Source of the DNA: a virus
Taxonomy: Duplodnaviria; Caudoviricetes
Virus record (IMG/VR): IMGVR_UViG_3300011335_000748
Location: 1 to 57,334 of that record
DNA length: 57,334 bases
Strand: one strand, 5' to 3'
Shown here: positions 1 through 57,334 of the stretch, piece by piece
Position numbering within the stretch: the first letter of the stretch is position 1
How the letters are laid out: every line of letters starts with the position of its first letter
Position numbers and translations under genes: made by a program
The notes under the pieces: model-generated
Told to the model about the DNA's origin: nothing
The model's database searches: none
Seen by the model: the letters and a program-made list of their open reading frames with translations, nothing else

Positions 1-127
1 CCAGTCTCAGCGCATCTTCCAAGACTATGCCAACAACTACAATCAGGCGCAAACGGCCTCGATGAATGCGTTTCAGAACCAACAGGCTCGGGCGCAGAAC
101 GTCGGCAACCTTGCACTGGGCGCAGGA
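1..127. repeat. Terminal direct repeat (identical to 57208-57334), assembly circularity overlap
   Basis: The first 127 nt match the last 127 nt exactly; the ORF starting at 56708 continues in frame across the junction to the stop at 493. Confidence 0.95.
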
Positions 128-493
128 CAACTGGCATCTGGCAGCGCAACTGGGATTGCCAACGTCGGGAAGCAGACAGCTGACCTTGGTCAACAGGCCT
201 CTGGCTTGGCACAGGGTGACACCTCGTTCCTGTACAACATTGGTAACCAGCAACAGGCTTACCAGCAGAAGGTGCTTGACGCTGCCCGCCAGACAGCGAT
301 CCAGCAGCAGTACGAGCCGTATCAGCGGATTTCGTTCCTCAGTGATATCTACAAGGGCGCACCTTCGTCGCAGCAGACGATCAGTCAGACCTCGGCTCCT
401 TCTCCATCGCTTGTTTCACAGGTCGGTGGTCTTGGTATTGCTGGTCTGTCCGCGTATAATCTCTTCGGTGGTAGCGGCTCTACACCTAAGTAA
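1..493 (+). CDS. 3' part of Gln/Ala/Gly-rich internal virion (ejection/pilot-like) protein, about 330 aa, starting at 56708
   Basis: In-frame continuation of the ATG at 56708 across the terminal overlap; Q/A/G-rich; C-terminal GGLGIAGL segment; position among ejection genes. Confidence 0.7.
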   Translation, partial: QSQRIFQDYANNYNQAQTASMNAFQNQQARAQNVGNLALGAGQLASGSATGIANVGKQTADLGQQASGLAQGDTSFLYNIGNQQQAYQQKVLDAARQTAIQQQYEPYQRISFLSDIYKGAPSSQQTISQTSAPSPSLVSQVGGLGIAGLSAYNLFGGSGSTPK

Positions 494-504
494 AGGTAAG
501 CACG

Positions 505-1758
505 ATGTATGATCCTGTTCTCAATCGCCCCATGTTCCAAGCCCAGAACACCGCCACTCCAATGGCGGCTGCTCCTATGGGGGCAAAGGGCACTGGCATC
601 ACATCGATGGTGACTTCACCAGACCCTGACACCACGATGCAGCAGCTCAAGGCTTTCGGTAGTCCGGTGGCTCCGACTATGGGTTATGCCGACGGCGGTC
701 CTGTGCAGAACTTTGCAGAGGGCGGTCTCTCCAGCATCTTCAGTCGTTTTGCTGATTCCTTGAAACAAGGCGGCGGTGAAGTACCCGATAACGCGATGGT
801 CGCGACTGACGAGGATGTCGCTAATCAGCAAGCGGCAACTGCCGAAAGAATGCGGCAGAACATGGTGCAAAACGCCAAGTCAGACGAACAAAAAAGAGCG
901 GAGCTTTATGAGATTACAAGGCGGGAGGAAGAGCGTCTTTCCGGGCCGGATGCTTATGGATCCTCGGAGGGGATTGTATCCATCCCCCGCTCGGATGCTC
1001 CTTCACGGCAACCCCCTACTCCTCCTCGTCCCCCCTCTGTTCGGGAGTTTCAAAACCCATACGGTGCTACTCCTCCTAGCGATAGCGAAGAGCGTCGATA
1101 CATTGAAGAACGTGCTATGCCTAAGGCTCCTCCCATGCCTCCAGAAGGTCGCCCGACGGAAGAGCGCAGCAGCATCTCGACGGAGCTTAACAAGATCCGG
1201 GAAGAACGTAAGGCTCAATCCGCAGCGGACCGCCGCGAGAATGCTTTGATGGCGTTGATGTCCGCTGGCTTCGGTATGGCTGCGGGCAAGAGCCGTCACG
1301 CCCTTACCAACATTGCGGAAGGTGGGCAGCAGGGCATTGCTACCTTTGCCAATCTGGAGAAGAGCCGTCGCGAGGACGATAACCGCCGCTATCTGGCTGA
1401 CCTTCATGAGCGCGAGCTGCGGATGAACGAGCCTTATAAGCAAGCGATGACTGAGCAAGCGCAAGCTCAGGCTGCATACCTGAAGACCCGCCCTGCATCA
1501 GAACAGCAGCGTCAGCAGCTTCGCGAAACAACGGCAATGTACAACGCTCGCAAAGAAGCTGCTAATGAGTTTATCCGCCGCAAGAAGGACGACTATACCT
1601 TTGGTCAGCAGTTCAATAATCCGGCTACTGGTGCAGCCATGGAAAAAGAGTGGCTGGCCCGCAGAACCCGTGAACTGATGCCGGAACACTTGGCCCGCGT
1701 GATGAACGATGCTAATAATGGTTCGCAAGGAAATGTAAGCCCAACCAACGCGGAGTGA
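505..1758 (+). CDS. Putative internal virion/ejection protein, 417 aa
   Basis: AAAGG RBS; N-terminal VLNRPMF, YADGG/FAEGG motifs, helical ALMSAGFGMAAG segment; lies between the pilot-like gene and the giant virion protein. Confidence 0.6.
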   Translation: MYDPVLNRPMFQAQNTATPMAAAPMGAKGTGITSMVTSPDPDTTMQQLKAFGSPVAPTMGYADGGPVQNFAEGGLSSIFSRFADSLKQGGGEVPDNAMVATDEDVANQQAATAERMRQNMVQNAKSDEQKRAELYEITRREEERLSGPDAYGSSEGIVSIPRSDAPSRQPPTPPRPPSVREFQNPYGATPPSDSEERRYIEERAMPKAPPMPPEGRPTEERSSISTELNKIREERKAQSAADRRENALMALMSAGFGMAAGKSRHALTNIAEGGQQGIATFANLEKSRREDDNRRYLADLHERELRMNEPYKQAMTEQAQAQAAYLKTRPASEQQRQQLRETTAMYNARKEAANEFIRRKKDDYTFGQQFNNPATGAAMEKEWLARRTRELMPEHLARVMNDANNGSQGNVSPTNAE

Positions 1759-1763
1759 TCTTT

Positions 1764-4700
1764 ATGGTTGACGAAACGCCAGCCCCTTTAACTCCGCTCC
1801 AGCAATACAAGTCGACCTTCACGGGGCTAGCCGATACCCCCGACGATCAGGTTATCGACTCTTTGTATGGCGAGTACGGCAAGGCTTCCGGTATGGACAA
1901 GCGAGACTTTGCTCTCGCTTGGCAGGGCCGTGGACCAAGGATGTCCCCCCTTCAGTCAGGTATTGCTGGGCTCAAAACCAGCTACCTTACTACCAAAGCC
2001 GGAGTAGCGCAGTCTCTTGGGGCAGATGAGTCTGCCCGCAACTACCTCAAAGAAGCAGAGACCATTGAGGCTGATACAAAGGCTCGATATCAGCCTGAGT
2101 TCCGGTCGTTCGATGACGTGCGCGGCCCAATCGATCTTGCAAAATACACCGCTGAAAAGTTTGGTGAGTCTGCCCCTCAAATGGCGGCACAAGCTGCGGG
2201 TGCATTGGCCTTGACGGCTGCGTCAGCAATAGCTCCGGTAGCAGCTCCCGTTGGTATTGGTGCTCGTGTCCTTTACACAGGACTAAGGGCACTTGCCGGT
2301 ACGACAACCCGAGCTGCTGTCACCGGAAGCACCGCAGTTGGTCTGCCTCTTTACACGGGGGCCAATCTTCAGCGTCAGATGGACGAAGGTGCAAAGTTTG
2401 AGGACGTAAGCTTAGGTCGCGCAACAGCTGCGGCAGCTCTTCAGTCAACACTGGATTCGATATCTCTTGCCACTGTGTTTAAGGGCCTTCCCGGAAGCAT
2501 GCTTCAAAAAGGTGGCATCTTCCGGCAAGCGGTCATTCGTGGTGTCGAATCAGGGGCAACCGAATCCCTTACGGAAACGGCACAGCAAGCCCTTGAAATC
2601 ATGCAAGCCAATCCTCAGAAGCTGTTTGAGTTTGGAGCAGACGTTCAGAAGGAACTGAAGGAAGCGGCTATTGCTGGCGCGATCCTCGGCGGCGCAATGG
2701 GTGGTGTGGCTGGCGGGGTTCAAAAAGGATTTGAACGCAAGCCGAAGCCCGTTGATGATACCACAACCCAGCAGGGTGGCGATAATACGGGCGGCGGCGG
2801 TGACACGACTACCGACACAAGCGGTGGTGCACTTCCTCCCCCTACTCCGGGATATGCTCCTCGGACCTTTGGTTCTGAGGGTCTGACAGAACCCTCCATC
2901 CAGCGGGCAGATCCTCGGACAGGCAAACCTGTGGTTGAGGTTGGCCTTACTCAACCCGTGGAACAGGTTGTTCCGGGTAATATTACAACGGAGGCCCAAG
3001 ACCTTATCCGCTTGGTGGACCAAGGGAACATGCAGCTCACCCCTGCAATAACCCCGGAACTTCAGAGGATTCTTCAGGAGAATGGGATTGCTGTCGAGGC
3101 AAGTGACACCTCCGATACGGCCCTCGAAAAATTGCGGGCTAAGGCTACCGTAGCTCCTATTATTAAGGACAAGGTCGGAGTTCATTTCACCAATGACTTT
3201 GATCGTGCGCTCTTCTATGCCAACTCCCCAAACATTGATGAGGCAACTCGGCAAGAGTACGAGGACTTCCTGACCCATCAGGGCCTCGACAAAACCCAGA
3301 TTCTTGAACTTGGGTTGCGGCTTGAGGACAAGATCCAAGAGGAAGCTAAGACTCACTTTCAGTTAGGCAACGAAGGTCCTCTGACCTTGGACTTCTCCCG
3401 CAGGGAAGCCGCTGAGATCTACAACAACCTTCCACAGGTCGCCGACACGTGGAAGAAGTTGCAGGAGCAGGGTTACTCTGCCGAGCAGATCAATGAGGAG
3501 ATGTCCGGTGAGGCGGCATACACTAACGCCACTCGCGGGAATGTGTCTGATGCAGTGCAAAAAGACACCGGGATCTTCTATTACGACAGGTCTCCCCCTA
3601 GAACTAATGACCCAAATGCGGTTGCGGCAGTTCCGGACAAAACTTTCAAGCGCAAGTTGGAAAGCAAATTTCCCGGTCTCACCTCCATCATGGAGAACAT
3701 TGCTCAACGTCTGTTCCCCGGGACAGATATCCATTTCTTCAATGAAAAGGATCCAAATAACTTTGGTTCCTTTGCCGGTATCTGGCGTTACAAGGTGGAC
3801 CCAAGTGCCCGCCGTCCCGGAGCCATGGGCATTGCTATCAACCTTCACGATATCTTGAAGGGGGCATACTCCAAAGGGAAGCAGCCTTCCCCACGTCAGA
3901 TAGCCAATCTTGTCCATACTATCCTGCATGAACTTAGCCATCCTGCTGTTGATTCGGTCCTTACCCGACTGAATGCCGCTGATATGGAAGCGGTCATGCA
4001 ACAGTATGCTTCGGAACGTAACAGCATAGCTATTAAAAGAGAGGCCGCTGCTCGAACTATCAACCAGCATACTTTTGATCTTAAACAAAAGGGTCCTGTA
4101 ACCGAGCAAGAGCTGGCTGACCTCAAGGACAGGGTTGCCAAAAGATTTGGGGTGTCTGTTTCTTCCATAGAAAAGTTTATCGCTGACCCTAGTGTCAACG
4201 AGCTGGGTGCTTTCTGGCATAAGGACAGCCAAGAGCTAACCTACCGCAGGGACTTTCAGGAGTGGGCTGCTGAAAAAGGCATGCGCTGGATGCTCCAAGA
4301 AATCCCGGGCCGTATGCCTGAGACCGTCTTGGACAAATTTGCAGCCGCCGTTCTTAAAGCTTTGCGTCAGGTTTATGAAACCATCGAAGCTGCATTTGGT
4401 ATCCCGTACACCCCCGGCGCGTTTGAAAAAGCGATGGCGGATACGTGGGGAGCTCATGATCGTACCAACGTCAACAAACAGTTGGCGGAGAAGATGATCT
4501 TGGATCCGCGTAATAACGCTACGGGTGGACCGTGGGCTAACGGCCCCTTTGGTCCAAGGCCCTACTATTCCTCCGCTGAACTTCAGGTTGGGCCAGACGA
4601 ATATTCTCGTTCAACATCTCAATTCGGTGCACTTGCGGGTGAGGATCAAGCCAAGTACAGCTCCCCAATCGAGGACCTTCCCAAAGAACCGAGGGAGAAA

Positions 4701-7385
4701 AGGGAACAGGTTAAGGCTGACAAGACCCAAACTGCCCCTGAGAACACACAGCTTCAGCCCACTGGGAACGTAGAAACCATTGTCCGTAAACTTCGCCCTG
4801 AGGTGGAGCAAAAGGAAACGGGGATCAAGGCTTTCTTCAAGGGCATTCGTGACCTGTTGAAAGGCAACAGCTGGCGCGGAATGGCGGACTTCATTACAGA
4901 GAAGTTAGCCGACAACATGATCAAGGTCCTGCGCCTTGATGAGCGGTACGCTGCCGAGATGAAGAAGCAGGGTCGCCCCTTGGAAGCAGGGTACGACCAA
5001 CGCTATCCCGCAACCGCTCGCCTCTCGGCGTATGCGGCAGCACTTGCACGTGACAACTCCCTTGCTATGGTCGAAACAATCCTGCACCACGGTGGCAGCA
5101 TTGAGTACGTCAAGACGGGGAACGAGGCTACCGATGGGTACATCCGTGTAAACCGCAACGGTAACAAGGGCCTCACCTTCCTTGGTGATCTGATCCGTGC
5201 TGGGAAACTGGAACGCTGGCGCGACTATGCCATGGCAAAGCGCATCGCGGGCCTGACCGAGCGCGGGCTGAAAACCCCTATCACTGTTGCTGAGGCGAAC
5301 GTCATCCTTCGTGAGTACGGTCAGGATGCTGACATCGTCAAAGCTTACGAGAGTTTTCAGAAGCACAACAACAGCATGATCAAGCTGGCAGTGGACACCG
5401 GAGTGATCACCAAAGAAGCTGGTGCGATGTTTGTGAAGAACAACGACTACTACCCATTCTATCGTGAGATGGAAGAGGGCAAAGGTTTCTCGGGCCCAAT
5501 CTTCACGGCTGGTCTGATCTCCCCCACCAAGATTGCCAAGGCAATGGGCGGCACGGAGCACCTGAAGAATGACCCCGTCGAAGTGATCTTGAAGAACACC
5601 CACTTCTGGGCAAATGCTGCCGCAAAGAACGTCGCATCCAACAAGATGTATACGATGATGAAGTTCTTGGGCGAGGCTTCGGATCTTCCTGCTAAGGGCG
5701 GGGTGGTCAAGCCGGGCGAGATCGAAGGCACGACACGCATCAAGGGCAAAGAGCAGAGGTTCGTTATCAAAACTCCTGATCTTGCGGCGGCAATGGAGTC
5801 TATGGGCGCAAGCCCGATGCCAAACTGGACCAAGATCCCCGGAGCTTTCACGAGTTTCTATCGTGAACTTGTGACCCGTGATCCTACGTACATCTTTAAG
5901 AACCTAATGCGCGATCCGTTCTCGGCAATGGTTACCAGTGGCGTGAACTTCAATCCGTTTAAGGCCTTCTCAAACTTTGCGCGGGCTTTAAAGAACCCTG
6001 ACTCTATGGAGTCTTTGCTTGCTTTGCAGAACTTCGGCATCTTGGGCGGGTACAAGTCCCTCCCAAACATGGAGAACGCATCAAAACTTCTTGGTAAGGG
6101 GTTCGATCCAGCCTCCATCCAGCAAGGCAGCGTCTTTGTTGTGCCGGATGCTAATACCTTAACTGGTATAATCTCCAAGTCTTGGAACGCCCTTGGTCGT
6201 ATGTCCGAGGCTTCTGATGCTGCAACCCGTACGGCTATCTACGAAGAGGTCTTGGCAAAGACAGGCAATGAGGCCGAGGCTGCTTTCCGTGCACAGGAAG
6301 TGATGAACTTCCGCAAGCACGGCACAAACCAAGCCATCCGCATTCTGAGCATGATGGTCCCCTTCGTTAACGGTCGCATCCAAGGTATCAGTGTGGCGGC
6401 TCAGGCTTTCGCTGATGGCAACCGCATGCACACCTTGGTCAAAGGCGGGATGTTGTTCGGCGCGGCGATGGCTCTTCAGGGTCTGACCGCAGATGACAAG
6501 GACTATTTGCAGCTACCAGACTATGTTCGTCAGGGGTCCTTGGTAGTTCCGCTGAAAGTCTTGGGCATTTCTGACAAGGGATTCCTTGCCATACCAAAGC
6601 CATTTGAAATGGGCTTCATCTTCCAGACCATTCCGGAGCTGATGATCCAAGCCTATGGCACGGACAGCAAGGAAGACCGTGCGGTCAAGACCGTCATTGC
6701 AAACTACTTGGGGCAGACCTTTGGGATCAGTCCTTTCCCCTCTATCATTGCACCAATCGCTGAAGTGTACTTCAACCGCTCCAGCATGACGGGCTTGCCT
6801 ATCATCACCCAATCAATGGAGCATCTGCCTCCGGAGTTGCAGTACACTGCGGCAACATCCGACATAATAAAGAACCTCGGACAGGCGACGGGTATCTCCC
6901 CTGCAAAGTTGGAGACCATCGTTAAAGGGTACGGCGGTCAGGTCATCACCACCATGTTGACCATGCTTGATGGTATGTACCGTGCGTCAACTGGTAAGGG
7001 CGTGGAAAAGGATTTCACCCAGTATCAACCTGTCTCCACGTTCATCAAAACCGAGAAGAACACCAATCCGCAGGGAGTTGCTGACATCTATCGGCTGTCC
7101 GCTGAAATCCAAGGGCTGACCACTGGCCTTAATAACTACATCAGCTACGGCATGATCAAGGAAGCGGATAACTTGGTGAAAGAAAATCAGGGCTTGTTCG
7201 CTCTGAAACAAACTATCGGAAACTTACGTAACCAGTTGAACACCCTCAGCCGTCAGGAGCGTATCGTCATGAACAACGATGCGATCCCGCAGGAAGACCG
7301 CACACGGATGGTTGATAGTTTACGCGAGGCCCGCCGCCAGATATCCTCGGCCATGCCGGACCTCATCAAACAAACAGGAAAGTAA
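1764..7385 (+). CDS. Large polyvalent/ejection protein (about 1873 aa) with zincin-like HExxH motif and C-terminal LPD38-like domain
   Basis: GGAG RBS before ATG 1764; ILHELSH motif with downstream FQEWAAE; C-terminal IPKPFEMG..FQTIPE..PIAEVYFN..TGLPI pattern recalled from LPD38. Confidence 0.75.
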   Translation: MVDETPAPLTPLQQYKSTFTGLADTPDDQVIDSLYGEYGKASGMDKRDFALAWQGRGPRMSPLQSGIAGLKTSYLTTKAGVAQSLGADESARNYLKEAETIEADTKARYQPEFRSFDDVRGPIDLAKYTAEKFGESAPQMAAQAAGALALTAASAIAPVAAPVGIGARVLYTGLRALAGTTTRAAVTGSTAVGLPLYTGANLQRQMDEGAKFEDVSLGRATAAAALQSTLDSISLATVFKGLPGSMLQKGGIFRQAVIRGVESGATESLTETAQQALEIMQANPQKLFEFGADVQKELKEAAIAGAILGGAMGGVAGGVQKGFERKPKPVDDTTTQQGGDNTGGGGDTTTDTSGGALPPPTPGYAPRTFGSEGLTEPSIQRADPRTGKPVVEVGLTQPVEQVVPGNITTEAQDLIRLVDQGNMQLTPAITPELQRILQENGIAVEASDTSDTALEKLRAKATVAPIIKDKVGVHFTNDFDRALFYANSPNIDEATRQEYEDFLTHQGLDKTQILELGLRLEDKIQEEAKTHFQLGNEGPLTLDFSRREAAEIYNNLPQVADTWKKLQEQGYSAEQINEEMSGEAAYTNATRGNVSDAVQKDTGIFYYDRSPPRTNDPNAVAAVPDKTFKRKLESKFPGLTSIMENIAQRLFPGTDIHFFNEKDPNNFGSFAGIWRYKVDPSARRPGAMGIAINLHDILKGAYSKGKQPSPRQIANLVHTILHELSHPAVDSVLTRLNAADMEAVMQQYASERNSIAIKREAAARTINQHTFDLKQKGPVTEQELADLKDRVAKRFGVSVSSIEKFIADPSVNELGAFWHKDSQELTYRRDFQEWAAEKGMRWMLQEIPGRMPETVLDKFAAAVLKALRQVYETIEAAFGIPYTPGAFEKAMADTWGAHDRTNVNKQLAEKMILDPRNNATGGPWANGPFGPRPYYSSAELQVGPDEYSRSTSQFGALAGEDQAKYSSPIEDLPKEPREKREQVKADKTQTAPENTQLQPTGNVETIVRKLRPEVEQKETGIKAFFKGIRDLLKGNSWRGMADFITEKLADNMIKVLRLDERYAAEMKKQGRPLEAGYDQRYPATARLSAYAAALARDNSLAMVETILHHGGSIEYVKTGNEATDGYIRVNRNGNKGLTFLGDLIRAGKLERWRDYAMAKRIAGLTERGLKTPITVAEANVILREYGQDADIVKAYESFQKHNNSMIKLAVDTGVITKEAGAMFVKNNDYYPFYREMEEGKGFSGPIFTAGLISPTKIAKAMGGTEHLKNDPVEVILKNTHFWANAAAKNVASNKMYTMMKFLGEASDLPAKGGVVKPGEIEGTTRIKGKEQRFVIKTPDLAAAMESMGASPMPNWTKIPGAFTSFYRELVTRDPTYIFKNLMRDPFSAMVTSGVNFNPFKAFSNFARALKNPDSMESLLALQNFGILGGYKSLPNMENASKLLGKGFDPASIQQGSVFVVPDANTLTGIISKSWNALGRMSEASDAATRTAIYEEVLAKTGNEAEAAFRAQEVMNFRKHGTNQAIRILSMMVPFVNGRIQGISVAAQAFADGNRMHTLVKGGMLFGAAMALQGLTADDKDYLQLPDYVRQGSLVVPLKVLGISDKGFLAIPKPFEMGFIFQTIPELMIQAYGTDSKEDRAVKTVIANYLGQTFGISPFPSIIAPIAEVYFNRSSMTGLPIITQSMEHLPPELQYTAATSDIIKNLGQATGISPAKLETIVKGYGGQVITTMLTMLDGMYRASTGKGVEKDFTQYQPVSTFIKTEKNTNPQGVADIYRLSAEIQGLTTGLNNYISYGMIKEADNLVKENQGLFALKQTIGNLRNQLNTLSRQERIVMNNDAIPQEDRTRMVDSLREARRQISSAMPDLIKQTGK

Positions 7386-7386
7386 G

Positions 7387-7980
7387 ATGAACTTTATTGG
7401 ATCTGCGACCCCGTCATCACTTGCCGACATCGAAGCTATTGCTGCGGAGATTGGCGTTCCAACCGCCGCATTCCGTGCGGTGATTCAGGTGGAAGCCGGA
7501 GGCAAGGGGTATGATAAATCGAACCGCCCCAAGGCTTTGTTCGAGCGTCACCACTTCTACAAGCACCTGAAGGACACGCCGGATAAACTTGAGGTCGCCG
7601 TAAGCGAGGGGCTGGCCTATCCAAAGTGGGGTACAACCCCGTACCCAAAAGGCAGCGATGCTGTTTATGAGGAAATCCGTCGGGCCTGTGACATCGAGGA
7701 AGAAGCCGCCTTGCTGTCTACGTCGTGGGGCCTTCCTCAGATCATGGGCTCCAACTACAAAATGGCGGGCTGCTCTTCTGTTCGTGAGCTGGTCGAACAG
7801 TCCATGGAGTCCGAGGCAAATCAGTTGCGGCAGATGGCAAACTTCCTGAAGTCCGCTGGTCTTGCTGACGATCTTGCTGAATTGAATTGGGCCGCTGTCG
7901 CCCGTGGGTACAACGGCCCTCAGTATGCGGTGAACAAGTACGACGAAAAGCTGGCGGCAGCTTACAAAGCTTTCGCCTAA
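7387..7980 (+). CDS. N-acetylmuramidase (DUF3380 family) endolysin
   Basis: AVIQVEAGG, KALFERH, STSWGLPQIMGSNY, ARGYNGP..Y..KL motifs. Confidence 0.88.
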   Translation: MNFIGSATPSSLADIEAIAAEIGVPTAAFRAVIQVEAGGKGYDKSNRPKALFERHHFYKHLKDTPDKLEVAVSEGLAYPKWGTTPYPKGSDAVYEEIRRACDIEEEAALLSTSWGLPQIMGSNYKMAGCSSVRELVEQSMESEANQLRQMANFLKSAGLADDLAELNWAAVARGYNGPQYAVNKYDEKLAAAYKAFA

Positions 7981-9422
7981 ATCAGCCAGTCCTTGTACCC
8001 TTCGTTCAGCACCTCCGTAGCAATGTTGATCTTGTTACGGAGGGCTAGAAGGATCTTCTCGTCGACCGTCCCCTCGGTGACGATGTCAATGTAGGTCACA
8101 TTGTTCTTCTGACCTATGCGGTGAGCGCGGTCCTCTGACTGGAGCCGTACCTCTAAGTCATAGTTGTTCGAAAAGTAGATTACGGTCGAGGCTTCCGTAA
8201 GCGTCAGTCCGTAGCCACCTGTCCTTGGTTGACCAATGAAGAACCGTAGCGGGTGATTTGGATCTTGAAAGTCCATCACCATTTGTTGGCGGTCCTCTGC
8301 ACTTGTCTCACCGAAGTAGATTCCGCAGCTGTTCGGACCATAGACCTCTGATAGTTTCTTTTGGATCATTTTCAGATCGTACACGTAGTTGGCCCAGATG
8401 ATGACCTTTCCGTCGACCTCTTCCAGTGCAGCCTCCAACTCATCGAACTTGTTGGAGTGCATCTCGGTGACGGTCCCATCATCAGCCTTGAAGTAGCCCG
8501 AGCAAATCTGCTGCAAGCGGATGATCTGGGTCAAGACGTTTTGAGCGGTGGCCTGTTTGCCCTCCAGCTCCGCCACAGCCATCTTCTTCATGCGGTAATA
8601 GAGCAGGGCCTGTTCGTCCGTCAGCTCTACATTACGACGTGTATACACTTTCTCCGGAAGGTCTAGGCAATCCTTCTTTAGGATGCGAAAAGAGAATTTG
8701 TCCAGTTTGTCAGACAATTCGGATAGGTTTTGATAGCCCACCACCTGATTGAAGGAGTGTGATCCGACGTTGCGACGGACCATGCGGGCATAGCGGGACT
8801 GGAATGTGTAGAAGGAAGAGTGGCCCAAGAGCCAAGGATCGAGGAACTCGCACTGCGTGTACAAATCCATGGGGCTCTTGGTGATGGGCGAGCCAGTCAT
8901 AATCCGCTTGTACTTGGCAAGCATTCCTGCCCTGATGCAGTTCTTCGTGCGCTTTGCCTTGCCGTTCTTGATCGTCGTGCTTTCGTCCACTGCCATTAGG
9001 GCCGGACGCTTGCGGAGGAAATCCATCGCAAATTGGGTTCCACGTGAGGTGGAAAACGCTTCGATATTCATCACGACAATCTTGAAGTTCTCGTCCTCGG
9101 CAAGGGCGATCTTCAAATGCTCTTCCTGCTTCTTGGTCTGGGACGGTGACCATACAACCACGTCGTGCAAAATGTGGCTAGGAAGGTGCTTGGGGATTTC
9201 GATCTTCTCCCAGTTCTTGTACACACCCTTGGGTGCAACGACGAGCATGCCCGTGATGCTACCCTTGTCGTAAAGAACTGCGGCATTGTCGATCAGGATC
9301 TTTGACTTACCTGTTCCCATCTCGGCGAACAGCGCAAACTCTGGTTGGTTCCACGATTTATTTAAAGCATCCTGCTGATGCTTGTACGGAGGAAGCTTAA
9401 ACTTGTAGCGTTGAATGTCCAT
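7977..9422 (-). CDS. SNF2-family (SF2) helicase
   Basis: EMGTGKS Walker A, VDEST, MTGSP, GGYGLTLTEA, QSEDRAHRIGQ. Confidence 0.93.
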   Translation of the reverse strand: MDIQRYKFKLPPYKHQQDALNKSWNQPEFALFAEMGTGKSKILIDNAAVLYDKGSITGMLVVAPKGVYKNWEKIEIPKHLPSHILHDVVVWSPSQTKKQEEHLKIALAEDENFKIVVMNIEAFSTSRGTQFAMDFLRKRPALMAVDESTTIKNGKAKRTKNCIRAGMLAKYKRIMTGSPITKSPMDLYTQCEFLDPWLLGHSSFYTFQSRYARMVRRNVGSHSFNQVVGYQNLSELSDKLDKFSFRILKKDCLDLPEKVYTRRNVELTDEQALLYYRMKKMAVAELEGKQATAQNVLTQIIRLQQICSGYFKADDGTVTEMHSNKFDELEAALEEVDGKVIIWANYVYDLKMIQKKLSEVYGPNSCGIYFGETSAEDRQQMVMDFQDPNHPLRFFIGQPRTGGYGLTLTEASTVIYFSNNYDLEVRLQSEDRAHRIGQKNNVTYIDIVTEGTVDEKILLALRNKINIATEVLNEGYKDWLI

Positions 9423-9487
9423 GCTCTTGCCCTTTCTGGTTGGCACTGCTAAAAATATACACTGCAAAAATAATTTCAACCCCCTCC

Positions 9488-9516
9488 TTGACAATCTTTT
9501 TTAGCTGACCCATTTT
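9488..9516 (+). promoter_or_regulatory. Sigma70-type promoter for the replication operon
   Basis: TTGACA-N17-CATTTT upstream of 9541 in a divergent intergenic gap. Confidence 0.55.
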
Positions 9517-9540
9517 AGGGAGGCATAACGGGAGAAAGCC

Positions 9541-9867
9541 GTGACAGTCTACATTACACAAGAGATCCGTGGGCGTGACTTATCAGACGCTCTGGAATTT
9601 GGTGACCTTGAGATTCTGATTCCTGCGAAGGAACAGGTTTCCTTGTCATCAATGCCAACCGTCCGCAGGATGGAACGCAAACTCAGCAAGTTTACCGACA
9701 AAGATTATTTGGTGCTGGCAGGAGACCCTGTCTGCATTGGTATTGCTTGCGCTGTCGCAGCCTTGAACAACAACGGACGATACAAAGTTCTGAAGTGGGA
9801 CAGGCTTGATGAGCGGTACTATCCTTTAGACGTAGACGTTTACACCAACCAGAGGAAAGAAAGATGA
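9541..9867 (+). CDS. Conserved phage hypothetical protein
   Basis: GGAG RBS, GTG start; DYLVLAGDP..I..A and LKWDR motifs; overlaps the next gene by 4 nt. Confidence 0.7.
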   Translation: MTVYITQEIRGRDLSDALEFGDLEILIPAKEQVSLSSMPTVRRMERKLSKFTDKDYLVLAGDPVCIGIACAVAALNNNGRYKVLKWDRLDERYYPLDVDVYTNQRKER

Positions 9868-10412
9868 ACCTCGAAGACATTGCGAATGAGTTGAGCACTG
9901 TGAAGGATGACGATCTTGGTAAGGTAGCCAGCCTTGTTCGTCACCAGCTCAGTCTCGAACTGCAAGTGGCCCAGCTGGAAGAACAGCTGAAGCGCACCAA
10001 GCGCGACCTCGATGAAGTCTCCGGACAACACCTTCCGGAAGCGTTGCAAGAATATGGCCTGTCCGAACTGACAATGGCTGATGGTTCCAAGATCTCGGTG
10101 CAGACCGTTATCTCCGCATCGATCAGCAAGGAGCGTCAGCCGGATGCTCACGACTGGTTACGTGACCACGGTCATGGAGACTTGATTAAGAACACCGTGT
10201 CCGTCACCTTCGGTCGCGGGCAGGATGAGACTGCTAAGGATATTGTTCGTGTGCTTCAGTCAAACGGACTCGACCCTGAGCAGAAGGAAGCTGTTCACCC
10301 AAGCACACTCAAGGCTTTCGTGAAGGAGCAAATCGAGAAGGGAAGCGAGATTCCTTCCGAGACGTTTGGAATTTACATTGGTCAAAAGACCGTCATCAAG
10401 AAAGGTAAGTAA
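9864..10412 (+). CDS. Phage replication-module protein (coiled-coil N-terminus)
   Basis: WLRDHGHGDLIK and VHPSTLKAFVKE motifs; position before the SSB-like gene. Confidence 0.7.
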   Translation: MNLEDIANELSTVKDDDLGKVASLVRHQLSLELQVAQLEEQLKRTKRDLDEVSGQHLPEALQEYGLSELTMADGSKISVQTVISASISKERQPDAHDWLRDHGHGDLIKNTVSVTFGRGQDETAKDIVRVLQSNGLDPEQKEAVHPSTLKAFVKEQIEKGSEIPSETFGIYIGQKTVIKKGK

Positions 10413-10413
10413 G

Positions 10414-11226
10414 ATGAGCAAGTCAACTGCAGTTGCCACTAAGGCCCCCGCCGCTACTGCACTCACACTGGCAGACATGGACCTTGAGTCCTTTGCCAAC
10501 ATGGGCATGGAGGAAATGACAGCGGACGATCTTTCCGTACCGTACCTCCGCATCCTTGCACAGCTGTCACCACAGGTGAACAAGCGTGACGGTGCATATG
10601 TGCAGGGTGCTGAAGCGGGCATGATCTTCAACACCGTGTCCAACGAAGTCTACGATGGCGAGGAGGGTATCCTTGTTGTGCCGTGCTACTACAACCGCCG
10701 TCTGGTTGAGTGGAAGCCGCGCGCTTCCGGCGGTGGTTTGGTAGAAAGCTATGCTGGTAATCACCCCATCAAGGATACCACCCAAAAGAACGACCGCTAT
10801 GAGGACGTGCTTCCGAATGGCAACATCCTGAGCGACACCGCCCAGTTCTTTGTCCTGCTCGTTCACCCGACGCAGGGTCCTCAGCGTTGCCTGATCACCA
10901 TGACCAGCACCCAGCTGAAGAAGGCGAGGACTTGGAACACTACCCTTCAAAACATGAAGGCCGTGGGGGAAAAGGGGGTGTATACCCTTCCGTCCTTTGC
11001 CAACATCTTCCGCCTTCGCACGGTCGAAGAGCGCAACGATAAGGGTTCATGGTTCGGTTGGTCCATCTCGCATGAGCGTTTCGCTGACTACAAAGGTCAA
11101 GACGCTCACCTGTTTGCGATGGGTCGGGAATTTGCAATGTCTGTTCGTGCTGGTGACGTGAAGGTTAAGGATGAACACGAGGACAACTCGTCTCGTGCCG
11201 TTAACGCATCCGATGACATTATGTAA
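10414..11226 (+). CDS. Putative ssDNA-binding/annealing protein
   Basis: PYLRILAQLSPQV, EWKPR..GGG, NDKGSWFGW and acidic C-terminal tail; position between helicase and primase. Confidence 0.6.
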   Translation: MSKSTAVATKAPAATALTLADMDLESFANMGMEEMTADDLSVPYLRILAQLSPQVNKRDGAYVQGAEAGMIFNTVSNEVYDGEEGILVVPCYYNRRLVEWKPRASGGGLVESYAGNHPIKDTTQKNDRYEDVLPNGNILSDTAQFFVLLVHPTQGPQRCLITMTSTQLKKARTWNTTLQNMKAVGEKGVYTLPSFANIFRLRTVEERNDKGSWFGWSISHERFADYKGQDAHLFAMGREFAMSVRAGDVKVKDEHEDNSSRAVNASDDIM

Positions 11227-11247
11227 TCGCCCATTGATCTGAAATAC

Positions 11248-11281
11248 GGAGAGCTGGAATAGCGATTTCAGCTCTCCTTTT
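11248..11281 (+). terminator. Rho-independent terminator
   Basis: GGAGAGCTGGAAT-AGCG-ATTTCAGCTCTCC stem followed by TTTT. Confidence 0.75.
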
Positions 11282-11296
11282 GTCGGAGTAGAAAGT

Positions 11297-12823
11297 ATGG
11301 GCGTCGCAGAAAGATTTTTTGAACTGTTTGCTGGGAACGATAGAGCCCACGGCACGTTCAATGTACAGAACAACAGAGCCACCGATGGCAAGAAGACGGG
11401 ACAGGCGCGGGTGTTGCGCGAACCTCCGTCCGTTGACCTTTGGCAAAAGCATTTAGACGGATCAAGCGGTCTAGGTATTATCCCCATCAAGGACACCAAC
11501 ACGTGTCACTGGGGCGCAATCGATATTGACACGTACAACCTCGATCATTCGGCCCTGATCAAACAGGTTCTGAAGCACAAGCTTCCGGGGGTTGTCTGCC
11601 GCAGCAAGTCCGGCGGCGCACACCTATTCTTCTTCATGACGGAAGAGGTTCCGGCCTCCGAGTTACAGCCAAAGCTTGTCAGCCTAGCCGCCCTCTTGGG
11701 TTTCGCTGGGTCTGAAGTGTTTCCGAAACAACAGCAGATACTTGCTGATCGTGGTGACACGGGCAACTTCCTGAACATGCCGTACTTCTCCGGTGGCCTG
11801 ACCACTCGGTATGGGTACAACAACGACGGAGAAACACTTGGTCCAGAAGAGTTCCTCGACTTTGCTGAAGGCCGGAAGGTAACACCGGATGCCTTCCTCG
11901 GAATTGAAACCACCCATAAAAAAGCAGAAGAAATCCTCCCGAAGGGACCGCCCTGCCTCCAGCATCTGGCGGCACAAGGCTTTGGCGAAGGGGGCCGCAA
12001 TAACGCCCTCTTCAACCTTGGGGTCTACGCGAGAATGTCCAACCCCGACAACTGGCAAAAGGTGGTCGAGGACTACAACCAAAAGTTCATGAAGCCACCG
12101 CTGGGTAATAAAGAGGTGGAAACCATTACCCAACAGCTGGAGCGCAAAGAGTACTTCTACAAGTGCGAGGACCAACCTATCGCTAGCTTCTGTAACAAGG
12201 AGCTGTGCATCACCCGCAAGTTCGGGATAGGTCCGGGACAGAAGTCAAATGACCTAGGATCTCTGACCAAGATCAACGGTGATCCACCCATCTGGATTCT
12301 CGATGTCGACGGGCAACGGGTAGAGTTGAGCACTGATTCGCTCGTGTCGCAGATGCAGTTCCAAAAGGACTGCCTGTCGCAGATCAACCTGTTCCCCAAG
12401 ACGATGAGTACCAAGGCGTGGCAGAGCCGGATGCAAGTCCTGCTTTCACAGCTGACCATTGTCGAGGTCCCACCGGAAGCCACACGGAAGGGAGAGTTTG
12501 AAGACCACCTGACCAGCTTCTGTTGCGACCGTGCTCGTGGGACTGACAGGGAAGATGTGCTGCAAGGCATCTCTGTCTGGGCCGAGGGCAGGGTGTTCTT
12601 CCAAGTGAAAGACCTCAAAAGATACCTGACGAACAACCAGTTCAACCACTACAGCGCAGTGCACATTGGTCTACGGTTACGCGAGTTCGGAGCTGACAAG
12701 ATGTTTTGGAACGTCAAAGGAAAGGGCGTTCATGTGTGGGGGATCAGGCAAGACTTCTTCTCCCACTTTGCTCCGGTGTCCTTGGACCTTCCGCCAATCC
12801 ATATCGAGAAAGATATCATGTGA
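11297..12823 (+). CDS. Primase (AEP-like catalytic domain plus PriCT-like domain)
   Basis: WGAIDID, RSKSGGAHLF, GNFLNMPY, PPCL and GGRNNALFNLGVY motifs. Confidence 0.8.
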   Translation: MGVAERFFELFAGNDRAHGTFNVQNNRATDGKKTGQARVLREPPSVDLWQKHLDGSSGLGIIPIKDTNTCHWGAIDIDTYNLDHSALIKQVLKHKLPGVVCRSKSGGAHLFFFMTEEVPASELQPKLVSLAALLGFAGSEVFPKQQQILADRGDTGNFLNMPYFSGGLTTRYGYNNDGETLGPEEFLDFAEGRKVTPDAFLGIETTHKKAEEILPKGPPCLQHLAAQGFGEGGRNNALFNLGVYARMSNPDNWQKVVEDYNQKFMKPPLGNKEVETITQQLERKEYFYKCEDQPIASFCNKELCITRKFGIGPGQKSNDLGSLTKINGDPPIWILDVDGQRVELSTDSLVSQMQFQKDCLSQINLFPKTMSTKAWQSRMQVLLSQLTIVEVPPEATRKGEFEDHLTSFCCDRARGTDREDVLQGISVWAEGRVFFQVKDLKRYLTNNQFNHYSAVHIGLRLREFGADKMFWNVKGKGVHVWGIRQDFFSHFAPVSLDLPPIHIEKDIM

Positions 12824-14334
12824 TGAACATTATTTTGGGACCCCCCGGAACAGGGAAGACAACACGACTGCTGACCCTTGTTGAAGAAAACTTGGCGAAG
12901 GGCGTTTCTCCTGACAAAATCGGGTACTTTTCTTTCACCAGACGAGCCGCACAAGAGGCCGTGCTTCGTGCGACAATCAAGTTCCGCAAGTCCTATCAGG
13001 ACCTGTTGTACTTCCGCACCCTGCATAGTCTTGCCCTGCTTCGCACTGGGATCAAGAAGCAGAAGATCATGAGCCACGACCACTACATGGACTGTGCCAA
13101 ATGGTTGAGCATCGACCCCTTCTCCGAGCTGACCATGCTTGAAGAAGGGCCATATCAGGACTACGGGTTCAACGACAAGTTCCTTGGTATTATCAACATG
13201 TCGAGGATCACGCGCACTCCGCTGTACGAGATCTACAAGTACTCCACCGTTCCTTACACCACGGACTGGAGCAAGGTGGACTATGTCAACCGAGGCCTGA
13301 CACAGTACAAGAAGTCACACGGTCTGTACGACTTCACCGATCTGCTCGAAGAGTTCATCACCTATGACCTCTCCCCTGAGTTCGACGTCGTGTTCGTTGA
13401 CGAGGCACAGGACTTGTCGCCAATTCAGTGGGAGATGGTACACCAGATTGCCCGCAAGAGCGGTCAGGTTTACGTGGCTGGAGATGACGATCAGGCGATC
13501 TATCGGTGGGCCGGAGCTGATGTCGATCAGTTCATCCGGCTTGGCGGTTCAGTCGAGGTCCTTGGGCAAAGCTACCGCATCCCCCGTACTCACCACGAGA
13601 TGAGCCAGAAGGTTATCCAAGGTGTCCACCACCGCCGCATCAAAGAGTTCAAGCCCCGCGACGAGGACGGCTTGGTTGCATGGCATTGGTCGGAGGAGGA
13701 AGTCAATCTGGACAAGGATGATTGGTTGCTCCTGTCCCGCACCAAGAAAGGTGCACGTCAGCTGGAGCAAAGTGTCCGGCAGCGCGGCCTGTTCTATTCG
13801 TACAACAACAGCCGTGATGTGAACCACTCCGCTCTGGATGCCATCCGTGTGTGGGAAGACTTGCGTAGCGGGAGAGCCTTCACTGCGAAGGATGTCCGCA
13901 TGGTCTATCGATTCATGATGCTTAACGAACAGGTAATGCGGGGGCACAAAACATTACCCTCCGTTGACGAGGAGAAGCAGCTGACCCTGCAAGACCTGAT
14001 GGAGAACCACGGCCTGATGACCGATGCCCCATGGGAAGATGCACTCACTGTCATTCCGGACGAGGAAGCACGGTACTACAAAGCTTGCATCCGTCGGGGC
14101 GAAGACTTCACCAAGGCTCCACGCATTCGCATCTCCACCATCCACACTGCAAAGGGAGCCGAGGCAACCAACGTATTGCTGATGACAGACGTCCCAAAAA
14201 AGTCTAACAATACAATGGCAAGCAGTTTGCACACGGACGATGATGAGCTCCGTGTTTTCTATGTCGGTCTAACGCGGGCCAAGAAAGAGCTCCACTTGAT
14301 CCACCCGCAGAAGAATGGGAAGCGTATCATATGA
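12823..14334 (+). CDS. UvrD/Rep-like SF1 helicase
   Basis: GPPGTGKT, FRTLHS, VDEAQD, GDDDQAIY, QSYR, STIHTAKGAE, YVGLTRAK; TGATG coupling to primase. Confidence 0.93.
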   Translation: MNIILGPPGTGKTTRLLTLVEENLAKGVSPDKIGYFSFTRRAAQEAVLRATIKFRKSYQDLLYFRTLHSLALLRTGIKKQKIMSHDHYMDCAKWLSIDPFSELTMLEEGPYQDYGFNDKFLGIINMSRITRTPLYEIYKYSTVPYTTDWSKVDYVNRGLTQYKKSHGLYDFTDLLEEFITYDLSPEFDVVFVDEAQDLSPIQWEMVHQIARKSGQVYVAGDDDQAIYRWAGADVDQFIRLGGSVEVLGQSYRIPRTHHEMSQKVIQGVHHRRIKEFKPRDEDGLVAWHWSEEEVNLDKDDWLLLSRTKKGARQLEQSVRQRGLFYSYNNSRDVNHSALDAIRVWEDLRSGRAFTAKDVRMVYRFMMLNEQVMRGHKTLPSVDEEKQLTLQDLMENHGLMTDAPWEDALTVIPDEEARYYKACIRRGEDFTKAPRIRISTIHTAKGAEATNVLLMTDVPKKSNNTMASSLHTDDDELRVFYVGLTRAKKELHLIHPQKNGKRII

Positions 14335-14546
14335 ACATGGACCGAGAGGTTCTTGCGACCTGTGAATGTGGCAAGTACGAAAAGGTTTTGACGCTGAGGA
14401 AGGTCAAGAATTACTGGCCTACCTGTGAGTGCCGTCTAGCAATGAGGATTAAGAATGTCGACTCCGTACCAGTACGAGCACAAGACCGAGTGGGTGATGC
14501 CGGACAGCTACCCGAATTTATCCGACGCCCACGAGATAGCGATTGA
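14331..14546 (+). CDS. Small putative zinc-ribbon protein
   Basis: CECG...CECR pairs; ATGA overlap with the helicase stop; overlaps the pol start by 92 nt. Confidence 0.4.
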   Translation: MNMDREVLATCECGKYEKVLTLRKVKNYWPTCECRLAMRIKNVDSVPVRAQDRVGDAGQLPEFIRRPRDSD

Positions 14547-16362
14547 TCTTGAAACCTACGACCCTGACCTGAAGAGCAAGGGCAGCGGTTGGCCTATCAA
14601 GAACGGGCACGTTATCGGCATCGCCGTAGCGGTGCGCGGGGCTGAGTGGTACTTCCCCATCCGCCATGAGAACGGACCCAACCTTGATGTGAAGGCTACC
14701 CTTCGCTGGGTCAAAGCCATCTGCAACCTAGCAAATTGTACATACATATTTCATAATGCAATGTATGACGTGGGTTGGTTGCGGGCTGAGGGCGTTGAGG
14801 TAGCGGGCCGCATCGTCGATACGATGGTTGCCGCTCCGCTTCTGGACGAGAACCGTTTCAGCTATGCGCTGAACTCCCTCGGTCGTGACTACCTCCATGA
14901 GACCAAGGACGAACGCGATCTGCGTGAGGCAGCACTATCAATGGGGATCGACCCCAAGGCAGAGATGTACAAGCTGCCCGCCCACTTCGTCGGTCGGTAT
15001 GCCGAGCAGGATGCTGGGCTGACCTTACGCTTGTGGCATCACCTCTACGGTCTGCTCGTAAAGGATGACCTCTTGTCGATCTTCGATCTGGAGATGCGCG
15101 TGTTCCGCGTGATCTTCGAGATGCGGAGCCGTGGGGTGCGCGTCGATCTGGAGAAGGCTGACGGTGTAAAGCGGAAGCTTCTTGCCGAGGAGAACGCCCT
15201 GCTGTCCAAGATCAAGAAGACTTCTGGTGTCGAGGTCTCTGTCTGGGCAGCTGCCAGTGTGGCGAAAGCTTTTGATGCGGTGGGACTTGACTATCCCCGT
15301 ACTGCGGCGACGGGAGCACCGAGCTTCACAAAGAACTTTCTGTCGAACCACAAGGCTGACTTGCCCAAGATGGTTGTGAAGGCACGTGAGCTGAACAAAG
15401 CCCGCACCACCTTCATTGACTCGATCACCAAGCATGAAAGTGGCGGTCGGATTTATGCTGACATTCACCAGCTGCGGAGCGACGAGGGCGGCACGATCAC
15501 GGGTCGGTTCAGCTATTCAAACCCCAACCTTCAGCAGCTGCCAGCTCGCGATGAGTACATTGGTCCACTGATTCGCGGCTTGTTTCTTCCGGAAGAGGGT
15601 AACCTCTGGGGGTCTTTCGATTACTCCTCTCAGGAACCACGCATCGTCGTGCACTATGCGGCGGCAGTGAAGCTTCCGAAAGCGGAGGACTTTGTCGACG
15701 AGTATCACAGGGATCCACGGTCGGACTTCCACCAGATTGCGGCAGACATCGTGGGCGTTCCTCGCAAGCAAGCGAAGACCATCAACCTTGGTTTGTTCTA
15801 CGGGATGGGTGTGAACAAGCTGGCAGAACAGCTGGGTCTGGACCTTGAGAGCGCGAAGGATTTGTTCTCCATCTATCACAAAGAGGTTCCGTTTGTGAAG
15901 CAGCTGTCCACCTACGCAAGCGGAGTAGCGGATGACAAAGGCCGTATCCGTACCTTGCTTGGTCGTGTCGGTCGGTTTGAAAAGTGGGAGCCGACGGCAT
16001 TTGGTTCCAACAAACCTTTGCCCTTTGAGGAAGCCTTAAAAGAATACAACGGCAAGCACAATATCCGTAGGGCTTTCACCTACAAAGCTTTGAACAAACT
16101 GATCCAAGGGTCAGCTGCCGATCAAACGAAGAAGGCGATGGTTGATCTGTACGAGAACGGCATCCTGCCAATGGTTCAAATCCACGATGAACTGGCGGTG
16201 TCCGTTGACAGTCCCGAGATGGCTCTCAAGGTGATTGCCCTCATGGAGAACTGTGTTCAGCTGGCGGTTCCGTCTGTCGTGGATGCAGAGGTGGGGCCTT
16301 CATGGGGTGAGGCCACCCACTCACTCGGAGAGGATGGCCTCTTCTGGGGTATCAAGAAGTAG
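14455..16362 (+). CDS. polA: Family A DNA polymerase with 3'-5' exonuclease domain
   Basis: DLET exo I, FHNAMYD, YAEQD; TGRFSYSNPNLQQ, DYSSQEPR (motif A), KTINLGLFYG (motif B), QIHDE (motif C). Confidence 0.95.
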   Translation: MSTPYQYEHKTEWVMPDSYPNLSDAHEIAIDLETYDPDLKSKGSGWPIKNGHVIGIAVAVRGAEWYFPIRHENGPNLDVKATLRWVKAICNLANCTYIFHNAMYDVGWLRAEGVEVAGRIVDTMVAAPLLDENRFSYALNSLGRDYLHETKDERDLREAALSMGIDPKAEMYKLPAHFVGRYAEQDAGLTLRLWHHLYGLLVKDDLLSIFDLEMRVFRVIFEMRSRGVRVDLEKADGVKRKLLAEENALLSKIKKTSGVEVSVWAAASVAKAFDAVGLDYPRTAATGAPSFTKNFLSNHKADLPKMVVKARELNKARTTFIDSITKHESGGRIYADIHQLRSDEGGTITGRFSYSNPNLQQLPARDEYIGPLIRGLFLPEEGNLWGSFDYSSQEPRIVVHYAAAVKLPKAEDFVDEYHRDPRSDFHQIAADIVGVPRKQAKTINLGLFYGMGVNKLAEQLGLDLESAKDLFSIYHKEVPFVKQLSTYASGVADDKGRIRTLLGRVGRFEKWEPTAFGSNKPLPFEEALKEYNGKHNIRRAFTYKALNKLIQGSAADQTKKAMVDLYENGILPMVQIHDELAVSVDSPEMALKVIALMENCVQLAVPSVVDAEVGPSWGEATHSLGEDGLFWGIKK

Positions 16363-16663
16363 CCTCTTCGGAGGGACTTCGGATCATGGCCTTCAGCAAA
16401 GCCTTGTCGGAGGGGGGCATATAGTACCCCTCCCCGTAGCGACTGTGAATGTGAAACCCCTTGGTTGCCAACACGTGGCGCAGACGGTAGACCGCCATGC
16501 GTACAGTTGACTTCGAGTGCTGGATGCGTGGGTTGTAGTCCACAATAGCCTGATAGAGTTCGTCCTTGCTTACCTCCTGCTTGAGGAGGAGTAGTTCGAG
16601 GAGCATCGAAAGCTGGGCTGAAAGGTTCAATCCTGTTTTAATCTCCTTCAGTAATGCATTCAT
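16352..16663 (-). CDS. Stand-alone OmpR/PhoB-type winged-helix DNA-binding protein
   Basis: VSKDEL...VRMAVYRLRHVL...IHSRYGEGY matches the Trans_reg_C pattern; no receiver domain. Confidence 0.7.
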   Translation of the reverse strand: MNALLKEIKTGLNLSAQLSMLLELLLLKQEVSKDELYQAIVDYNPRIQHSKSTVRMAVYRLRHVLATKGFHIHSRYGEGYYMPPSDKALLKAMIRSPSEEATS

Positions 16664-16812
16664 GTCATGGGTCCTTGATTCGTTATGCGTGTAGTGCAGT
16701 TACTTTTTACAACTACTTTTTAATTGTCACAGCAGTGTAAAAATATATTACATTTCCATTTGCCCGAGCAAAACCATCCTTCGAGTAGACATGGTTCAAC
16801 ACACGGGGGAGC

Positions 16813-17202
16813 TTACTTCTTCGTTTTCTCATCAGCTGTTGATAGATCTTGTAAAGGTGAGCCATAGAGTGAATCCCTTAGATCGTGTTCCACCTGAGCC
16901 AAAACCACGTCGCGCATGTCCGAGCTCAATGTTCCTCCGTCCTTTGACACTGCCAACTGGGCAGCAAAAGAGTCGTAAGCAATCGAGTCGATCCATGAAT
17001 CGGTATTGGTTGGGTCGAATGACAAGCGGCTCTGCTTGACGCACGACAGCATGACCACGATGTCATAAGCCGTGATGGTTTTGTTCAGGCGGATAGCCGC
17101 CAGTGCCGCAGCTCGTGCCGCCATGGGGTACATGGGACCGTATTGTTTGCCGCGTTCTTCCGTGATCGAGAGCGTCTTGTTGAGAATCTCTTGGTACTTC
17201 AT
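16813..17202 (-). CDS. DUF6378-like phage protein
   Basis: ERGKQYG...VKQSR...DSWIDSIAY pattern. Confidence 0.7.
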   Translation of the reverse strand: MKYQEILNKTLSITEERGKQYGPMYPMAARAAALAAIRLNKTITAYDIVVMLSCVKQSRLSFDPTNTDSWIDSIAYDSFAAQLAVSKDGGTLSSDMRDVVLAQVEHDLRDSLYGSPLQDLSTADEKTKK

Positions 17203-17224
17203 AACTTGTTCTCCAGTGCATTAC

Positions 17225-17548
17225 TTATGCATTACCAGCGGTTTCAAATTCTTCGTCAGCGATTTCCATCGAGGCCGTGTACCCATCCTCGCAGACCTGA
17301 AGAAAGTCCTCTTTCGAAAGACCGCTCTCCACAGAAAGGTTGGCGAGATGGAACAACAGGTTCATGGCGAGGTGTCCTCGGCTTTCGCCCGCGTGATAGT
17401 TTCTGAGACGGGCTACGTCATAGAAGGCCTCGGTGATAGAGGAATAGATAAAGACGGAGGCGTCTCGCCATGCCTGTTCGTCAGGGAGCATGCGCCCCAA
17501 GCGTTCCGCCTTTTCGTCCGGTGTGGAGGTGTCTAAAAAATCAACCAT
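17225..17548 (-). CDS. Hypothetical protein
   Basis: ORF packed head-to-tail in the minus-strand operon; RBS-like GGAGAAAG. Confidence 0.55.
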   Translation of the reverse strand: MVDFLDTSTPDEKAERLGRMLPDEQAWRDASVFIYSSITEAFYDVARLRNYHAGESRGHLAMNLLFHLANLSVESGLSKEDFLQVCEDGYTASMEIADEEFETAGNA

Positions 17549-18002
17549 CTTCTTTCTCCAGTTTGCGGGTGAACACCCTGTCGTAATGTGTGGCGCACCA
17601 GCTGGTGCAGTTATGTGTAGGTTCTCCGCAGACAACAGGGTTGATCTCGCGATTTACCACCCATCTGCATTGGTATCGGCTGATGTCAAACAGCCTTGGC
17701 TTATCGTCCTTGCCCAGCTTGATCTTAAACAGACTGGGGCTGTCCTCTATCCTTGGTCTTGTCCGCTTTACCAGTGGACGCATGGCAGAAAGCGGAGATG
17801 GTTTCTTTATCGGGGTCAGGTTAGTGGGCTTAGGCTTAACGACCCGAGGCTTTCGCTCCGTCCGGAAGTTCCGGTGGATGTATCCGAGTACGGCATTCCG
17901 TGTCTTGTTGACCTCTGCCCCAATATCCCGAGCAGATTTACCGAGAAGCATGCCGGACTTTAGGGTCTCTATGTCGTCCTCTGTCCATAAAACATTTGCC
18001 AT
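17541..18002 (-). CDS. gcrA: GcrA-like cell cycle regulator
   Basis: WTEDDIETLK..GKSARDIG..TRNAVLGYIHR HTH; C-terminal CRW..CG..WC..H cluster. Confidence 0.85.
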   Translation of the reverse strand: MANVLWTEDDIETLKSGMLLGKSARDIGAEVNKTRNAVLGYIHRNFRTERKPRVVKPKPTNLTPIKKPSPLSAMRPLVKRTRPRIEDSPSLFKIKLGKDDKPRLFDISRYQCRWVVNREINPVVCGEPTHNCTSWCATHYDRVFTRKLEKEDG

Positions 18003-18274
18003 CAGTGTTTCCCCCAAGGTTCTTGCGGGAGCTCGATGATCCGGTCGGGTTTCATGGGGGTTTGGTTTAAGCAAGCCACCATGTGTTCAAGGGTTTTCCG
18101 GAGATCGTCGACGGTCTTGGCTTTCGGGGTGATAGGCTCCGCTAGGTAGGCCACCACCTCACCGAACTCCGTGTACACCTTGCGGATTTCAAAGGTCATG
18201 TCGTCACCTTCCCCCACCCGAAACAGTCTGTACGTCAGGACCCGTGGGTCTCTATCTCTATATGCTGGGGTCAT
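18002..18274 (-). CDS. Hypothetical protein
   Basis: AGGAG RBS; TGATG coupling to gcrA. Confidence 0.6.
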   Translation of the reverse strand: MTPAYRDRDPRVLTYRLFRVGEGDDMTFEIRKVYTEFGEVVAYLAEPITPKAKTVDDLRKTLEHMVACLNQTPMKPDRIIELPQEPWGKH

Positions 18275-18383
18275 CTTGATAACTCCTTTGGACGGGGAGG
18301 GGGAACAGGTCCCCCCTCCTTGATCACTACGGCACAGGCTCCTAGCATCTGGGCCACCAGCACTAGCAAGATGATCCGGTTAA

Positions 18384-18644
18384 TCATGCGGCCTCCCCTT
18401 CGATGATCGTAACCGGAACCTCGGGCTCCCGAGAACGGAGGAAGATAACGCGGTCAACGATGTCGTCGATCACCTTCTCCCGAGCAGGGTCCGGCAGTTC
18501 CTTTATCAAAGAGAGGAAGAAGGTGAACATGTAACCATGCAGGAAGCCTCCACCATAAAGTGCTGGACGGGTGTTGCTGTCGTACACACGACGGATTTCA
18601 GTTTCGAGGTCCTTCATCAGAAGGTCAAACAGTTGGTTGCTCAT
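18384..18644 (-). CDS. Hypothetical protein
   Basis: GAAAGGA RBS; downstream of a TTGACA promoter-like site. Confidence 0.55.
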   Translation of the reverse strand: MSNQLFDLLMKDLETEIRRVYDSNTRPALYGGGFLHGYMFTFFLSLIKELPDPAREKVIDDIVDRVIFLRSREPEVPVTIIEGEAA

Positions 18645-18709
18645 CGCACTTAATCCTTTCATTGTCTAAGTGGAAGTGTAAAGTGTCACAGTCTGGTTAC
18701 AATGTCAAG

Positions 18710-18832
18710 TCAATACTCGCTAAACCCCAGCCATAATTCCGTAATTAGTTTTGCCATGAAGGCGAACAGTCCCAGTATGAATACGATGGTGGCTACGTCA
18801 GTCGCAAGGCTTACCCAGTACTCGCTGTTCAT
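18710..18832 (-). CDS. Small membrane protein, 40 aa (not in ORF track)
   Basis: MNSEYWVSLATDVATIVFILGLFAFMAKLITELWLGFSEY; ATGA overlap with the upstream gene. Confidence 0.5.
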   Translation of the reverse strand: MNSEYWVSLATDVATIVFILGLFAFMAKLITELWLGFSEY

Positions 18833-19020
18833 TGCCCTTTGTCCTTTACATCTTTGATGCCGAGCTGCTTGTAATACTTTAGGAGCACGGCACGTGCGCT
18901 GTTCTTACCGATATTAAACTTCCGTCCTATCACCGCATAGGAACAACCCCGCATACGCATTTCAAGCATGGCCCGACGGCGGGCGGGGCGTTCCTCATGG
19001 GTGGCTTTATAGGGAGCCAA
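18829..19020 (-). CDS. Small HTH DNA-binding protein
   Basis: MRMRGCSYAVIGRKFNIGKNSARAVL resembles an HTH. Confidence 0.55.
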   Translation of the reverse strand: MAPYKATHEERPARRRAMLEMRMRGCSYAVIGRKFNIGKNSARAVLLKYYKQLGIKDVKDKGQ

Positions 19021-19030
19021 TGTTCAGATC

Positions 19031-19339
19031 CTACACATTCATGTTAAGTTGTTCAGAATGTGGGGTGAGAGCGGTGGTGGAGATAAACTTTAAGAAGGTG
19101 GGGCTGTGGCGATAGATGTCCTTGCGACCAGCCTTGTGCCCTTCCTTGTTCTTGCTCCCAAGCTTGCGGCCCCGCTTCTTTGGCTCTGCCTCGACCAGTG
19201 TCTCTACCTTGTTCTTGCTTCCGAGAGGGCGACCCCGTTTCTTGGATGGGGCCTTCTGCTTGGCTTGGAAGTTGGTAACATGATCATACATCAACTGAGT
19301 GAATGTTTGCCCTTCCTTGGGCCAGATGTACTTTGTCAT
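19031..19339 (-). CDS. AT-hook-like basic protein
   Basis: KKRGRPLGSKNK and KKRGRKLGSKNK repeats; GAGGA RBS. Confidence 0.6.
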   Translation of the reverse strand: MTKYIWPKEGQTFTQLMYDHVTNFQAKQKAPSKKRGRPLGSKNKVETLVEAEPKKRGRKLGSKNKEGHKAGRKDIYRHSPTFLKFISTTALTPHSEQLNMNV

Positions 19340-19800
19340 TTGATTTCCTCTTTCGGTTTGGGTGAGTAGTCCATGTACGCAACACTTGCCTGATCGAACA
19401 TGCGTTGCATGACTTCGAAGTGGGTGGCCCATGCTCCGGAAGACGGAGCCGCCGTCTGGAACAGGACCTTCTTGATACCGGACTGGATAATCAGTCCGGC
19501 GCAGTTGGCACAGGGATGCAGAGGGGTCACGATCAGGGTGTACCCGTGCAGTGGTTCCCGTGCAGACAGGATGGCGTTTGCCTCGGCGTGTACTGTACGC
19601 ATTAGCTTGGCCTCCCGATTCTCGTAAAGGCTGGCGTCATCATTCACCCCGCGAGGGAAACCGTTGTACCCCACCGAGGCGATGGTACGATCCGGCCTAA
19701 TGATGACAGCCCCTACTTTAGTCGAAGGGTCCTTCGACCATGAGCCGACGAGGTGGGCCATATCGAAGAAGCGGTGGGCCCATTTGTGTAGCTCGATCAT
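19336..19800 (-). CDS. dCMP deaminase
   Basis: SKDPSTKVGA, GYNGFPRG, HAEANA, PCANC zinc motifs. Confidence 0.92.
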   Translation of the reverse strand: MIELHKWAHRFFDMAHLVGSWSKDPSTKVGAVIIRPDRTIASVGYNGFPRGVNDDASLYENREAKLMRTVHAEANAILSAREPLHGYTLIVTPLHPCANCAGLIIQSGIKKVLFQTAAPSSGAWATHFEVMQRMFDQASVAYMDYSPKPKEEIK

Positions 19801-19984
19801 TTCTTGTTTTCCTTCAAGTCCAAAGGATAGTCTCCTAGAACGAAAGATTTTTCCGAGGTTACTACCTTTGTCAGCTTGGGCCACCTATTCATTTTCTTGG
19901 ACTGAATAACTGCGAGGTGGTTGGTTAGGGCCTTACTTAGTTTTGTTTTGTTTTGGTGAGATGATTGTCTTGTTGGAAGACCTT

Positions 19985-20305
19985 TCATTGTTCTTCCTCC
20001 GGTTTATAGATGATGGTGAATGAGGAGTGGGTCATGCCGTAACTGTCGATGATGTAGTCTATCGGTCGTTTGACCTCTGACCTGAGCTTGATCAGCTCCT
20101 CGGTGAGCTCGACGATTTCTTCGGCAAGGATAGTGCCCACCTTTCGCAGTCGTCTGATTTCATCGTTGGCAAAATTCAAAGCTGCCGCCGCCATTTGCTG
20201 TGTGATGCTGGGGTCAAACAAATCCATCTGTGACCGCAGTCGTTCGACCTCTGCCCTTAGTTCTTCGTTCTCTGTCTCCAGTCTGTAGGCATCTTCGTCA
20301 CGCAT
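19985..20305 (-). CDS. Coiled-coil hypothetical protein
   Basis: AAAGGA RBS; heptad-like ELRAEVERLR segments. Confidence 0.55.
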   Translation of the reverse strand: MRDEDAYRLETENEELRAEVERLRSQMDLFDPSITQQMAAAALNFANDEIRRLRKVGTILAEEIVELTEELIKLRSEVKRPIDYIIDSYGMTHSSFTIIYKPEEEQ

Positions 20306-20320
20306 GTCTTTCGTCCTTTC

Positions 20321-20467
20321 TTATAGCTTTCTTTTCTCGACCTTGACCATGAAGAACAGGATGCAAAGCCAGAGGGGCATGAGCGAATCACTTACAACCA
20401 TTGCCGTGCAGATGATTGCCGCGAGGCAGAGAAAGTAGGTGATCCCGATAAGGTAGAGTGGATCCAT
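20321..20467 (-). CDS. Small membrane protein, 48 aa (not in ORF track)
   Basis: MDPLYLIGITYFLCLAAIICTAMVVSDSLMPLWLCILFFMVKVEKRKL; GAGGG RBS; two hydrophobic stretches and a basic tail. Confidence 0.5.
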   Translation of the reverse strand: MDPLYLIGITYFLCLAAIICTAMVVSDSLMPLWLCILFFMVKVEKRKL

Positions 20468-20509
20468 CACGTTTCCCTCAGCAATGCCCGATTATCTCGA
20501 TGCGGTCCA

Positions 20510-20731
20510 TCATAGCGCGTCCTCCTTCTTGGCCTTCTCTGCAAGCGTGACACTCAAGCGAGCGACATACTCTTGGAGCCTGTCATAGGTGGACGGCTCC
20601 AGTGCCACGACCTTGTTGCTCGGGTGGTTGGCGGCAAGCCAGATTTGGTAGCCGTCAAAGGATGCATAGACCCCATCACCAATGTAGGCGTCGAATTGTT
20701 TGAGGTCGTAGTGTCCGGTGTCCTCTGTCAT
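20510..20731 (-). CDS. Hypothetical phage protein
   Basis: YIGDGVYASFDGYQIWL motif; GGAG RBS; ATGA coupling. Confidence 0.65.
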   Translation of the reverse strand: MTEDTGHYDLKQFDAYIGDGVYASFDGYQIWLAANHPSNKVVALEPSTYDRLQEYVARLSVTLAEKAKKEDAL

Positions 20732-20922
20732 TTGTCCTCTCCTTCTTCCGTTGGTACGATGATTATCTTGACGGGCTTTCCACTCGGCGAAGCGAACACA
20801 AAAACATGTTCGTTCGGTCCAACTAAATTCACCGAGGGTTCTGGGGCCTCCGGTATGGTCAGGTGTAGGGTCACCTGTTTGTCGGTCTTGTTTTCTATTT
20901 CACATGCTACCTTAAACATCAC
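20728..20922 (-). CDS. Hypothetical protein (cassette array)
   Basis: Begins at a conserved GGAGGGGAGTGATG junction. Confidence 0.55.
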   Translation of the reverse strand: MMFKVACEIENKTDKQVTLHLTIPEAPEPSVNLVGPNEHVFVFASPSGKPVKIIIVPTEEGEDK

Positions 20923-21110
20923 TCCCCTCCTGTTGCTTTGGCGTCTTGCTGGTCCTCGTACAGTTTGATGGCTTCATAGAACTGATCCATGAACTCCTTG
21001 CCTTTCATGTAAAACCCGTGGTCCACGGACAACGGAAGCTCCAGTGTGATCAAGAGGACGGGGTTATTGTGCTCGTTGAACTGCACGGCTTTGTCTAATA
21101 CGCGCATCAC
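20919..21110 (-). CDS. Hypothetical protein (cassette array)
   Basis: Conserved junction start; ends AKATGGE. Confidence 0.6.
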   Translation of the reverse strand: MMRVLDKAVQFNEHNNPVLLITLELPLSVDHGFYMKGKEFMDQFYEAIKLYEDQQDAKATGGE

Positions 21111-21349
21111 TCACCTCCCGTTACTTTGGCGATGGTTTGCTTAACAATGCTTTGAACAAACGACGATGCCATGCCACCATATGCAGGGCTACCGTAACTG
21201 TCCTGCGCCACACGGTCTAACCGTTTAAGTCCTTCCAACAACTCTGCATTTTGCTGCCGCAACCGTTCAATCTCGTCACGGTCATCCAGCGTTTGACGCA
21301 TTATTTCATTAAGCGCGTCCGCTATGGTTTTCATTTGTTGTTCCATCAC
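21107..21349 (-). CDS. Hypothetical protein (cassette array)
   Basis: DEIERLRQQNAELLE module; ends AKVTGGE. Confidence 0.6.
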   Translation of the reverse strand: MMEQQMKTIADALNEIMRQTLDDRDEIERLRQQNAELLEGLKRLDRVAQDSYGSPAYGGMASSFVQSIVKQTIAKVTGGE

Positions 21350-21651
21350 TCACCTCCTGTTGCTTTGGCGATGGCGGCGCGAGCTTCGGATCGGACTTCA
21401 TGCAGTAAAGAAATGTAAGATTTTTCTACGTCCCTTGGTCCATCAGCAATGTTTTGCAACACTTCCCGCATCCGTTCAATGTCGCCGTCCAATTTTTTCA
21501 GTTCACCAAATGCCGCTTGCAACGATGCGCGTTCAAACTCCACTTGTTCCCGTAACCGTTCAATCTCGGTAACGGCATCTAAATGCAGATCAACATCGTC
21601 TGCATCATACATGCTTGCCTCATCACGCAACCGTTCAACAATGTCCATCAC
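21346..21651 (-). CDS. Hypothetical coiled-coil protein (cassette array)
   Basis: Starts MDIVERLR; ends AKATGGE. Confidence 0.6.
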   Translation of the reverse strand: MMDIVERLRDEASMYDADDVDLHLDAVTEIERLREQVEFERASLQAAFGELKKLDGDIERMREVLQNIADGPRDVEKSYISLLHEVRSEARAAIAKATGGE

Positions 21652-22069
21652 TCACCTCCTGCTTCGGTGGGCTAAACGAAATGTATGCCCAGTGCGTCCA
21701 CCATGTTTTGCGCGTGACGGGGATACCACCACAAACAATTAAGGTCTCCCCTGTTTCGTCGATTTCTGCCCTCCCATATTTAACAATACTATCGGCCACG
21801 TCGCAGATTAGGACAAATTCGTTGTGCGGAATAGTGTCAATCACCCGCCAATGAAGGGTGCTATCAAAGTCATCGTTCGGTGACAACTTGCTTTTGTCAT
21901 CGTTCGGCAACACGCTACCTAACCCAGACCCGCAAGATGGACATTCCAGTCCAACATCCTCTGCCCCTACAGGGTAAACCGCTTGCCAACTATGTCCGCA
22001 CGCGGCGCAAGCGGCGGCATCTGTTTTCCAAATTTTTCGGTGGTCATCTAAGTTAGTAATGTCCATCAC
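21635..22069 (-). CDS. Zinc-ribbon plus DUF551-like protein
   Basis: CAACGH..CPSCGS; WRVIDTIP..VLI..THW pattern. Confidence 0.55.
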   Translation of the reverse strand: MMDITNLDDHRKIWKTDAAACAACGHSWQAVYPVGAEDVGLECPSCGSGLGSVLPNDDKSKLSPNDDFDSTLHWRVIDTIPHNEFVLICDVADSIVKYGRAEIDETGETLIVCGGIPVTRKTWWTHWAYISFSPPKQEVSDGHC

Positions 22070-22294
22070 TCACCTCCTGTTATATACACTTGGGTAACCG
22101 CCAAACCCGTCATCTGGGTAATGTGTGTCGTATTTATTAATTTGTTTTGCTTGCTTCAGTTTATTGATTTCCTCCAACAACTCTGCATTTTGCTGGCGCA
22201 AGCGTTCAATCTCGTCAGCGGCTTCAATCATATCTGTTTTGTAAACAAGATCGTTTTCGTCGTATCCACGCAACCGTTCAACGATGTCCATCAC
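22070..22294 (-). CDS. Hypothetical protein (cassette array)
   Basis: MDIVERLR plus AADEIERLRQQNAELLE modules. Confidence 0.6.
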   Translation of the reverse strand: MMDIVERLRGYDENDLVYKTDMIEAADEIERLRQQNAELLEEINKLKQAKQINKYDTHYPDDGFGGYPSVYNRR

Positions 22295-22530
22295 TCTTTC
22301 TCCTTCAGCATACCGAGCGCACCCATGTATAGTTCAAGCATCTCTTCTTCCTGCTCAAGTTCCTTGGGGTTTTTCTTACGGATTGCTACAATCTTACGGA
22401 GTATAGATGCATCAAGTCCGTTGCCCTTTGCCTCTGAATAAACGTCCTTAATATCCTGTGAGATAGCGGCCTTCTCTTCTTCGAGCTTCTCAATACGGGC
22501 GATAATGTTTTCCAGCATCTCTTTCGTCAT
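22291..22530 (-). CDS. gapR: GapR-like DNA-binding protein (DUF2312)
   Basis: IIARIEKLEEEKAAISQDIKDVYSEAKGNGLD..ILRKIVAIRK..E..LELY. Confidence 0.88.
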   Translation of the reverse strand: MTKEMLENIIARIEKLEEEKAAISQDIKDVYSEAKGNGLDASILRKIVAIRKKNPKELEQEEEMLELYMGALGMLKEKE

Positions 22531-22963
22531 TCTCTTTGTCCTCTGTGTTGGTGGCGACTTTAGCTATCCGACGGTACTCTGACGCGGCGGGGTGGATTCC
22601 ATCAGGTGACGGGGTGAAGTGGATCACGCCGTCGCCCATCGTGTTAGCAATCTTGCTAACCATCGCCTGTATCTTGGAGATGGTAACATTTGCCTCCTTG
22701 GCGTTACCCTGCGGCATGATCCAGTAGACCCTGTCCGCAGATATCCGTCCTCTGATCTTCAGTAGTTCGTAGTTGGTGGGCACATACTGGTGGTCGTTGG
22801 AACCGACGCTGATGATGACGGTCTTCGCCTCCAGTATTTTGTCCGCGTAGGTCGTGCCGAACTGCACCGAGGACAGCCCGCTCTTGGCGTAGACCTCACA
22901 CTCTGGTCGGTGCATTGCCACCCCGACTGCGATGCTGTCTCCGATGATCATGCACTCCAGCAT
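22490..22963 (-). CDS. SGNH/GDSL hydrolase
   Basis: IGDSIA block I, GSND block III, DGIHP block V. Confidence 0.8.
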   Translation of the reverse strand: MLECMIIGDSIAVGVAMHRPECEVYAKSGLSSVQFGTTYADKILEAKTVIISVGSNDHQYVPTNYELLKIRGRISADRVYWIMPQGNAKEANVTISKIQAMVSKIANTMGDGVIHFTPSPDGIHPAASEYRRIAKVATNTEDKENDERDAGKHYRPY

Positions 22964-23061
22964 TAGAAGAAACTCCGGACTGCCTCGATGATCTCGTCGC
23001 AGTAGTAGATGAACGGCATCATCAGGATGAAGAACAAAAGGTGGATGATCAGGTCGATCAT
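22963..23061 (-). CDS. Small hydrophobic protein, 32 aa (not in ORF track)
   Basis: MIDLIIHLLFFILMMPFIYYCDEIIEAVRSFF; TAATG coupling to the SGNH gene. Confidence 0.4.
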   Translation of the reverse strand: MIDLIIHLLFFILMMPFIYYCDEIIEAVRSFF

Positions 23062-23074
23062 CTTGGGTGAAGGC

Positions 23075-23380
23075 TCAGACATCTCGGCTCCTTATCCCGT
23101 CGATAAGCTCCGATAGTTCCCGCTCCAAGCGGTCGTGTCGTTTCTGGCTTTCGATCTTGTCGCCCACATAGGCCGTAAGCAGACGGCGATATCGTTCTGC
23201 CGACAGCACACGGGCCGAACGGAGAAGGTCCAGAGTGTTTCTTTCCATATCAATCATCAAGTCGGAGTCGGAGTCGTTTTCGTTGTTGGGGTCGTTGAGG
23301 TACGTTATTTCTGCCGCAAGGATTTGAGTCCACTGAAATGCGGCAACGACAAGTTCTTTCTGTTCTTCGTCCTCAGTCAT
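23075..23380 (-). CDS. Hypothetical protein
   Basis: GGAG RBS; operon packing. Confidence 0.55.
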   Translation of the reverse strand: MTEDEEQKELVVAAFQWTQILAAEITYLNDPNNENDSDSDLMIDMERNTLDLLRSARVLSAERYRRLLTAYVGDKIESQKRHDRLERELSELIDGIRSRDV

Positions 23381-23816
23381 GGTCGATCTCCACTTCGTAC
23401 ACGTAATGCCACTCGGTATATTCCCAATCTACGAGGTGGTGCTCGAAGGTGTACATCTTTCCCTGATGGACCTCGACGGGCTCTTCTAGGTCAGAGGTTG
23501 CTGGCATGTGAGAGGGGGCATGCGCTCTGTCGTGGAAACTGTTGAGCCAGATGTCCCACATCTCGTAGATCAGGGCCACTGCCCGCTCCTCGGTGGCACA
23601 GACGTTCACGCAGGGGGCATCCATGATGTGGGAGTCGGACACTACCACCCATACTTTGTCCTTTGTCCGCTGACCTTCGAGCAGGGCTTTAATCCTTTTG
23701 CCCGACCGTTCTTCGAGCAGTGCAAAGATCATCTTCTGTGACTCTTCCACCGAGTGTTTCAACTCGTCGACCTCGGCTTGCCACATGGCGTTCAGTTCAT
23801 CAAATGTTTGCGACAT
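23373..23816 (-). CDS. Hypothetical protein
   Basis: Operon packing; start inferred from RBS spacing. Confidence 0.55.
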   Translation of the reverse strand: MSQTFDELNAMWQAEVDELKHSVEESQKMIFALLEERSGKRIKALLEGQRTKDKVWVVVSDSHIMDAPCVNVCATEERAVALIYEMWDIWLNSFHDRAHAPSHMPATSDLEEPVEVHQGKMYTFEHHLVDWEYTEWHYVYEVEIDHD

Positions 23817-23817
23817 G

Positions 23818-24006
23818 TCAGTCATCCCTTGATGCGTCCTCGTAATTGTCTTCCGGATCGACTTCGAGCACCTCGTATTCGACGTCATCCTGCTCCCAGT
23901 TCCTGAACGGGATTTGATCTGCCCGCTCGATAGCATCGTCCTCGTTGTAGGCATCCACAGTGATCTGATATCGGACCACCGCCTCAATCTTGTAAGCTCT
24001 TGTCAT
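23818..24006 (-). CDS. Small acidic hypothetical protein
   Basis: D/E-rich 62 aa; TGATG coupling. Confidence 0.55.
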   Translation of the reverse strand: MTRAYKIEAVVRYQITVDAYNEDDAIERADQIPFRNWEQDDVEYEVLEVDPEDNYEDASRDD

Positions 24007-24266
24007 CAGATGTTTTCCCCGAGACCAAGTCGTATTGCGTCTGCGATCTCGTCGACAGAACCGACAACCAAGAAGCCGCCGCCCATACCACCGAGGTGGA
24101 CGCGGCTGGCCTCTCCCACCAAGGTTCGCAACCCGTCAGGTTTATAGGGAGTAATAACAATGGGGGTATCGCGGGTAATGAAGAAAGCTATTTCGTTACC
24201 CAAGTTGACAATCTCCTCACCGTTGTTGTGGGAAAATTGCACTTGATTGAGGTAAAAGGGGTTCAT
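24006..24266 (-). CDS. Hypothetical protein
   Basis: GGAG RBS; coupled to both neighbours. Confidence 0.55.
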   Translation of the reverse strand: MNPFYLNQVQFSHNNGEEIVNLGNEIAFFITRDTPIVITPYKPDGLRTLVGEASRVHLGGMGGGFLVVGSVDEIADAIRLGLGENI

Positions 24267-24460
24267 TGGTCATCTCCTTGCAAGAGTTCGGCACTGACGA
24301 GCTCGACAGAAACGTCGTCACGAACGGGGTTGGTCCATTGCTCGATCTTCTCGGGGGCGTAAAAGATTGTCGCGAGATCGTCGAGGTCGAGGGGGTAGGT
24401 GTCCAGTAAGAAAACCTTGGTTCCCGTGTACCGGACGGTAATGCGGTAGGGTCGTTTCAT
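24263..24460 (-). CDS. Hypothetical protein
   Basis: GAGG RBS; operon packing. Confidence 0.5.
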   Translation of the reverse strand: MKRPYRITVRYTGTKVFLLDTYPLDLDDLATIFYAPEKIEQWTNPVRDDVSVELVSAELLQGDDQ

Positions 24461-24462
24461 GG

Positions 24463-24672
24463 TCAGATTTCCTCTGGTGCGGGTGACGGATAGACTTTCG
24501 TAAGGTTAAAACCCACAAGGCTTTCGGGGTACAATGCTTTCTTGTGCATATTTTCAAACTTTCTTTGTGCCCGTTCATGGGCCTCTGATCCGCACTTTGC
24601 ATAAACTTTCAGGTAAATGCGGTCAGTGCGGATGAATTGGGCTTCATACAGCTGCTCTTTGTCCTTTGCCAT
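24463..24672 (-). CDS. Hypothetical protein
   Basis: GGAGG RBS before MAKDKEQ. Confidence 0.55.
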   Translation of the reverse strand: MAKDKEQLYEAQFIRTDRIYLKVYAKCGSEAHERAQRKFENMHKKALYPESLVGFNLTKVYPSPAPEEI

Positions 24673-24674
24673 GG

Positions 24675-25319
24675 TCAGTCCTCCAACAGGTCTTGGGGGT
24701 CGACGATCAGGTAGGCGACGATGTCGCCGTCGGTGGGCTTTTGTGGGTCGATGGACCAGTCCCAACCCCCTGCTGGGGTGGGCAGAGAGGTGGCGGGCCG
24801 GTCTCTGAAACGCAGGAGGACAGTGGTCCGAGGACCAACCCCCTTGGGCAGAGTGCCTTTTAAATCGCCAAAGAACGGCACGTAGTCGTCCTTTGCCCTT
24901 TCCCAGTCCTCCACTACCCGATAGGCGATGATGTCGCTCATATCGTATCTGCCCTCTGCCTGTGCCTCATAGTTCACATGCCATGTAAACTCGCGGGCTT
25001 GCTGGGGGGACAGGACGTTGCCGTCCCGCAGGATCACCGAGACGTAATCCTTGGGGCCTACCCCTGCTGGAAGGGCCACCGAGAAGGGCAGGGGGTTCCA
25101 GAGTTTATATCCGGTCAGTTCGAGGTCGGGCTTGGCCCGCGTCTCGGGTTCGAAATAGTCCTGCTCCTCGACAGAATAGACGAGGTAGGTCTCGCGGGTG
25201 GTGTTTGCCAGCCGTTGGGCCAGCTTCTGGGCGTCCGCACGGGTCGGATGCCAGTCGGCACTCGGGGCTTCGCGCAAAGCCCCATGCATGTCCTGCGCTG
25301 ATACAAAGTAAATGGTCAT
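24675..25319 (-). CDS. Hypothetical protein with a duplicated C-terminal domain
   Basis: Two copies of LPxGVGP..V..RD..W..DI(I/V)AY. Confidence 0.6.
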   Translation of the reverse strand: MTIYFVSAQDMHGALREAPSADWHPTRADAQKLAQRLANTTRETYLVYSVEEQDYFEPETRAKPDLELTGYKLWNPLPFSVALPAGVGPKDYVSVILRDGNVLSPQQAREFTWHVNYEAQAEGRYDMSDIIAYRVVEDWERAKDDYVPFFGDLKGTLPKGVGPRTTVLLRFRDRPATSLPTPAGGWDWSIDPQKPTDGDIVAYLIVDPQDLLED

Positions 25320-25576
25320 TGGTCTTCTCCCTTGTGGATGGCGAGAGCCATCTGCATGTATTCCTCTTCGAGCTGGGCAACCACCCTCCACCGTTCAAAG
25401 TGTGCCTCGCGGGCATTGTTGAAGCCCAGCGCAGGGTAGTTGCGTCCGTGGGGGGCTGACCTTGCCATCGATTCGAGCAGGGCTCTGGCGGCTTTCGCCA
25501 CCTCGGAGTATTGCGCGATCAGGTCTGCGCGAGTGTCGCCATTCAGGTTAACGACGGGTGGAATGAGAGGCTTCAT
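25316..25576 (-). CDS. Hypothetical phage protein
   Basis: P.VNLNGD..L and PHGRNY motifs; AAGGG RBS. Confidence 0.6.
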   Translation of the reverse strand: MKPLIPPVVNLNGDTRADLIAQYSEVAKAARALLESMARSAPHGRNYPALGFNNAREAHFERWRVVAQLEEEYMQMALAIHKGEDQ

Positions 25577-25610
25577 AGTGGTTCCCTTTCTATGGTGATT
25601 AATGGCGGTA

Positions 25611-26015
25611 TCAAGCGGGGTTTTCTACCATACCGAAACCCGACAGAACCGTCCGGTCTAGCTTGTAGTTTATGGCGAGGGTCTGAAAGCGGTGAAACAG
25701 GTCGGCCTTTTCGCCGGACGTCCAACCGTCGTGGACGTCCTGTAGGTCGGTAAGGAAGAGGCCGAGGTCATCATCTGTGGTGACGACGTTACTCAAAACC
25801 GCTGATACCTCCGGACCCATTGCGCTAGTACCTTCGAGGGCTGGGGTGTACCGGTCGTCAGGGATGAGGAAGCCTACAGCGCAGCGCATCCCGTGCTCGC
25901 CGCGATAGGCACATGTAGTTCCCCCTTCTAGCATGGACCTTTCCCCCTGCGCGAACAGCAGGGGGGTCACGTAGTCAAAGATTTCCTGACGGGATGAGAA
26001 GGTCTTGTGGGTCAT
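25611..26015 (-). CDS. Hypothetical phage protein
   Basis: QEIFD..QGERS..CAYRG..CAVGFLIPD..LQDVHD pattern; GGAG RBS. Confidence 0.65.
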   Translation of the reverse strand: MTHKTFSSRQEIFDYVTPLLFAQGERSMLEGGTTCAYRGEHGMRCAVGFLIPDDRYTPALEGTSAMGPEVSAVLSNVVTTDDDLGLFLTDLQDVHDGWTSGEKADLFHRFQTLAINYKLDRTVLSGFGMVENPA

Positions 26016-26079
26016 GGTCGTTCTCCAAATGGGTTTGTCAGATTTGCGTAAAGGGTGGGTTTCGGATTGTCTGACAATG

Positions 26080-26433
26080 TCAGTCGACGTTGCACATGAC
26101 GAGGCAGCGGTCGTACGAGATGCCAGTTTCCTCAGCCATCTGGGCAGCTTCATCAGCAGGGCGGTCATAGTTCCAGTAGGGCACTTCTCCGCTGTCCTCT
26201 GCCTTTTGAATTGCGATGTCGCCAATGCGGTTCATCACGCGGGAGAAGTCGGAGCCGCTAAGGCGGTTCATCAAGTGCAACGCACCCATGTCGAACAGGG
26301 TAGCGGACTCGTTCTCGTAATAGCCCAGCTCGGGGTTGATGCCAGTGGCGATCATCAGCTCGATGATCTGCTCGGTGGTCTTGCTGTACAAGTTGCGGTA
26401 CATCTGCTCTGCATCGTAAGACATGGGGGTCAT
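26080..26433 (-). CDS. Hypothetical protein, first gene of the long leftward operon
   Basis: GAAAGGA RBS; downstream of the promoter at 26465-26492. Confidence 0.6.
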   Translation of the reverse strand: MTPMSYDAEQMYRNLYSKTTEQIIELMIATGINPELGYYENESATLFDMGALHLMNRLSGSDFSRVMNRIGDIAIQKAEDSGEVPYWNYDRPADEAAQMAEETGISYDRCLVMCNVD

Positions 26434-26464
26434 CCTTTCTTTGTTGGTCCCGTCTTGTGTGTCG

Positions 26465-26492
26465 AATATAAAGGGATAATTGACAGTGTCAA
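26465..26492 (-). promoter_or_regulatory. Sigma70-type promoter with TGACA-N-TGTCA palindrome over the -35
   Basis: Minus strand TTGACActgtcaattatcccttTATATT (16-nt spacer). Confidence 0.65.
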
Positions 26493-26564
26493 GGGGGTTT
26501 GTGGAAATAATTTACAATTTGTTTGTCAAAGGGGGGCTGTCCTTTGTCCTTAAAGAGAATCAAC

Positions 26565-26806
26565 TCTATCAAACATTGTCAACGATATAGTGCGTAACCC
26601 CTTGAATATAGGTAGATATCAAAATATAGGGGGTTTACAGAATTATCATCACTTCCGTCGCGCGCGCAGTCTACAGAGTTGTCGCCTCGTGCACGCACGC
26701 GGAGACGGACCCCCCTCTGGACCATTCTCTCGCTAAACCCCCTATATTTTGATATCCCCCTATATTCAAAGGCTTACGTACTATATTTGTTACAATGTTT
26801 GATAGA
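26565..26806. repeat. 73-bp imperfect inverted repeat (26565-26637 and 26734-26806) around a 96-bp spacer
   Basis: About 9 mismatches in 73 by manual alignment, with a perfect 23-bp inner block GATATCAAAATATAGGGGGTTTA. Confidence 0.9.
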
Positions 26807-26850
26807 ACTGTGATAGTTTGTAGCAGAATCGCCACCCGAGGAGAGTCACT

Positions 26851-27444
26851 GTGGCCCGATCTAAGGTAACGCACCGCCCAAAACTTGACATTGTTGTCAA
26901 CCCAAAGAATGAAAAGGGCTTGACCGAGAAGCAGGAGAAATTCTGCCGCATCTACGCCACCGAGGACGTGACACGCACCGAGGCGGCACGGCTTGCTGGA
27001 TACACCGAGAGCACCGCACTGGTGGCGGGCAGTAAATTCTTGAACGGCAGGGACTACCCCCAGATTCTTGCTCGCATTGCGGAACTGAAAGAGGAGCTCG
27101 GCAAAAAGTACGAGGTCACCTTCGACAACCACGTCCGACAGCTGGCCCGCATCCGTGATGCCGCGATGGAGAAGCAGAACTATGCCTCCGCTGTTGCCGC
27201 CGAGAAGGCCAGAGGACAGGCGGCGGGGCTCTATATCAGCCGCTCGGAGATTCTGGTCGGCAAGATCGATCAAATGTCTAAAGAGGAAGTCCTCGCCGAG
27301 ATCATGCGCTTGCAAGCAGAGTTTCCAGCCCTCGCGCAGGGCACAGGACCAACCATTGACATGGTCAAGACCATGCGATCCGAGACAGGCGAGGACATGC
27401 CGATGTATGAGTCTCCGGACATACTTTCGGAGCTCGACGAATGA
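26851..27444 (+). CDS. terS: Terminase small subunit
   Basis: LTEKQEKFC..Y..TEAARLAGY..ILARIAEL HTH pattern; GGAG RBS. Confidence 0.8.
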   Translation: MARSKVTHRPKLDIVVNPKNEKGLTEKQEKFCRIYATEDVTRTEAARLAGYTESTALVAGSKFLNGRDYPQILARIAELKEELGKKYEVTFDNHVRQLARIRDAAMEKQNYASAVAAEKARGQAAGLYISRSEILVGKIDQMSKEEVLAEIMRLQAEFPALAQGTGPTIDMVKTMRSETGEDMPMYESPDILSELDE

Positions 27445-27887
27445 AGACCGAGAAGGCGATCTGGGCTCACCTAAAAAAGGAAACCGACAAGGACGTCCAC
27501 TGGACCCGCATCGAGGCTTGGGCGGGTTACGGTATTCCCGACTTGAACGGGGCCTATCTCTGGCCTTCTCTGTTGCAGGAAACACCCGTTGAGATATGGT
27601 GCGAGCTCAAGGTCTGTTCTACCATAAAATTTCAAGGGGTCGGACTGTGGAGACCCGCGCAGATTGCATGGCAGACCAAGAGGTCCCGCGTTTCACGCAA
27701 TGTTTATAACCTGATCAGCCACCCTCGGGCAGAGGTCGTCAGGATTTATGACGCAGGACAAGTGGCAGAGGTCCACTGCCCGTCGACAGAATCGCCAGAA
27801 CCTTTATTGATCCTGCCCATTGGCTCAGGAATGTGGTCGGCTTTCCTCGAACTCGCGGCCTCGCGCTCGAAAGAATCGCCAGAATAA
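27441..27887 (+). CDS. PD-(D/E)XK nuclease (Holliday-junction resolvase/VRR-NUC-like)
   Basis: E..W..LK, TRIE..GIPDL..WCELK, RPAQIAW. Confidence 0.75.
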   Translation: MKTEKAIWAHLKKETDKDVHWTRIEAWAGYGIPDLNGAYLWPSLLQETPVEIWCELKVCSTIKFQGVGLWRPAQIAWQTKRSRVSRNVYNLISHPRAEVVRIYDAGQVAEVHCPSTESPEPLLILPIGSGMWSAFLELAASRSKESPE

Positions 27888-27910
27888 CACGCTCGACAGA
27901 ATCGCCAGTG
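27785..27910 (+). repeat. GAATCGCC repeat cluster 1
   Basis: TCGA(C/A)AGAATCGCCAG with GAATC at 27789, 27873, 27899. Confidence 0.8.
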
Positions 27911-27935
27911 TAAAGACATAGGACCTCGGACAAAT

Positions 27936-27957
27936 AAAAAGGGGGCTTTCGCCCCCC
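27936..27957 (-). terminator. Rho-independent terminator of the leftward early cassette
   Basis: AAAAA-GGGGGC-TTTC-GCCCCC on the plus strand, right after the stop of 27960-28139. Confidence 0.7.
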
Positions 27958-27959
27958 GC

Positions 27960-28139
27960 TTAGTAGTCTGATTCGATGGGCTCATCGGCCCAATAGTCCG
28001 AGGACTCGAACACGTCGGCCCGATATCGGGCCCGCTTCTCATCTTCGCAGGAATCGCAAACGAAAGCGCAGAATATTCCGCGGGCGTCGGTCAACTCGAA
28101 CCGTTCCAAGCCCGAACCGCAATTGCAATCTTTAAACAT
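27960..28139 (-). CDS. Small Cys-rich phage protein, 59 aa (not in ORF track)
   Basis: MFKDCNCGSG..DARGIFCAFVCDSC..DEPIESDY; GGGGGA RBS. Confidence 0.65.
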   Translation of the reverse strand: MFKDCNCGSGLERFELTDARGIFCAFVCDSCEDEKRARYRADVFESSDYWADEPIESDY

Positions 28140-28150
28140 ATCATCCCCCC

Positions 28151-28912
28151 TTAGTGTGCCATGATGACAATGGACTTGCGAACCTTAGCAGAGTGTCCGC
28201 CGCATGCTTTGCAATCGGTGCAAGATACCTTCGCGCCCGCCTCTTTTGAAGCCGGACAAATCGCCTCGTTAGACAAGCGGCTTTCATCTTTCGACCGGAC
28301 CCTGAATGTCCGCCAGCCCGCATCCCATGCTTGCAAAGCCTCGGCTTCATTGTCCGCGCTTGCCATGGTCAAGGCTTTAAACTTGGCGAACTCGGGCTTG
28401 TGCCACTGATGAGAATAACCGTTGACCATTGCCGCCCGTTTAGTCGCCCGCGCCCACATTGCGAACGGTGCCGCCGCAGGATCACCGTAAGACCCCATAC
28501 GAAAAGCAAGATCCGCGAACAAATCGGACAGGATACGCGGATCATAGTCCACAATCGGCCTTGCATATCGCCCGCGCTGTAACGCTTTCCACGTCGAAAG
28601 AACCGATTGGAACACCTTGACATAGCACGGCTTGATACCCGCCGCTTTCGCGACACTAGGCCGCCGCTTGCAATCTCCGCACACTGACGAGTCGTCGCCG
28701 GACCGTAAAGCCTCTACCGGATTAACGTCGGACCGGACAATGAATGTTTGAACCATTGCGCCGGTTTTATCGTTATTGCTCTTAGTCGTTATGCGGTTTG
28801 CGATAACAGCAATCGGTTTACCGTCTAGACGGCTTGGGCCTTCATACAAAACGACGCCCGCGAACTGTCCGCGCTTTAAAGCCTCGACCATTGCGTCCAC
28901 TGTCTTGATCAT
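28151..28912 (-). CDS. Cys-rich conserved phage protein (gp88-like, possibly Fe-S binding)
   Basis: N.KTG.MVQT.I, CGDC..PCYV, RMGSYGDP, GYSHQW, CPAS..CTDCKAC. Confidence 0.65.
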   Translation of the reverse strand: MIKTVDAMVEALKRGQFAGVVLYEGPSRLDGKPIAVIANRITTKSNNDKTGAMVQTFIVRSDVNPVEALRSGDDSSVCGDCKRRPSVAKAAGIKPCYVKVFQSVLSTWKALQRGRYARPIVDYDPRILSDLFADLAFRMGSYGDPAAAPFAMWARATKRAAMVNGYSHQWHKPEFAKFKALTMASADNEAEALQAWDAGWRTFRVRSKDESRLSNEAICPASKEAGAKVSCTDCKACGGHSAKVRKSIVIMAH

Positions 28913-28947
28913 AGTCTAACCCCTTCTATGGTTTAAAAGACTCTTTT

Positions 28948-28976
28948 GGTTTAGCAGGATCCTGTGACATTGTCAA
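28948..28976 (-). promoter_or_regulatory. Sigma70-type promoter with TGACA-N-TGTCA palindrome
   Basis: Minus strand TTGACAatgtcacaggatcctgcTAAACC (17-nt spacer). Confidence 0.6.
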
Positions 28977-29004
28977 CTAAATAAATCGCCGCGATTTATT
29001 GCGC

Positions 29005-29100
29005 CCGCCCGAATCGCCCGCCGCGCTCGAAAGAATCGCCAGTCTTATCTTATAGGGCCCGAGAGAATCGCCCGCCGCGCCTCGTTAGAATCGCCAGTGT
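29005..29100 (+). repeat. GAATCGCC repeat cluster 2
   Basis: GAATC at 29011, 29033, 29065, 29088 in alternating GAATCGCCCGCCGCGC and GAATCGCCAGT units. Confidence 0.8.
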
Positions 29101-29124
29101 TATATTAATCCGGTGCACCGACAT

Positions 29125-29155
29125 AAAAAAAGGGCCCGCCGGAGCGGACCCTTTT
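29125..29155 (-). terminator. Rho-independent terminator (hairpin core repeated at about 29428-29446)
   Basis: AAAAAAAGGGCCCGC-CGGA-GCGGACCCTTTT. Confidence 0.65.
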
Positions 29156-29173
29156 CCGTGGTAGGGCGACAAG

Positions 29174-29401
29174 TTAGAGCATGGCTTTAAGTTCGGCCTT
29201 GATCCGCTTGGCGGTTTCGCCCCGCCATGTGGCAGCGTTCGCGAGAAAGTAGCGAACGACGCTTTCGCCTGAATCGTAACCATATTGATCCGTCACGACG
29301 TTCAGACTGTAGAGGGCCCGCAAGTAGGGTAGGGCCCCGAAATAAGGGTTGTTCCAATTAGCACCGATTTCGCGGGCAATAACGTAAAGGGGACGTGTCA
29401 T
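29174..29401 (-). CDS. Conserved small phage protein
   Basis: MTRPLYVIAREI..PYL..YG.DSG.SVV.YFL.NA..WRGE.A..IK.ELK; AGGAG RBS. Confidence 0.7.
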   Translation of the reverse strand: MTRPLYVIAREIGANWNNPYFGALPYLRALYSLNVVTDQYGYDSGESVVRYFLANAATWRGETAKRIKAELKAML

Positions 29402-29453
29402 GTGCTTTCTCCTAATGACATGGGGTAGGCCCGCCGGAGCGGGCCCGATAGGG

Positions 29454-29822
29454 TTAAGCGAGGACTGAGTCGCGGGCTTTGAATTGAACCGTCGTGTCAT
29501 ACGGCTTGTAGTGTTCGCCGAACATGACTTCGAAGTAAGCATGCGGGCCGAATGTGGACCAACGCTTTGATAGGCTCGATCCCTTCCAATCCCAGATATG
29601 CATAACGAACCCCGAATAGCTATCGGGCCCGCCAACTTCGAACAGCCACTCTTTCAGGCTTTTATCGTGAGGACTGTCGATAGAAGGGATCGATAGAACA
29701 CTCTCGATATATCGACCAGTGATGCCGGACAGCTCTCCGGTCTTCCATGTCTGGACGCCGTGCCCGACGTCGTCCAGTGTGATGATCCGCATGGGGATCC
29801 GATACACTATTTCTTTTGTCAT
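29454..29822 (-). CDS. Hypothetical early protein
   Basis: First ORF after the promoter at 29874-29902. Confidence 0.55.
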   Translation of the reverse strand: MTKEIVYRIPMRIITLDDVGHGVQTWKTGELSGITGRYIESVLSIPSIDSPHDKSLKEWLFEVGGPDSYSGFVMHIWDWKGSSLSKRWSTFGPHAYFEVMFGEHYKPYDTTVQFKARDSVLA

Positions 29823-29873
29823 GTGACTTTCTTTCTTTCTCTACGGTAGAGAACCGTTCTCGACCGTGCTTAT

Positions 29874-29902
29874 ACTCTATCAGATACAATTGACATTGTC
29901 AA
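29874..29902 (-). promoter_or_regulatory. Sigma70-type promoter with perfect TTGACA-N-TGTCAA palindrome
   Basis: Minus strand TTGACAatgtcaattgtatctgaTAGAGT (17-nt spacer). Confidence 0.65.
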
Positions 29903-30229
29903 CCTATACTTTAGTCTATAAGTATTTCTACTTAGTCTCGGGTCCCTTGGGCAGTTTCCAGCTGTCAGCTGTCAGCTTTCCGACACCTTCGACCCCCCTT
30001 TCAGGCCCGCCGTTCGTCGAACTCACCTAAAAATCCGATTTTTCCCAGATCGTCAGCAACTTCAAAACATTTGGTCGACCCCCTAATTGTCAACTATTAG
30101 TAATGGGTCCCCTACCCCCACCCCATAATAAAAATTTCAAAAACTAATACCCGGGTAGCACTAGGTGCTACTTTGCCCCACTAACTGATACCCGGATTGC
30201 ACTTAGCCTTGGTTTGGTATAATCCTAAA

Positions 30230-30313
30230 GGACCGAGGTCAGAGGTTTTTTGCTGTTTCCCCTCTGTTCAGGTGGCCCACAGGAGAACAGCGTCAGGGCC
30301 ACCCCTCGGGACC
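30230..30313 (+). ncRNA. Candidate structured ncRNA: three-way junction with kissing loops
   Basis: TGG-TATAAT at 30215-30223; stems CCGAGG/CCTCGG, CAGAGG/CCTCTG, GGTGGCCC/GGGCCACC; loop complementarity GCTGTT/AACAGC; hairpin downstream. Confidence 0.55.
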
Positions 30314-30318
30314 ACAAC

Positions 30319-30345
30319 AAAAAGGGGAGCCTAAGCCCCCCTTTG
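30319..30345. terminator. Probable bidirectional terminator
   Basis: AAAAAGGGGAGC-CTAA-GCCCCCCTTT between convergent units. Confidence 0.6.
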
Positions 30346-30367
30346 TAGAGTCGATAGGTTGTGTGGA

Positions 30368-30577
30368 TTAGAAGAGTTCTTCTTCTTCAGCTTCTTCAAC
30401 AACGATATAGTCGTCGTCCATCAGATCGTAGAGCTGGTCGATGAGCATGTAGAGTGCACCAATGCGCTCTGGCAAAGAGCATGCCATAAACTCATCTGAA
30501 AGGTTGAACTGAACGAGATCAACATCATCGTCTGATGTGCTACGTTCGATAACAGCAGTACCGATTACAACAGTCAT
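30368..30577 (-). CDS. Small highly acidic protein
   Basis: AGGAG RBS; 19 D/E versus 2 R in 69 aa. Confidence 0.6.
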   Translation of the reverse strand: MTVVIGTAVIERSTSDDDVDLVQFNLSDEFMACSLPERIGALYMLIDQLYDLMDDDYIVVEEAEEEELF

Positions 30578-30663
30578 GGCAAACTCCTATGGGTGTGGTG
30601 GAACGCTTGCAAACTACAGATCAAAGATGACACTAAAAAGACGTGGTTTTTTCTATGCTGCAC

Positions 30664-30692
30664 TTGCGAAGGGCAACTATTTAATGTATATT
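30664..30692 (+). promoter_or_regulatory. Sigma70-type promoter for the suhB-like sRNA
   Basis: TTGCGA-N17-TATATT. Confidence 0.6.
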
Positions 30693-30698
30693 GCATTT

Positions 30699-30781
30699 AC
30701 ACCGTGTCATTCTCCGTGGTGTTTCCTCCCTAGACTTGGGACGGTAGCTGTGGACAAAACCCGGTTACCGTCTCCCTTTTC
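30699..30781 (+). ncRNA. suhB/MmgR (alpha-r8)-like small RNA
   Basis: GGTGTTTCCTCCCTAGACTTG core, matching the family core as recalled, followed by a 13-bp terminator stem (30738-30750/30762-30774) and a T tract. Confidence 0.75.
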
Positions 30782-30799
30782 TCTTCGGAGCTTTATCCT

Positions 30800-32272
30800 T
30801 TGCCCTCTGACCTTGCACACAGCCTCCCGGAAGATGCGGCTCGCCAATATGCTCGTCTTTTGGAAAGAGCCACACGCCTTGCTACCTTAGAGAAGGCGAG
30901 AGGTGGCTTCCTTGATTTCGTAAAGTTTGTGTGGCCCGGTTTCATTGCCGGGCGGCATCACCGCATTGTAGCCGAGAAGCTTGAGGCCATGGCGCGTGGC
31001 GAGCTCAAGCGTTTGATTATCAACATGCCGCCGAGACATACAAAGTCGGAGTTTGCCAGCTACCTGTTTCCGGCTTGGTTCATTGGGCAGATGCCCCACA
31101 AAAAGATTATGCAAGCGACCCATACCGCTGATCTGTCGATCCGGTTCGGGCGTAAAGTGAGAAACCTGATGGATGGGGATATGTACAAACCCATCTTTCC
31201 TGATGTGAAACTTCGGTCAGATTCCAAGGCAGCGTACCGCTGGGAGACCGATCAAGGAGGAGAATATTATGCAGCGGGTGTTGGAGGTAATATTGCGGGG
31301 CGTGGAGCTGATCTCTTCATTGTTGACGATCCGCACTCAGAGCAAGACGCTCTCTCCCCCACAGCAATGGAAGGCGCATGGGACTGGTATCAGTCAGGAC
31401 CACGGCAGCGTCTTCAGCCCGGAGGGGCGATCCTTGTTGTTATGACCCGGTGGGGTGAGTCGGATCTCACGGCCCGCCTTTTAAGACAGCAAGCGACAGA
31501 TCCCAAGGCTGATCAATGGGAGATCGTGGAGTTTCCTGCAATCTTGGAAAGCGGTGAGCCGCTATGGCCTGAGTACTGGAAGCTTGAGGAACTAGAGGGG
31601 ATCAAGGCTTCGATCACCCTGTCCAAGTGGCAAGCGCAGTATATGCAGCAGCCGACGGCGGACTCAGTCTCGATCATCAAGCGCAGCTGGTGGAACGTGT
31701 GGGATCATGAGAAGGTCCCCCGTTTGCAGTATGTGATGCAGTCGTACGACACGGCGCACACCAAGAAGAAAACAGCCGACTACAGCGCGATCCAGACGTG
31801 GGGGGTGTTCTACCCCAAAGAGGATGGTCCGGCGAATGTCATCCTGCTGGACTGCAAGAAGGGCAGATGGGAGTTCCCCGAGCTCAAACGCATCGCCCTT
31901 GATGAGTACAAGTACTGGGAACCGGAGACGGTCCTGATCGAAGCGAAGGCTGCGGGTCTCCCTTTGCTACAGGAACTCCGAAGCGTGGGCATCCCGGCGG
32001 TGGACTTTACGCCGAGTCGCGGGAATGATAAGCATGTACGTCTGAACTCCGTTGCTTCGCTGTTCGAAGCGGGGCTGGTTTGGAGGCCGGACGCATCGTG
32101 GGCGGAGGAAGTGGTCGAGGAGATAGCAGCCTTCCCCAACGGTGAGCACGACGACTTGGTTGACTGCGCTTCACAGGCCCTCATGCGATTCCGGCAGGGT
32201 GGCTTTGTTACACATCCGGATGACTACCAAATGGACGAAGGTCCAAGGTCAACGTACAGGGTTTATTACTGA
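30800..32272 (+). CDS. terL: Terminase large subunit
   Basis: INMPPRHTKS Walker A, GRGADLFIVDDP Walker B, MTRW, SYDTA, HDDLVD nuclease motifs. Confidence 0.95.
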   Translation: MPSDLAHSLPEDAARQYARLLERATRLATLEKARGGFLDFVKFVWPGFIAGRHHRIVAEKLEAMARGELKRLIINMPPRHTKSEFASYLFPAWFIGQMPHKKIMQATHTADLSIRFGRKVRNLMDGDMYKPIFPDVKLRSDSKAAYRWETDQGGEYYAAGVGGNIAGRGADLFIVDDPHSEQDALSPTAMEGAWDWYQSGPRQRLQPGGAILVVMTRWGESDLTARLLRQQATDPKADQWEIVEFPAILESGEPLWPEYWKLEELEGIKASITLSKWQAQYMQQPTADSVSIIKRSWWNVWDHEKVPRLQYVMQSYDTAHTKKKTADYSAIQTWGVFYPKEDGPANVILLDCKKGRWEFPELKRIALDEYKYWEPETVLIEAKAAGLPLLQELRSVGIPAVDFTPSRGNDKHVRLNSVASLFEAGLVWRPDASWAEEVVEEIAAFPNGEHDDLVDCASQALMRFRQGGFVTHPDDYQMDEGPRSTYRVYY

Positions 32273-34668
32273 TGGCAAAATCTCCATTCAATAACGTAGA
32301 AGACTCCTTGTACAGCGGTCCTTCGTCCTCTGACCTTGGTGGGGCAGAGGTTGAGCTGCCGGAAGACGGTATTGATGAGAGCGATGATTTCACAATTGAG
32401 GAAGATGAAGATGGTGGAGCTACAATCACTTTTGGCGACACAGATCCAGAAAAAATGGACATATCTTCGCTCGGCTTTGGCGACAACTTGGCACTGGTTC
32501 TGGATGACAGTGTGCTTGCAACCGTCAGTCAGGATCTCTCGTCTGCTATTGAAGAAGACGATTCAGGCCGCGAAGAGTGGAAAAAGACTTATGAAGAGGG
32601 TCTTACTCTCCTTGGTCTTACGTATACAGAACGTACTGAACCGTTTAACGGATCGACTGGCGTAACCCACCCCCTGCTGAACGAGGCCGTCACCCAGTTT
32701 CAGGCGCAGTCGTACAAGGAGCTGCTCCCTGCGAGCGGTCCTGCCCGTGCGCGGATCGTCGGTAAGGTGACACCTGAGCGGGAACAGCAAGCCGACCGCG
32801 TCAAAAACTACATGAACTACCAGATTACGGAAGTCATGGAGGAGTATGACCCCGAGTTCGACCAGATGCTGTTCTATGTTGGCTACGGCGGCTCGGCTTT
32901 CAAGAAGGTTTACTACGACGGCGACTTCGGACGGGCTGTGAGCCCCTACATTTTGCCAAAAGATCTTATCGTTCCGTACGGTTCGCGTGATTTGGCGACC
33001 GCAGAGCGGGTAACACATGTGTTACGGGTCTCGGAGAACGAGCTTCGCAAGCAACAGGTCACCGGATTCTACCGTGATGTGGACTTGACGGGCCCAACCG
33101 AGCCTGATCGTAGCGACATTGAAGAAAAAATTGACCGGATTTCCGGGATTGAGCCCGCTGGCGACCCCAAAGACTACGTTTTGTGGGAGTGCCACTGCTA
33201 TTTGGACATCGAAGGCTTTGAAGATCTGGACGATGAGGGCGAACCCACCGGGATTAAGCTGCCTTACATCGTAACAATTGACTCTGACTCCGGCGATGTG
33301 CTGGCAATCCGCCGCAACTACAAAAAAGATGACGTTCGGAAAAAGAAAAAGCAGTATTTCGTCCACTACAAGTTCCTTCCGGGCCTTGGCTTCTACGGTT
33401 TTGGCCTGATCCACCTGTTGGGCAACCTTGCTCGCAGCGGAACTTCCATTCTCCGCCAGCTGATCGACGCTGGTACGCTGGCAAACCTCCCTGCCGGGTT
33501 CAAAGCGCGTGGCTTGCGGATCCAAGATCAGGAATCACCCCTGCAACCGGGCGAATGGCGCGATGTTGACGCCCCGGGTGGGGACTTGGCGCAGAATCTG
33601 CTGCCTCTTCCCTACAAAGAACCCTCTGCAACCCTGTTCCAGCTGCTCGGCTTTGTTGTTTCGTCGGCAGAGAAGTTCCTCGGGACCGCCGATCTCGGTA
33701 TGTCGGACGGCAACCAAGAGCTGCCAGTCGGAACCACCATTGCCCTGCTGGAACGCGGCTCTCGCGTCATGAGTGCAGTGCACAAACGGCTCCATTATGC
33801 CCAAAAACAGGAATTGCGTTTACTGGCTCAGGTATTTGCTGAGTATATGCCGGACCAGTACCCCTATGAGGTAGAGGGCGCGACCCCTGACATCAAGCGT
33901 CAGGACTTTGACGACAAGATCGACATCTTGCCAGTCAGCGACCCCAACATCTTCAGCATGACCCAGCGTATTGCGCTGGCCCAGCAGCAGTTGCAGTTGG
34001 CAAAGGAAGCCCCGCAGCTGCATAACCAGTATGAGGCCTATCATCGCATGTATGCCGCACTCGATGTGCGGAACATTGACATGATCCTGCCTCCTCCACC
34101 GAAGCCACAGCCACAAGGTCCGGCAATCGAAAATGCTCGTTCTATGCTTGTTCCCAATGGTGCTCCTCCTCTTCAGGCTTTCCCGGATCAGGACCATGTA
34201 GCCCACATTGAAGCGCATATGGCTTTCATTAAGTCGCAATTGATCCAGACTTCCCCGCAAGTTTACGGGATTCTGCTGGCGCACGTGTTTGAACACGTGG
34301 CATTGGCGGCTCAGGGTATGATCATGGAGCAGATGCAGCAGCTTCAGGGGGCTCCAATGCCTCCGCCTGAAATGCTGCTGAAGCAACAGGCGCAGATTGA
34401 AGCGCAGATGGTTGACAAGGTTATGGCTGATCTTAACCCACCAAAGGGTACTGATCCGCTAATCGAGCTTCAGGCCAAGGACTTGGAAATCCGCGACAGA
34501 GCTGTTAAACAGAAGGCGGAAGAAGCTGCACTTCGTATCGACCTTGATGAGCGTCGTTTGGCTGCTAAAGAACGGGCAGATGAAGAGCGTCGTAACTCGA
34601 ACGAGGACATCTCGCAGCTTCGTGCCAACGTATCTCTTGCGAGAGCCCATGTAGCTAAAAGGCCCTGA
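32272..34668 (+). CDS. Portal protein
   Basis: Follows terL; HPLL.EAVTQFQA, GSAFKKVYYD, GFYGFGLIHL, DAGTLANLP. Confidence 0.88.
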   Translation: MAKSPFNNVEDSLYSGPSSSDLGGAEVELPEDGIDESDDFTIEEDEDGGATITFGDTDPEKMDISSLGFGDNLALVLDDSVLATVSQDLSSAIEEDDSGREEWKKTYEEGLTLLGLTYTERTEPFNGSTGVTHPLLNEAVTQFQAQSYKELLPASGPARARIVGKVTPEREQQADRVKNYMNYQITEVMEEYDPEFDQMLFYVGYGGSAFKKVYYDGDFGRAVSPYILPKDLIVPYGSRDLATAERVTHVLRVSENELRKQQVTGFYRDVDLTGPTEPDRSDIEEKIDRISGIEPAGDPKDYVLWECHCYLDIEGFEDLDDEGEPTGIKLPYIVTIDSDSGDVLAIRRNYKKDDVRKKKKQYFVHYKFLPGLGFYGFGLIHLLGNLARSGTSILRQLIDAGTLANLPAGFKARGLRIQDQESPLQPGEWRDVDAPGGDLAQNLLPLPYKEPSATLFQLLGFVVSSAEKFLGTADLGMSDGNQELPVGTTIALLERGSRVMSAVHKRLHYAQKQELRLLAQVFAEYMPDQYPYEVEGATPDIKRQDFDDKIDILPVSDPNIFSMTQRIALAQQQLQLAKEAPQLHNQYEAYHRMYAALDVRNIDMILPPPPKPQPQGPAIENARSMLVPNGAPPLQAFPDQDHVAHIEAHMAFIKSQLIQTSPQVYGILLAHVFEHVALAAQGMIMEQMQQLQGAPMPPPEMLLKQQAQIEAQMVDKVMADLNPPKGTDPLIELQAKDLEIRDRAVKQKAEEAALRIDLDERRLAAKERADEERRNSNEDISQLRANVSLARAHVAKRP

Positions 34669-34670
34669 CG

Positions 34671-36656
34671 ATGGTGGACAAAGCCCAGTACTTCAAGTCT
34701 CTCGAAGAACGCTACGGCTTGCCCGAGGGATACCTTGGTAGGACCGAGTCCATCGAAAGTCAGGGAAATATCCGGGCTTACAACAAGAACTCCGGAGCGG
34801 CTGGCCCGTTCCAGTTCATCCCTAAAAGTCAAAAAGAATTTAATCTTAAAGACCCCTACAGCTTGGAAGAGTCCGCTGACGCTGCTGCCCGCATGGCAGC
34901 GCGGAACAAGATCTCTTTGCAACGGCAGGGTATCGAGAACCCCACAGCTGCCGATCTGTATGCTGCCCATCAGCAAGGTGCTAAAGGGTATGTTGATCTT
35001 TTGCGGGCCGGGGATCAACCCGCGTCGAAGGTTGTTGGGGAAGACGCTGTCGTGTGGAACGGTGGCAAGCCCAACATGTCTGCTACCGAGTTTGCAAACA
35101 AGATCACCAGCAAGTTTTCCGGTGGGTCCCCCTCCCAACCAAAGGTTCCAGAGCAGACGGCTACGGGGATATTTGCAAAACCCAACGTCGACGTTGCCGA
35201 AACGCCAGAGCAGACCGCCGCCCTTGAAGGACAGCAAGCAGCCCTGTCAACGCAGGATGTCTTGGATACCTCTAACGCTTCGGCTGGTCGCTCAGGTAGT
35301 GGTCTGAGGGAGCTTGGATTTCTCCATAACTACTTCAAATCCCTCGATACCAGCGCAACAGGCGTGAAGCCTTTATCTGTTCCTGATTTATTCCACCAGC
35401 CAAAGTACAAGCACGGTGGTATCGTTTCCCTGAAGGAAGATGCCAAGCGGGTTCGTGCTGCCGGGATTAATGGAGACACCGTTCTTGCTCACATTACCCC
35501 AAGCGAAGCAGCTCTGCTGAAGTCAATGGGTGGTTCCGGTCGCATTAACCCGCGTACTGGGCTCCCCATGTTTTTTGATGCCAATGATTCGGGTAATGCT
35601 GACGGTAGCCCGGGGGACAACCAAGGTACATCTGTCGGAGAGACTACAAATGAAAGCGGTCCTCAAAGTAGCGCAGACCCGGGAATCGGTGGTACGGGTG
35701 AGCAAGGACCGGGTATTGGCCTTAATGATTCTTTTGGCTGGGGTTCCTCGGTGTCCAATGCCCTTGGAAATACCTCCATGGGGTCGTTTGGGCTTAATGG
35801 GATAACCTCCGAGATTTCTACTCCCGGAACGTCAACCCCTGCCAGTGGCAAAGGGATGGACCCCGGTGCTACTCCCGGATACGAAGGTCCGGGGACATCC
35901 GTCCAAGGCGCAGTATTTGACGGTTTATCCCCCACCATTGATCTTGGCCCAGACTTCTCTACCGCCAATTCTCTTCTCGCTGACCCCGGCGTTACGTCTC
36001 TTTCCTATGATAAAGTTGGAGCACTGACTAACCCTGCCGTTACATATGACCCGGCATCACTGACTACGGCCTCGCAAAAGGCTGTTGATAAAGCTTTGGC
36101 TGGACTGGTAGAAAGTCCTGCGGCAATTGGAGTAAATCCTTCAACGACCCCAACCTCTGCCGTCTCCCCCTCTACTCCTGCATCCTCTACCCCTGCATCC
36201 TCTACCCCTGCATCCTCAACAGTTTCAAATTTAGTTGGCGACTTTTTGTCCGGCATCACCTCTAATGTTAACTCAGTTACTAATGCGGTATCTTCTGTCT
36301 TCGGAGGGGGGAACACAAAGGGATCTCCCGCTGGAGATGCCAGTGGAGGATTTGGCGGTGGCGTAAATCCAGACCCATCAACACCCGATCAAGTTGGCGG
36401 TAATGAAGGCGGCGGAGGCGGCAACAGCGGCGGCGGAGTTGCACCCGTAACTACACCCACTACTCCCGTAGAGTCCCCCATAAAATACGACGTATCAAAA
36501 TTCTTAGGGGATGTAGGCAAAACAACGTATACTACACCCGCCTCTGTCTACACATCGTACCCCGTTGGTCAGGGCATTGGAACGCTTAACCCCAATGCCC
36601 CGAAATACACGGGCAGCTTCTATGACCCAACTTTCGGAAAAGTCCTCTATCAGTAA
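34671..36656 (+). CDS. Virion protein with N-terminal lytic transglycosylase-like domain and long G/S/T/P-rich tail
   Basis: IESQGN..AAGPFQF..LYAAHQQG; GDTVLAHITPSEAALLK module; low-complexity C-terminal half. Confidence 0.7.
   Translation: MVDKAQYFKSLEERYGLPEGYLGRTESIESQGNIRAYNKNSGAAGPFQFIPKSQKEFNLKDPYSLEESADAAARMAARNKISLQRQGIENPTAADLYAAHQQGAKGYVDLLRAGDQPASKVVGEDAVVWNGGKPNMSATEFANKITSKFSGGSPSQPKVPEQTATGIFAKPNVDVAETPEQTAALEGQQAALSTQDVLDTSNASAGRSGSGLRELGFLHNYFKSLDTSATGVKPLSVPDLFHQPKYKHGGIVSLKEDAKRVRAAGINGDTVLAHITPSEAALLKSMGGSGRINPRTGLPMFFDANDSGNADGSPGDNQGTSVGETTNESGPQSSADPGIGGTGEQGPGIGLNDSFGWGSSVSNALGNTSMGSFGLNGITSEISTPGTSTPASGKGMDPGATPGYEGPGTSVQGAVFDGLSPTIDLGPDFSTANSLLADPGVTSLSYDKVGALTNPAVTYDPASLTTASQKAVDKALAGLVESPAAIGVNPSTTPTSAVSPSTPASSTPASSTPASSTVSNLVGDFLSGITSNVNSVTNAVSSVFGGGNTKGSPAGDASGGFGGGVNPDPSTPDQVGGNEGGGGGNSGGGVAPVTTPTTPVESPIKYDVSKFLGDVGKTTYTTPASVYTSYPVGQGIGTLNPNAPKYTGSFYDPTFGKVLYQ
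36169..36220 (+). repeat. 15-bp tandem repeat (3.5 copies, encodes STPAS)
   Basis: CCTCTACYCCTGCAT three times plus a partial copy. Confidence 0.85.
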
Positions 36657-36666
36657 GGATCTAACA

Positions 36667-36861
36667 ATGAAAAAAGCCTCACCTATCACCACCACAACCC
36701 AGCTTGACGTTCCTATTACTCACGATTTGGAAATCGTCAATCAGGGGTCTATTCCTTACAAGCGTCAGGAAGCGTCTCCCATAACCCCTGCCCCTAAAGG
36801 TCGTCAGGAAGCTCGCGGCTTTGGCTTGATGATGCGTCCGGTCAAGTATCTCGTACGGTAA
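36667..36861 (+). CDS. Small hypothetical protein
   Basis: AAGGA RBS; C-terminal ARGFG motif. Confidence 0.55.
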   Translation: MKKASPITTTTQLDVPITHDLEIVNQGSIPYKRQEASPITPAPKGRQEARGFGLMMRPVKYLVR

Positions 36862-36866
36862 CCACC

Positions 36867-37166
36867 ATGGCAAAGTCCCCCGCTTGGACCAGATCCGAGG
36901 GTAAAAACCCTTCCGGAGGATTGAACGCTAAGGGTCGTGCCTCCGCCAAAGCGCAGGGTCACAACCTGAAGCCTCCTGTTCTCAAGGGTGATAACCCTCG
37001 ACGGGCAAGCTTCCTTGCTCGGATGGGAAACATGCCCGGTCCAGAGCGCGATGAGAAGGGTAGGCCAACCCGCTTGCTGAAGTCTCTTCAAGTGTGGGGG
37101 GCTTCCTCCAAGGCCGACGCCAAGAAGAAGGCAGCGGCAATCAGCAAAAGGAACAAGGGCAAATGA
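36867..37166 (+). CDS. Basic phage protein (DUF6321-like)
   Basis: SPAW.R.EGKNP.GGLNAKGRAS..RRASFLARM..L..W. Confidence 0.7.
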   Translation: MAKSPAWTRSEGKNPSGGLNAKGRASAKAQGHNLKPPVLKGDNPRRASFLARMGNMPGPERDEKGRPTRLLKSLQVWGASSKADAKKKAAAISKRNKGK

Positions 37167-37321
37167 AAAAGCAAGTCTGGGATAAGCCTCGCCCCAAAGG
37201 GCTGGGTAAATCAAAGTCACTGTCTCCAAGTCAGAAGTCCTCCGCTAAAGCTGCGGCTAAGGCGGCGGGCCGACCCTACCCGAACCTTGTAGACAACATG
37301 CGAGCTGCGAAGAAGAAGTAA
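37163..37321 (+). CDS. Small basic phage protein
   Basis: VWDKPRPK..LSP.QK..AK..AGRPYPNLVDNM; ATGA overlap. Confidence 0.65.
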   Translation: MKKQVWDKPRPKGLGKSKSLSPSQKSSAKAAAKAAGRPYPNLVDNMRAAKKK

Positions 37322-37322
37322 C

Positions 37323-37793
37323 ATGGACCCCTTAACCGTACTTGCCCTTGCCCAAACAGCTTTCGCTGGTTTGAAAGCGGGCATAGCTGCGGGTAAAGAG
37401 ATCCAGCACATGGCAAAGGACCTCTCCGATTTGTGGGGGAGCCTTGCCAAACTGACCCAGATTGCGGCGGACCCACCTAAGCCCACCATCTTCAACCGCA
37501 AATCTGCCGAGCAGATTGCCATTGAGCGGTATACCGCTAAGGCCGAGGCACAGGACCTAGCAGCCAAAGCCAAGAATATGTTTGTTGGTCAGTTTGGACT
37601 GACAGCTTGGGATCAGGTCCAGCGTGAAGTGATTAACATTCGTAAAGAGATTGAGCGGGAAAAGTACATGGCAGAGAAGGCTCGGGCTGCAAAGATCGAA
37701 GAGCTGCGGGACGCCGCTGTCGTTACGATGATTGTGTTGGGGCTTGTGGCCCTTATTGGTTTGATTGGTGTGGCTCTATTAGTACGAGGGTGA
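37323..37793 (+). CDS. Membrane-anchored protein (possible lysis accessory)
   Basis: MDPLT..A N-terminus, coiled coil, C-terminal TM helix. Confidence 0.6.
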   Translation: MDPLTVLALAQTAFAGLKAGIAAGKEIQHMAKDLSDLWGSLAKLTQIAADPPKPTIFNRKSAEQIAIERYTAKAEAQDLAAKAKNMFVGQFGLTAWDQVQREVINIRKEIEREKYMAEKARAAKIEELRDAAVVTMIVLGLVALIGLIGVALLVRG

Positions 37794-37798
37794 AGTGA

Positions 37799-38317
37799 AT
37801 GGATCTTTCAAAAATCGGTGGCCTTTTGGGGCAAGTAGCACCCACCATAGCTACAGCTTTGGGTGGCCCTTTGGCAGGGTTAGCGGTCAAGACCATCTCG
37901 GAAGCGATGTTCGGGCATCAGGATGCAAACGAATCCGAAGTGTCAGCCGCTCTAATGGGCGCAACGCCAGAGCAGCTTCAGAAGCTGAAAGAGACAGACG
38001 CCACCTTCAAATTAAAAATGAAGGAGTTGGACATTGATCTTGAGCGTATCTCGGCAGCGGATCGTGACTCCGCCCGAAACATGCAGATCCATACTAACGA
38101 CTGGATTCCCCGTGTCCTTGCCATCATGATCACGGTTGGTTTCTTCGGCATTCTTGTTTGGATGCTGCTGAAGGGAATGCCTCCCACTGGAACCGAAGCA
38201 CTGCTGATGATGCTCGGTGCACTGGGAACGGCTTGGACTGGGGTCGTTAACTTCTATTACGGGTCATCTGCTGGGAGCAAGGCTAAGACAGAAGCCATGC
38301 AAAAACCGAAGGAGTAA
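37799..38317 (+). CDS. Putative holin
   Basis: APTIATALGGPLAG, DRDSAR.MQ, two C-terminal TM helices, FYYGSS. Confidence 0.65.
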   Translation: MDLSKIGGLLGQVAPTIATALGGPLAGLAVKTISEAMFGHQDANESEVSAALMGATPEQLQKLKETDATFKLKMKELDIDLERISAADRDSARNMQIHTNDWIPRVLAIMITVGFFGILVWMLLKGMPPTGTEALLMMLGALGTAWTGVVNFYYGSSAGSKAKTEAMQKPKE

Positions 38318-38319
38318 GT

Positions 38320-38520
38320 GTGAGCGATCTTTACATTGTTGACAGATTGTTTAAAGTAATTCGAGAGCGGCGAGACGTAGTATTAGAGGCAGTGACAAAA
38401 GGCTCTGTTTCTGATTTTGCCGCTTTCCGACACCTCCGGGGTAAACTGGAAGTGTGGGACGAAATCGAAAATGAACTGCGCCTTTTGCTAAAAAATGAAA
38501 GTGACAAAGACAATGAGTAG
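38320..38520 (+). CDS. Hypothetical protein
   Basis: GGAG RBS; directly before groES. Confidence 0.65.
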   Translation: MSDLYIVDRLFKVIRERRDVVLEAVTKGSVSDFAAFRHLRGKLEVWDEIENELRLLLKNESDKDNE

Positions 38521-39016
38521 TTTGATTCTGCCTGACCATGTTCAAAAGAAACTGAACGCCAAGGCTCCAGAGCCTGTTACCAACCCGGACCTTCTCAAGG
38601 AAGAACCCAAGGGTGCTCTAGAACAGGCCTTTGTTCTCGAAGAAGACAGGGTCCTAGACCCCACCAAAATTCCCCAATCAGCCTTAGCGCGACTCCCCCA
38701 GCCCACAGGTTGGCGACTTCTTGTGTTGCCCTACCGTGGCGCAGGAAAAACCAAGGGCGGAGTACACCTCGCTGAGGAATACGTAGAGCGTCAATCATTG
38801 GCAACCGTGGTTGCCTATGTTCTTGCTGTTGGACCAACTGCCTACAAGGATAAGGACAAGTTTCCGGATGGGCCGTGGTGCAAGCAGGGGGACTGGATCA
38901 TGCTTGGTCGGTATGCCGGGGCACGATTCCGTATCGAAGGCGGAGAAGTCCGCATCCTTAACGATGACGAGATCATCGCAACCATCTCTGATCCGGCGGA
39001 CGTTCTTAACGTCTGA
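38513..39016 (+). CDS. groES: Co-chaperonin GroES-like protein
   Basis: PTGWRLLV..KTKGGV.L..VLAVGP..GD...RYAG..ILNDDEI. Confidence 0.88.
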   Translation: MSSLILPDHVQKKLNAKAPEPVTNPDLLKEEPKGALEQAFVLEEDRVLDPTKIPQSALARLPQPTGWRLLVLPYRGAGKTKGGVHLAEEYVERQSLATVVAYVLAVGPTAYKDKDKFPDGPWCKQGDWIMLGRYAGARFRIEGGEVRILNDDEIIATISDPADVLNV

Positions 39017-39039
39017 TCAGTGCAGCAACGGAGATTGCT

Positions 39040-39948
39040 ATGAGTGAAGAAGACAAAGTGGAAGACGGCTCCGTCGAGATCACCTTAGAAGATGATGGTG
39101 ATACAAAGGACGAAGTCGAGGTTGCGGTAGAGACTAAGCCCCAACCGGAGCCCGAGCGAAAACCCGCTCGTGACGATCAGGACCTTGAGGAGCATTCCGA
39201 GAAGGTCAAGAAGCGCATTGACAAGCTGACTTTCAAGATCCGGGAAGCAGAGCGTCGCGAACAAGCGGCTCTTGATTTCGCCCGTGGCCTGAAGGGTGAG
39301 CTGGACTCTTATCGGGAAAAGGCCAATGTTTTGGACCAGACCTTGGTCCAAGAGTTTGATACCCGGATCAAGTCTCAAGAACGCTTTGCCAAGGACAAGC
39401 TGAAGCAAGCCATTGACACGGGTGACTCTGATGCTCAGATCGAAGCTCAGACCCTATTGGCAAACCTTGCCGTTGAGAATGAGCGTCTTCGTGTTTCCCG
39501 TTTGCGTCGTGAACAGGAAGAAGTAGCCGAGCGTCAGCGTTACGAGCGTGAAGCCCGTGCCCCGCAAGAGGCCCCTCGTCAGCCGCAGCCCGATCCAAAG
39601 GCTCAGGGTTGGGCAGAAAAGAACGAGTGGTTTGGTGCTGATCGTGCCATGACCGCTACGGCCTATGCGATTCACGAGGATCTCGTTTCCCGTGAGGGCT
39701 ACGATCCAACCAGCGACGAGTATTATGAGGAGCTTGACCACCGTATGCGTCAAGATTTCCCCCATAAGTTCAAAAAACCAGAGCCTGTAGAACGTCCACA
39801 GTCCCCTGTGGCCTCAGCCCGGGCTACCGCAAAACCGAGCCAACGCAAGATTTCTCTGACCCCGAGTCAGGTAAGGATTGCCAAAGCACTCAATGTTAGT
39901 TTAGAAGAGTATGCGAAGCATGCTCGTAAGCAGATGTTAGGACAATGA
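39040..39948 (+). CDS. Putative capsid scaffolding protein
   Basis: Acidic N-terminus, coiled coils, W...N.WFG.D, C-terminal LT..Q..IA..L...EEYAK. Confidence 0.7.
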   Translation: MSEEDKVEDGSVEITLEDDGDTKDEVEVAVETKPQPEPERKPARDDQDLEEHSEKVKKRIDKLTFKIREAERREQAALDFARGLKGELDSYREKANVLDQTLVQEFDTRIKSQERFAKDKLKQAIDTGDSDAQIEAQTLLANLAVENERLRVSRLRREQEEVAERQRYEREARAPQEAPRQPQPDPKAQGWAEKNEWFGADRAMTATAYAIHEDLVSREGYDPTSDEYYEELDHRMRQDFPHKFKKPEPVERPQSPVASARATAKPSQRKISLTPSQVRIAKALNVSLEEYAKHARKQMLGQ

Positions 39949-39950
39949 TT

Positions 39951-40412
39951 ATGTCAGTGGACCGCACACCTCGTTCCGAGAATGCCCGAGCCAAACAGGC
40001 TCGCCCCCAAGTTTGGAGACCCCCGTCCTCATTGGACGCACCCCCCGCACCGGAGGGTTTTAAGCACCGCTGGGTTCGTATGGAGACCAGTGGATTTGAC
40101 GATAAGAAGAACCTCCATTCTCGCTTACGCGAAGGCTTTGAACTTGTTCGCGCCGATGAATACCCGGACTACGATCTGCCCACCATCAATGACGGCAAGC
40201 ATGCCGGAGTGATTGCGGTAGGGGGATTGGTCCTAGCGCGTATTCCCATCGATCTTGTCAAGCAACGGGAAAACTACTACCGCAACCAAGCTCAACAGCA
40301 GATGGATGCGGTCGATAACGACCTAATGCGAGACCAACACTCTTCAATGCCGATCAGTAAACCAGATCGTCAAACCCGTGTAACCTTCGGTGGAAATCGT
40401 TCCGCCGGATAA
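39951..40412 (+). CDS. Conserved head-module protein
   Basis: W.PPS.LDAPP.P.G..HRWVR..LREG.E.V..GGL.LARIP. Confidence 0.65.
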   Translation: MSVDRTPRSENARAKQARPQVWRPPSSLDAPPAPEGFKHRWVRMETSGFDDKKNLHSRLREGFELVRADEYPDYDLPTINDGKHAGVIAVGGLVLARIPIDLVKQRENYYRNQAQQQMDAVDNDLMRDQHSSMPISKPDRQTRVTFGGNRSAG

Positions 40413-40430
40413 CGTCAAAGGATCTAAGCG

Positions 40431-41045
40431 ATGGCAAATATTAATGCCACTTTCGGGCTTCGCCCGTATCGTATGCTTGGAAGCGGTGCTAACACCAATG
40501 GCGACAGCACATATCTGATCCAGACCGCAGCTACTGCGGGTACGTCCAGCTCTATCTATTGCGGCGCACCCGTCATTCCGCTGACCAACGGTATGATCGA
40601 TATCCCTGCAACTGCCAATGGCGGTACAGTACCTATTCTGGGTGTCTTCCTCGGTTGTAACTACATCGATCTGACAGGCAAGCCTCGCTGGTCGCCATAT
40701 TGGCCCGGCACTTCGGCTGTCTATGCAAACTCGATTGCTACAGCAACTGTTGTTTCTAACCCTGACCAGCTGTTCTTGATCAACACAGACGCTGCTGCGG
40801 CTGACTCGATCATCCACGCAAACGCCAACTTTGCAACCGCCATCACTGGTAGTGCAATCACTGGTTCGTATGCGAAACTGGCAGTTTCGACGGTTAACAC
40901 TACCAACACTCTCAACCTCCGCATCGTTGGCTTCGAGGATACTCCTGCCAATAATGATGCAGCGGCTGCTGGTCGCTTGGCTATCGTGTTGCTCAACAAT
41001 CACTTCTATCGCTACAATGCCAATGGCACTGGCGCGGGTATCTAA
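40431..41045 (+). CDS. Capsid decoration/cement-like protein
   Basis: MAN..FGLRP start, GVF.GC.Y, beta-rich; directly before the MCP. Confidence 0.6.
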   Translation: MANINATFGLRPYRMLGSGANTNGDSTYLIQTAATAGTSSSIYCGAPVIPLTNGMIDIPATANGGTVPILGVFLGCNYIDLTGKPRWSPYWPGTSAVYANSIATATVVSNPDQLFLINTDAAAADSIIHANANFATAITGSAITGSYAKLAVSTVNTTNTLNLRIVGFEDTPANNDAAAAGRLAIVLLNNHFYRYNANGTGAGI

Positions 41046-41059
41046 GGGAGCATTGAACA

Positions 41060-41968
41060 ATGGCTATTACTCGTTCACAACTCCTCAAAGAGCTTGAGCC
41101 GGGCCTCAACGCACTCTTTGGGATGGAATATGATCGTTACGATAACGAGCATGCCGAGATCTTCGACACGGAAAATTCTGACCGTGCCTTCGAAGAAGAA
41201 GTCATGCTGGCTGGTTTCGGTCAGGCCCCTGTAAAGGGCGAAGGTGCAGCGATCACGTACGACACCGCTGGTGAATCGTACACCGCTCGCTACACCCACG
41301 ACACCATTGCTATCGCGTTTGCGATTACCGAAGAAGCTGTCGAAGATAACCTCTACGACAAACTCTCGGCCCGCTATACCCGTGCAATGGCGCGTTCGAT
41401 GTCCAACACCAAACAGGTGAAGGGAGCTTCGGTCCTCAATAATGCTTTCTCCTCGTCCTATCTGGGCGGCGACGGCGTGTCGATGATCAACAGCGCACAT
41501 CCTACCTTCGGTGGCGGTACGTTCTCGAACACCCCAACCACTCAGGCTGACTTGAACGAAACCTCGCTCGAACAGGCTCTGATTGATATTGCAGCTTTCA
41601 TCGACGAACGCGGCCTCAAAATCGCTCTTCGTGGTATGAAGCTGATTATCAACCCGGCTTTGCAGTTCACTGCCGAGCGTATCCTGAAGTCGGAACAGCG
41701 TGTCTCGACTGCCGATAACGACATCAACGCTCTGCGTTCGGGTGGTTATCTGCCGCAGGGCTTCACTGTCAACCACTTCCTGACAGACCCCGATGCGTTC
41801 TTCATCAAGACTGACGCACCAAACGGCCTGAAGCACTTCGTTCGTTCGCCAATTAAGACGGCGATGGAAGGTGACTTTGAGACGGGCAACGCTCGTTACA
41901 AGGCTCGTGAGCGTTACAGCTTCGGCTGGTCTGACCCTCGTGCGATCTACGGTTCGCAGGGTGCGTAA
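41060..41968 (+). CDS. Major capsid protein
   Basis: MAITRSQLLKELEPGLNALFG, ITEEA.EDNLY, DLNETSLE, RYKARERYSFGWSDPR; strong RBS and downstream terminator. Confidence 0.9.
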   Translation: MAITRSQLLKELEPGLNALFGMEYDRYDNEHAEIFDTENSDRAFEEEVMLAGFGQAPVKGEGAAITYDTAGESYTARYTHDTIAIAFAITEEAVEDNLYDKLSARYTRAMARSMSNTKQVKGASVLNNAFSSSYLGGDGVSMINSAHPTFGGGTFSNTPTTQADLNETSLEQALIDIAAFIDERGLKIALRGMKLIINPALQFTAERILKSEQRVSTADNDINALRSGGYLPQGFTVNHFLTDPDAFFIKTDAPNGLKHFVRSPIKTAMEGDFETGNARYKARERYSFGWSDPRAIYGSQGA

Positions 41969-41991
41969 GCACTAAGGGTTGTGACAAAATT

Positions 41992-42023
41992 AAGGGGGTT
42001 GGCCTTGTGTCAATCCCCTTTTT
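41992..42023 (+). terminator. Terminator after the MCP
   Basis: AAGGGGGTTGGC-CTTGT-GTCAATCCCCTT followed by TTT. Confidence 0.7.
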
Positions 42024-42039
42024 CATATAGGTTATATCA

Positions 42040-42112
42040 GTCCGGGATTTCCGGCTATGTTGACCGTCCCGGCGGACGCTGCACAGACAACATAGCTTAC
42101 ATCGTGCAGGAG
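42040..42112 (+). ncRNA. Candidate cis-regulatory double-pseudoknot RNA leader
   Basis: Interlocked stems CCGGGA/TCCCGG, GCTATGTTG/CAACATAGC, TGCAC/GTGCA abutting the GGAG RBS. Confidence 0.5.
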
Positions 42113-42120
42113 TATCTACG

Positions 42121-42600
42121 ATGGGTATTACCACTTTCTCTGGTCCCGTTAAAGTCGGCGACATCAAATTCACCACTGGCACAACTTTGGGCCAAGACGT
42201 AGCCAACCTCGGCACAGTCATCTCCATGCAGTCCGAAACTGTTTCTCAGGCTGGCGCAGGGGCAGATGGCGTATATACGTCTAACATCGTCATTCCCGCT
42301 GGTAGCACAATCACTTCCATCCAGTTGTTTATCACCGCTGTCTGGTCTGGCGTTTCGACAACCCTTGGTGTCGGAACTACAGGTTCAGCTACTTACCTGA
42401 CTGCGGCTGGTGCCGTGGCTGGTGGTACTCTCGGCATCATTGCCGCTACCGCTGGTGCAGATGCAACCCGTATTGGCAACTGGGCAAACGTCGGCACGAC
42501 CGATGTCCGCATCCGTCTGACCTCGACTAATACCGGCACAGGTACAGCCGTACTGGTTGTCGCTTACGCTCAGAACCCTAACGTAACCTTTGTGGTCTAA
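42121..42600 (+). CDS. Virion structural protein (decoration/spike-like)
   Basis: TTFSGPV start, IPAGS.I, G/T/A-rich beta composition. Confidence 0.6.
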   Translation: MGITTFSGPVKVGDIKFTTGTTLGQDVANLGTVISMQSETVSQAGAGADGVYTSNIVIPAGSTITSIQLFITAVWSGVSTTLGVGTTGSATYLTAAGAVAGGTLGIIAATAGADATRIGNWANVGTTDVRIRLTSTNTGTGTAVLVVAYAQNPNVTFVV

Positions 42601-42614
42601 TTTAGGGGGCCATC

Positions 42615-43013
42615 ATGGCTGATACTGTAGCAACACAACTGCTCTATGATGGCGCAAAACAAGCCATCATGAAGTTCACCAACGCCTCTGATGGTACTGG
42701 TGAGACCAACGTAAAAAAGGTCGATGTGGCCACGCTTTCCTCATACTTGGGGAAAGCGTGTTCAGGTGTCCAAATTGATCGCATCTATGGTCTGACGCAT
42801 GGGATGGAAGTCCGGCTGCTGTGGGAAGCCACCGCAAACGTGACAATCCTGACCTTCCCGCAGAACGCCGCTCAAACAATGTCGTTTGACGACTTCGGTG
42901 GGTTGGACAACAACGCCACCACGGGAAAAACGGGGAACATCCTGTTTTCAACTCTGGATGCCTCCGCAGGGGATGCTTACACAATCATCCTTGTCATGCG
43001 TAAACTCTACTGA
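42615..43013 (+). CDS. Virion structural protein
   Basis: MADTV..KFTN.SDGTGE..V.KVDV..FGGL..TG.I. Confidence 0.6.
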   Translation: MADTVATQLLYDGAKQAIMKFTNASDGTGETNVKKVDVATLSSYLGKACSGVQIDRIYGLTHGMEVRLLWEATANVTILTFPQNAAQTMSFDDFGGLDNNATTGKTGNILFSTLDASAGDAYTIILVMRKLY

Positions 43014-43028
43014 ATTGGGCTGGGTGTG

Positions 43029-43271
43029 ATGAACGTATCCATCGATCTTGTGTGGAACATGCTTCACACCCTTCTCATCATACCGATGGGCTGGGTGCTG
43101 GCGTACTTAAACAGCCAGCAAAATCAACTCTGGAAAACTATCTCGGAGACCAGAGAGAAGTACGTTACAAAGACTGAGTTTCACAGCGATTTGGCCTTGA
43201 TACACAAAAGGTTTGATCGTCTCGAAGAAAAAATAGATCGTCTCATCGCAGACCATCTTGCCAAACGCTAG
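43029..43271 (+). CDS. Small TM plus coiled-coil protein
   Basis: N-terminal TM, TRE.YVTK, RFDRLEEKIDRL. Confidence 0.6.
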   Translation: MNVSIDLVWNMLHTLLIIPMGWVLAYLNSQQNQLWKTISETREKYVTKTEFHSDLALIHKRFDRLEEKIDRLIADHLAKR

Positions 43272-43281
43272 GAGAACTACG

Positions 43282-43731
43282 ATGGCCCTCATGAAAAAAC
43301 CCGGCAAGAATGACTCCATGCCAAAGCGCATCCGTCAACGTGCCATGAACATGGCAATGGCTGATCGTGGCGGAGCCTCTATGCCTCCTGCCATGTCTAG
43401 TTCCCCCATGGCCCCACCTCCGGGGATGTCCTCTCCCATGTCAGCCCCTCCCGCCATGAAGAAGGGCGGCGCAGTCAAGGAAAAAGCCAGTGGCGAACGC
43501 TACGCCTCCAAGGCCGCGATGAAGAAGCACGAGGGCAAAGAGAGCAAGTCTATGGAGCGCAAAGAAGACAAGATGCGGGGTGGCGGCATTGCAGTTAAAG
43601 GCAAGGGCGTGGCTCTCCGTGGTGGTGGTGTCGCTACTCGCGGCATGGGCGTTGCCCTGAAGAAGGGTGGCGAAGCCAAGCGTTCCGGCCTGATGGTCAT
43701 GATTGCTGTCGGCAAGGGTAAGAAAAAATGA
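43282..43731 (+). CDS. Basic K/G/M-rich low-complexity protein with repeated xxxGG motifs
   Basis: GGAG RBS; MKKGG, MRGGG, LRGGG, LKKGG. Confidence 0.6.
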   Translation: MALMKKPGKNDSMPKRIRQRAMNMAMADRGGASMPPAMSSSPMAPPPGMSSPMSAPPAMKKGGAVKEKASGERYASKAAMKKHEGKESKSMERKEDKMRGGGIAVKGKGVALRGGGVATRGMGVALKKGGEAKRSGLMVMIAVGKGKKK

Positions 43732-43892
43732 AAAAGCCTACGAAGGCTCAGGCCAAAGTTCAAAAGGTTATGCACGAGTTCAAGACCAAGACCTTGCACA
43801 CGGGTAGCAAGAAGGGTCCTTTGGTCAAGTCTCGTAGTCAAGCAATCGCCATCGCTCTTTCTGAGGCTGGCAAGTTAAAGAAGGGTAAATGA
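43728..43892 (+). CDS. DUF6496-like small basic protein, 54 aa (not in ORF track)
   Basis: KVQKVMHEFK..LHTG..VKSRSQAIAIALSEAG. Confidence 0.75.
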   Translation: MKKPTKAQAKVQKVMHEFKTKTLHTGSKKGPLVKSRSQAIAIALSEAGKLKKGK

Positions 43893-43893
43893 C

Positions 43894-44313
43894 ATGGCTA
43901 AGATGCGCTCTGAAAACACCGATTATGCCAAAGCCCAAAAGGGGTATTACGATACCTCTATGAAGGCGGGCAAAGATTTTACTTTTGAAAGACAAGATCC
44001 CAAAGTGTCCGCAGAGGACTTTAGGCAGATGCTTGCCGAACGCTCCAAAGCCTCTCGCGAGCGTCAGGGAAAAATGGACGACTACAATAACTCCGAAAAA
44101 GAAACGGGCTACAATTACACAAGGGATTTTGACAACAACTCTGGGGAGGCCATCGACCGTTTAAGCCGTTCCCCCACTTCTGACTCCGAAGGCAACATGA
44201 AGTACCGCAAGGGCGGCATGGTCAAGAAGAAGTCTGCCAAGATGGCTAGCGGTGGAGCTGTTCGTGGTGCTGGTTGCGCTACGAAGGGCAAAGGAAAGAT
44301 GAGGATGTACTAA
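43894..44313 (+). CDS. Hypothetical protein with basic GG-motif tail
   Basis: YRKGG, MASGG, RGAGCATKG. Confidence 0.6.
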   Translation: MAKMRSENTDYAKAQKGYYDTSMKAGKDFTFERQDPKVSAEDFRQMLAERSKASRERQGKMDDYNNSEKETGYNYTRDFDNNSGEAIDRLSRSPTSDSEGNMKYRKGGMVKKKSAKMASGGAVRGAGCATKGKGKMRMY

Positions 44314-44627
44314 TGGCTCGCACAGGCAATAAATCAAACACTGGGTTAATGAACATTGGTATGTGGGAAGGGTCCAAAAAGGACGTTGCCCAAGATACCA
44401 AGTTGGCAAAAGCACGTGGTATGACCAAGGCCGAATGGGAAACTTCTTCCGCGGATGAAAAACACGATACCCAAAAATCTATGAAGGGTCTTCGTGGTGG
44501 GGGGATCGCAACCCGTGGTATGGGCGTAGCCCTTGCCGAAGGTGGTTCCGTTTGCAAGGCTGGCGGTGGTATGGTATCCCCCAAGGGGACTGGCATGGCT
44601 CGGTCAAAAAGCTGCAAGGTAAGCTAA
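44313..44627 (+). CDS. Hypothetical basic protein with GG motifs
   Basis: WEGS.KD..QD.KLAK..WE.S..D.KHD; LRGGG, LAEGG. Confidence 0.6.
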   Translation: MARTGNKSNTGLMNIGMWEGSKKDVAQDTKLAKARGMTKAEWETSSADEKHDTQKSMKGLRGGGIATRGMGVALAEGGSVCKAGGGMVSPKGTGMARSKSCKVS

Positions 44628-44628
44628 G

Positions 44629-45333
44629 ATGGCAACTTCCGGCACGAAGACGTTCAACCTCGATCTAGGGGACTATATCGAGGAGGCTTTTGAGCGGTGC
44701 GGTATCGAAGTCCGTACGGGCTACGACCAGCGCACTGCCCGTCGAAGCATGAACCTTCTGCTGGCAGAATGGGCAAACCGTGGGTTGAACCAGTGGACAA
44801 TTGTTCGCGATTCCATCACTGTCTCGGCTAACGGTGGGGTCAACTCGGATGGTCTGACCTACGAGCTTCCCACGTCCACCATTGATATCATTTCAATGGC
44901 TTGCCGCTTTGTCAGCACAGCTGGATCTCAAAACCAGCAGGATCTGACTGTTGATCGAATCAGCCGCGACTACTACCTCAGCATTCCAAACAAACTTTCA
45001 ACCGGACGCCCCCTTCAGTTTTATGTCAACCGCCAGATCACTCCTCAACTTGTTATATGGCCTCGGCCTAATCAGGATTATTACCTTATCGTTGATAAGC
45101 TTGTCCGTATGGATGATGCTGGAGGCGGCGCAAACACACTCGACATCCCTTTCCGCTTCTATCCCTGTCTTGTGGCTGGTCTGGCTTATTATATCGCTAT
45201 GAAGAAAGCTCCTGATCGTGTGCAGCTTCTGAAAGCTGTATACGAGGAAGAGTTTGACAGGGCCAAGAGCGAAGATCGTGACCGCGCTTCACTGCAACTT
45301 ACTCCGGTGAGGAACTGGTATAGGGTAGTGTAA
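44629..45333 (+). CDS. Head-tail connector/tail tubular-like protein
   Basis: MATSGT, IEEAFERCG, WANRGLN.W, GRP.Q.Y, PFRFYPCL.AGLAYY. Confidence 0.65.
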   Translation: MATSGTKTFNLDLGDYIEEAFERCGIEVRTGYDQRTARRSMNLLLAEWANRGLNQWTIVRDSITVSANGGVNSDGLTYELPTSTIDIISMACRFVSTAGSQNQQDLTVDRISRDYYLSIPNKLSTGRPLQFYVNRQITPQLVIWPRPNQDYYLIVDKLVRMDDAGGGANTLDIPFRFYPCLVAGLAYYIAMKKAPDRVQLLKAVYEEEFDRAKSEDRDRASLQLTPVRNWYRVV

Positions 45334-45334
45334 C

Positions 45335-45640
45335 ATGGGCAGATACGCAGGAGGCAATTATGCGATTGCGCTATGTGACCGATGTGGTCTTCAGTACCGC
45401 CATGTTTCTTTGAAGAAAGAGTGGAACGGTCTGCGTACTTGCGTCGAATGCTGGGAGTCAAAGCATCCGCAGATTCAGCCCATCTTCCCTCCAACAGAAC
45501 CACAGGCTTTATTTGAGCCTCGTCCAAGCCGGGTTGAGCCCATGCAAGTTCCTGTGGGCCAAGACATTTTCCCCTATCTTGAAAACATCAGCACTCAGGG
45601 TGTTATGCAGGTTGGGGTAGTTAGGGTGGAGATTTCATAA
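45335..45640 (+). CDS. Conserved CxxC protein of the head-tail module
   Basis: CDRCG..EWNG..C.EC.E.KHPQ. Confidence 0.65.
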   Translation: MGRYAGGNYAIALCDRCGLQYRHVSLKKEWNGLRTCVECWESKHPQIQPIFPPTEPQALFEPRPSRVEPMQVPVGQDIFPYLENISTQGVMQVGVVRVEIS

Positions 45641-45641
45641 A

Positions 45642-46277
45642 ATGGCGTGGACGTACACAACTTTGGTGCAAGCCGTAAAGGATTTCACAGAATATGATGA
45701 AAGTACCTTTAATTCATATATCCCCACGTTTATTCGCAACTGCGAAGAGCGGATCCTGTTCTCTGTCCAGCTGGTGGATTTCCGTTACAACGTCACTGGC
45801 ACAACCACAGCTAGTAACAAGTATCTTGGGTTGCCGTCCGACTTCTTGTCGCCGTTCTCTTTGAGCGTAACGGCAGACGGTACGACATCCTTCTTGTTGA
45901 ACAAGGACGTAGAGTATCTCCAAGAGTACAACCCAACTGGCGTTACGGGGACTCCAAAGTATTACGCGCTCTTTGACAGAAGCACGTTCATGCTGGCCCC
46001 CACCCCAGCGGACGCATACCCAGTTGAGCTGCATTACTACTACCAGCCGCCATCAATTGTAGATACGGGTACATCTTGGCTGGGGAACAATGCCGAACAA
46101 GCCCTTCTTTACGGGACGCTGTTTGAGGCTTATACCTACATGAAGGGTGAGCAGGACTTGCTGAACCTCTATAACCAGCGGTTTGCTGAGGCTCTTGCTC
46201 GCCTAAAGAACTACGGTGAAGGCGTGGAAGATGACGACGCATATCGCGACGGTCTCATTAGAATAAAGGCAACATAG
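45642..46277 (+). CDS. Head-tail adaptor
   Basis: TY..L..AV.D..E, G.PKYYA, APTP..Y..ELHY, LLYG.L.EA..YMKG. Confidence 0.7.
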   Translation: MAWTYTTLVQAVKDFTEYDESTFNSYIPTFIRNCEERILFSVQLVDFRYNVTGTTTASNKYLGLPSDFLSPFSLSVTADGTTSFLLNKDVEYLQEYNPTGVTGTPKYYALFDRSTFMLAPTPADAYPVELHYYYQPPSIVDTGTSWLGNNAEQALLYGTLFEAYTYMKGEQDLLNLYNQRFAEALARLKNYGEGVEDDDAYRDGLIRIKAT

Positions 46278-46278
46278 A

Positions 46279-46569
46279 ATGGTTGGAAGTCAGGGTACTA
46301 CTGGTGGGTTTAGGGTGGACGTTCACACATCTTCGGATGGAGGACACCCACCAGAGTTCTGGGCAAAGCGGGCCGCTGACCGCATTGTTTCTGTTTCCGA
46401 AACAGCGCATCCTGCTATCCGCGAACAGGCGGTAGCCTTCAAGGATTTGGTAGAACAAGTAGTGCTTGATCACATGAAACGTGCTATATCCTGTGACAGG
46501 ACCACGGTCAGCCATCTGGTGACAGAGGCTGGTCACCCACAGTTAGCGGAACTTTTAAGGAGGCCATAA
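46279..46569 (+). CDS. Hypothetical protein
   Basis: V.T...GH.PE.WA..A..I..A.P.IR.QA.AF. Confidence 0.6.
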   Translation: MVGSQGTTGGFRVDVHTSSDGGHPPEFWAKRAADRIVSVSETAHPAIREQAVAFKDLVEQVVLDHMKRAISCDRTTVSHLVTEAGHPQLAELLRRP

Positions 46570-47027
46570 TGGCTTTTACCGGAAACTTTATGGCTACCTC
46601 TTTTAAGCTGGAGCTTCTCAGTGGTATCCACGCTTTCAATACCTCGGTTGTCCGTGCGGCTACGACGGCAGATACCTTTAAGATGGCTCTCTACACATCT
46701 TCGGCATCGCTGACCGCTGCAACCACAGCATACAGTGCAACCAACGAAACAACCAATACGGCTGGTTCGGCCTACACCGCGGGCGGTAATACACTTACAA
46801 GTTCAACCACTTCGTCTAGCGGCACAACTGCTTTCGCAGACTTTGCCGATAGCTCGTGGTCGACGGCCTCTTTCACTGCTCGCGGCGCGTTGATCTATAA
46901 CTCGACCCAGAGCAACAAGGCTGTTGTCGTGCTTGACTTCGGTGCGGATAAAACTGCCTCGGCTGGTACGTTTACGGTTGTCTTCCCAACTGCGGATGCT
47001 AGCAACGCAATCATCCGTATCGCCTAA
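46569..47027 (+). CDS. Tail-associated structural protein
   Basis: TSFK.ELL, FK.ALYT, YTAGG..L, ARGALIYN, VLDFG.DK. Confidence 0.65.
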   Translation: MAFTGNFMATSFKLELLSGIHAFNTSVVRAATTADTFKMALYTSSASLTAATTAYSATNETTNTAGSAYTAGGNTLTSSTTSSSGTTAFADFADSSWSTASFTARGALIYNSTQSNKAVVVLDFGADKTASAGTFTVVFPTADASNAIIRIA

Positions 47028-47045
47028 CATTGGGTGTGAGTACCG

Positions 47046-47714
47046 ATGGCTGACGCAACCGTATCATTCGAGGGTTGGGATCGATCCCTTGGATGGGGTA
47101 TCGGTGCATTTGGCACGGGGTCAATCGACGCATACATGACGGGTGGGGTGGGTGATTCCACCGTTCGAGTCGATGTGGATGTCGCGGTTACAGGGCTGTC
47201 GGCTACTGGGGATATTGGAACTGCTACCGTCACCGGGACAGCTAACGTCAGCCCAACGGGTGTTTCTGCCACCGGAGACATTGGAACTGCTACTGTTACG
47301 GCAGATGCAAATGTCGATACGACAGGCGTAGCTGGGACAGGCGGGACTGGAACTGCCACCGTTACGGCAGATGCCAATGTCAGCCCAACTGGTGTTTCTG
47401 CCACTGGTAATGTTGGCGATACCACCGTTACGGCAGATGCCAATGTCAGCCCAACTACGGTTTCTGGTGAGGGACAGGTTGGTCAGGTTGACATTGAGTC
47501 TGTCAACTTCGTTGATGTTACCGGAGTGTTCGCTACTGGTCAGGTTGGCGATACTACGGTAATAGGAGGAGCCACTGTTACTGTTGAAGGTTCTTCTGCA
47601 ACAGGGTATAGTGGACAAGTTCTCGTTTGGGGGGCGATTATTCCCAGTCAAACGCCCGGATGGAATGGAGTCGTTCCATCTCAGACCCCCAACTGGAACC
47701 AAGTTGCCGCGTAG
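47046..47714 (+). CDS. Fibre-like repeat protein
   Basis: Tandem 21-aa repeats TATVTADANVSPTGVSATG; GW..W..G N-terminus. Confidence 0.65.
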   Translation: MADATVSFEGWDRSLGWGIGAFGTGSIDAYMTGGVGDSTVRVDVDVAVTGLSATGDIGTATVTGTANVSPTGVSATGDIGTATVTADANVDTTGVAGTGGTGTATVTADANVSPTGVSATGNVGDTTVTADANVSPTTVSGEGQVGQVDIESVNFVDVTGVFATGQVGDTTVIGGATVTVEGSSATGYSGQVLVWGAIIPSQTPGWNGVVPSQTPNWNQVAA

Positions 47715-47725
47715 GAGGCAGATAA

Positions 47726-49108
47726 ATGGCTAGTACTTATTCAACCAATCTCGGCATCGAACTCATGGGGACTGGCGATCAGTCCGGTACTTGGGGTACG
47801 ACCACCAACACCAACCTCGGGACGCTGCTGGAACAGGCCATTGCTGGTTACGCCACTCAGGCGGTAACCGATTCTTCTTCCGCGACAGTCTTGACGATCA
47901 CCAACGGTGCAGCTTCCACAGGCCGCAACCCCGTCATCGTCCTGACAGGCGTATTGACTGCGGATCGTGTTGTTGAAGTTCCCGCCAAGACCAAACTGTA
48001 TGTCTTTAAGAACTCCACCACGGGTGGTTTCAACGTCACCGTAAAAGTAACGGGTCAGACGGGCGTGACGATTGCCAACGGCAAGACCGCCTACATGTTC
48101 TGCAATGCGACCGATACGGTTGAAATCTTTAACGCTCCGGTAACGGAAGCTGGGACGCAGACGCTCACCAACAAGACGCTGACATCTCCAACCGTCAATA
48201 CCGCCACTATCTCCGGCGGTACGATCAATAACGCCGTTATTGGTGGAACGACCGCTGCGGCTGGGACATTCACCACAATTGGCGGTACGACGATCACTGC
48301 CAGTACCCAGTTCTCCGGTCCACACAACGGAACCGTTGGTGCGACGACCCCCTCTACGGGTTCGTTTACTACCTTGGCAGCTTCCAGCACCGTATCTGGT
48401 ACAGGGTTTAGCACCTACCTTGCTTCCCCTCCTGCGATTGGCGGCACCACTCCGGCTGCGGGTGCTTTTACTACAGTCACTGCAACTACTGGGGCAGCTA
48501 CCGCTGCAACCTTTACATCTGCCAGCGTTGGCACGGGCGGAACTATTGCCGTTAATGATACAGGAACAAACGGCTCTATCATTAAAATGACAGGCAATGG
48601 CGCAACGACCCCTACCAAATTCTTAAACGTACTGAGCGGTGTACTCCGCATCCTTAATAATGCGTATTCTGCCGTTCTTATGACGCTTGATGATTCCGGG
48701 AATTTGGTTGCCACTGGTAACGTCACTGCATACTCCGATGAGCGGGTCAAGACCAACTGGCGTAGTATGGAACCCGGATTCCTGAAGCAGCTTTCCGAGA
48801 TCAAGGCTGGAACTTACGACCGTACCGATACCGACGCTCCCATGGTTCAGGTCGGTGTGTCCGCGCAGGACTTGCAGAAGATTCTTGGTCCTGCGGTCTT
48901 GGAAGATGCTGACGGTATGCTGTCCGTGGCTTACGGCAACGCGGCCCTTGTAGCTGCCGTCGAACTGTGCAAAGAAGTTCAGCGGCTTCACACCGAGATC
49001 GAAGCCTTAAAGGCCCAGTTCCACGAGGAGATTGGGTCTATCAAGGTGGAGTTTGCCGACGAGATCACAGCACTGAAAGCACGTCCTGTTTGCAAGTGCG
49101 CTTCATAA
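47726..49108 (+). CDS. Tail fibre with C-terminal intramolecular chaperone (Peptidase S74-like)
   Basis: MASTYS..G...GTWG..TN.N start; IGGTT.AAG.FTT repeats; AYSDERVKTN..GVSAQ..L.V.Y plus coiled coil. Confidence 0.85.
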   Translation: MASTYSTNLGIELMGTGDQSGTWGTTTNTNLGTLLEQAIAGYATQAVTDSSSATVLTITNGAASTGRNPVIVLTGVLTADRVVEVPAKTKLYVFKNSTTGGFNVTVKVTGQTGVTIANGKTAYMFCNATDTVEIFNAPVTEAGTQTLTNKTLTSPTVNTATISGGTINNAVIGGTTAAAGTFTTIGGTTITASTQFSGPHNGTVGATTPSTGSFTTLAASSTVSGTGFSTYLASPPAIGGTTPAAGAFTTVTATTGAATAATFTSASVGTGGTIAVNDTGTNGSIIKMTGNGATTPTKFLNVLSGVLRILNNAYSAVLMTLDDSGNLVATGNVTAYSDERVKTNWRSMEPGFLKQLSEIKAGTYDRTDTDAPMVQVGVSAQDLQKILGPAVLEDADGMLSVAYGNAALVAAVELCKEVQRLHTEIEALKAQFHEEIGSIKVEFADEITALKARPVCKCAS

Positions 49109-49120
49109 GGAGCCTATAGA

Positions 49121-50077
49121 ATGACGCTTCCCGCCTCTGGCACAATTGCTATGTCCAACTTCAACACCGAGCTGGGGGTGGCATCGACCACCAATAGGTC
49201 GATGTCCTCTATCTACTCACTAACTAAAACTGGGCAGCAGTCGTATGCGTTCAATGCCTATTACAGCAAGGCATACTACCAGAGCACCACTGGCGGAAAT
49301 TGCAACAACGGAAACTGTAACTTCCCCAATAATTGTACCTACCAGTGTACTAATTGTTCAACTGGTGCAGCAATCAATTGCACTAATTGCGATACTCAGT
49401 CCTACATTCAAACCAACTGTAACTGCGCTTGTACCTATAATTGTGCTGCCGTAACAAACATGTTGTACGATTGCGCTTGCGCTTGCTCTACTGACTCTAC
49501 CACCTGTTTTTTAGCTGGATCACCCGTTTTTATGGCAGATGGTTCGTTGCGGCGTATTGAGGATGTTAAGATAGGAGAATATGTAAAAGGCGCATACGGA
49601 GAAGCCAACAAGGTACTTGCGTATGACCGTCCACTTTTAGGCAATCGTCTTATGTTTGTTATTAATGGAGAACACCGGACAACAGACGAGCATTCCCACA
49701 TGAGGGCAGACCGTTCTTTCGGTCCCATAAGTTTAAGGGCGTGGCAATCCGATACCGGAACCACTCACCCCGTTATAGTTGATGAGTGTGGGACAGTTGA
49801 ACAGTGGTTACTCCCCGGTGTGGAAGACATGTCTACAATCAGCCAACTTCAAGTTGGAGAAGAGTTATGGACAACACACGGTTCCAAAAAACTTGAAACA
49901 ATCACCAGTGAAAAATTGCCTACAGAAACGCAGCTTTATAACTTGGTGCTTGATGGCAGTCATACTTACTTTGTTGATGGCTACTGCGTAACCGGGTTTA
50001 TAAACGGTTACGATTTTGACCATAAAAGCTGGTCTCCCTTGGGGGAAAAGTGGCTTCCCAACAACTACCGCAAATAG
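49121..50077 (+). CDS. Cys/Asn-rich tail-tip-like protein fused to a Hint (intein-like) domain
   Basis: MTLPASGTI..S.FNTELG start; 14 Cys in residues 61-122; CFLAGSPV.MADG..RIEDV..G (block A), TxxH (block B), YNL..DG.HTYFVDG (block F). Confidence 0.82.
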   Translation: MTLPASGTIAMSNFNTELGVASTTNRSMSSIYSLTKTGQQSYAFNAYYSKAYYQSTTGGNCNNGNCNFPNNCTYQCTNCSTGAAINCTNCDTQSYIQTNCNCACTYNCAAVTNMLYDCACACSTDSTTCFLAGSPVFMADGSLRRIEDVKIGEYVKGAYGEANKVLAYDRPLLGNRLMFVINGEHRTTDEHSHMRADRSFGPISLRAWQSDTGTTHPVIVDECGTVEQWLLPGVEDMSTISQLQVGEELWTTHGSKKLETITSEKLPTETQLYNLVLDGSHTYFVDGYCVTGFINGYDFDHKSWSPLGEKWLPNNYRK

Positions 50078-50112
50078 TTCTTCCCGTATTCTACGGTTAA
50101 AAGGAAACACCT

Positions 50113-50820
50113 ATGACCTCAATCATTGTCTATCGGGAGTTTACTCTTCCCTACACCTTCTCTGCGGAAGTCAGCATTTTAGCGGAAAGCGTAACAATCA
50201 CTACTACTACGAAGCATGTGCTTCAGAGTGAGCGTACTTTAACAACCACTATTCTTTGGAGCGAGTTGCAAGCGCGTGATGACAAGTGCGGCTTTGACCG
50301 CTGGATTGTTCCGCTAGATTCATACGGCAACCAATATCAAATTCGTAATTTGCATGTTGAAACATACGCTTCGCAACTGCCTCCTACCGAACAGGCTGGT
50401 TTGACGGGAAGCAGCAACTTGTTCCACATCATCACCCGCCCCACAGATACGTCTTTCTTGGACAGTTGCTACTATCTCAACATACCAGACGGGGGGACGT
50501 ACACCTGTAACCTTCCTGTCGAAGAACTCCCCCGCACTATTTCGACGGGTAGGAAATATTATTGGCCCGCGATGGAACTGGTTGAAATATCCAGAACATC
50601 TGATAAGGTCACTTGTGAGGTTCGGATGGATGCATCCGTATCTGACCAAGTGATATATTTAGAAACCGACTTGGGCTATGTTACGAAAGAAGTTACCGTC
50701 CAGAATGGTACGGCACAGTTCTCTTTTGTCCCCGTTGAGATGAACGACGGTGACACCGCTACTGTGAAAGCTGGATTCAAGTACTTCTCTAATGTGGCTT
50801 CGGTCCCCATTGTGAGGTGA
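50113..50820 (+). CDS. Hypothetical protein with beta-rich (Ig-like) C-terminus
   Basis: AAGGA RBS; YLET..GY...V....G...F..GD...VKAGFKYF. Confidence 0.6.
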   Translation: MTSIIVYREFTLPYTFSAEVSILAESVTITTTTKHVLQSERTLTTTILWSELQARDDKCGFDRWIVPLDSYGNQYQIRNLHVETYASQLPPTEQAGLTGSSNLFHIITRPTDTSFLDSCYYLNIPDGGTYTCNLPVEELPRTISTGRKYYWPAMELVEISRTSDKVTCEVRMDASVSDQVIYLETDLGYVTKEVTVQNGTAQFSFVPVEMNDGDTATVKAGFKYFSNVASVPIVR

Positions 50821-50825
50821 TCAAT

Positions 50826-51530
50826 ATGTCGAGTTACGACACGAATCCAACCATGTCAAATCTTTGGCCTACAAAGATAATGAAAGGTTCGATTATAAAG
50901 CCTGATTCGTGGCATGAAGAACTGGCAGAACTTGCCCGTGATTATGTTGAAAATAGAATGGTAAAATATGACAGCGGCTTCAAACACGCTGTACCTAACA
51001 ATCTTCTCCTTCATTATAAGTCCACGGCTTTAACTGAATACTTTGAGATTCTGCAAGACTATTTTTGGACCTATATGATGGGTGTTGCCGATATTGGTCC
51101 TTCAGATATTACGAAGCCAAATTGTCATATGTTTGGTAACGTTGAGAAAAGGGGCGAGTGGAGTATCCCACATGCCCATCACGGAAACCAATGCGTTATA
51201 ACTTTTTATCCCAAAGTCACCAGAGACCCCCAAGAGCCACATCCGTATGCTGGTTCTATGGTTTTTCACAACCCACGGTTTATGCAGTCAGGTTTTTGGG
51301 CAAGACGTGAAAAACTGTTTACCCCTTTTAAGGTTGAAACAGGAACTATTGTAGCGTTTCCGGGAATTGCCGAGCATTCGACGTTTCCATTCTTCAACGA
51401 AGGCTCAGAGAAAACGGCCCTTGTTTGCAATATCCGGTTTACGGGTACACTGGAAGGTGAGGGTTCAATGGACCAATACCAGACCTTTGAAGCCCTCAAT
51501 GAACACAGAGAAAAACTCTGCAACTCGTAA
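50826..51530 (+). CDS. Putative 2OG-Fe(II) oxygenase
   Basis: L(W)PT N-terminus, PHAH HxH, FHNPR, G.IVAFP...HS..P, ALVCN double-stranded beta-helix pattern. Confidence 0.75.
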   Translation: MSSYDTNPTMSNLWPTKIMKGSIIKPDSWHEELAELARDYVENRMVKYDSGFKHAVPNNLLLHYKSTALTEYFEILQDYFWTYMMGVADIGPSDITKPNCHMFGNVEKRGEWSIPHAHHGNQCVITFYPKVTRDPQEPHPYAGSMVFHNPRFMQSGFWARREKLFTPFKVETGTIVAFPGIAEHSTFPFFNEGSEKTALVCNIRFTGTLEGEGSMDQYQTFEALNEHREKLCNS

Positions 51531-51539
51531 GGAGTTAAC

Positions 51540-52979
51540 ATGCTTTTCAATATTCACGCTGAAAGAAATGGCGGCGCAGATAAAATCGTGCTGACCTACG
51601 ACAATGTGACCAATGAGCTGCGGGCTCAGGATGGGTTCCTCATTGAGAACCCATCGCTGCTACGTAAAAAATGGGAAGACGCAACTATCTTCTCTAAAGA
51701 ACACCCCTTGGTGAAGTCAAAGCTGGTTAAGATCCTCAAGATCCAGTTCGGTCTTTCCTGCAACTATAGCTGTTCCTATTGCTCTCAACGGTTTGTTGAA
51801 CGTGCAGATGAGACGAATAAGAAAGACATTGAAGGTTTTATGCGTAAGCTGGAAAACCTAGAGTTTAACGAGCAAGATGGGTTGAAGGTTGAGTTTTGGG
51901 GCGGGGAACCGCTTGTCTACATTAAGACGATAAAGCCTTTGCTTGAGGAGTTGCAGAAAAAATTCTCCTCTTGGGAAAAAAAGCCGCACTACAGCATGAT
52001 CACCAATGGGTCCTTGTTGACTGACGAGCTCTGCGACTGGCTGTTCAAAAACCACTTTAGTGTTGCCATCAGTCACGATGGTCCCGGTCAGCATGTACGT
52101 GGCCCGGACCCGTTTGATGATCCCGTGGTAAAAGATGTGATCCTGCGGTTCTATCGTCGGATGCGCCCCCTTAACCGCATCAGCTTCAACTCAATGCTGA
52201 ACAGCTCCAATAGGAGCCGCAAGGAAATCTTTGAGTGGTTTGTCAATCTTACCGGAGATCCCGGAGTCCTTCTTGGTGAGGGTGGGTTGATTGATGCATA
52301 CGATACTGACGGTCTTGCAAATGCTCTGACCACCAAGCAAGAACATTTTGAGTTTCGGCAAACTGCTTTTAAGGACATAGCCACAACGGGTGGGGCGATA
52401 GGTTTTACGGGCATCCTCGATAAGGTTGATGCTTTTACCAACGCCATTTTGTCTCACAAACCATCGAGGTCTCTTGGGCAGAAGTGCGGGATGGACGATG
52501 ACAACATCCTTGCTGTTGACCTAAAGGGCAACGTGATTACCTGTCAGAACGTAAGTGCTGTTTCTACCGCAGGAAACGGTATGCCCCACCTTGGAGGCAA
52601 CATTGTCAACATGGACTCGGTCAAGATCAGGACAGCTACCCACTGGAGCAATCGCCCCGACTGCGCCAACTGCCCCGTTCTGCATATCTGTCAGGGGTCT
52701 TGCATGTACCTTCAGGAAGAGTACTGGGATAAGTCATGCGACAACGCCTACTCCGATGCAGTTGCCATCTTTGCCCTGTCACTGGAAAAGATCACGGGGT
52801 ACATCCCCTATTTGATTGAAGCTGACCATCTTCCACCGGAGAGACAGGACATCTGGGGATGGACACTTGAACATGCTGAAGACGAGAAGAAGGATCTTGT
52901 GTCCCTTCGCCCTGTCATTCAGAAGAAAATGGTGGTAGAAGATGTTGAGGTCTACACACAAGCTGTCGTAGGGGAATGA
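51540..52979 (+). CDS. Radical SAM/SPASM domain protein
   Basis: CNYSCSYC, FWGGEP, ITNGSLL, ISHDG, KCG..VDL.G.V..C, CANCPVLHICQGSC..C. Confidence 0.92.
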   Translation: MLFNIHAERNGGADKIVLTYDNVTNELRAQDGFLIENPSLLRKKWEDATIFSKEHPLVKSKLVKILKIQFGLSCNYSCSYCSQRFVERADETNKKDIEGFMRKLENLEFNEQDGLKVEFWGGEPLVYIKTIKPLLEELQKKFSSWEKKPHYSMITNGSLLTDELCDWLFKNHFSVAISHDGPGQHVRGPDPFDDPVVKDVILRFYRRMRPLNRISFNSMLNSSNRSRKEIFEWFVNLTGDPGVLLGEGGLIDAYDTDGLANALTTKQEHFEFRQTAFKDIATTGGAIGFTGILDKVDAFTNAILSHKPSRSLGQKCGMDDDNILAVDLKGNVITCQNVSAVSTAGNGMPHLGGNIVNMDSVKIRTATHWSNRPDCANCPVLHICQGSCMYLQEEYWDKSCDNAYSDAVAIFALSLEKITGYIPYLIEADHLPPERQDIWGWTLEHAEDEKKDLVSLRPVIQKKMVVEDVEVYTQAVVGE

Positions 52980-52980
52980 T

Positions 52981-54828
52981 ATGCCTTTACAGAAACTCCA
53001 GTTCCGTCCCGGACTTGTTCGAGATGTAACAGCGTACACGAATGAGGGCGGCTGGTTTGACAGCAACCTTGTTCGTTTCCGCTTGGGGTTTCCGGAAACA
53101 ATCGGGGGCTGGCAGAAGTATTCTAATAACACCTATCTTGGGTCTGTCCGCTCTCTTTTGAGCTGGGTAACTCTTGACGGGTCTAACTTGCTGGCCCTCG
53201 GATCTAACCTGAAGTACTACATCGAGGAAGGCGGTCAGTTCTTCGACATCACGCCTATCCGAAAGACTGTGGCAGCGGCCTCAGCATTTGCCGCTACTAA
53301 TGGCCTGTCCACAATTGTGGTAACAAACACAGGACACGGTTGCGTCAACGGGGACTTTGTTACCTTTAGCGGCGCGGTTTCCCTTGGTGGTAACGTCACT
53401 GCCGCTGTTCTGAACCAAGAGTACCAAATCACCTACATCAACGAAAATAGCTATCGGATCACAGTATCTGTTGTTGCTAACGGATCAGACTCCGGTAACG
53501 GTGGTGCTTCGACTGTCGCCCAATACCAGATCAACACGGGCCTTGATACTCAGGTCGGCGGTACGGGTTGGGGCGCGGGAACGTGGAGCCGTGGGACATG
53601 GGGGTCTGCCACCACTGTCAGTATCGGTAACTCACTTCGGCAGTGGGCACAGGACAACTACGGCGAGGACTTGATCTTCAACGTCCGTAACGGCGGCGTG
53701 TACTATTGGTATGGTGCGGGGGGTAATGCTACCAGAGCGGTAACATTGGCCTCTCTGTCAACGGATACCTCTACCCCGGACATTGTGAACCAAGTTATTG
53801 TCTCTGACCGCGACCGACATGTGATTGCTTTCGGGGCAAACATGGGGTCAGGTACGGCTCAGGACCCATTGAGCATCCGGTTCAGCGACGGGGAAGACCC
53901 GTTCACTTGGTATCCTTCTGCTACCAACACTGCGGGCGATATCCGCATTGGTTCTGGTACGAAGATCGTTCGGGCCGTGGAAACCAAACGCGAAATCGTT
54001 GTGTTCACCGATGTTGCTGCCTATTCCATGCAGTACCTTGGACCACCCTACACATTCGGTATTCAGCAGATTGCCTCAAACATCACCATCAACGGCTTCA
54101 ACAGTGCCATCGCTGTTGACGACGCAGTGTTCTGGATGGGTAATAGCAACTTCTATGTGTATGCTGGTCAAACACAGCCTTTGAACTGTCCGATTCAAAG
54201 TTATATTTTCGATGACTTCAACATGGCGCAGAACGAGAAGGTGTTTGCCTACTTGAATGCCCAATACAACGAGGTCAACTGGCTGTATCCCTCGGCTAAT
54301 TCGGATGAGAACGACCGCTATGTGACCTATAACTACATCGACAAGGCGTGGTCTTTTGGTCAGATTGCCCGCACGGCGTGGCTGGATGACGGTGTTCGCG
54401 GCTTCTCCCTTGCGGCATCAACCGACCAGTATCTCTACAACCATGAAATTGGTACGGATGACGGCAGCACTAACCCTGCCTCTCCGTTAAATGCGTATAT
54501 TGAGTCCGCCCCCGTTGATATCACCGATGGGGACAAGTTCTCCTTTGTCCGTCGTATTCTTCCGGACGTGAAGTTCTTCAACTCTACAAGTGATCCGGAA
54601 GTTTCCTTGGTACTGAAGACGCAAAACTACCCCGGTTCAAACCTTGTTAGCGGGTCAACTTCAGCGGTAGATAGAACCTCCACTGTCCCTGTGGATCAGT
54701 ACACCAACGTGGCAAACGTCCGTGTTCGCGGTCGCTCACTCATCTTCCGCATTGAGAGCAACAAGGTCGGTACTCGGTGGGGATTGGGGTCTCCCCGTAT
54801 CGAGATTCGGCCTGACGGGGGTCGGTAA
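52981..54828 (+). CDS. Tail tubular/stabilisation protein (P22 gp10-like)
   Basis: PG..RD.T.Y..EG.W...VRFR.G.PE.IGGW; IRFSD.E..W.P..TNTAG; FWMG; EV.W.YP. Confidence 0.75.
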   Translation: MPLQKLQFRPGLVRDVTAYTNEGGWFDSNLVRFRLGFPETIGGWQKYSNNTYLGSVRSLLSWVTLDGSNLLALGSNLKYYIEEGGQFFDITPIRKTVAAASAFAATNGLSTIVVTNTGHGCVNGDFVTFSGAVSLGGNVTAAVLNQEYQITYINENSYRITVSVVANGSDSGNGGASTVAQYQINTGLDTQVGGTGWGAGTWSRGTWGSATTVSIGNSLRQWAQDNYGEDLIFNVRNGGVYYWYGAGGNATRAVTLASLSTDTSTPDIVNQVIVSDRDRHVIAFGANMGSGTAQDPLSIRFSDGEDPFTWYPSATNTAGDIRIGSGTKIVRAVETKREIVVFTDVAAYSMQYLGPPYTFGIQQIASNITINGFNSAIAVDDAVFWMGNSNFYVYAGQTQPLNCPIQSYIFDDFNMAQNEKVFAYLNAQYNEVNWLYPSANSDENDRYVTYNYIDKAWSFGQIARTAWLDDGVRGFSLAASTDQYLYNHEIGTDDGSTNPASPLNAYIESAPVDITDGDKFSFVRRILPDVKFFNSTSDPEVSLVLKTQNYPGSNLVSGSTSAVDRTSTVPVDQYTNVANVRVRGRSLIFRIESNKVGTRWGLGSPRIEIRPDGGR

Positions 54829-55121
54829 TGGATTACCGTATTGTATTTCCCACCTTTCCCAGACCACCGGAGGAGTATGATCAGCGGCACTTTCAGGATC
54901 TAGCACGTTCCTTGGAAGCCCTTGTCGTTGCTATCCGTACGGCTGGCGAGGGACGGCAGACCACTATCGTCTTGACAGACTTGCAGTCTAACGATGTTGG
55001 GCTTGAGGCAGGAACAATCTTTCAGGTTGCTGGGGTTTTGCGGGTATCAATGGCAAACCTCCCATATGTTACAGGTAACAGTGCAACGGGGCGGGTTGGC
55101 TCCGTATCAGTGACAACGTGA
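54828..55121 (+). CDS. Hypothetical tail-module protein
   Basis: P.PP.EYD motif; TAATG coupling. Confidence 0.6.
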   Translation: MDYRIVFPTFPRPPEEYDQRHFQDLARSLEALVVAIRTAGEGRQTTIVLTDLQSNDVGLEAGTIFQVAGVLRVSMANLPYVTGNSATGRVGSVSVTT

Positions 55122-55217
55122 CTTGTCTTTTCGGGTGTAAACGGGTATGTTCTTGGTTGCCAGTATCAGGCTCTGGCCCTGCCCATAAGAACTTCTCCGT
55201 ATCATAGGAACGTATCT

Positions 55218-56705
55218 ATGCAGGGTATCGCATCTATTCAAGATATGCCGTTTTCTCAGCAAGACTATCAAGGCATGGCTAAGGCTATTGGAGCATACTA
55301 CGACAGTATGTCTCCGGAGCAGAAACAAGCTTTGTCTGGCGTAGCCCAAGAGATTGGCTCGTTGCCAATCGAGAAGCTGAATGTCTTTGACCAGCTGCTC
55401 AACTTTCTTGAGAAGAATGTCGGTCGTTACAAAGAGGTTGTTGCCGAGCTTGTCCGCCGAGATGCTGTGGACGAGGGAGATCTCCCTGATACATATGACC
55501 CCGCCCTCTTTTCACTCATCCATTCTTTGGTTCGTGAGTCCTTAAAAAAGGCTGGCAACAATACCCAAGGGTTTGCAAAAGGTGGCTTGGCTTCTTTGAA
55601 GCACTCGGCTGCGCGAATCAAGGCCGCGGGCCGTGGTGATGATACCGTGCTGGCACACATCACTCCTGCCGAGGCAGCTTTGTTGAAAGCTCGCGGCGGC
55701 TCCGGTGATACAAACCCCCTCACTGGTTTGCCTGAGTATGGCTTCTTCAAAAGTATCGGTAAGATCTTCAAGGCTGTTGCTCCCATTTTGGGAACGGTCG
55801 TTGGCGGCATGGTCGGCATGCCGTTCCTCGGCGCGGTTATCGGTGGCGGTATTGGCGGCGCGATGGGTGGCGGCGGTGTCAAGGGTGCGTTGATGGGAGC
55901 CGGGATGTCGGCTCTTGGCTCGCTGGCTTTTGGTGGAGCAAGCAGCTTGTTCAACGGCGGCACTTTTATGGAAGGTGTCACTAACACACTTCCATCTTAT
56001 TTGGGTGGTGCTGGTGAGACGTTTGGTGGCTCGCTGTTCGGTAGCGGTGCATCTGGTAGCACTATTGATCCGGCGACAGGCCAAACTATTAAACCTCCAG
56101 TTCCTCCGGAAGGACTTCGCAGCTACGACCCTACAACCCCACAAGCTACAGGGGCTGCTAACGGCACAGTTACCCCAACGGCCCCCGCGGGGGCGGGTGC
56201 AGCCTCTACTGAAAAAGTTAGTTTCATGGATGACCCCATGAAGTGGATTGGTCAGAACAAGGGAACGGCTCTTGCCTTGGGTGGTGCAGGGTTGCTTGCT
56301 GCCAATAGCATGAACGAAAAGAAGGCTCCGGCGTCACTCGTCGACAACAACAAAGAGTTGACGAAGGAAGAGCGCGAGGCCAAGTATCCTTGGACCGTGA
56401 TCGACCAGAGCAAGTTCACAAACAATTATATCGCTCCCACCAATCAAGCTCCTCAGTATGAGTGGCAGAAGGGTGTGTACGAAACACCTAAGTTTGTTGC
56501 GGCTAAGGGCGGGATTGCCGATGTTCGCACAGGTGGGCATCTTGAAGGACCGGGCACAGGAACAAGTGATTCGATCCCTGCCAAGTTGAGCGACGGCGAG
56601 TTTGTTATGACGGCAAAGGCTGTCCGTGGGGCTGGTGGCGGTGACCGCATGAAGGGTGCAAAGAAGATGTACGAACTCATGCATAAATTTGAACGGGTGG
56701 CATAA
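55218..56705 (+). CDS. Internal virion/ejection protein with GG motifs
   Basis: GDDTVLAHITPAEAALLK..NP.TGLPEY, Gly-rich hydrophobic segment, GPGTGTSDSIPA.LSDGEFV C-terminus. Confidence 0.7.
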   Translation: MQGIASIQDMPFSQQDYQGMAKAIGAYYDSMSPEQKQALSGVAQEIGSLPIEKLNVFDQLLNFLEKNVGRYKEVVAELVRRDAVDEGDLPDTYDPALFSLIHSLVRESLKKAGNNTQGFAKGGLASLKHSAARIKAAGRGDDTVLAHITPAEAALLKARGGSGDTNPLTGLPEYGFFKSIGKIFKAVAPILGTVVGGMVGMPFLGAVIGGGIGGAMGGGGVKGALMGAGMSALGSLAFGGASSLFNGGTFMEGVTNTLPSYLGGAGETFGGSLFGSGASGSTIDPATGQTIKPPVPPEGLRSYDPTTPQATGAANGTVTPTAPAGAGAASTEKVSFMDDPMKWIGQNKGTALALGGAGLLAANSMNEKKAPASLVDNNKELTKEEREAKYPWTVIDQSKFTNNYIAPTNQAPQYEWQKGVYETPKFVAAKGGIADVRTGGHLEGPGTGTSDSIPAKLSDGEFVMTAKAVRGAGGGDRMKGAKKMYELMHKFERVA

Positions 56706-56707
56706 CG

Positions 56708-57334
56708 ATGGCTGAGGTAACAACCCAAGAGTATATCACTAAGGAATCGCCCCAGATCGAAGCCTATAAGCTCGGTCTATTGGACGTTGCCAAGAAGGTA
56801 TCCGAAACCCCCATCAACCTTCCGGCAATGCAAGTTGCTGGAATGTCTCCGCAGCAGCAAGATGCCCTCAAGATGGCCTCTCAAGGTATCGGCATCTATC
56901 AGCCCTACCTGAATACGGCTGGGCAAAACTACGCCGACGCTACTGCTGGGTTCAAGTCTCTTCCTCAGTATGGTCAGGCTGCTGTTGACTACGGTGTTGC
57001 GGGGGCGCAAGCCTATGATCCCAATGCCGTTAAGGGGTACATGAACCCTTACCAAGAGCAAGTCACCCAGAATGCTATGAAGGAAATGCAGCGTCAGGCT
57101 GCGGTCCAACAGCAGGGTCTCAATGCTCAGGCGGTTAAGTCAGGTGCGTTTGGTGGGAGCCGTCAGGGCGTCCAGCAGACCGAGCTTGGTCGCAACCTGT
57201 ATGACATCCAGTCTCAGCGCATCTTCCAAGACTATGCCAACAACTACAATCAGGCGCAAACGGCCTCGATGAATGCGTTTCAGAACCAACAGGCTCGGGC
57301 GCAGAACGTCGGCAACCTTGCACTGGGCGCAGGA
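56708..57334 (+). CDS. 5' part of Gln-rich internal virion protein (continues at 128-493)
   Basis: ATG at 56708, open to the window end; YMNPYQEQV and GAFGGSR motifs. Confidence 0.7.
   Translation, partial: MAEVTTQEYITKESPQIEAYKLGLLDVAKKVSETPINLPAMQVAGMSPQQQDALKMASQGIGIYQPYLNTAGQNYADATAGFKSLPQYGQAAVDYGVAGAQAYDPNAVKGYMNPYQEQVTQNAMKEMQRQAAVQQQGLNAQAVKSGAFGGSRQGVQQTELGRNLYDIQSQRIFQDYANNYNQAQTASMNAFQNQQARAQNVGNLALGAG
57208..57334. repeat. Terminal direct repeat (copy of 1-127)
   Basis: Exact match to the window start. Confidence 0.95.

What the first reader, a model, noticed from the sequence alone, without database searches (positions are those of the whole stretch)
30215..30345. Stand-alone three-way-junction RNA with complementary kissing loops near the packaging genes
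Seen: extended -10 TGG-TATAAT, then P1 30233-38/30304-09, P2 30240-45/30261-66 and P3 30271-78/30296-303. The two loops are complementary (GCTGTT 30252-57 with AACAGC 30286-91, extendable by TCC/GGA). A terminator hairpin follows, and there is no ORF. Known: a three-way junction with loop-loop pairing is the architecture of phi29 pRNA and of purine riboswitches. Inference: an uncharacterised ncRNA, possibly oligomerising through its loops or acting as a protein decoy. No homology to pRNA is claimed.
Basis: partly seen in the sequence, partly recalled or inferred. Interest (0 to 1): 0.75.

Follow-up and report, generated by a model that had tools for sequence, protein, structure and literature searches.

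The report
Phage copy of CyVA-1 RNA
The three-stem RNA upstream of the phage's packaging genes belongs to an already catalogued RNA family of unknown function (CyVA-1), and comparing its relatives suggests that its two matching loops join two RNA units together.

Summary
Window 30233-30309 (+) folds into P1/P2/P3, and its two loops carry complementary 6-nt boxes. It is not uncharacterised: Rfam's CyVA-1 model (RF02965) matches it end to end at 53.2 bits (cut-off 41.4).

The window is a complete 57-kb phage genome. The same RNA lies upstream of terL in 8 close relatives. A second, unrelated complete phage also carries a copy, as do genomes of Cyanobacteria, Acidobacteriota and Alphaproteobacteria.

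The loop-loop pairing covaries. Cyanobacterial copies are nearly always tandem: CyVA-1 plus a ~95-nt variant that matched no Rfam family in the 10 loci scanned. There the boxes pair crosswise between the two units: 97.7% of cells paired, against 83.0% within a unit. Solo copies, including the phage's, have perfectly self-complementary boxes (15 of 16).

I infer that the phage RNA is a stand-alone small RNA that probably homodimerises through its loops. A monomeric pseudoknot is not excluded. Transcription, ends, partner and function are untested. The "terminator" belongs to an inserted minus-strand gene. Interest is moderate.

The parts
30197..30202 (+). -35-like hexamer TTGCAC, 15 nt upstream of the -10
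   Evidence: Read by eye. Not listed by the promoter scan, which needs a 16-18 nt spacer.
30215..30223 (+). Extended -10-like TGGTATAAT. It would place a transcript start near 30230-30231, 2-3 nt before P1.
   Evidence: It is kept in relatives L081 and L082. Five other relatives have a different upstream sequence. A contig of run X12 has T>C at 30223. No transcript start was measured.
30233..30309 (+). CyVA-1 RNA (Rfam RF02965), solo type. P1 is 30233-38/30304-09, P2 is 30240-45/30261-66, P3 is 30271-78/30296-303.
   Evidence: 53.2 bits against a cut-off of 41.4, model positions 1-77 of 77. The MFE fold gives the same helices.
30252..30257 (+). Loop-2 box GCUGUU, the partner of the loop-3 box
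   Evidence: Covariation on 50 homologues. Cross-unit pairing in tandem copies.
30286..30291 (+). Loop-3 box AACAGC. It is flanked by the family's conserved loop-3 residues: AGGAG on its 5' side (model consensus GAAGGAG) and GUCAGG on its 3' side.
30321..30344 (-). G+C-rich hairpin, terminator-like on the minus strand. It probably ends the 69-aa gene and may also stop plus-strand transcripts.
   Evidence: minus strand only. Absent together with the 69-aa gene in L081/L082 and in contigs of runs X12 and X15.
30368..30577 (-). 69-aa acidic ORF. Together with the hairpin it forms an indel module (about 30310-30685) between CyVA-1 and the terL leader. It is not part of the RNA.
   Evidence: 75-82% identical copies occur in 7 relatives.
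30699..30789 (+). terL leader with a terminator-like hairpin and a U-run just before the terL ribosome-binding site. Listed as context, not as part of CyVA-1.
   Evidence: Weak Rfam suhB/mmgR match: 29.6 bits, cut-off 41. Sequence.
30800..32272 (+). Large terminase subunit gene (context)
   Evidence: phrog_38 at E 3.1e-111. Pfam Terminase_6C.

Best explanation
Window 30233-30309 (+) is a phage-borne, solo-type member of the known CyVA-1 RNA family. I read it as a small stand-alone RNA made by the host polymerase. It would probably start 2-3 nt before P1, from the extended -10 at 30215-30223. It folds into a three-way junction whose loops carry conserved residues and two complementary 6-nt boxes.

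Shown:
- family membership;
- the three helices;
- that the box-box pairing is under selection;
- that in tandem cyanobacterial copies the boxes pair between the two units rather than within a unit.

Inferred: the working form of CyVA-1 is a two-unit assembly held by two reciprocal 6-bp kissing helices. The phage RNA's boxes are perfectly self-complementary, so it would form that assembly as a homodimer.

Guessed: the dimer presents the invariant unpaired loop residues to a widely conserved cellular partner and acts in trans during infection. The partner could be a protein, another RNA or a small molecule. The biological role is unknown.
For: Membership:
- Rfam RF02965 matches at 53.2 bits against 41.4, over the full model.

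Fold:
- The MFE fold gives P1/P2/P3.
- With the loop cores held unpaired, 40 of 50 homologues fold into all three helices and 10 of 50 into P2+P3 only. Stem sequences differ widely.
- Within the phage lineage one P3 pair is C-G in the window, A-U in L079 and C.U in L081.

Box pairing within one unit, 50 homologues:
- 90.3% of 300 cells pair, against 34-60% when the partner is slid.
- Three pairs change on both sides.
- 0 of 500 shuffles reach the covariation score.

Cross-unit pairing, 29 tandem regions:
- Cross helices pair in 97.7% of 348 cells. Seven of 12 pairs and 55 cells change on both sides, covariation is 0.455, and 0 of 500 shuffles reach it.
- Within-unit helices pair in 83.0% of cells, with covariation 0.281.
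- Over 17 distinct box combinations, cross pairing gives 183 Watson-Crick pairs of 204 and self pairing 127. Cross exceeds self in 15, equals it in 2 and is never lower. Partner shuffles reach the observed value 0 of 10000 times for each cross helix.

Solo copies:
- 15 of 16 (3 phage, 11 Acidobacteriota, 2 Alphaproteobacteria) have 6 of 6 Watson-Crick pairs between their own boxes.
- None of the 16 has a second unit within 200 nt, against 32 of 34 cyanobacterial copies.

Stand-alone gene:
- In the window, a convergent gene and a hairpin separate the RNA from terL. Relatives lack this module, yet the RNA is kept, with the breakpoint exactly at the P1 end.
- The unrelated phage G556 has a plus-strand terminator-like hairpin right after its copy.
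- Bacterial neighbours are heterogeneous.
- A family member was reported in a metatranscriptome (passage seen).
Against: - No transcript of this copy was seen. The one RNA-library run laid covered only 30716-30869, and contigs cannot show ends.
- The promoter is weakly supported. See the observation check and the parts list.
- Covariation cannot tell an intramolecular loop-loop helix from an intermolecular one. The loops are long (15 and 17 nt), so a monomeric pseudoknot looks sterically possible.
- The dimer reading rests on homology with tandem copies. Their second unit differs: it has an extra hairpin in loop 3.
- Sequences are related, and 29 of the 50 came through a pattern that fixed several box positions. 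The shuffle counts are therefore not probabilities.
- My CM alignment mis-registers P1 and P2 for one cyanobacterial subtype. Stem support rests on constrained folds, not on pair counts.
- One 6-bp box helix is worth only about -6 kcal/mol.
Confidence: 0.5

Rival explanations
1. Same family and same stand-alone RNA, but the phage copy works as a monomer. Loops 2 and 3 pair within one molecule, giving a compact pseudoknotted three-way junction. This would resemble the side-by-side helices of a purine riboswitch aptamer (recalled). That fold would bind a protein or ligand.
For: The window's own boxes are perfectly complementary. Pairing within one molecule is favoured over dimerisation if geometry allows it. 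The loops are long: 15 and 17 nt, with 6+3 and 7+4 unpaired flanking residues. Within-unit pairing is 90.3% over all 50 homologues.
Against: In tandem copies, selection keeps the cross-unit helices near-perfect. The within-unit helices carry a central mismatch plus a wobble: C.A in 12 and 9 of 17 combinations, and U.G in 9 and 12. If the within-unit helix were the working state, it should have been kept there. The junction strands, where riboswitch ligands usually bind, are not conserved.
Confidence: 0.35
2. The element is a cis-acting 5' leader of the late (packaging and structural) operon. It would control read-through or translation of terL and is not an independent RNA.
For: It lies upstream of terL on the same strand in the window and in the 8 relatives whose locus reaches terL. 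In L082 it lies only 139 nt upstream, with no hairpin in between. A terminator-like leader lies just before terL.
Against: In the window and 7 relatives, a convergent minus-strand gene and a strong hairpin sit between the RNA and terL, yet the RNA is unchanged. A separate promoter-like site lies at 30664-30692. In cyanobacteria the next ORF downstream is mostly on the opposite strand. Neighbours in other bacteria share no family. No packaging-gene family was matched among the 10 neighbouring ORFs of the second phage that I scanned.
Confidence: 0.1
3. It acts as DNA, for example as a packaging or replication signal. Alternatively it is a chance fold or a small protein-coding ORF.
For: It sits next to terL. 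ORFs of 31-45 aa overlap it. The folding z-scores are modest.
Against: The Rfam E-value is 2.2e-9. The box helices hold many G-U pairs, which pair only on this strand as RNA. Homologues lie in bacterial chromosomes far from any terminase. The genome ends are direct terminal repeats at the window ends.
Confidence: 0.03

Closest known systems
CyVA-1 RNA motif (Rfam RF02965; Weinberg et al. 2017, PMC5737381, passages seen)
   Same: Full-length match above the curated cut-off. It has the same three helices and the same conserved loop residues: UUUU-G/A-C-Y-G-U-U in loop 2 and AGGAGAAC..CGUCAGG in loop 3.
   Different: It sits in a complete phage genome, not in a cyanobacterium. It is a single unit, whereas 32 of 34 cyanobacterial copies are followed by a second, variant unit. 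It lacks the 2-nt strand between P3 and P1. Its score of 53 bits falls in the range of the non-cyanobacterial copies (45-59 bits). Cyanobacterial copies reach 41-85 bits, and all copies above 60 bits are cyanobacterial.
phi29 prohead RNA (pRNA); properties recalled, not from a call
   Same: A phage RNA with a three-way junction and two loops whose complementarity joins separate molecules into a closed assembly. It is also encoded in a genome with packaging genes.
   Different: No Rfam pRNA match at E up to 1 in 29800-30800. The size and sequences differ. Most CyVA-1 copies lie in bacterial chromosomes. Nothing here links CyVA-1 to proheads.
Purine riboswitch aptamer; properties recalled
   Same: A three-way junction of similar size with a loop-loop contact between P2 and P3.
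   Different: No Rfam match. Conservation sits in the loops, not in the junction. There is no consistent downstream gene. The loop-loop contact is a 6-bp helix that pairs across units in tandem copies.
Natural RNA-only multimers: ROOL, GOLLD and OLE (PMC12286853, search listing and start of abstract); manA and EGFOA short RNAs (bioRxiv 10.64898/2026.07.01.735769, outline and abstract)
   Same: Orphan bacterial RNA motifs found by comparative genomics. By their abstracts they assemble with themselves. Kissing-loop contacts are among the listed papers' search terms.
   Different: Those assemblies were solved by cryo-EM. For CyVA-1 the two-unit form is inferred from covariation only. Neither paper was among the three that hold the term CyVA-1.
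Tandem-domain riboswitches, such as glycine and guanidine-II; recalled
   Same: Two similar RNA units in one transcript that contact each other, as in the cyanobacterial CyVA-1 pairs.
   Different: No ligand, no expression platform and no regulated downstream gene is evident. The phage copy is a single unit.

Membership tests
CyVA-1 (Rfam RF02965) | Covariance-model score at or above the curated gathering score, over the whole model | tested here: met
   53.2 bits against 41.4, model positions 1-77 of 77, E 2.2e-9 for the window.
CyVA-1 (Rfam RF02965) | Three helices around one junction (P1 closing, with hairpins P2 and P3) | tested here: met
   The MFE fold of the window RNA. The same layout appears in 40 of 50 homologues under constrained folding.
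CyVA-1 (Rfam RF02965) | Conserved loop residues of the model consensus (GUUUU.CCGUU in loop 2; GAAGGAGAaCGACGUCA in loop 3) | tested here: met
   Alignment to the model. Invariant and 90% columns of 50 homologues. The window differs at the covarying box positions, and loop 3 begins CA instead of GA.
CyVA-1 (Rfam RF02965) | Occurrence in Cyanobacteria (the source of the family's name; the meaning of the name is recalled) | tested here: not met
   The window is a phage genome of about 52% G+C. Its box variant GCUGUU/AACAGC was seen elsewhere only in two alphaproteobacterial genomes. The host is unknown. This is a range, not a structural criterion, so membership stands.
CyVA-1, cyanobacterial tandem form (described here) | A second variant unit 27-89 nt downstream whose boxes pair crosswise with the first | tested here: not met
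   No second unit in the window (model R1 finds one match; motif count). The window's boxes are self-complementary.
phi29-type pRNA | Match to the Rfam pRNA model; binding to proheads | tested here: not met
   No such match at E up to 1 in 29800-30800. Prohead binding cannot be tested with these tools.
Purine riboswitch | Match to the Rfam model; conserved junction residues; a downstream regulated gene | tested here: not met
   No match. The junction is not conserved. There is no consistent downstream gene.
mmgR/suhB sRNA (RF00519), for the neighbouring element 30699-30789 | Score at or above the gathering score | tested here: not met
   29.6 bits against 41. E 6.7e-4 applies to a 1-kb search only. 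It was not listed in the whole-window gathering search.

The most novel reading that the evidence does not exclude
CyVA-1 is a small self-assembling RNA whose working form is a closed pair of units, locked by two reciprocal and mutually orthogonal 6-bp kissing helices. Cyanobacteria encode the pair as a hetero-tandem in one transcript. Phages, Acidobacteriota and Alphaproteobacteria encode a single unit with self-complementary boxes, which homodimerises. The phage would carry it to place a ready-made RNA assembly in the infected cell. There it would engage a conserved host component through the invariant purine-rich loop residues.
Probability: 0.4. Interest if true: 0.65.

Novelty: new member of a known kind. 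Interest (0 to 1): 0.42.

Why it matters
The element itself is a catalogued orphan RNA, so finding one more copy is minor. Three things learned on the way may matter.

1. The family is not confined to Cyanobacteria. It occurs in two unrelated complete phage genomes and, sporadically, in Acidobacteriota and Alphaproteobacteria. By the criteria quoted from the 2017 paper, an RNA is a candidate for a demanding biochemical role if it occurs in several phyla, has a multistem junction or pseudoknot, and has many invariant residues.

2. The loop-loop helix is supported by covariation. In tandem copies it joins two units. This gives a concrete, cheap bench test (native gels with box-swap mutants) for a natural small RNA dimer. 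Natural RNA-only assemblies are under active study.

3. The tandem partner unit matched no Rfam family in the 10 loci scanned.

All three claims of newness are conditional.

Tried and rejected
- **Expression.** The look-up of sequencing runs listed mostly DNA metagenomes. I laid two possible RNA runs and two DNA runs.
  - The RNA-library run X20 gave one 154-nt contig on 30716-30869 and nothing on CyVA-1.
  - X19 matched only two short pieces, 29900-29935 and 30113-30149.
  - This neither shows nor excludes transcription.
- **Prophage link.** terL homologues in five CyVA-1-bearing genomes lie on other contigs than their CyVA-1, or were not found.
- **Mobile-element link.** I recalled that the family is described as associated with mobile elements, and looked for integrase or phage genes among the neighbours.
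  - I scanned 68 ORFs from 13 non-cyanobacterial loci and 141 ORFs from 32 cyanobacterial loci.
  - For the cyanobacterial set, 9 ORFs over 900 aa and 5 ORFs beyond the 150-sequence limit were left out.
  - None appears among the 25 most frequent families listed in either tally, apart from one Tn3 transposase. Only 25 of 68 and 25 of 202 families are shown, and ORFs came from my own crude caller.
- **Cultured relatives.** HTVC027P, 023Pt_psg01, DSL-LC04 and MinM2 hold no CyVA-1 (0 of 4).
- **Stem covariation with my own model.** R1 was built on a MAFFT alignment and mis-registers P1 and P2 for one cyanobacterial subtype. I did not use it for stem pair counts.
- **TCC/GGA extension.** Not supported.
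- **Repeats.** Repeats around the element and further copies of the conserved upstream block in the window: none.
- **Second phage.** PHROGs matched only one of 10 neighbouring ORFs, weakly (a head-decoration family, E 1.9e-8). So no context could be read.
- **Viral-contig pattern scans.** These were mostly chance hits.
  - 7 of 76 records searched held the family over the cut-off.
  - Of the 19 loci searched with R1, 1 matched (L242); L248 matched as well.
- **Literature.** 'CyVA-1' is in 3 papers. 'cyanobacterial variable area' is in 0.
- **Not tried.** R-scape is not on hand. No 3D RNA modelling was done. No duplex prediction was run between CyVA-1 and the terL leader; I judged a 4-bp GGAG/CUCC match uninformative.
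Full report
**1. The observation.**
- TGGTATAAT lies at 30215-30223.
- P1 is 30233-38 with 30304-09, P2 is 30240-45 with 30261-66, and P3 is 30271-78 with 30296-303.
- The loop boxes are GCTGTT (30252-57) and AACAGC (30286-91).
- A G+C-rich hairpin lies at 30321-30344.

ViennaRNA returns the same three-way junction without any constraint. The fold is only modestly better than shuffles: z -2.26 and -2.58, with 6 and 2 of 200 shuffles folding as well. Energy alone would not carry the claim.

**2. What it is.**
A scan of the whole window against Rfam 15 at gathering thresholds gives one match. It is RF02965, CyVA-1, at 30233-30309 on the plus strand, with 53.2 bits against a cut-off of 41.4, E 2.2e-9, and model positions 1-77 of 77 (alignment).

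The family comes from Weinberg et al. 2017 (PMC5737381). I saw only passages of the main text. A second paper reports CyVA-1 among RNAs detected in a halite metatranscriptome of Cyanobacteria (passage). The term occurs in 3 held papers. I recall that the name refers to variable genome areas of Cyanobacteria and that the RNA is thought to act in trans. That is memory, not a call, and the phrase 'cyanobacterial variable area' is in no held paper.

**3. The genome.**
The window is a complete virus record of 57,334 bp with direct terminal repeats.
- It encodes helicases, a primase, a DNA polymerase and a dCMP deaminase, and the large terminase and portal.
- I found no phage RNA polymerase among the ORFs I scanned.
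- G+C is 0.48-0.55.
- The nearest cultured terminases are those of Pelagibacter phages HTVC027P (61.5%) and HTVC023P (57.2%). Cyanophages of the MinM2 type are at 48%.
- None of four such relatives holds CyVA-1 (0 of 4).
- The stretch occurs in riverine, lake and sediment metagenomes. The host is unknown.

**4. Where else the RNA occurs.**
- *Viral contigs.* Pattern scans followed by the Rfam model found it over the cut-off in 7 of 76 records searched, plus an eighth (G557, 52.6 bits). All eight are close relatives of the window.
  - terL is 92-96% identical and starts about 510-590 nt downstream of the RNA. In L082 it starts 139 nt downstream.
  - The locus of L081 ends before terL.
- *A second phage.* The unrelated, complete 66-kb phage genome G556 (the RNA match has G+C 0.66) has a copy at 43 bits. 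A plus-strand terminator-like hairpin follows it directly.
- *Prokaryote genomes found by pattern.* A two-loop pattern found 30 loci in 29 genomes. Of these, 22 hold the family over the cut-off.
  - They are Cyanobacteria (44-82 bits over the cut-off; every copy above 60 bits is cyanobacterial), nine Acidobacteriota and two Alphaproteobacteria (45-59 bits).
- *Even samples.* The family was over the cut-off in 15 of 151 Cyanobacteria, 2 of 151 Acidobacteriota and 1 of 151 Alphaproteobacteria. Each count includes the genome that served as the centre.

So the family is common in Cyanobacteria and sporadic elsewhere.

**5. The helices and the loop-loop pairing.**
I aligned 50 distinct homologues, built a covariance model and re-aligned them.
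- The loops align well. P1 and P2 are mis-registered for one cyanobacterial subtype, so I did not count stem pairs on that alignment.
- Instead I folded each sequence with the loop cores held unpaired. 40 of 50 gave P1+P2+P3 and 10 of 50 gave P2+P3 only, with very different stem sequences.
- For the 6-bp box helix, 90.3% of 300 cells pair, against 34-60% for slid partners.
- Three pairs change on both sides: GC 28/GU 10/AU 8; UG 23/CG 20/UA 5; UA 35/UG 8/CG 7.
- No shuffle of 500 reaches the covariation score.
- One pair is a C.A mismatch in 19 sequences.

**6. The unexpected part: tandem units that pair crosswise.**
In cyanobacterial loci my model found a second, weaker match about 100-150 nt (start to start) downstream on the same strand.
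- It is a ~95-nt variant with the same P1/P2/P3 plan and an extra hairpin inside loop 3.
- A loop-2-like motif lies 27-89 nt downstream of 32 of 34 cyanobacterial copies. It follows 0 of 11 acidobacterial, 0 of 2 alphaproteobacterial and 0 of 3 phage copies.
- No Rfam family covers this second unit in 10 loci scanned at gathering thresholds.

Reading the four boxes in 29 tandem loci gives 17 distinct combinations.
- The loop-2 box of unit 1 matches the loop-3 box of unit 2, and the reverse holds too.
- Cross pairing gives 183 Watson-Crick plus 11 G-U pairs of 204 cells. Within-unit pairing gives 127 plus 37.
- Cross exceeds self in 15 combinations, equals it in 2 and is never lower.
- Shuffling partners among genomes reaches the observed value in 0 of 10000 trials for each helix.

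The pair-counting tool agrees on a MAFFT alignment of the 29 regions.

| Measure | Cross helices | Within-unit helices |
|---|---|---|
| Cells paired, of 348 | 97.7% | 83.0% |
| Pairs changed on both sides, of 12 | 7 | 4 |
| Cells changed on both sides | 55 | 21 |
| Covariation score | 0.455 | 0.281 |

- For the cross helices, 0 of 500 shuffles reach the covariation score, and slid controls pair in 31-50% of cells.
- In the within-unit helices, 16, 19 and 9 of 29 cells are unpaired at three positions.

The two cross helices differ from each other at two central positions. Each within-unit combination therefore has a mismatch and a wobble. They behave as two orthogonal locks.

**7. Consequence for the phage copy.**
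Solo copies have perfectly complementary boxes within the one unit. Fifteen of 16 show 6 of 6 Watson-Crick pairs. The variants are GCUGUU/AACAGC (phage and Alphaproteobacteria), and GCCGUU/AACGGC and ACCGUU/AACGGU (Acidobacteria). The second phage has GUCGCU/AGCGAC.

If the family's working form is the two-unit assembly seen in tandems, a solo RNA reaches it by homodimerising through two reciprocal helices. Each helix is worth about -6 to -8 kcal/mol.
- This is an inference from homology.
- Covariation cannot tell pairing within a molecule from pairing between molecules.
- The loops are long enough for a monomeric pseudoknot.

I put the dimer at about one half and the monomer at about one third.

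**8. Transcription unit.**
*For a stand-alone RNA:*
- The extended -10 sits 9 nt before P1.
- Similar TGn-TAnnnT elements lie 14-22 nt before P1 in one cyanobacterial subtype. TTGCC-17-TAGCCT-like elements appear in Acidobacteria. Both were read by eye.
- The second phage's copy is followed by its own plus-strand terminator-like hairpin, and by eye a hairpin with a T-run also precedes it.
- Bacterial neighbours are heterogeneous.

- The promoter is shared with only L081 and L082. Five relatives have TTGACA...TTAATA abutting P1 instead.
- One metagenome contig has T>C at the last T of the -10.
- TGNTATAAT is not rarer than chance in the window.
- The hairpin at 30321-30344 scores as a terminator only on the minus strand.
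- The hairpin and the minus-strand 69-aa ORF (30368-30577) form a module that is missing in L081/L082 and in contigs of two lake metagenomes. The junction falls exactly after 30309, the last base of P1.

So the RNA unit ends at P1, and the hairpin came with the inserted gene. Because the RNA is kept unchanged with and without that module, I rate a cis-acting terL leader as unlikely (0.1).

**9. Expression.**
Not shown for this copy. The single RNA-library run that held part of the stretch gave one contig on 30716-30869 only.

**10. Function.**
Unknown for the whole family.
- Conservation sits in the unpaired loop residues next to the boxes: UUUU, GAAGGAG (AGGAG in the window) and GUCAGG. It does not sit in the junction.
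- These residues are nearly the same in three phyla and two phages. This points to a widely conserved partner.
- The 2017 paper's own criteria for a demanding biochemical role are occurrence in several phyla, a pseudoknot or multistem junction, and many highly conserved residues. On my data they are now met.
- I could not test any partner.

**11. Comparison and novelty.**
It is a member of CyVA-1 by every structural test I could run. It is not a pRNA or a purine riboswitch (no Rfam match), though it may work like pRNA in joining units through loop complementarity.

The element itself is a new member of a known kind. Three observations may be new:
- the phage and cross-phylum range;
- the covarying kissing helix;
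- the tandem partner with crosswise pairing.

Noticed in passing
window 30699-30789 (+): The terL leader gives a weak Rfam suhB/mmgR match: 29.6 bits against a cut-off of 41, with a 17-nt identical core GUUUCCUCCCUAGACUU. It ends in a terminator-like hairpin plus a U-run directly before the terL ribosome-binding site (GGAG 30787-90, TTG 30800). A promoter-like site lies at 30664-30692. The layout recalls a short terminated leader RNA ahead of a phage late operon, as in lambda (recalled). An RNA-library contig covers 30716-30869.
   Followed up: partly
window 30310-30685: An indel module made of the hairpin 30321-30344 and a 69-aa acidic ORF on the minus strand (30368-30577). It is present in the window and 7 relatives. 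It is absent in L081/L082 and in contigs of runs X12 and X15, which join 30309 to 30686 or 30712.
   Followed up: yes
window 30100-30146: A block upstream of the RNA (GTAATGGGTCCCC...AAAAACTA) is nearly invariant in all 8 aligned phages, while the sequence between it and P1 is replaced in 5 of them. It occurs once in the window. A 37-nt piece matches a contig of run X19 that is otherwise unlike. Its function is unknown.
   Followed up: partly
cyanobacterial loci, e.g. L150:1392-1487 (-), L160:1650-1745 (+), L120:1393-1488 (-): A ~95-nt variant of CyVA-1 with an extra hairpin in loop 3 follows 32 of 34 cyanobacterial copies. It matches no Rfam family at gathering score in the 10 loci scanned.
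   Followed up: yes
cyanobacterial loci, e.g. L183:5207-5893 (-), L208:5220-5960 (-): A conserved ~230-aa hydrophobic, probably multi-pass membrane protein lies on the same strand, mostly 94-143 nt upstream of CyVA-1, in 20 of 32 cyanobacterial loci. It has no Pfam or NCBIfam family, and its Atlas clusters are named hypothetical and are cyanobacterial. There is no homologue in the window.
   Followed up: partly
L251:6209-6285 (= G556:C1:32208-32284): A second, unrelated complete phage genome (66 kb; the RNA match has G+C 0.66) carries a solo CyVA-1 with a perfect GUCGCU/AGCGAC box pair. A hairpin with a T-run precedes it (read by eye), and its own plus-strand terminator-like hairpin follows. 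Only one of the 10 neighbouring ORFs scanned had a PHROG match, and that match was weak.
   Followed up: partly
window 1755-7385 (+): A 1876-aa ORF that matches only PHROGs of unknown function (phrog_18222, phrog_9854).
   Followed up: no
window 30315-30364 (-): A weak Rfam CrcZ match (17.5 bits, cut-off 95). It is just the G+C-rich hairpin read on the minus strand and is not a CrcZ RNA.
   Followed up: yes

Follow-up and report, generated by a model that had tools for sequence, protein, structure and literature searches.

The window, by which we mean the whole 57,334-bp stretch of DNA analyzed here, is a complete virus record with direct terminal repeats, and its DNA occurs in river and lake metagenomes. 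Its genes are oriented leftward between about 30.6 and 16.8 kb and rightward from terL up to about 56.7 kb. The terL gene (30800 to 32272, plus strand; 490 amino acids, TTG start) is the first gene of the rightward structural block and is identified by matches to Pfam Terminase_6C (4.9e-11) and to phrog_38 (3e-111). The N terminus of TerL is conserved from residue 1 among relatives, and the closest cultured phages, Pelagibacter phages HTVC027P and HTVC023P, have a TerL identity of 57 to 62%. Downstream of terL follows the gene of an SU10-type portal protein (32272 to 34668, plus strand; Pfam SU10_portal at 2e-10), while the likely Shine-Dalgarno sequence of terL, GGAG (30787 to 30790, plus strand), stands 9 nt before the TTG start and is invariant in five relatives. 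On the other side lies a divergent ORF for a 69-amino-acid acidic protein (30368 to 30577, minus strand), for which no Pfam or PHROG family matched and which is followed by its own terminator-like hairpin (30344 to 30321). The intergenic gap between this ORF and terL measures 222 nt and contains only one plus-strand promoter-like site, at 30664 to 30692. Since the upstream neighbor is encoded on the minus strand and has its own terminator, upstream transcription does not simply enter terL, which leaves this promoter as the only plausible source of terL transcripts and means that every terL transcript must pass the terminator of the small RNA located in the gap.

The initial annotation of this stretch had placed a host-type small RNA here, composed of a promoter, a core with an exposed anti-Shine-Dalgarno sequence, and an intrinsic terminator, and all three parts can indeed be read in the sequence between 30664 and 30781 on the plus strand. 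The RNA was also correctly described as lying directly upstream of terL, with 19 nt between its 3' end and the terL start. A promoter scan gave a σ70-like promoter (30664 to 30692, plus strand) consisting of TTGCGA (30664 to 30669), a 17-nt spacer, and TATATT (30687 to 30692), with a predicted transcription start near A30699. The match to the consensus is 9 out of 12, which is no better than chance matches in the window genome, and promoter-like sites are not enriched (4 versus 1.4 expected; 11 versus 12.5 expected over 20 kb). A minus-strand promoter-like site (30710 to 30683) overlaps the σ70-like promoter. The word GCACTTG, considered as a repeated phage promoter word, was discarded, with 11 matches versus 9.7 expected.

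The RNA starts with stem-loop SL1 (30699 to 30722, plus strand), a hairpin of 8 bp, including two G-U pairs, with an 8-nt loop, which ends in a second CUCC and is longer than the 4-bp stem of the Rfam suhB consensus. It is followed by the single-stranded core GTTTCCTCCCTAGACTT (30721 to 30737, plus strand), a 17-mer identical to the Rfam suhB consensus; the core reported earlier, GGTGTTTCCTCCCTAGACTTG, was confirmed letter for letter in the window. The 10-mer UUUCCUCCCU of the alpha-r8 family, the anti-Shine-Dalgarno seed, is present exactly at 30722 to 30731, which is the only occurrence of TTTCCTCCCT in the window. The 10-mer alone is within chance, given that at least one copy appeared in 11 of 100 shuffles, whereas the given 17-mer would be expected about 7e-6 times in 57 kb on both strands, according to an arithmetic estimate. 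The unit closes with a terminator (30738 to 30786, plus strand), formed by a 15-pair hairpin (30738 to 30774; −22.5 kcal/mol) and the sequence CC-TTTT-CTCTTC. A simple, consensus-type terminator scan did not list this hairpin, the U tract of which reads TTTT and then CTCTTC and falls short of the 8 U seen in the family consensus; with only four consecutive U, a discrete 83-nt product is not assured. Folded in silico, the 83-nt RNA has a minimum free energy (MFE) of −29.7 kcal/mol (z = −3.2), with one of 200 shuffles folding as well, and its core is predicted to be open, with a mean unpaired probability of 0.89 over the core and of 0.94 to 0.99 per base over the 10-mer. Each part is weak when considered on its own, but the identity of the 17-mer with the consensus, this fold, and the covariance match described next set the combination apart from chance.

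We then compared the element with the family to which it had been assigned, that is, suhB/alpha-r8. The Rfam suhB/MmgR model (RF00519) aligns to positions 30699 to 30789 over its whole length (1 to 77) with 29.6 bits, corresponding in cmscan to an E value of 6e-4 for 901 nt and of 9.1e-6 for the whole genome. The model search suggested in the initial annotation is therefore significant, yet the score lies 11 bits below the gathering score of 41 bits. The same holds for the closest relative, L022 (27.9 bits), and for the elements of L123 and L128, neither of which reaches the gathering score. According to PMC12559287, the alpha-r8 family is characterized by a weak hairpin, the single-stranded 10-mer UUUCCUCCCU, and a Rho-independent terminator. 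The window element fits these traits with SL1, an exact and unpaired 10-mer, and a strong, conserved terminator hairpin, although its U tract is short. The proposed membership thus stands as far as the host-type core and the significant covariance match are concerned, but not at the level of the gathering threshold, and from its sequence we read the element as a divergent phage-borne relative of alpha-r8 rather than as a curated RF00519 member. The same paper reports that the typical single-copy alpha-r8 gene keeps chromosomal synteny with the gene of an N-formylglutamate amidohydrolase (FGase); such synteny is not found in the window, where the locus is viral. It further reports that SisA, together with Hfq, represses mRNAs by pairing of the 10-mer with their 5' untranslated regions, as demonstrated by compensatory mutations, and that its targets comprise TonB-dependent receptors, transporters, and metabolic genes. 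MmgR and SuhB limit the accumulation of polyhydroxybutyrate (PHB), according to PMC7143759 and bioRxiv 10.64898/2025.12.09.693200. What the initial annotation had stated about the 10-mer and about MmgR and PHB agrees with PMC12559287 and PMC7143759. Our literature search found no paper on phage-encoded MmgR, SuhB, or alpha-r8 RNAs, although supplements could still mention one.

To see how far the element extends among related phages, a survey that the initial annotation had recommended, we used a TerL-based scan of IMG/VR, which confirmed 452 relatives, of which the best 80 were examined. One of these (L153) has no upstream sequence and was not readable, leaving 79 readable loci. Among these best 80 of 452, the element occupies the same place in all seven relatives whose TerL is 89 to 96% identical (L122 to L128) and is absent from the 72 other readable loci, with TerL identities of up to 79%. 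An eighth related contig, the short L061, carries the element but no terL, which brings the related viral contigs that have it to eight. Where more distant relatives share the divergent layout, the gap before the same TTG start is shorter and does not contain the RNA, which gives the RNA the appearance of an insertion into a preexisting terL leader. As a separate observation, many distant TerL relatives (L152 to L198) share a AAGTTTTACACAAACA...TATGATATAAC motif about 40 nt before the terL start, which looks like a promoter of that TerL phage group and places terL at the head of a transcription unit throughout the group.

Within the clade, the relatives form two further types, one comprising L122, L123, and L127 (the L123 type) and the other represented by L128. 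Changes concentrate in the loops and the promoter spacer, with stems, hexamers, and core being kept. The promoter hexamers and the 17-nt spacing persist while the spacer itself is largely replaced (TTGCGA-17-TACATT in the L123 type and TTGTTT-17-TATATT in L128), and the core of the L123 type is one U shorter. The 1-nt insertions and deletions among relatives exclude a protein-coding reading frame. In an alignment of five relatives, 94.6% of the pair cells hold standard pairs (91.9% in SL1 and 96% in the terminator), compared with 36 to 51% when the partners are slid. One pair in the terminator is compensatory, changing from G-C to A-U. The covariation score was reached by 58 of 500 shuffles; this evidence is thin because the five aligned relatives are very close.

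A second structured RNA lies nearby. CyVA-1 RNA (RF02965) matches at 30233 to 30309 on the plus strand, 390 nt upstream of the small RNA start, with 53.2 bits (gathering score, 41.4). All close relatives retain it (47.4 to 52.6 bits), and a subthreshold copy (39.3 bits) is found about 5 kb from terL in G059, a relative with 74% TerL identity. CyVA-1 was not found in 151 sampled alphaproteobacterial genomes, with 29 candidates scored per genome, and it accompanies alpha-r8 in one of 50 other alpha-r8-bearing viral records. A role of CyVA-1 as partner or sponge of the small RNA was rejected, with a duplex energy of −24.6 being reached by 4% of shuffles and cofolding gaining nothing compared with separate folding of the two RNAs. 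Two unrelated viral contigs, L329 (about 5780 to 5860) and L347 (about 3850 to 3945; minus strand of the locus), contain both conserved CyVA-1 loop sequences in the order opposite to that of the window and may represent a circularly permuted form of CyVA-1. Between the two RNAs of the window stands a minus-strand cassette (30321 to 30577) made up of a promoter-like site, the very acidic 69-amino-acid ORF, the D/E tail of which varies in length, and a strong terminator. The ORF is present in L122, L123, and L127 and absent from L128. The cassette separates CyVA-1 from the small RNA promoter in the window and in the former three contigs; L128 and L061 lack it and have CyVA-1 immediately next to the −35 element of that promoter.

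Next, we asked where else the family occurs. Scans for the exact 17-mer showed it in at least 119 contigs of IMG/VR and in at least 120 contigs from bacteria, and among the matches listed, all bacterial record titles that name a taxon below the phylum are alphaproteobacterial. When RF00519 was run on 100 of the viral records, 99 matched at an E value of 1e-3 or lower and 76 passed the gathering score, including five of the eight records with direct terminal repeats, that is, complete genomes. Viral and bacterial copies differ in their surroundings. One neighboring ORF cluster is common to 47 of 130 bacterial but 0 of 119 viral instances among the matches listed, which argues that the viral copies are not host DNA at prophage edges. 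Conversely, an HNH endonuclease gene lies directly downstream in 23 of the 119 viral versus none of the 130 bacterial instances listed (Fisher P = 1e-8), the median distance from the core to its start being about 49 nt. Among the 90 ORFs that come next downstream, HNH PHROG families, with up to 17 members each, and the terminase small subunit family phrog_4581, with 11, predominate. Pfam TerL was found within 3 kb in about 19 of 65 downstream versus 1 of 55 upstream regions (P = 3e-5), where 19 is the sum of per-family tallies rather than a per-locus check and the context tallies use crude ORF picks. Upstream of the viral copies, primase and helicase genes are found, together with some portals and capsids, indicating that the RNA follows head genes in a minority of contigs. 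The viral copies thus stand at the head of the packaging module. A comparison of U tracts between viral and bacterial copies gave a P value of 0.26 but was uninformative, the hairpin-end heuristic having misplaced the terminator of the window itself.

Several individual loci deserve mention. In the cultured Bradyrhizobium phage ppBeUSDA76-1 (OP596613.1), the RNA occupies an unannotated gap 7 nt before the HNH gene, which is followed by a hypothetical protein and a DUF3307 protein (two small ORFs), TerL, and the portal. In L078 (4843 to 4921), L035, and L068/L107, the alpha-r8 unit begins a few bases after the stop codon of a codirectional gene; in these contigs, with portal and capsid genes upstream, the unit looks like the terminator of the head-gene transcript. 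In Microcystis phage Mwe-JY08 (PP395640.1, 42325 to 42361; L323), a 37-nt match of 97% to SL1 plus core lies at the end of a rightward gene block and overlaps a hypothetical protein on the other strand, which is odd for a cyanophage.

Regarding the origin of the window's copy, capture from a host, as initially proposed, is plausible. A window-specific 25-mer had 0 matches in genome_contigs, and a blastn-short comparison with all 249 listed instances found matches beyond the core only within the element's own clade (L022 and L061). Outside the clade, similarity to other copies stops 3 to 12 nt beyond the core. A blastn search of positions 30660 to 30800 against 50,697 phage records gave no match.

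The viral copies that precede an HNH gene share a fixed layout (L012, L020, L025, L040, L053, L064, L106, L114, L120, L121, and others): a NusG-like gene, its terminator, a CATAGG(G/T)TGTGCGGT box, an extra 5' hairpin that covaries, the alpha-r8 unit, and the HNH gene, which starts within about 10 to 25 nt of the unit. In alignment, the CATAGG box has its counterpart in the −10 region, CATATTGT, of chromosomal copies of the Bradyrhizobium type. In the 17 HNH-type loci with an upstream frame, the gene just upstream is NusG-like in 15 according to Pfam NusG and is assigned to phrog_6386 ("transcription antiterminator") in 16, and such a neighbor fits a terminator gate. The window had 0 matches to PF02357 (NusG) at an E value of up to 1, and without a NusG-like protein the antiterminator logic of the HNH-type loci cannot simply be carried over to it. 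Like the copies of the HNH-TerS-TerL phages (L012, L114, L121, and ppBeUSDA76-1), the window's copy belongs to the same family and immediately precedes the first packaging gene, with which it shares the strand. In contrast to the window's copy, however, the HNH-type copies pass the Rfam cutoff (43 to 65 bits), precede HNH instead of terL, and feature the extra covarying 5' hairpin, the CATAGG box, and (in 15 of 17) the upstream NusG-like gene, all three of which the window lacks.

Building on the observed homology, fold, and position of the element, on its conservation in the clade, and on the repeated occurrence of its family at the head of packaging genes in other phages, we infer transcription of the element, its partial termination, an action in trans, and the identity of its targets as follows. 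On balance, we find it probable that the locus is a dual-purpose late leader, which yields both a terminated, host-mimicking riboregulator of about 83 nt and a read-through transcript feeding terL and the structural genes. The host RNA polymerase would start at the σ70-like promoter, near 30699, and some transcripts would stop at the hairpin and its short U tract, near 30781, thereby releasing the RNA of about 83 nt. This RNA would expose the UUUCCUCCCU seed, which is the same as that of host alpha-r8 RNAs, and would pair, probably with the help of Hfq, with ribosome-binding regions of host mRNAs, so that part of the host alpha-r8 regulon, which covers nutrient uptake and carbon storage in those species that have been studied, might come under phage control. 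The identity of the seed speaks for a mode of action like that of the host alpha-r8 RNAs. The remaining transcripts would read through and serve as mRNA for terL, the portal, and other structural genes; in the window, read-through might need another factor or could occur passively, as the short U tract would permit. That the terminator influences read-through into terL, as had been supposed, follows from its position between terL and the only promoter-like site of the 222-nt gap, and we propose that it also sets the amount of late mRNA. None of the runs on record as RNA contains the stretch; the contigs of four runs guessed to be RNA, three of them marked as probably DNA, do not cover 30366 to 30941 and are uninformative on expression.

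Could the element instead be nothing but a leader, acting purely in cis as an attenuator of read-through and/or of terL translation, with a terminated fragment that has no function in trans? Its location inside the terL leader, its U tract, which is short compared with the family consensus, and the NusG-like antiterminator gene that adjoins the element in HNH-type phages would all suit such a leader. Moreover, in the read-through RNA the CUCC of the core is predicted to pair with the GGAG of terL, with probabilities of 0.55 to 0.98 in all five relatives. However, scrambling of the core leaves this GGAG paired (0.92); the predicted pairing thus lacks specificity for the core and carries little weight, and the MFE structure of the 142-nt read-through RNA is itself weakly supported (ensemble frequency of 0.004; z = −1.6). 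Nor would a device acting in cis require 17 single-stranded nucleotides that are identical to the seed region of a host family which acts in trans and is found across Alphaproteobacteria, and the HNH start regions of other phages contain no obvious complement of the core, as judged by eye from an alignment and without quantification. We therefore regard an exclusively cis-acting element as unlikely. Still less likely in our view is a trans action directed chiefly at mRNAs of the phage itself, for instance, in early-gene shutoff or in the tuning of terL. The seed has partial complementarity to every ribosome-binding site of the GGAG type, a plus-strand AGGGAGG at 9517 precedes a possible start (9541) by 18 nt, and the Shine-Dalgarno region of terL, UCUUCGGAG, pairs at 7 of 9 positions with CUCCCUAGA. 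Nevertheless, the complement of a 14-mer, allowing up to three mismatches, has 4 matches versus 4.65 expected, and AGGGAGG occurs 3 times versus 8.3 expected, one of the three being the opposite strand of the element itself. The best duplex energy over 82 crude start regions (−26.4) equals the shuffled-seed mean and is matched by 47% of shuffles, and terL is not among the 15 best duplexes. The suggestion that the RNA silences the phage's own genes with GGGAGG/GGAGG ribosome-binding sites was thus not borne out, there being neither an excess of complementary sites nor a duplex energy beyond that of shuffled seeds.

Two further explanations deny the element a regulatory function altogether or derive it from integration. 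It might be a neutral passenger, namely, recently transferred host or phage DNA that came to lie before terL without any selected function. The narrow distribution (7 of 79 readable loci among the best 80 of 452 TerL relatives) and a score below the Rfam cutoff, as a decaying copy might show, are in line with this idea, but the element is kept in every relative with a TerL identity of 89 to 96% among the same best 80 of 452, and the changes that it has accumulated fall mostly into loops and spacer, sparing stems, hexamers, and core. In addition, a functionless terminator before 26 kb of essential genes should be selected against, and unrelated phages carry members of the family at comparable positions, all of which makes a passenger improbable. 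Small RNA and tRNA genes are common integration targets, and some of the core-bearing IMG/VR records are classed as proviruses; the element could accordingly be the remnant of an attachment site, carried as part of attP after integration into a host alpha-r8 gene. This we find hardly credible, since direct terminal repeats mark the window as a complete genome, the element comprises a whole unit, promoter included, rather than a 3' fragment, no integrase was detected among the 15 ORFs scanned, and similarity to bacterial copies ends a few bases outside the core.

The dual-purpose late leader favored here can be compared with known systems. The late leader of phage lambda consists of the promoter PR' and the terminator tR', gives rise to the short 6S transcript, and is read through with the aid of the Q antiterminator. 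The window resembles it in that a promoter is followed by a terminator within about 100 to 200 nt, before the late genes, with a short RNA as the default product. It differs in that lambda has Q whereas no NusG-like protein was found in the window (NusG alone was searched), and in that the short RNA of lambda is a by-product without known function whereas that of the window is a homologue of a host riboregulator. With the alpha-r8 RNAs themselves, such as MmgR of Sinorhizobium meliloti, SuhB of Sphingopyxis granuli, and SisA to SisD of Caulobacter crescentus, the element shares the order of hairpin, UUUCCUCCCU, and terminator, as well as the organization as a small unit with its own promoter, with promoter and terminator both being predicted ones here. 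Unlike these, the window's copy is encoded by a virus and not by a chromosome and scores 29.6 bits against the cutoff of 41; its SL1 has 8 bp and an 8-nt loop instead of 4 bp and a UCCUU-type loop, its terminator has a longer loop and a shorter U tract, and it has no FGase gene as a neighbor but a gene 19 nt downstream, so that it is also a leader. The enterobacterial phage-encoded sponges AsxR and AgvB, cited in PMC12559287, are likewise phage-borne small RNAs that intervene in a host small RNA network, as proposed for the window; while they antagonize host small RNAs, the RNA of the window copies a host seed and would act like the host small RNA.

It is tempting to speculate, although we consider it rather doubtful in this breadth, that alpha-r8 small RNAs are a widespread late-leader module of alphaproteobacterial phages, which gates the packaging and structural operon. 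A NusG-like protein would open this gate in temperate HK97-like phages, and leakage or another factor would do so here, while the released host mimic would switch off uptake, including TonB-dependent receptors as possible phage receptors, and carbon storage during virion assembly. To this picture the window adds a diverged two-hairpin variant below the Rfam cutoff, a lytic-type freshwater podophage as alpha-r8 carrier, and a placement directly before terL without a NusG-like antiterminator gene. Nearly all Alphaproteobacteria have alpha-r8 RNAs as a core regulator of their nutrient uptake and carbon storage. Should working copies wired to late genes be carried routinely by phages, then both infection and the carriage of prophages would reprogram a conserved regulon of the host through RNA mimicry, and the same 80-nt module would double as a transcriptional gate of virion production. 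As for annotation, the Rfam cutoff misses diverged viral members, and alpha-r8 genes are left unannotated in public phage records.

Finally, the 5' arm of the terminator reads GGGACGGTAGCTG at 30742 to 30747, which contains CGGTAG and is invariant in the five relatives. The six bases CGGTAG also form the center of the ops element recognized by RfaH (PMC5995543, which gives ops12). Since the phage has no NusG-like gene, this likeness in the terminator of the small RNA is probably a coincidence. An ops-like reading of the heptamer GCGGTAG in the 5' hairpin of the HNH-type copies was also discarded: the heptamer is present in 26 of 126 chromosomal copies as well, outside a NusG-like neighbor context, which suggests that the hairpin belongs to a three-hairpin host RNA and that the likeness is again probably coincidental. 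Within the window, GCGGTAG occurs 14 times versus 4.4 expected, a count reached in 0 of 100 shuffles, and most of the 14 sites (e.g., 24443, 39124, and 40215) are located inside structural genes; nine of the 14 lie on the minus strand.

Follow-up and report, generated by a model that had tools for sequence, protein, structure and literature searches.

A putative maturation cassette for a tail-fibre tip in an aquatic phage, combining a radical SAM/SPASM enzyme with an Asn-Cys-rich Hint precursor

Enzymes with a SPASM domain catalyse many kinds of reaction, and two of them, QhpD and CrpC, put thioethers into proteins, as stated in the available part of one account (PMC13692751). According to the same part, CrpC of Methanococcus voltae cross-links a protein by several ranthionine bonds in its Cys-rich C-terminal portion, with the yield increased by a third protein, CrpB, and QhpD connects Cys with Asp/Glu through three intraprotein thioethers within a structural subunit. 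NxxcB links the sulfur of Cys to the β-carbon of Asn and tolerates Ala, Gln, and Asp as acceptors (PMC9389541, available sections). A cyanophage “radical SAM superfamily maturase” has been interpreted as an antibiotic synthesis gene (PMC12801897, available sections). The main text on CrpC does not contain the word “phage” (PMC13692751), and no published description of a phage system for tip maturation of the kind considered here was found in the literature; nor did the accessible parts of the literature on Hint domains and phage tail fibres yield a description of a Hint domain at the end of a fibre protein. Here, a four-gene cassette is presented which, with a probability of roughly 0.6, serves as a maturation module for the tip of a tail fibre.

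Gene content of the cassette

The window (the whole stretch of 57,334 nucleotides that was analysed) represents the complete genome of a 57-kb aquatic phage. The intergenic gaps from the fibre gene through genes 1 to 4 to the downstream gene are 12, 35, −4, 9, and 1 nt (Table 1). The upstream gene encodes a fibre with a Peptidase_S74 domain at residues 337–391 (PF13884; 32.7 bits, cut-off 22) and matches tail-fibre PHROGs; its residues 1–149 share 37% identity with Pelagibacter phage HTVC027P in the region that bears the annotation “putative tail protein gp69”. The preliminary description had four co-oriented, tightly packed genes lying between an S74 fibre and a tail tube gene; genes, strand, and fibre agree with what was found, but the designation “tail tube” is unsupported. 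The downstream product matches phrog_3287, “virion structural protein” (E 1.9e-68). In DSL-LC04, HTVC027P, and others, its counterparts (33–41% identity) go under the names “stabilization protein” or “constituent protein”, and needle-head protein is a further annotation among relatives. This gene bounds the variable slot and is context, outside the cassette.

Table 1. Position and basis of assignment of the features of the cassette and its two neighbours.
Feature	Positions	Strand	Basis
Tail fibre with C-terminal S74 intramolecular chaperone domain	47726-49108	+	Pfam PF13884, tail-fibre PHROGs
Gene 1, Asn-Cys/Hint precursor	49121-50077	+	318 aa ORF
N-terminal adaptor-like domain of gene 1, residues 1-57, starts MTLPASG	49121-49291	+	conserved in homologues, HMM
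Asn-Cys-rich “ladder” domain of gene 1, residues 58-128, 14 Cys, 14 Asn	49292-49504	+	counts, shuffle test
Hint (bacterial intein-like) autoprocessing domain of gene 1, residues 129-318, starts CFLAG	49505-50077	+	Pfam, AF2, Foldseek
Gene 2, accessory protein	50113-50820	+	235 aa ORF
Gene 3, 2OG-Fe(II) oxygenase-like, PF13759 type	50817-51530	+	237 aa ORF
Gene 4, radical SAM enzyme with SPASM domain	51540-52979	+	479 aa ORF
Conserved virion structural gene	52981-54828	+	phrog_3287

All 14 Cys of the ladder of gene 1 fall within residues 61–122, and nine of them are preceded by Asn, just as had been counted in the preliminary description. This pairing is non-random: nine NC dipeptides were reached in only 2 of 100,000 shuffles of residues 58–128. 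In an alignment of 35 homologues, the Asn and Cys positions of the ladder were invariant or nearly so (invariant: N60, C61, N65, C66, C79, N89, C90, D91, Q97, N99, C100, N101, C102, N107, and C118). The ladder is presumed to be the substrate of the radical SAM enzyme. AF2 gave no confident fold for it (pLDDT <50 for residues 58–89 and 102–125), which counts against the maturation reading. The N-terminal domain (pLDDT 68–80) is kept in the 120 homologues listed, and its HMM matches a protein of Providencia phage PSTNGR1 encoded downstream of an S74 fibre (22.6 bits), in line with the earlier notion of an N-terminal motif common to proteins that follow tail fibres.

Gene 1 had been taken for a simple tip protein, a view that overlooked the Hint domain, of the self-cleaving type, which makes up its C-terminal part (PF05203, 34.2 bits, cut-off 32.1; AF2 pLDDT >90). 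Its best structural matches in Foldseek were the bacterial intein-like (BIL) domains 6y75 (BIL2; TM 0.78) and 2lwy (TM 0.76), followed by inteins and hedgehog. In the alignment of homologues, C129, F130, M138, and H191 are invariant and the T/S-x-x-H motif is present; together with the BIL-like fold, the invariant C129 and H191 and this motif suggest that the domain is competent to cleave, and it is expected to remove itself after Thr128. As the end of the Hint alignment lacks His-Asn, it is not a splicing intein.

Gene 4 contains the radical SAM motif C74-x3-C78-x2-C81 and all seven SPASM cysteines (C316, C335, C375, C378, C384, C388, and C400), and these ten cluster Cys are invariant across 12 aligned homologues; the CxxxCxxC motif and the SPASM Cys cluster read from the sequence at the outset are thus corroborated. 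The protein exceeds the Pfam cut-off for Radical_SAM (41.1 versus 29.5 bits) and matches phrog_1802 (E 4.6e-62). Its best NCBIfam matches, QhpD, PapB, and CcpM, are all far under their cut-offs (QhpD, 85.6 versus 453 bits), and the alignments comprise mostly the radical SAM core. Judged from these similarities, gene 4 probably encodes a maturase that acts on peptides or proteins. Because the CxxxCxxC motif and the 7-Cys SPASM domain coincide with the thioether formers QhpD and PapB as best family matches, the enzyme class supports maturation of the ladder. Only 58 residues precede the core, compared with ∼104 in TigE (8VPO), the closest solved structure by sequence, which renders a canonical RiPP recognition element doubtful.

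The accessory protein is mainly β-stranded and β-sandwich-like (AF2 pLDDT 95.5), with a C-terminal Ig domain of the intimin/invasin type at residues 152–235 (VIA-align of residues 154–235 with intimin, Z 9.3). A representative-library search returned 41 relatives at E≤1e-3; in BFVD, it matches seven uncharacterised phage proteins (TMq 0.58–0.78), and it is homologous to ORF047 of RSP15 (hhalign 98.65%). The family HMM matches 52 of 80 bacterial-genome loci, so that the protein, although not universal, is a conserved partner; it belongs to an Ig-like family and is no obvious enzyme. The assignment of gene 3 as a 2OG-Fe(II) oxygenase held up, with a match to phrog_81 (E 1.2e-15), a Pfam PF13759 score under the cut-off (17.8 versus 27 bits), and an H-x-H motif and distal His that are invariant in five aligned sequences. 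It is optional, being present in 19/80 genome loci and 13/21 viral or phage loci, and relatives without the radical SAM enzyme also carry oxygenase genes in that slot, which counts against the maturation reading. An oxygen-labile and an oxygen-dependent enzyme are encoded together in this one cassette, an observation that counts against the maturation reading.

Pairing of the radical SAM enzyme with the Asn-Cys ladder

In IMG/VR, the Asn-Cys protein adjoins the enzyme in all 17 viral contigs. Seven of these loci had been found by the enzyme, each with an NC-rich protein adjacent, and ten by the NC protein, each with the enzyme present (55–58% identity). In bacterial genomes, a ladder, defined as (X-C)n with n≥3 and at least two NC, was found in 64 of 80 enzyme loci, on the same strand and at a median of 1432 nt upstream. 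Among the 16 misses, 14 are cut by contig ends; the ladder is absent from L047 and L085, where 4.8 and 2.4 kb of upstream sequence were available, which counts against the linkage. The adjacency spans podophage, myophage, and siphophage genomes as well as prophage-like loci in bacteria. The order ladder, accessory protein, oxygenase, and enzyme recurs in 14/80 genome loci, and L020 has accessory protein, oxygenase (63% identical to gene 3), and enzyme in the same order as the window. The search for co-occurrence and synteny proposed in the preliminary description thus came out in favour of the pairing.

The proteins bearing the ladder vary. Together with the MTLPASG N-terminus it is present in the window and in L003–L019; the upstream proteins of 190–620 aa that lack this N-terminus carry the ladder as well. 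In 58 of the 64 bacterial loci it lies within 15 residues of the C-terminus, and the five such proteins inspected were all fibre-like, one with collagen-like repeats. In an Achromobacter phage fibre, the ladder precedes a Hint domain. The “side tail fiber” of RSP15 also ends in a short NC motif; its shortness, only NCQC, counts against the maturation reading. The ladder is the sole part common to all enzyme partners. Enzymes at least 54% identical to gene 4 (those of the 17 IMG/VR loci, L025–L028, and L038) all pair with a long NC domain, whereas models of this domain and of the N-terminus had no match at the other 75 genome loci (≤51% identity), in the Achromobacter phages and RSP15 (45–49%), or at L020 (36%). 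At loci with more distant enzymes the ladder protein, where seen, had a short terminal ladder, which suggests that the enzyme clade tracks the substrate class.

What follows the ladder varies, too: among the 120 homologues listed, 35 continue with a Hint domain (plus three probable), 15 with an S74 chaperone, 65 with an unknown domain, and two with a domain of another type. In the S74 form, the last Cys of the ladder is followed immediately by an SDxRLK-type motif. The commonest class (65/120) has a C-terminal domain with hydrophobic stretches and, in marine loci, is not located beside fibre genes, so that a place at the virion tip need not apply to every member of the family. An S74 fibre is encoded directly upstream in the window, L003–L005, L011, and PSTNGR1. 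In PSTNGR1, N-terminus and Hint domain are present without a ladder, and this phage is not one of the five phage records with the enzyme; it thereby constitutes a natural control for the pairing of enzyme and ladder.

Proposed tip maturation and alternative readings

The most likely reading of these data is that thioether bonds are introduced by the phage to cross-link a fibre protein at its tip, with both chemistry and virion location inferred. Gene 1 would give rise to a 318-aa precursor composed of adaptor, Asn-Cys ladder, and Hint domain. The radical SAM/SPASM enzyme, with its one SAM cluster and a pair of auxiliary [4Fe-4S] clusters, would act on the ladder itself and most likely join Cys sulfur to a neighbouring side-chain carbon, Asn Cβ being the obvious candidate, to generate several thioether staples. 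After an N-to-S acyl shift at Cys129, the Hint domain would be released, leaving a 128-aa product with the ladder near its C-terminus, which would dock via its N-terminus onto a tail fibre, probably the S74 fibre encoded upstream. The Ig-like accessory protein may aid presentation or cap the tip, and the 2OG oxygenase may add an optional hydroxylation. A virion or fibre substrate is supported by the synteny, by the S74 domain directly after the ladder in homologues, and by the C-terminal ladders on fibre-like proteins. The original proposal that the SPASM enzyme matures a Cys-rich fibre protein rather than a secreted peptide is therefore partly supported, with synteny and architecture strongly in its favour. 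If true, this would be an undescribed viral way to finish a host-binding tip.

It is possible, if rather unlikely, that the ladder is processed without thioether stapling, either through C-C or C-O cross-links or through conversion of Cys to formylglycine, or that it chiefly binds metal or Fe-S along the trimer axis. His-x-His motifs bind iron in the tip of the T4 long fibre, the alternating X-C pattern would line up all Cys along the same side of a strand, and AF2 did not fold the apo ladder monomer. As to other chemistry, TigE forms C-C bonds, not thioethers, which counts against the thioether reading, the anaerobic sulfatase maturase model aligns to residues 70–390 of gene 4, and SPASM reactions are diverse, as far as covered in the available text (PMC13692751). 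However, Asn is conserved as strongly as Cys and their pairing is non-random, as fits a donor-acceptor pair; the top family scores are those of the Cys-to-Asp/Glu thioether formers QhpD and PapB, and a Cys-to-Asn Cβ linkage has a precedent in NxxcB (PMC9389541, available sections). No sulfatase motif is visible in residues 58–128, which speaks against formylglycine. This motif reads C/S-x-P/A-x-R. The Asn-Cys protein might instead stay outside the virion as an intracellular or membrane factor (in assembly, superinfection, or host takeover) that merely resides in a variable slot beside fibre genes. The hydrophobic C-terminal domain of the 65/120 class, found among oxygenase and desaturase genes in marine T4-like loci, would fit, as would the moron-like GC content of the cassette (43–49% versus 52.7% for the window) and its absence from this phage's relatives. 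This is nevertheless improbable given the position directly behind an S74 fibre in the window, L003–L005, and L011, the S74 chaperone that ends 15 homologues, and the terminal ladders on fibre-like proteins; moreover, inspection of the cassette's ORFs by eye revealed neither a signal peptide nor a transporter gene.

The combination of a SPASM maturase with a substrate whose N-terminus is conserved and whose core is rich in Cys also follows RiPP-like logic, and the reading of the cyanophage maturase as an antibiotic synthesis gene (PMC12801897, available sections) points the same way. In that case, residues 1–57 would serve as leader and the ladder as core, with the Hint domain acting to release a diffusible peptide such as a bacteriocin or signal. 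Such a peptide is very unlikely: no leader peptidase or exporter was present in or beside the cassette (ORF list, Pfam, and PHROG matches), Hint cleavage would occur at the C-terminal side and not at a leader/core boundary, PSTNGR1 has the N-terminus without ladder or enzyme, and ladders lacking that N-terminus end upstream proteins of 190–620 aa, of which the five inspected are fibre-like. Very unlikely, too, is a radical SAM enzyme that serves auxiliary metabolism or nucleic acid modification and has no functional link to its Cys-rich neighbour. The variable regions of marine phages are indeed rich in radical SAM and 2OG genes, and the evidence linking enzyme and substrate is indirect; but the two adjoin at 17/17 viral and 64/80 bacterial loci across phage types, enzyme clade and ladder-protein type co-vary, and the family matches of gene 4 are peptide or protein maturases.

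Comparison with described systems

The streptococcal NxxcB/NxxcA pair, as far as the available sections go, resembles the cassette in that its radical SAM enzyme has an auxiliary cluster, and in that its acceptor residues also alternate with Cys in the ladders considered here (N, A, D, Q, and S in the latter). NxxcA differs in that it is short and secreted, contains a single NxxC motif, and comes from a quorum-regulated bacterial cluster (PMC9389541), whereas the phage precursor, with its Hint domain at the end, has 14 Cys within a domain of 71 residues. No NxxcB model was among the NCBIfam matches of gene 4. By analogy, the role of CrpB could parallel that of the accessory protein in the window. 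In the part of the CrpC account available, however, the CrpC/CrpA system is archaeal, involves no virion protein, and has a predicted recognition element of 92 residues, compared with the 58 residues preceding the core of gene 4, which scores 46.9 bits against TIGR04463 (CrpC family; cut-off 525). QhpD, which acts on QhpC in the maturation of quinohemoprotein amine dehydrogenase, is the best NCBIfam match (E 2.8e-24), but only the core aligns, and QhpC, a leader-bearing subunit of an enzyme, has no Asn-Cys ladder. The ranthipeptide enzymes PapB (freyrasin; E 9.5e-23 against gene 4) and CteB (SCIFF; 5wgg, E 2.1e-10) are likewise SPASM enzymes that form repeated Cys-to-side-chain thioethers in Cys-rich cores; their substrates differ in being small, leader-bearing, and recognised by a fused recognition element, and gene 4 scores under these family cut-offs.

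The closest counterparts of the Hint domain, BIL2 from Tetrahymena (6y75) and the BIL domain from C. thermocellum (2lwy), have Cys1 and the T/S-x-x-H motif in common with it; the hedgehog domain (1at0) ranks lower. Gene 1 differs from these in having no C-extein. The likeness to S74 domains is one of position: S74 is a C-terminal module that is removed once it has served assembly, the Hint domain takes that place in gene 1, S74 takes it directly behind the ladder in the 15 homologues mentioned above, and the window's own fibre carries one. The chemistries are distinct, Hint domains acting via a thioester at Cys1 and S74 domains via Ser-Lys chemistry.

The cassette and its first gene

The virus record that makes up the window is complete (57,334 bp) and has direct terminal repeats. 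Among its genes are those for a primase, a helicase, a family A DNA polymerase, a large terminase, a portal protein, and a major head protein; no tRNA was found in a tRNA scan. The large terminase is 57–62% identical to those of the Pelagibacter phages HTVC027P and HTVC023P and of the lake phage DSL-LC04. The four ORFs of the cassette, that is, those of an Asn-Cys-rich precursor (gene 1), an accessory protein (gene 2), a putative 2OG-Fe(II) oxygenase (gene 3), and a radical SAM/SPASM enzyme (gene 4), were confirmed in the same orientation and closely packed; the spacings from the fibre gene through the four genes to the next gene are 12, 35, −4, 9, and 1 nt. The gene just upstream encodes, according to Pfam, an S74 domain (the self-cleaved C-terminal chaperone of phage fibres). 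The gene downstream had been taken for the tail tube gene, which was not borne out by its family and the names of its relatives (see the table). Promoter- and terminator-like sites between 46500 and 55300 were no more frequent than in shuffled sequences, and the region thus fits one long structural operon. The GC content of genes 1 to 4 (45.9%, 47.5%, 43.0%, and 48.9%, respectively) is below that of the window (52.7%) and of the flanking genes (53–54%), and in DSL-LC04 and HTVC027P other genes fill this slot (receptor binding, lysis, 2OG oxygenase), which gives the cassette the look of an exchangeable insert. Several further ORFs of the window are listed in the table; the tape-measure-like motif of one of them is worth recording given the likeness of the terminase to those of the Pelagibacter phages.

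Positions and assignments of the cassette genes and of other features in the window
Feature	Positions	Strand	Product or description	Family matches or basis
Large ORF	1755-7385		1876 aa	Unknown-function PHROGs phrog_18222 and phrog_9854 as sole matches
Repeat protein just upstream of fibre	47046-47714		222 aa, made of ~22-residue repeats of the type (V/T)SATG(D/N)(I/V)G(T/D)(A/T)TVTADANV	No Pfam or PHROG family
Tandem repeat within the repeat protein gene	47356-47482		66-nt period, 1.9 copies	TRF
Whole cassette	49121-52979	+	Genes 1 to 4	ORFs confirmed
Gene 1	49121-50077	+	318 aa, Asn-Cys/Hint precursor	
Gene 4	51540-52979	+	Radical SAM/SPASM enzyme	Pfam, phrog_1802, Cys motifs
Downstream gene			Named stabilization or constituent protein in relatives	phrog_3287
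Gly-rich protein	55218-56705		495 aa	C-terminal ~50 residues match motif of many tape-measure families

The Cys richness for which gene 1 had been singled out was confirmed (14 Cys in residues 61–122, nine of them as Asn-Cys), and nine NC pairs were reached in 2 of 100,000 shuffles of residues 58–128. This stretch, the ladder, has no confident AF2 fold (pLDDT <50). The sequence-only first reading had overlooked that residues 129–318 form a Hint (intein-like self-cleaving) domain, which makes the protein a precursor of three parts: adaptor (1–57), ladder (58–128), and Hint (129–318). Pfam PF05203 (Hom_end_hint) scored above its cut-off, the AF2 model reached pLDDT >90 over residues 130–318, and the best structures in Foldseek, 6y75 (E 4e-8, TM 0.78) and 2lwy (TM 0.76), are both bacterial intein-like (BIL); 41 matches had E ≤ 0.001, and all of those listed were inteins, BIL, Vint, or hedgehog domains. 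Throughout an alignment of 35 homologues, Cys129, Phe130, Met138, and His191 are invariant, and T or S precedes His191 by three residues in most rows (T/S-x-x-H). Residues 129–318 thus have what characterizes Hint/BIL domains: a Cys as first residue, the block B T-x-x-H, and the Hint fold. The C-terminal His-Asn of splicing inteins is not conserved across the 35 homologues, whose tails vary, and the gene 1 protein ends 30–40 residues beyond the last conserved strand. As the Cys129 and His191 motifs are kept and the variable tails lack a His-Asn, the domain is predicted to be a cleaving, non-splicing module.

The enzyme and its association with the ladder

The CxxxCxxC motif by which gene 4 had been recognized as a radical SAM enzyme (C74, C78, and C81) is invariant in 12 homologues, and Pfam Radical_SAM was matched with 41.1 bits (cut-off 29.5). 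The SPASM Cys cluster of the preliminary description (C316-x13-G-x4-C335 ... C375-x2-C378-x5-C384-x3-C388 ... C400) held up as well, all positions being invariant; since the Pfam SPASM model gave no match at E ≤ 0.1, the SPASM assignment is by motif. The match to phrog_1802 had an E-value of 4.6e-62. The top NCBIfam families, QhpD, PapB, and CcpM, were not close to their cut-offs, and the thioether-forming equivalogs all scored below theirs (bits/cut-off: QhpD 85.6/453, PapB 80.9/340, CcpM 70.5/500, SCIFF maturase 56.7/425, TIGR04463 46.9/525). Judging from these matches, the enzyme is a separate family (phrog_1802) within the SPASM maturases. Closest by sequence among solved structures are TigE (8VPO), CteB, and a sulfatase maturase. 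The recognition element of TigE comprises residues 3–85, and the alignment of the gene 4 core starts at residue 59, corresponding to TigE residue 105. Because just 58 (conserved) residues precede the core, a canonical RiPP recognition element is doubtful; the ladder may possibly be recognized by the enzyme directly or via the accessory protein.

That enzyme and ladder belong together is suggested by comparative evidence. All seven IMG/VR loci found with the enzyme adjoin an NC-rich protein sharing the N-terminus of gene 1, and all 10 loci found with gene 1 carry the enzyme (55–58% identity). A scan of prokaryotes, one genome per species, yielded 184 enzyme relatives, of which 80 were kept, mostly from Burkholderiales such as Limnohabitans, Polynucleobacter, and Paraburkholderia. 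Ladders were defined as three X-C repeats or more, two or more of them NC, in the orientation of the enzyme. By this definition, 64 of the 80 loci have one, and its ORF ends at a median distance of 1432 nt before the enzyme. Among the 16 loci lacking a ladder, 10 have <1.3 kb of upstream sequence and four more open, at the edge of the contig, with an accessory or oxygenase gene, which leaves L047 and L085 as possible true exceptions: no ladder ORF is found in the 4.8 kb and 2.4 kb, respectively, upstream of their radical SAM homologues. The upstream ORFs of L047 look fragmented and may belong to a decayed prophage. The proposed synteny was likewise recovered: the order of the window (ladder, accessory, oxygenase, enzyme) occurs in 14 genome loci; ladder, accessory, enzyme in 27; ladder, enzyme in 14; ladder, two accessory matches, enzyme in six; and other orders in three. 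Two ORFs match the enzyme model in L084, L088–L090, L092, L102, and L104, which could be tandem enzymes or split genes.

Enzymes at least 54% identical to that of the window (17 IMG/VR loci and the genome loci L025–L028 and L038) all accompany a long NC domain. Models of this domain and of the N-terminus matched neither in the other 75 genome loci (enzyme ≤51%) nor in the Achromobacter phages and the Ralstonia phage RSP15 (45–49%) or the metagenome contig L020 (36%), and the ladder proteins seen beside enzymes of <54% identity carry short terminal ladders. By these comparisons, the enzyme clade tracks the ladder type. A natural control is provided by the Providencia phage PSTNGR1. Its protein following an S74 fibre was matched by the adaptor HMM (22.6 bits), in keeping with the earlier notion that the N-terminus of gene 1 resembles tip proteins that follow tail fibres; tblastn of residues 1–58 against phages gave no match. 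The PSTNGR1 protein contains the Hint domain and lacks the ladder, and no close homologue of the enzyme was found for this phage in the GenBank phage search. No relatives of the protein were found in viral contigs, so the control amounts to a single case. As fibre-end ladders without the adaptor keep the enzyme, and PSTNGR1 has adaptor and Hint without ladder or enzyme, the ladder appears to be the sole feature common to every partner of the enzyme.

The two middle genes are less constant companions. Gene 3 was only partly substantiated as a 2OG-Fe(II) oxygenase: it matches the phrog_81 oxygenases (E 1.2e-15), and its H-x-H and distal His are invariant against three members passing Pfam, but its PF13759 score (17.8 bits) is under the cut-off of 27. 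It is optional: of the 80 genome loci 19 have one, as do 13 of 21 enzyme-bearing viral or phage loci; among the eight lacking it, two are short fragments. HTVC027P and DSL-LC04, both without the enzyme, have genes annotated as 2OG oxygenases at the corresponding place, and these gave no tblastn match to that of the window at E ≤ 0.01. The accessory protein (AF2 pLDDT 95.5) has 41 relatives at E ≤ 1e-3 in a representative library. Its C-terminal domain adopts an intimin/invasin-type Ig fold (Z 9.3, rmsd 2.4, 79 residues aligned), and its whole fold is shared with seven uncharacterized phage proteins. Foldseek against the PDB returned tandem Ig-like matches alone, of low TM, and no enzyme-like fold, the N-terminal 150 residues being barely probed. 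N79, G188, G199, and G221 are invariant; since Cys, His, Asp, Glu, and Ser show no conspicuous conserved position, the protein is taken to be a binding or structural one. The family HMM matched in 52 of the 80 genome loci, 47 of them among the 64 that have a ladder, in RSP15, and in L020, and in none of the 17 IMG/VR loci; relatives in viral contigs were not found, an Atlas search gave matches below 0.9 throughout, and a five-row alignment matched one metagenome contig, again L020. There, accessory protein, oxygenase, and enzyme follow each other with 44%, 63%, and 36% identity to those of the window. The accessory/oxygenase pair is otherwise typical of fibre-end ladders, and the window joins modules mostly seen apart, combining this pair with an adaptor-type long ladder and Hint.

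Position of the ladder in homologous proteins

In 58 of the 64 ladder-bearing genome loci, the ladder lies no more than 15 residues from the C-terminus of its protein. The upstream ladder-ended proteins have 190–620 aa, and the five ladder proteins inspected are all fibre-like, one with collagen-like Gly-X-Y runs and four with a "GDTMTG"-type fibre motif; in the one from L057, a Hint domain follows the ladder. Among GenBank phages, the enzyme was present in five records alone (Achromobacter phages JWF, two records, and 2-1; Ralstonia phage RSP15, two records). A 480-aa fibre-like protein of phage 2-1 ends its ladder with NCNCDCNCSC, leading directly into a Hint domain, and is followed by a 240-aa gene and the enzyme. 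The 240-aa product was considered as an accessory protein and rejected, having no BLAST similarity to that of the window and no Pfam or PHROG family. The "side tail fiber" of RSP15 ends NTNCQCGN, and its gene precedes an accessory homologue, an unknown gene, and the enzyme; RSP15 ORF046 is not detectably an oxygenase. With the module present in three cultured phages, direct testing is feasible.

Homologues of gene 1 residues 1–128 comprised 156 of 173 candidates at E ≤ 1e-3, and the following figures refer to the 120 listed. Behind the ladder, 35 contain a Hint domain (three more probably do), 15 an S74 chaperone with an SDxRLK-type site directly behind the last ladder Cys, 65 an unknown domain of ~160 aa, and two (P0107 and P0121) another tail. 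The stand-alone forms of the viral loci L003–L005 stop right behind the ladder. Hint and S74 are unrelated self-removing modules, and their occurrence at one and the same place speaks for a mature protein whose end is at or close to the ladder. S74 chaperones being known from trimeric fibres, they speak for a fibre-like assembly; a model of three copies of residues 1–128, built with the 35-row alignment, scored 0.01 (mark 0.42), which speaks neither for nor against a trimer. When longer proteins with the ladder domain fused in were looked for, none of 29 candidates scored; this is weak evidence, and fused forms do exist in the Achromobacter phage and the genome loci. The S74 fibre upstream, the S74-fused homologues, and the fibre-end ladders together lead us to infer that the gene 1 product is located at the fibre tip of the virion.

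A few observations concern the surroundings of the Asn-Cys proteins. In marine T4-like loci (L006–L010, L012–L014, and L016–L018), two extra genes lie 1–3 kb downstream, namely, a PF13759 oxygenase and a match to Aspartyl/Asparaginyl beta-hydroxylase (PF05118, E 3e-7 in L013), and in L010 two fatty-acid-desaturase-like genes lie between enzyme and presumed substrate. In the Paraburkholderia contig L028, an 82-aa open frame (2835-3080) precedes the Asn-Cys protein; it has 16 Cys, CCECQCECCC among them, and may be a chance frame.

Possible maturation of the fibre tip

Based on the SPASM maturase class and on precedents for each element, the following maturation is proposed. The enzyme would put multiple thioether staples into the ladder, the Hint domain would remove itself at Thr128/Cys129, and the adaptor would dock the product on the S74 fibre, with the Ig-like protein and the oxygenase as putative helpers. 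NxxcB makes Cys-to-Asn C-beta thioethers and also accepts Ala, Gln, and Asp (PMC9389541); QhpD and CrpC put thioethers into whole proteins, and a third protein increases the yield of the Crp system (PMC13692751).

A secreted RiPP of the ranthipeptide or sactipeptide kind would be made from a short leader-core precursor, freed of its leader, and exported. The 318-aa precursor with its Hint domain, the ladders at the ends of larger upstream proteins, and the lack of a protease or transporter gene in the cassette, as surveyed by Pfam/PHROG and ORFs, speak against this and agree with the earlier view that the product is not a secreted peptide. The ladder could also be a metal-binding needle. An EGF-type Asp/Asn hydroxylation consensus was tried by eye and did not fit the ladder. 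Further points count against stapled fibre tips: TigE, the nearest solved relative, makes C-C bonds rather than thioethers; an oxygen-labile enzyme sits, for no evident reason, beside an oxygen-dependent one; L047 and L085 have the enzyme and no ladder; and one class of homologues has a hydrophobic tail and no fibre neighbour. This class is the commonest listed (P0021 and 64 others; also seen in loci L006–L010 and L012–L019), and in it the ladder is followed by "...SKIIC" and the ~160-aa domain, which lacks a Pfam family and is hydrophobic in stretches at its end; this domain may be a membrane anchor or a third kind of removable module. An extension of the proposed pathway appears improbable to us: the enzyme would cross-link the ladder, possibly between trimer chains, Cys129 would activate the C-terminus as a thioester, and the tip would be ligated without an enzyme to a virion protein (the S74 fibre or the Ig-like accessory protein) or ring-closed. 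A parallel for such thioester-driven ligation would be offered by the BIL-ubiquitin-like proteins of Tetrahymena, whose BIL2 domain is the best structural match to the Hint domain of gene 1.

If the proposed maturation is true, an enzyme class familiar from peptide antibiotics serves tailed phages of several lineages for the chemical cross-linking of the ends of their host-binding fibres. These lineages include aquatic podophages, marine T4-like phages, Achromobacter siphophages, a Ralstonia myophage, and many prophage-like loci, mostly in Burkholderiales genomes. Virions would then have a new kind of post-translational modification, and SPASM enzymes a new biological role, on a structural protein rather than a natural product. 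Phage genes now labelled sulfatase maturase would need re-annotation, and mining tools for peptide natural products would count such genes as false positives. In the engineering of receptor-binding proteins, fibre tips that are stapled and protease-resistant could be of use. The literature searches returned no paper on a radical SAM-modified phage fibre or on a Hint-capped fibre protein. The nearest printed statement assigns the radical SAM maturase of a cyanophage to antibiotic synthesis (PMC12801897); that label, likened to the present case by description alone, would be up for re-annotation as well. New would be the substrate, the virion context, and the self-removing caps; the logic of the enzyme itself is familiar.

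Follow-up and report, generated by a model that had tools for sequence, protein, structure and literature searches.

Hint domains and self-removing end modules

Hedgehog and Hog proteins are cleaved at a Gly-Cys-Phe site, and Peptidase_S74, an intramolecular chaperone domain known from phage fibres and endosialidases, whose fold and chemistry are unrelated to Hint, is an autoprotease of the Ser-Lys type as well as a trimerisation chaperone. In Hedgehog and Hog proteins the Hint domain cleaves at its N-terminal end only and thereby frees the N-terminal cargo, and the Hedgehog Hint makes a thioester that is subsequently resolved (PMC7765530). The BIL domains are described in the same source as A-type forms, which end in His-Asn, and B-type forms, in which every intein splicing motif but the C-terminal one is present and cleavage takes place at the N-terminal end (PMC7765530). 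The PT-HINT domain (PF07591) is presented as a releasing peptidase of filamentous and repeat proteins, some of them with tail-fibre repeats, and it precedes the C-terminal toxin domain that it frees (PMC3482391).

The Hint protein described here is encoded in a viral DNA stretch of 57,334 nt, referred to below as the window, within which tblastn found no second Hint domain. We consider it likely, judging from sequence comparison and structural modelling, that this protein ends in a cleavage-only Hint module that releases residues 1-128 by N-terminal self-cleavage. The features of the gene are as follows.

49121..50077, + strand: whole Hint-protein gene, 318 aa plus stop
49121..49285, + strand: N-domain, aa 1-55 (MTLPASGTIAMSNFNTELG...), a module conserved at the N-terminus of small phage proteins; pLDDT 82-91
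49286..49504, + strand: Cys/Asn/Thr-rich core, aa 56-128, with 14 Cys, 14 Asn and 13 Thr, ending ...YDCACACSTDSTT
49502..49507, + strand: predicted scissile bond Thr128|Cys129 (ACC TGT), Cys129 being aligned to intein residue 1
49505..49996, + strand: Hint (HINT-fold) domain, aa 129-292, from Pfam, AF2, Foldseek and VIA-align
49682..49693, + strand: block B T188-D-E-H191 (TxxH), from conservation among aligned copies
49991..49996, + strand: Thr291-Gly292, at the place of the intein His-Asn, from structural alignments and the family alignment
49997..50074, + strand: 26-aa tail, FINGYDFDHKSWSPLGEKWLPNNYRK; AF2 pLDDT 92-96

The ATG at 49121 is preceded by AGGAG 9 nt upstream, the Cys129 codon occupies 49505-49507 (ACC|TGT, that is T128|C129) and the stop codon 50075-50077. 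The product consists of an N-domain (55 aa), a Cys/Asn-rich core (73 aa), the Hint domain from Cys129 to Gly292 and the 26-aa tail. The gene caller used on the source contig gave just a 181-aa protein starting at Met138 (P0006). The long ORF is nonetheless a real gene, since homologues (P0001-P0005 and others) cover 100% of its 318 aa; the full-length homologues P0001-P0011 are 47-68% identical to it at 97-100% coverage.

Fold and register of the Hint domain

The domain has the features of the HINT superfamily, namely the horseshoe beta fold, an N-terminal nucleophile Cys and a block B TxxH. The junction and block A read ...STDSTT|CFLAGSPVFMADG, the block B region RTTDEHSH and the block F/G pattern QLYNLVLDGSHTYFVDGYCVTG, closing with V290-T291-G292. 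The AF2 model reaches a pLDDT of 92-99 across residues 129-318, and Pfam Hom_end_hint matches residues 129-183 above its cut-off (E 3.5e-8). Foldseek returned 49 PDB matches at E <= 1e-3, the listed ones all belonging to inteins, BIL domains, Hedgehog or Vint, in the order BIL2 6y75 (E 6e-9), the Clostridium thermocellum BIL 2lwy, then inteins and Hedgehog 1at0. VIA-align likewise puts the BIL domains first, with Z 20.1 for BIL2 6y75 and Z 17.7 for 2lwy; about 50 BIL, intein and Hedgehog entries score Z 13-20 and cover residues 129-292, the Hedgehog structures 1at0 and 6tyy among them at Z 15.7-15.9. The match to Hint is far above chance. PHROG offered no family for the protein, and the NCBIfam search yielded a sub-threshold intein-related match.

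Residues 129..292 of the model align with intein residues 1..last (1..440 in Mtu RecA, 1..454 in PI-SceI), so Gly292 stands at the position of the terminal Asn and Thr291 at that of the penultimate His; HMMER, too, pairs Cys129 with Cys1 of PI-SceI. The preliminary description had started the Hint domain at Cys129, had read VTG where His-Asn is expected and had noted a 26-aa tail behind it, all of which these alignments bear out, the tail being residues 293-318. It had further regarded TxxH and block F as retained. This applies to T188xxH191 and to the overall pattern of block F, but not to the Asp which we take to be typical of intein block F: position 274, assigned here from the motif pattern, is an Asn that follows the nearly invariant Tyr273, and it varies in the family. 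The Asn in place of Asp is a counterpoint to the cleavage reading.

Comparison with described systems

With class 1 mini-inteins the module shares the fold, Cys1, the block B TxxH and the overall strand pattern of blocks F/G. It differs from them in having T291-G292 for His-Asn, Phe293 rather than Cys, Ser or Thr at +1, and only 26 residues to follow, and 192 of 204 copies finish no more than 30 aa before the end of the protein, so that a canonical intein is rejected. Because it has no His-Asn, and hence no terminal Asn, no Cys, Ser or Thr as +1 nucleophile and no C-extein, and is not inserted in a host protein, the module can neither splice nor cleave at its C-terminal end.

The likeness to Hedgehog and Hog proteins lies in a C-terminal Hint with Cys1 and TxxH, with neither terminal Asn nor C-extein, and with a short extra C-terminal element; N-terminal cleavage that frees an N-terminal cargo would be a further likeness, here by prediction. 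Several features differ. The Pfam Hint family PF01079 gives E 0.049 and 13.6 bits against a cut-off of 29.7, the site reads Thr-Cys-Phe, with Gly at -1 in only 14 of 197 members, the 12-aa tail core does not detectably resemble the sterol-recognition region, the carriers are viruses and no adduct is known.

The BIL domains are the best structural matches and, like the present family, sit in variable, non-conserved proteins rather than at conserved enzyme sites. BIL2 and the A-type BIL domains, the latter as described in PMC7765530, end in His-Asn, whereas the module here ends in Thr-Gly, which rejects an A-type assignment; the family is also strictly terminal with a DFDxxxW tail, and Pfam Hint_2 falls below its cut-off (E 0.22). 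The B-type BIL domains, compared by description rather than by type-specific motifs, fit in general terms (PMC7765530). PT-HINT was considered and rejected: the Pfam match is weak (residues 241-288, E 0.0026, 18.4 bits against a cut-off of 27.7), and where PT-HINT has a toxin domain behind it, the 26-aa tail alone follows here. The resemblance to Peptidase_S74 is one of placement and apparent role, both being C-terminal modules of fibre-like proteins, S74 a self-removing one; S74 occupies the same junction after the core in sister proteins and also ends the neighbouring fibre.

Conservation of the family, the Thr-Gly end and the tail

The alignment covers 289 domain copies with identities ranging from 26 to 72%. 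All 255 copies aligned at Cys1 have a Cys there; at position 188, 256 of 266 carry T or S, and His is retained at position 191 in 249 of 267. Judged from this alignment, the residues of the first intein step are under selection and those of the later steps are absent across the family. The end is TG in 147 of 223 aligned copies and otherwise VG, SG, AG, SA and similar, apart from 13 HN-like ends, all of which are internal or tandem and have no tail; among tail-bearing members there is no HN (0). The earlier concern that VTG might be a one-off degeneration is thus dispelled, since close homologues are without His-Asn: TG is dominant, the tail is conserved across a large family, and VTG is a conserved family state. 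The 12 copies among the 204 that are not terminal comprise seven HN-type internal ones and five tail-bearing ones with 31-49 extra residues.

The residue preceding Cys1 is variable (P 58, S 45, T 37, C 18, G 14; n=197). Pro or a beta-branched residue at -1 may slow the intein acyl shift, and the variability is a counterpoint to the cleavage reading.

The conserved core of the tail is F293...D298-F-D300-H-x-x-W304 (50012-50032). D298 and D300 occur together in 158 of 204 copies, 156 of which also have W304; the remainder of the tail (xxxW..NNYRK) is conserved in the phage subfamily only, and the giant-virus-MAG forms finish shortly after W304. Such conservation hints at some function, because plain hydrolysis requires no element of this kind, and the conserved, confidently modelled tail is accordingly a counterpoint to a reading of simple hydrolysis.

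At least 1,508 cluster representatives match the Hint family, and they comprise phage fibre-like proteins and contigs labelled as giant-virus MAGs; the scan of related loci was run with a 21-row alignment (A2), and the best 150 of the 1,508 matches were examined. The Hint domain and tail of one protein (P0012) are 67% identical to those of the window and sit on an unrelated N-part. The same pair ends fibre-like (1,918 aa), collagen-like, Thr/Pro-rich and Gly-rich proteins as well as a phage protein annotated 'Collagen triple helix repeat'. Tandem arrangements also occur, in which an HN-type Hint with a +1 Cys directly precedes a TG-type terminal Hint (P0018, P0124, P0126, L001-L004).

The N-fragment and its relatives

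In an alignment of N-fragment relatives (A3), M1 and P4 of the N-domain are invariant, and L3, S6, G7, I9, E17, G19 and Y48 are conserved at 90% or more; in the core N60, C61, C79, N89, C90, Q97, C100, N101, C102, N107 and C118 are invariant. The complete fragment has 128 aa and 14 Cys; without radical SAM modification its computed mass is 13,632 Da. Folded alone with 61 relatives it reached a pLDDT of 62, the core remaining below 50 with no confident fold, and VIA-align against 48,161 chains gave no structural match at Z >= 2. The Atlas feature search on the fragment produced nothing usable. Atlas look-alikes of the N-domain are N-termini of phage proteins with Laminin_G_3, Gly_rich_2, GP38 and Lcl_C, which at TM <= 0.51 are leads only.

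Among 110 newly fetched relatives of the fragment 87 are 115-150 aa long, the size of a stand-alone protein, and the 60 of these that were inspected at the C-terminus end inside the terminal Cys-rich run or a few residues past it. One of them (P0261) terminates ...NCACSTDSSS*, where the window has ...CACSTDSTT|C; an ...ACW end is found in 13 of the 87. Other relatives (P0100, P0111 and 12 further forms) have Peptidase_S74 at the same junction, the S74 motif directly following the core as in ...CACAW-SDDMLK, ...CACAC-SDVTLK and ...CACFW-SDDTLK. These stand-alone and S74-ended sisters are, at the level of sequence, natural controls for the predicted cut site. Among 80 core-encoding loci the Hint module is present in one or two and the stand-alone form in 40; that most relatives do without the module is a counterpoint to a role in removal only.

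Neighbouring genes

The gene lies in the following neighbourhood.

47726..49108, + strand: tail fibre gene with a C-terminal Peptidase_S74 (aa 337-391, ...NVTAYSDERVKTNW...), upstream of the Hint-protein gene
50113..50820, + strand: ORF of 235 aa (ORF235), travelling with the cassette in some phages
50817..51530, + strand: 2OG-Fe(II) oxygenase-like gene (phrog_81, E 1.2e-15), between ORF235 and the radical SAM gene
51540..52979, + strand: radical SAM enzyme resembling SPASM-type peptide maturases (Pfam Radical_SAM and Fer4_12, above cut-offs)

Homologues of the tail fibre precede the Hint-protein gene in two related loci (L026, L037), and in Providencia phage PSTNGR1 that place is taken by a fibre ending in S74. 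ORF235, for which there was no Pfam or PHROG match above threshold, has a homologue of 33% identity that follows the radical SAM gene in L026, and its C-terminal end is 42% identical to ORF047 of Ralstonia phage RSP15. The oxygenase-like gene was not found in the related loci examined. The radical SAM protein is 45% identical to gp30 of phage JWF; its best NCBIfam matches are to the QhpD, PapB, CcpM, SCIFF and anSME types (E 1e-9 to 3e-24), all far below the family cut-offs.

A radical SAM homologue flanks 79 of the 80 core-encoding loci, whatever the end module. None was found in the 28 Hint loci in which Cys1 could be located and the 30 residues before it contained at most three Cys (0/28), and a tie to the Hint domain itself is rejected: the gene tracks the Cys-rich core instead. 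Because 79 of the 80 loci place a maturase-like gene near the core gene, the fragment set free is the probable substrate, and its Cys/Asn core is probably modified by the linked enzyme.

Predicted cleavage and the role of the module

Cys129, aided by Thr188 and His191 of block B, would carry out an N-to-S acyl shift at Thr128-Cys129, and the thioester would be resolved by water or a small cellular thiol. Two products are expected: the N-fragment of 13.6 kDa (1-128), whose C-terminus would be free, and a by-product of 21.4 kDa made up of Hint and tail. We infer that the module is a removable end piece, in the part that self-cleaving Peptidase_S74 plays in the sisters and the neighbouring fibre, and that it has been swapped by recombination among phage fibre-like genes. 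The functional product would be the released fragment, a small protein that is probably virion- or fibre-associated.

The preliminary description had proposed a domain that should cleave and cannot splice. The combination of Cys1 and TxxH with a missing His-Asn agrees with that logic, and the interpretation as a whole is supported in part. It had also offered two fates for the 128-aa protein, release or ligation; the comparative evidence argues strongly for release and lends nothing to ligation by a nucleophile that the tail selects.

Alternative explanations

The same chemistry could serve no purpose for the phage. The module would then be a selfish or neutral passenger, a 'terminal intein' that persists, harmless through self-removal, and spreads as fibre genes recombine at their 3' ends, and this account differs from release of a functional fragment only in why the module is present. 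We regard it as unlikely, though several observations fit. The scarcity of the module among core-encoding loci (one or two, against 40 with the stand-alone form) is what a passenger might show, identity is higher on unrelated N-parts than on some related ones, and the tandem arrays of HN-type and TG-type units look like proliferating mobile Hint units; BIL domains, moreover, are linked in PMC7765530 to protein variability and genetic rearrangement. Against it, there is no homing endonuclease in or beside the domain, and the good conservation of tail and fold over the 1,508 or more cluster representatives suggests selection beyond tolerance.

Ligation in the manner of Hedgehog or BUBL, in which a chosen nucleophile rather than water attacks the Cys129 thioester and the Cys-rich fragment ends up covalently attached, is improbable. 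Candidate nucleophiles would be a lysine on a protein of the virion or host, a hydroxyl of a lipid or sugar, or a residue within the protein itself, which would yield a cyclic product, and the DFDxxxW tail would bind or activate them. There are precedents: BIL2 of the Tetrahymena BUBL locus, the best structural match, conjugates its N-extein to lysines by an isopeptide bond (PMC8616854), and Hedgehog esterifies cholesterol by means of its Hint and C-terminal extension (PMC7765530). The tail itself, in which two Asp and one Trp are nearly invariant (conserved in 156-158 of 204 copies), exceeds the needs of a spacer. Set against this, the relatives of the N-fragment mostly stand alone or end in S74; as neither form can make a C-terminal thioester, the fragment's function needs no ligation. 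The tail core of 12 aa is far shorter than the sterol-recognition region of Hedgehog, no acceptor candidate was identified, and the occurrence of one module on very different N-parts speaks against a cargo-specific acceptor. There is a slim chance that viruses have in this module an equivalent of Hedgehog or BUBL processing, its thioester welding a radical-SAM-modified fragment to a specific acceptor such as a virion-protein lysine or a host envelope molecule, with the tail recruiting or activating that acceptor; if so, phages and giant viruses would possess an ATP-independent chemistry of covalent attachment for fibre building.

It is most improbable that the Hint stays in place as a permanent distal domain, such as a knob that serves binding at the end of a short fibre, with Cys, Thr and His in structural roles. 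In favour of this reading, no cleavage has been observed for any member, Hint and tail are the best-folded part of the AF2 model and the gene belongs to a tail fibre region, in which receptor binding is often the task of C-terminal domains. Against it, the residues of the first intein step do not vary at the exact catalytic positions, stand-alone relatives lack the domain altogether and S74 relatives remove theirs, and a domain that ends quite different proteins, those of giant-virus MAGs included, is ill-suited to host-specific receptor binding.

Release of residues 1-128 remains the favoured explanation. The literature searched contained no biochemical or proteomic sign of cleavage for any family member, and no description of the terminal Hint family, of its tail or of the phage pair of Cys/Asn core and radical SAM enzyme. 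Papers on phiCbK and CBB were rejected as descriptions of the family, for they concern ordinary inteins, and the JWF-related literature searched, original genome paper and annotation tables aside, mentions neither the Hint protein nor the radical SAM gene. What emerges is a large Hint family for which no characterisation was found, strictly terminal, with Thr-Gly replacing His-Asn and a conserved tail of its own. If cleavage is confirmed, it would provide a second kind of self-removing end module of phage fibres besides Peptidase_S74, as well as a compact Hint for protein engineering that by nature cleaves at its N-terminal end and cannot splice. The comparison also draws attention to two very tightly linked phage genes adjoining tail fibre genes, one for a small protein rich in Cys and Asn, the other for an enzyme like the radical SAM maturases. 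Cultured phages that carry a related Hint protein are Achromobacter phage JWF (gp28) and Providencia phage PSTNGR1 (gp46).

Gene and protein layout

The Hint protein is encoded by a 318-aa ORF with AGGAG 9 nt 5' of its ATG. The stretch to which the preliminary description was confined (49505-50077) begins precisely with the Cys129 codon of this ORF and ends with its stop codon.

Genes and protein parts under study
49121-50077, + strand: 318-aa Hint protein
N-domain: 55 aa, beginning MTLPASGTIAMSNFNTELG...
Core: residues 56-128, 73 aa including 14 Cys, 14 Asn and 13 Thr; C-terminal end ...YDCACACSTDSTT
Hint domain: Cys129-Gly292
Tail: 26 aa, residues 293-318, FINGYDFDHKSWSPLGEKWLPNNYRK
50113-50820, + strand: 235-aa ORF (ORF235)
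51540-52979, + strand: radical SAM gene

The stored automatic gene call (P0006, 49532-50077; 181 aa) takes Met138, a residue within the Hint domain, as its start and lacks the N-domain, the core and Cys1. The long ORF is nevertheless real, since homologues with 47-68% identity span all 318 residues. The homologous proteins P0046 and P0092, like several IMG/VR ORFs, seem to be cut short likewise, and the architecture is thus hidden by automated annotation.

The gene is located in the structural region, immediately 3' of a tail fibre gene with a Peptidase_S74 (S74) end. On its own 3' side come ORF235, a 2OG-Fe(II) oxygenase-like gene, the radical SAM gene and a gene for a virion structural protein. 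Since the first 30 nt of the window recur at 57208 (repeated ends 1-127 and 57208-57334), the contig probably represents a complete phage genome of ~57.2 kb that was assembled as a circle. The large terminase shares 61% identity with its counterpart in Pelagibacter phage HTVC027P, and by this similarity the phage belongs with the HTVC027P/HTVC023P-like group. The non-structural half of the genome contains a very large ORF (1755-7385, + strand, 1,876 aa).

Hint fold and the state of the family

A Hint fold starting at Cys129, as originally proposed, is confirmed by several methods. Pfam Hom_end_hint matches residues 129-183 (E 3.5e-8, above the cut-off), and an AlphaFold2 model built from 83 sequences has pLDDT 92-99 across residues 129-318. 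In a Foldseek search of the PDB, BIL2 of the Tetrahymena BUBL locus and the C. thermocellum BIL head the ranking, with inteins and Hedgehog next; VIA-align to BIL2 gives Z 20.1. HMMER aligns Cys129 to Cys1 of PI-SceI, and VIA-align pairs the first to last residues of many inteins with model residues 129 to 292 (Mtu RecA 1-440, PI-SceI 1-454). Thr291 therefore occupies the place of the penultimate His and Gly292 that of the terminal Asn, so that structural alignments with inteins confirm the VTG first noticed where His-Asn is expected. The +1 position is taken by Phe293, and the Hint fold does not include residues 293-318, which form an additional element.

A search with the 190-aa module (Hint plus tail, residues 129-318) against 1.84 billion cluster representatives gave at least 1,508 matches at E <= 1e-3, with 565 at <= 1e-10 and 118 at <= 1e-30. 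In a domain alignment of 289 copies from 251 proteins plus the query, Cys1 is kept in all 255 copies reaching the N-end, Thr or Ser stands at position 188 in 256/266 and His191 is present in 249/267. TG fills positions 291-292 in 147 of 223 copies; elsewhere VG, SG, AG, SA and similar pairs occur, and only 13 copies are HN-like, each of them tail-less and either internal or tandem. Among the 204 copies with Cys1 that extend to position 291, D298 and D300 occur together in 158 (156 of these also with W304), and 192 end <=30 residues from the protein end; the remaining 12 are seven HN-type internal copies and five tail-bearing ones with 31-49 residues more. The alignment and position counts thus indicate that the family state is terminal, without His-Asn and with a DFDxxxW tail; VTG is no one-off degeneration.

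In P0018, P0124 and P0126 the copy directly before the terminal TG-type one is of HN type and has Cys at +1 (...VVHN/C-G-x-S). The same tandem is found in the 1,918-aa proteins of the related IMG/VR loci L001 (ORF 1300-7068), L002 and L004, with a 5'-truncated copy on L003. Up to eight stretches match in P0121 (4,119 aa), P0122 and P0123, and HN-type repeats with the ending ...LVHNKGG are among them.

Fate of the N-fragment

Searching with residues 1-128 alone recovered 112 proteins of 70-224 aa, 110 of them new, and 87 of the new relatives measure 115-150 aa. In 60 of 60 ends inspected from these 87 stand-alone-sized relatives, the stop codon falls inside the terminal Cys-rich run or a few residues beyond it. 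P0261 ends ...NCNCACSTDSSS*, matching the window's ...CACACSTDSTT/C, and 13/87 end ...ACW. S74 domains are cut immediately before the Ser of S-D-x-x-L-K, and in S74-bearing relatives this motif abuts the core (...CACAW-SDDMLK, ...CACAC-SDVTLK, ...CACFW-SDDTLK). Bare-ended, S74-ended and Hint-ended forms are thus three architectures that lead to a single product: N-domain and core, ending in a free C-terminus. This convergence is the strongest evidence that the job of the Hint domain here is probably to come off at Thr128/Cys129.

A fourth architecture has a ~165-aa module in place of the end, finishing in a hydrophobic helix. This end module (...CSKIICAKLYE.G.M...ADQ.YG...HMAYLMG...GRPIC...) follows the core at L036, at L038-L044 and at 28 of the 80 core-relative loci, and a large fibre-like protein of L035 (1,723 aa) has a similar end.

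By established intein and Hedgehog chemistry (PMC7765530, PMC8616854), Cys1 together with the block B Thr/His is enough for the N-to-S acyl shift. Such a shift would take place at Cys129; lacking the Asn, a +1 nucleophile and a C-extein, only attack on the thioester could follow, with hydrolysis or thiolysis judged the likeliest resolution. Cleavage and release of the N-fragment by the module is accordingly a prediction that we consider likely. For the phage, the module may be either a harmless self-removing passenger or a helper in folding or assembly: its rarity among core-encoding loci (1-2/80) and the tandem Hint arrays lean towards the passenger, its wide conservation the other way. The bolder alternative, that the thioester is passed to an acceptor, draws on the conjugation of the N-extein to lysines described for BIL2, the nearest solved structure (PMC8616854), and on a tail conserved beyond a spacer's need, but is improbable, and as the stand-alone and S74 sister proteins are unable to form a thioester the function of the fragment cannot depend on ligation.

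Distribution of the module

IMG/VR proteins ended by the module
1,918-aa fibre-like proteins
Collagen-like proteins with G-x-x repeats (L028, L032)
Thr/Pro-rich (L013) and Gly-rich (L014) proteins
Many proteins of 290-410 aa on contigs labelled giant-virus MAGs, up to 421 kb

Terminal Hint domains of the giant-virus-MAG type (GYAVTGWPREDDFDYDxW) occur on contigs labelled GVMAG or >100 kb (L005-L012, L016-L020, L023-L025, L027, L029), and many of these proteins have a common N-terminal region of their own (MSN.D.SA..R......TLA.......NP...). The best BFVD match is a phage protein, 'Collagen triple helix repeat'. The Hint and tail of P0012 are 67% identical to the window's on an unrelated N-part, and a more distant tail subtype sits on some proteins with the window-type N-part; the module has therefore been shuffled between genes. 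The cultured carriers are two phages. In Achromobacter phage JWF the carrier is gp28, a tail-fibre-like protein of 483 aa (...NCNCDCNCNCSC/FPAG...), while Providencia phage PSTNGR1 gp46 has the window-type N-domain without the Cys-rich core and lies directly 3' of an S74-ended tail fibre gene.

The Hedgehog/Hog C-terminal domain and B-type BILs come nearest to the module in how it would work, Peptidase_S74 in its role. Inteins, A-type BILs, PT-HINT and the Hog profile each have defining features that the module fails to show. In databases, relatives are labelled 'Hint domain containing protein' and nothing more, and the literature searched held no description of the terminal family. While the Hint domain itself is known, the terminal TG-type with a DFDxxxW tail would appear to be a variant that we did not find described.

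Cargo and radical SAM partner

A homologue of the radical SAM gene flanks 79 of the 80 IMG/VR loci encoding a relative of residues 1-128, mostly <50 nt away; the sole exception has only 156 nt of flank on one side. JWF keeps the link (gp30, 45% identical to the window enzyme). No such homologue was found near Hint proteins lacking a Cys-rich stretch (0/28 loci), nor in PSTNGR1. By gene neighbourhood, then, the link to the radical SAM gene belongs to the gene for the Cys/Asn core and does not extend to Hint proteins without the Cys-rich stretch. The enzyme's matches are to the QhpD, PapB, CcpM, SCIFF-maturase and anSME-type families, and none reaches the cut-off of its family. Given the linkage and these maturase-type matches, the released fragment is probably a radical-SAM-modified protein. 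The gene for N-domain plus core and the SPASM-like radical SAM gene form a very tight pair (49121-49504 with 51540-52979 in the window; L049-L126, L041, L042).

The pair often adjoins tail fibre genes and looks like a phage precursor/maturase system, of which no description was found in the literature searched. In Ralstonia phage RSP15 (L048, 2431-6341) a 'side tail fiber (fragment)' ending ...NTNCQCGN* comes before an ORF235 relative, a further ORF and a radical SAM gene with 45% identity to that of the window, so that the cassette also exists without the N-domain or Hint.
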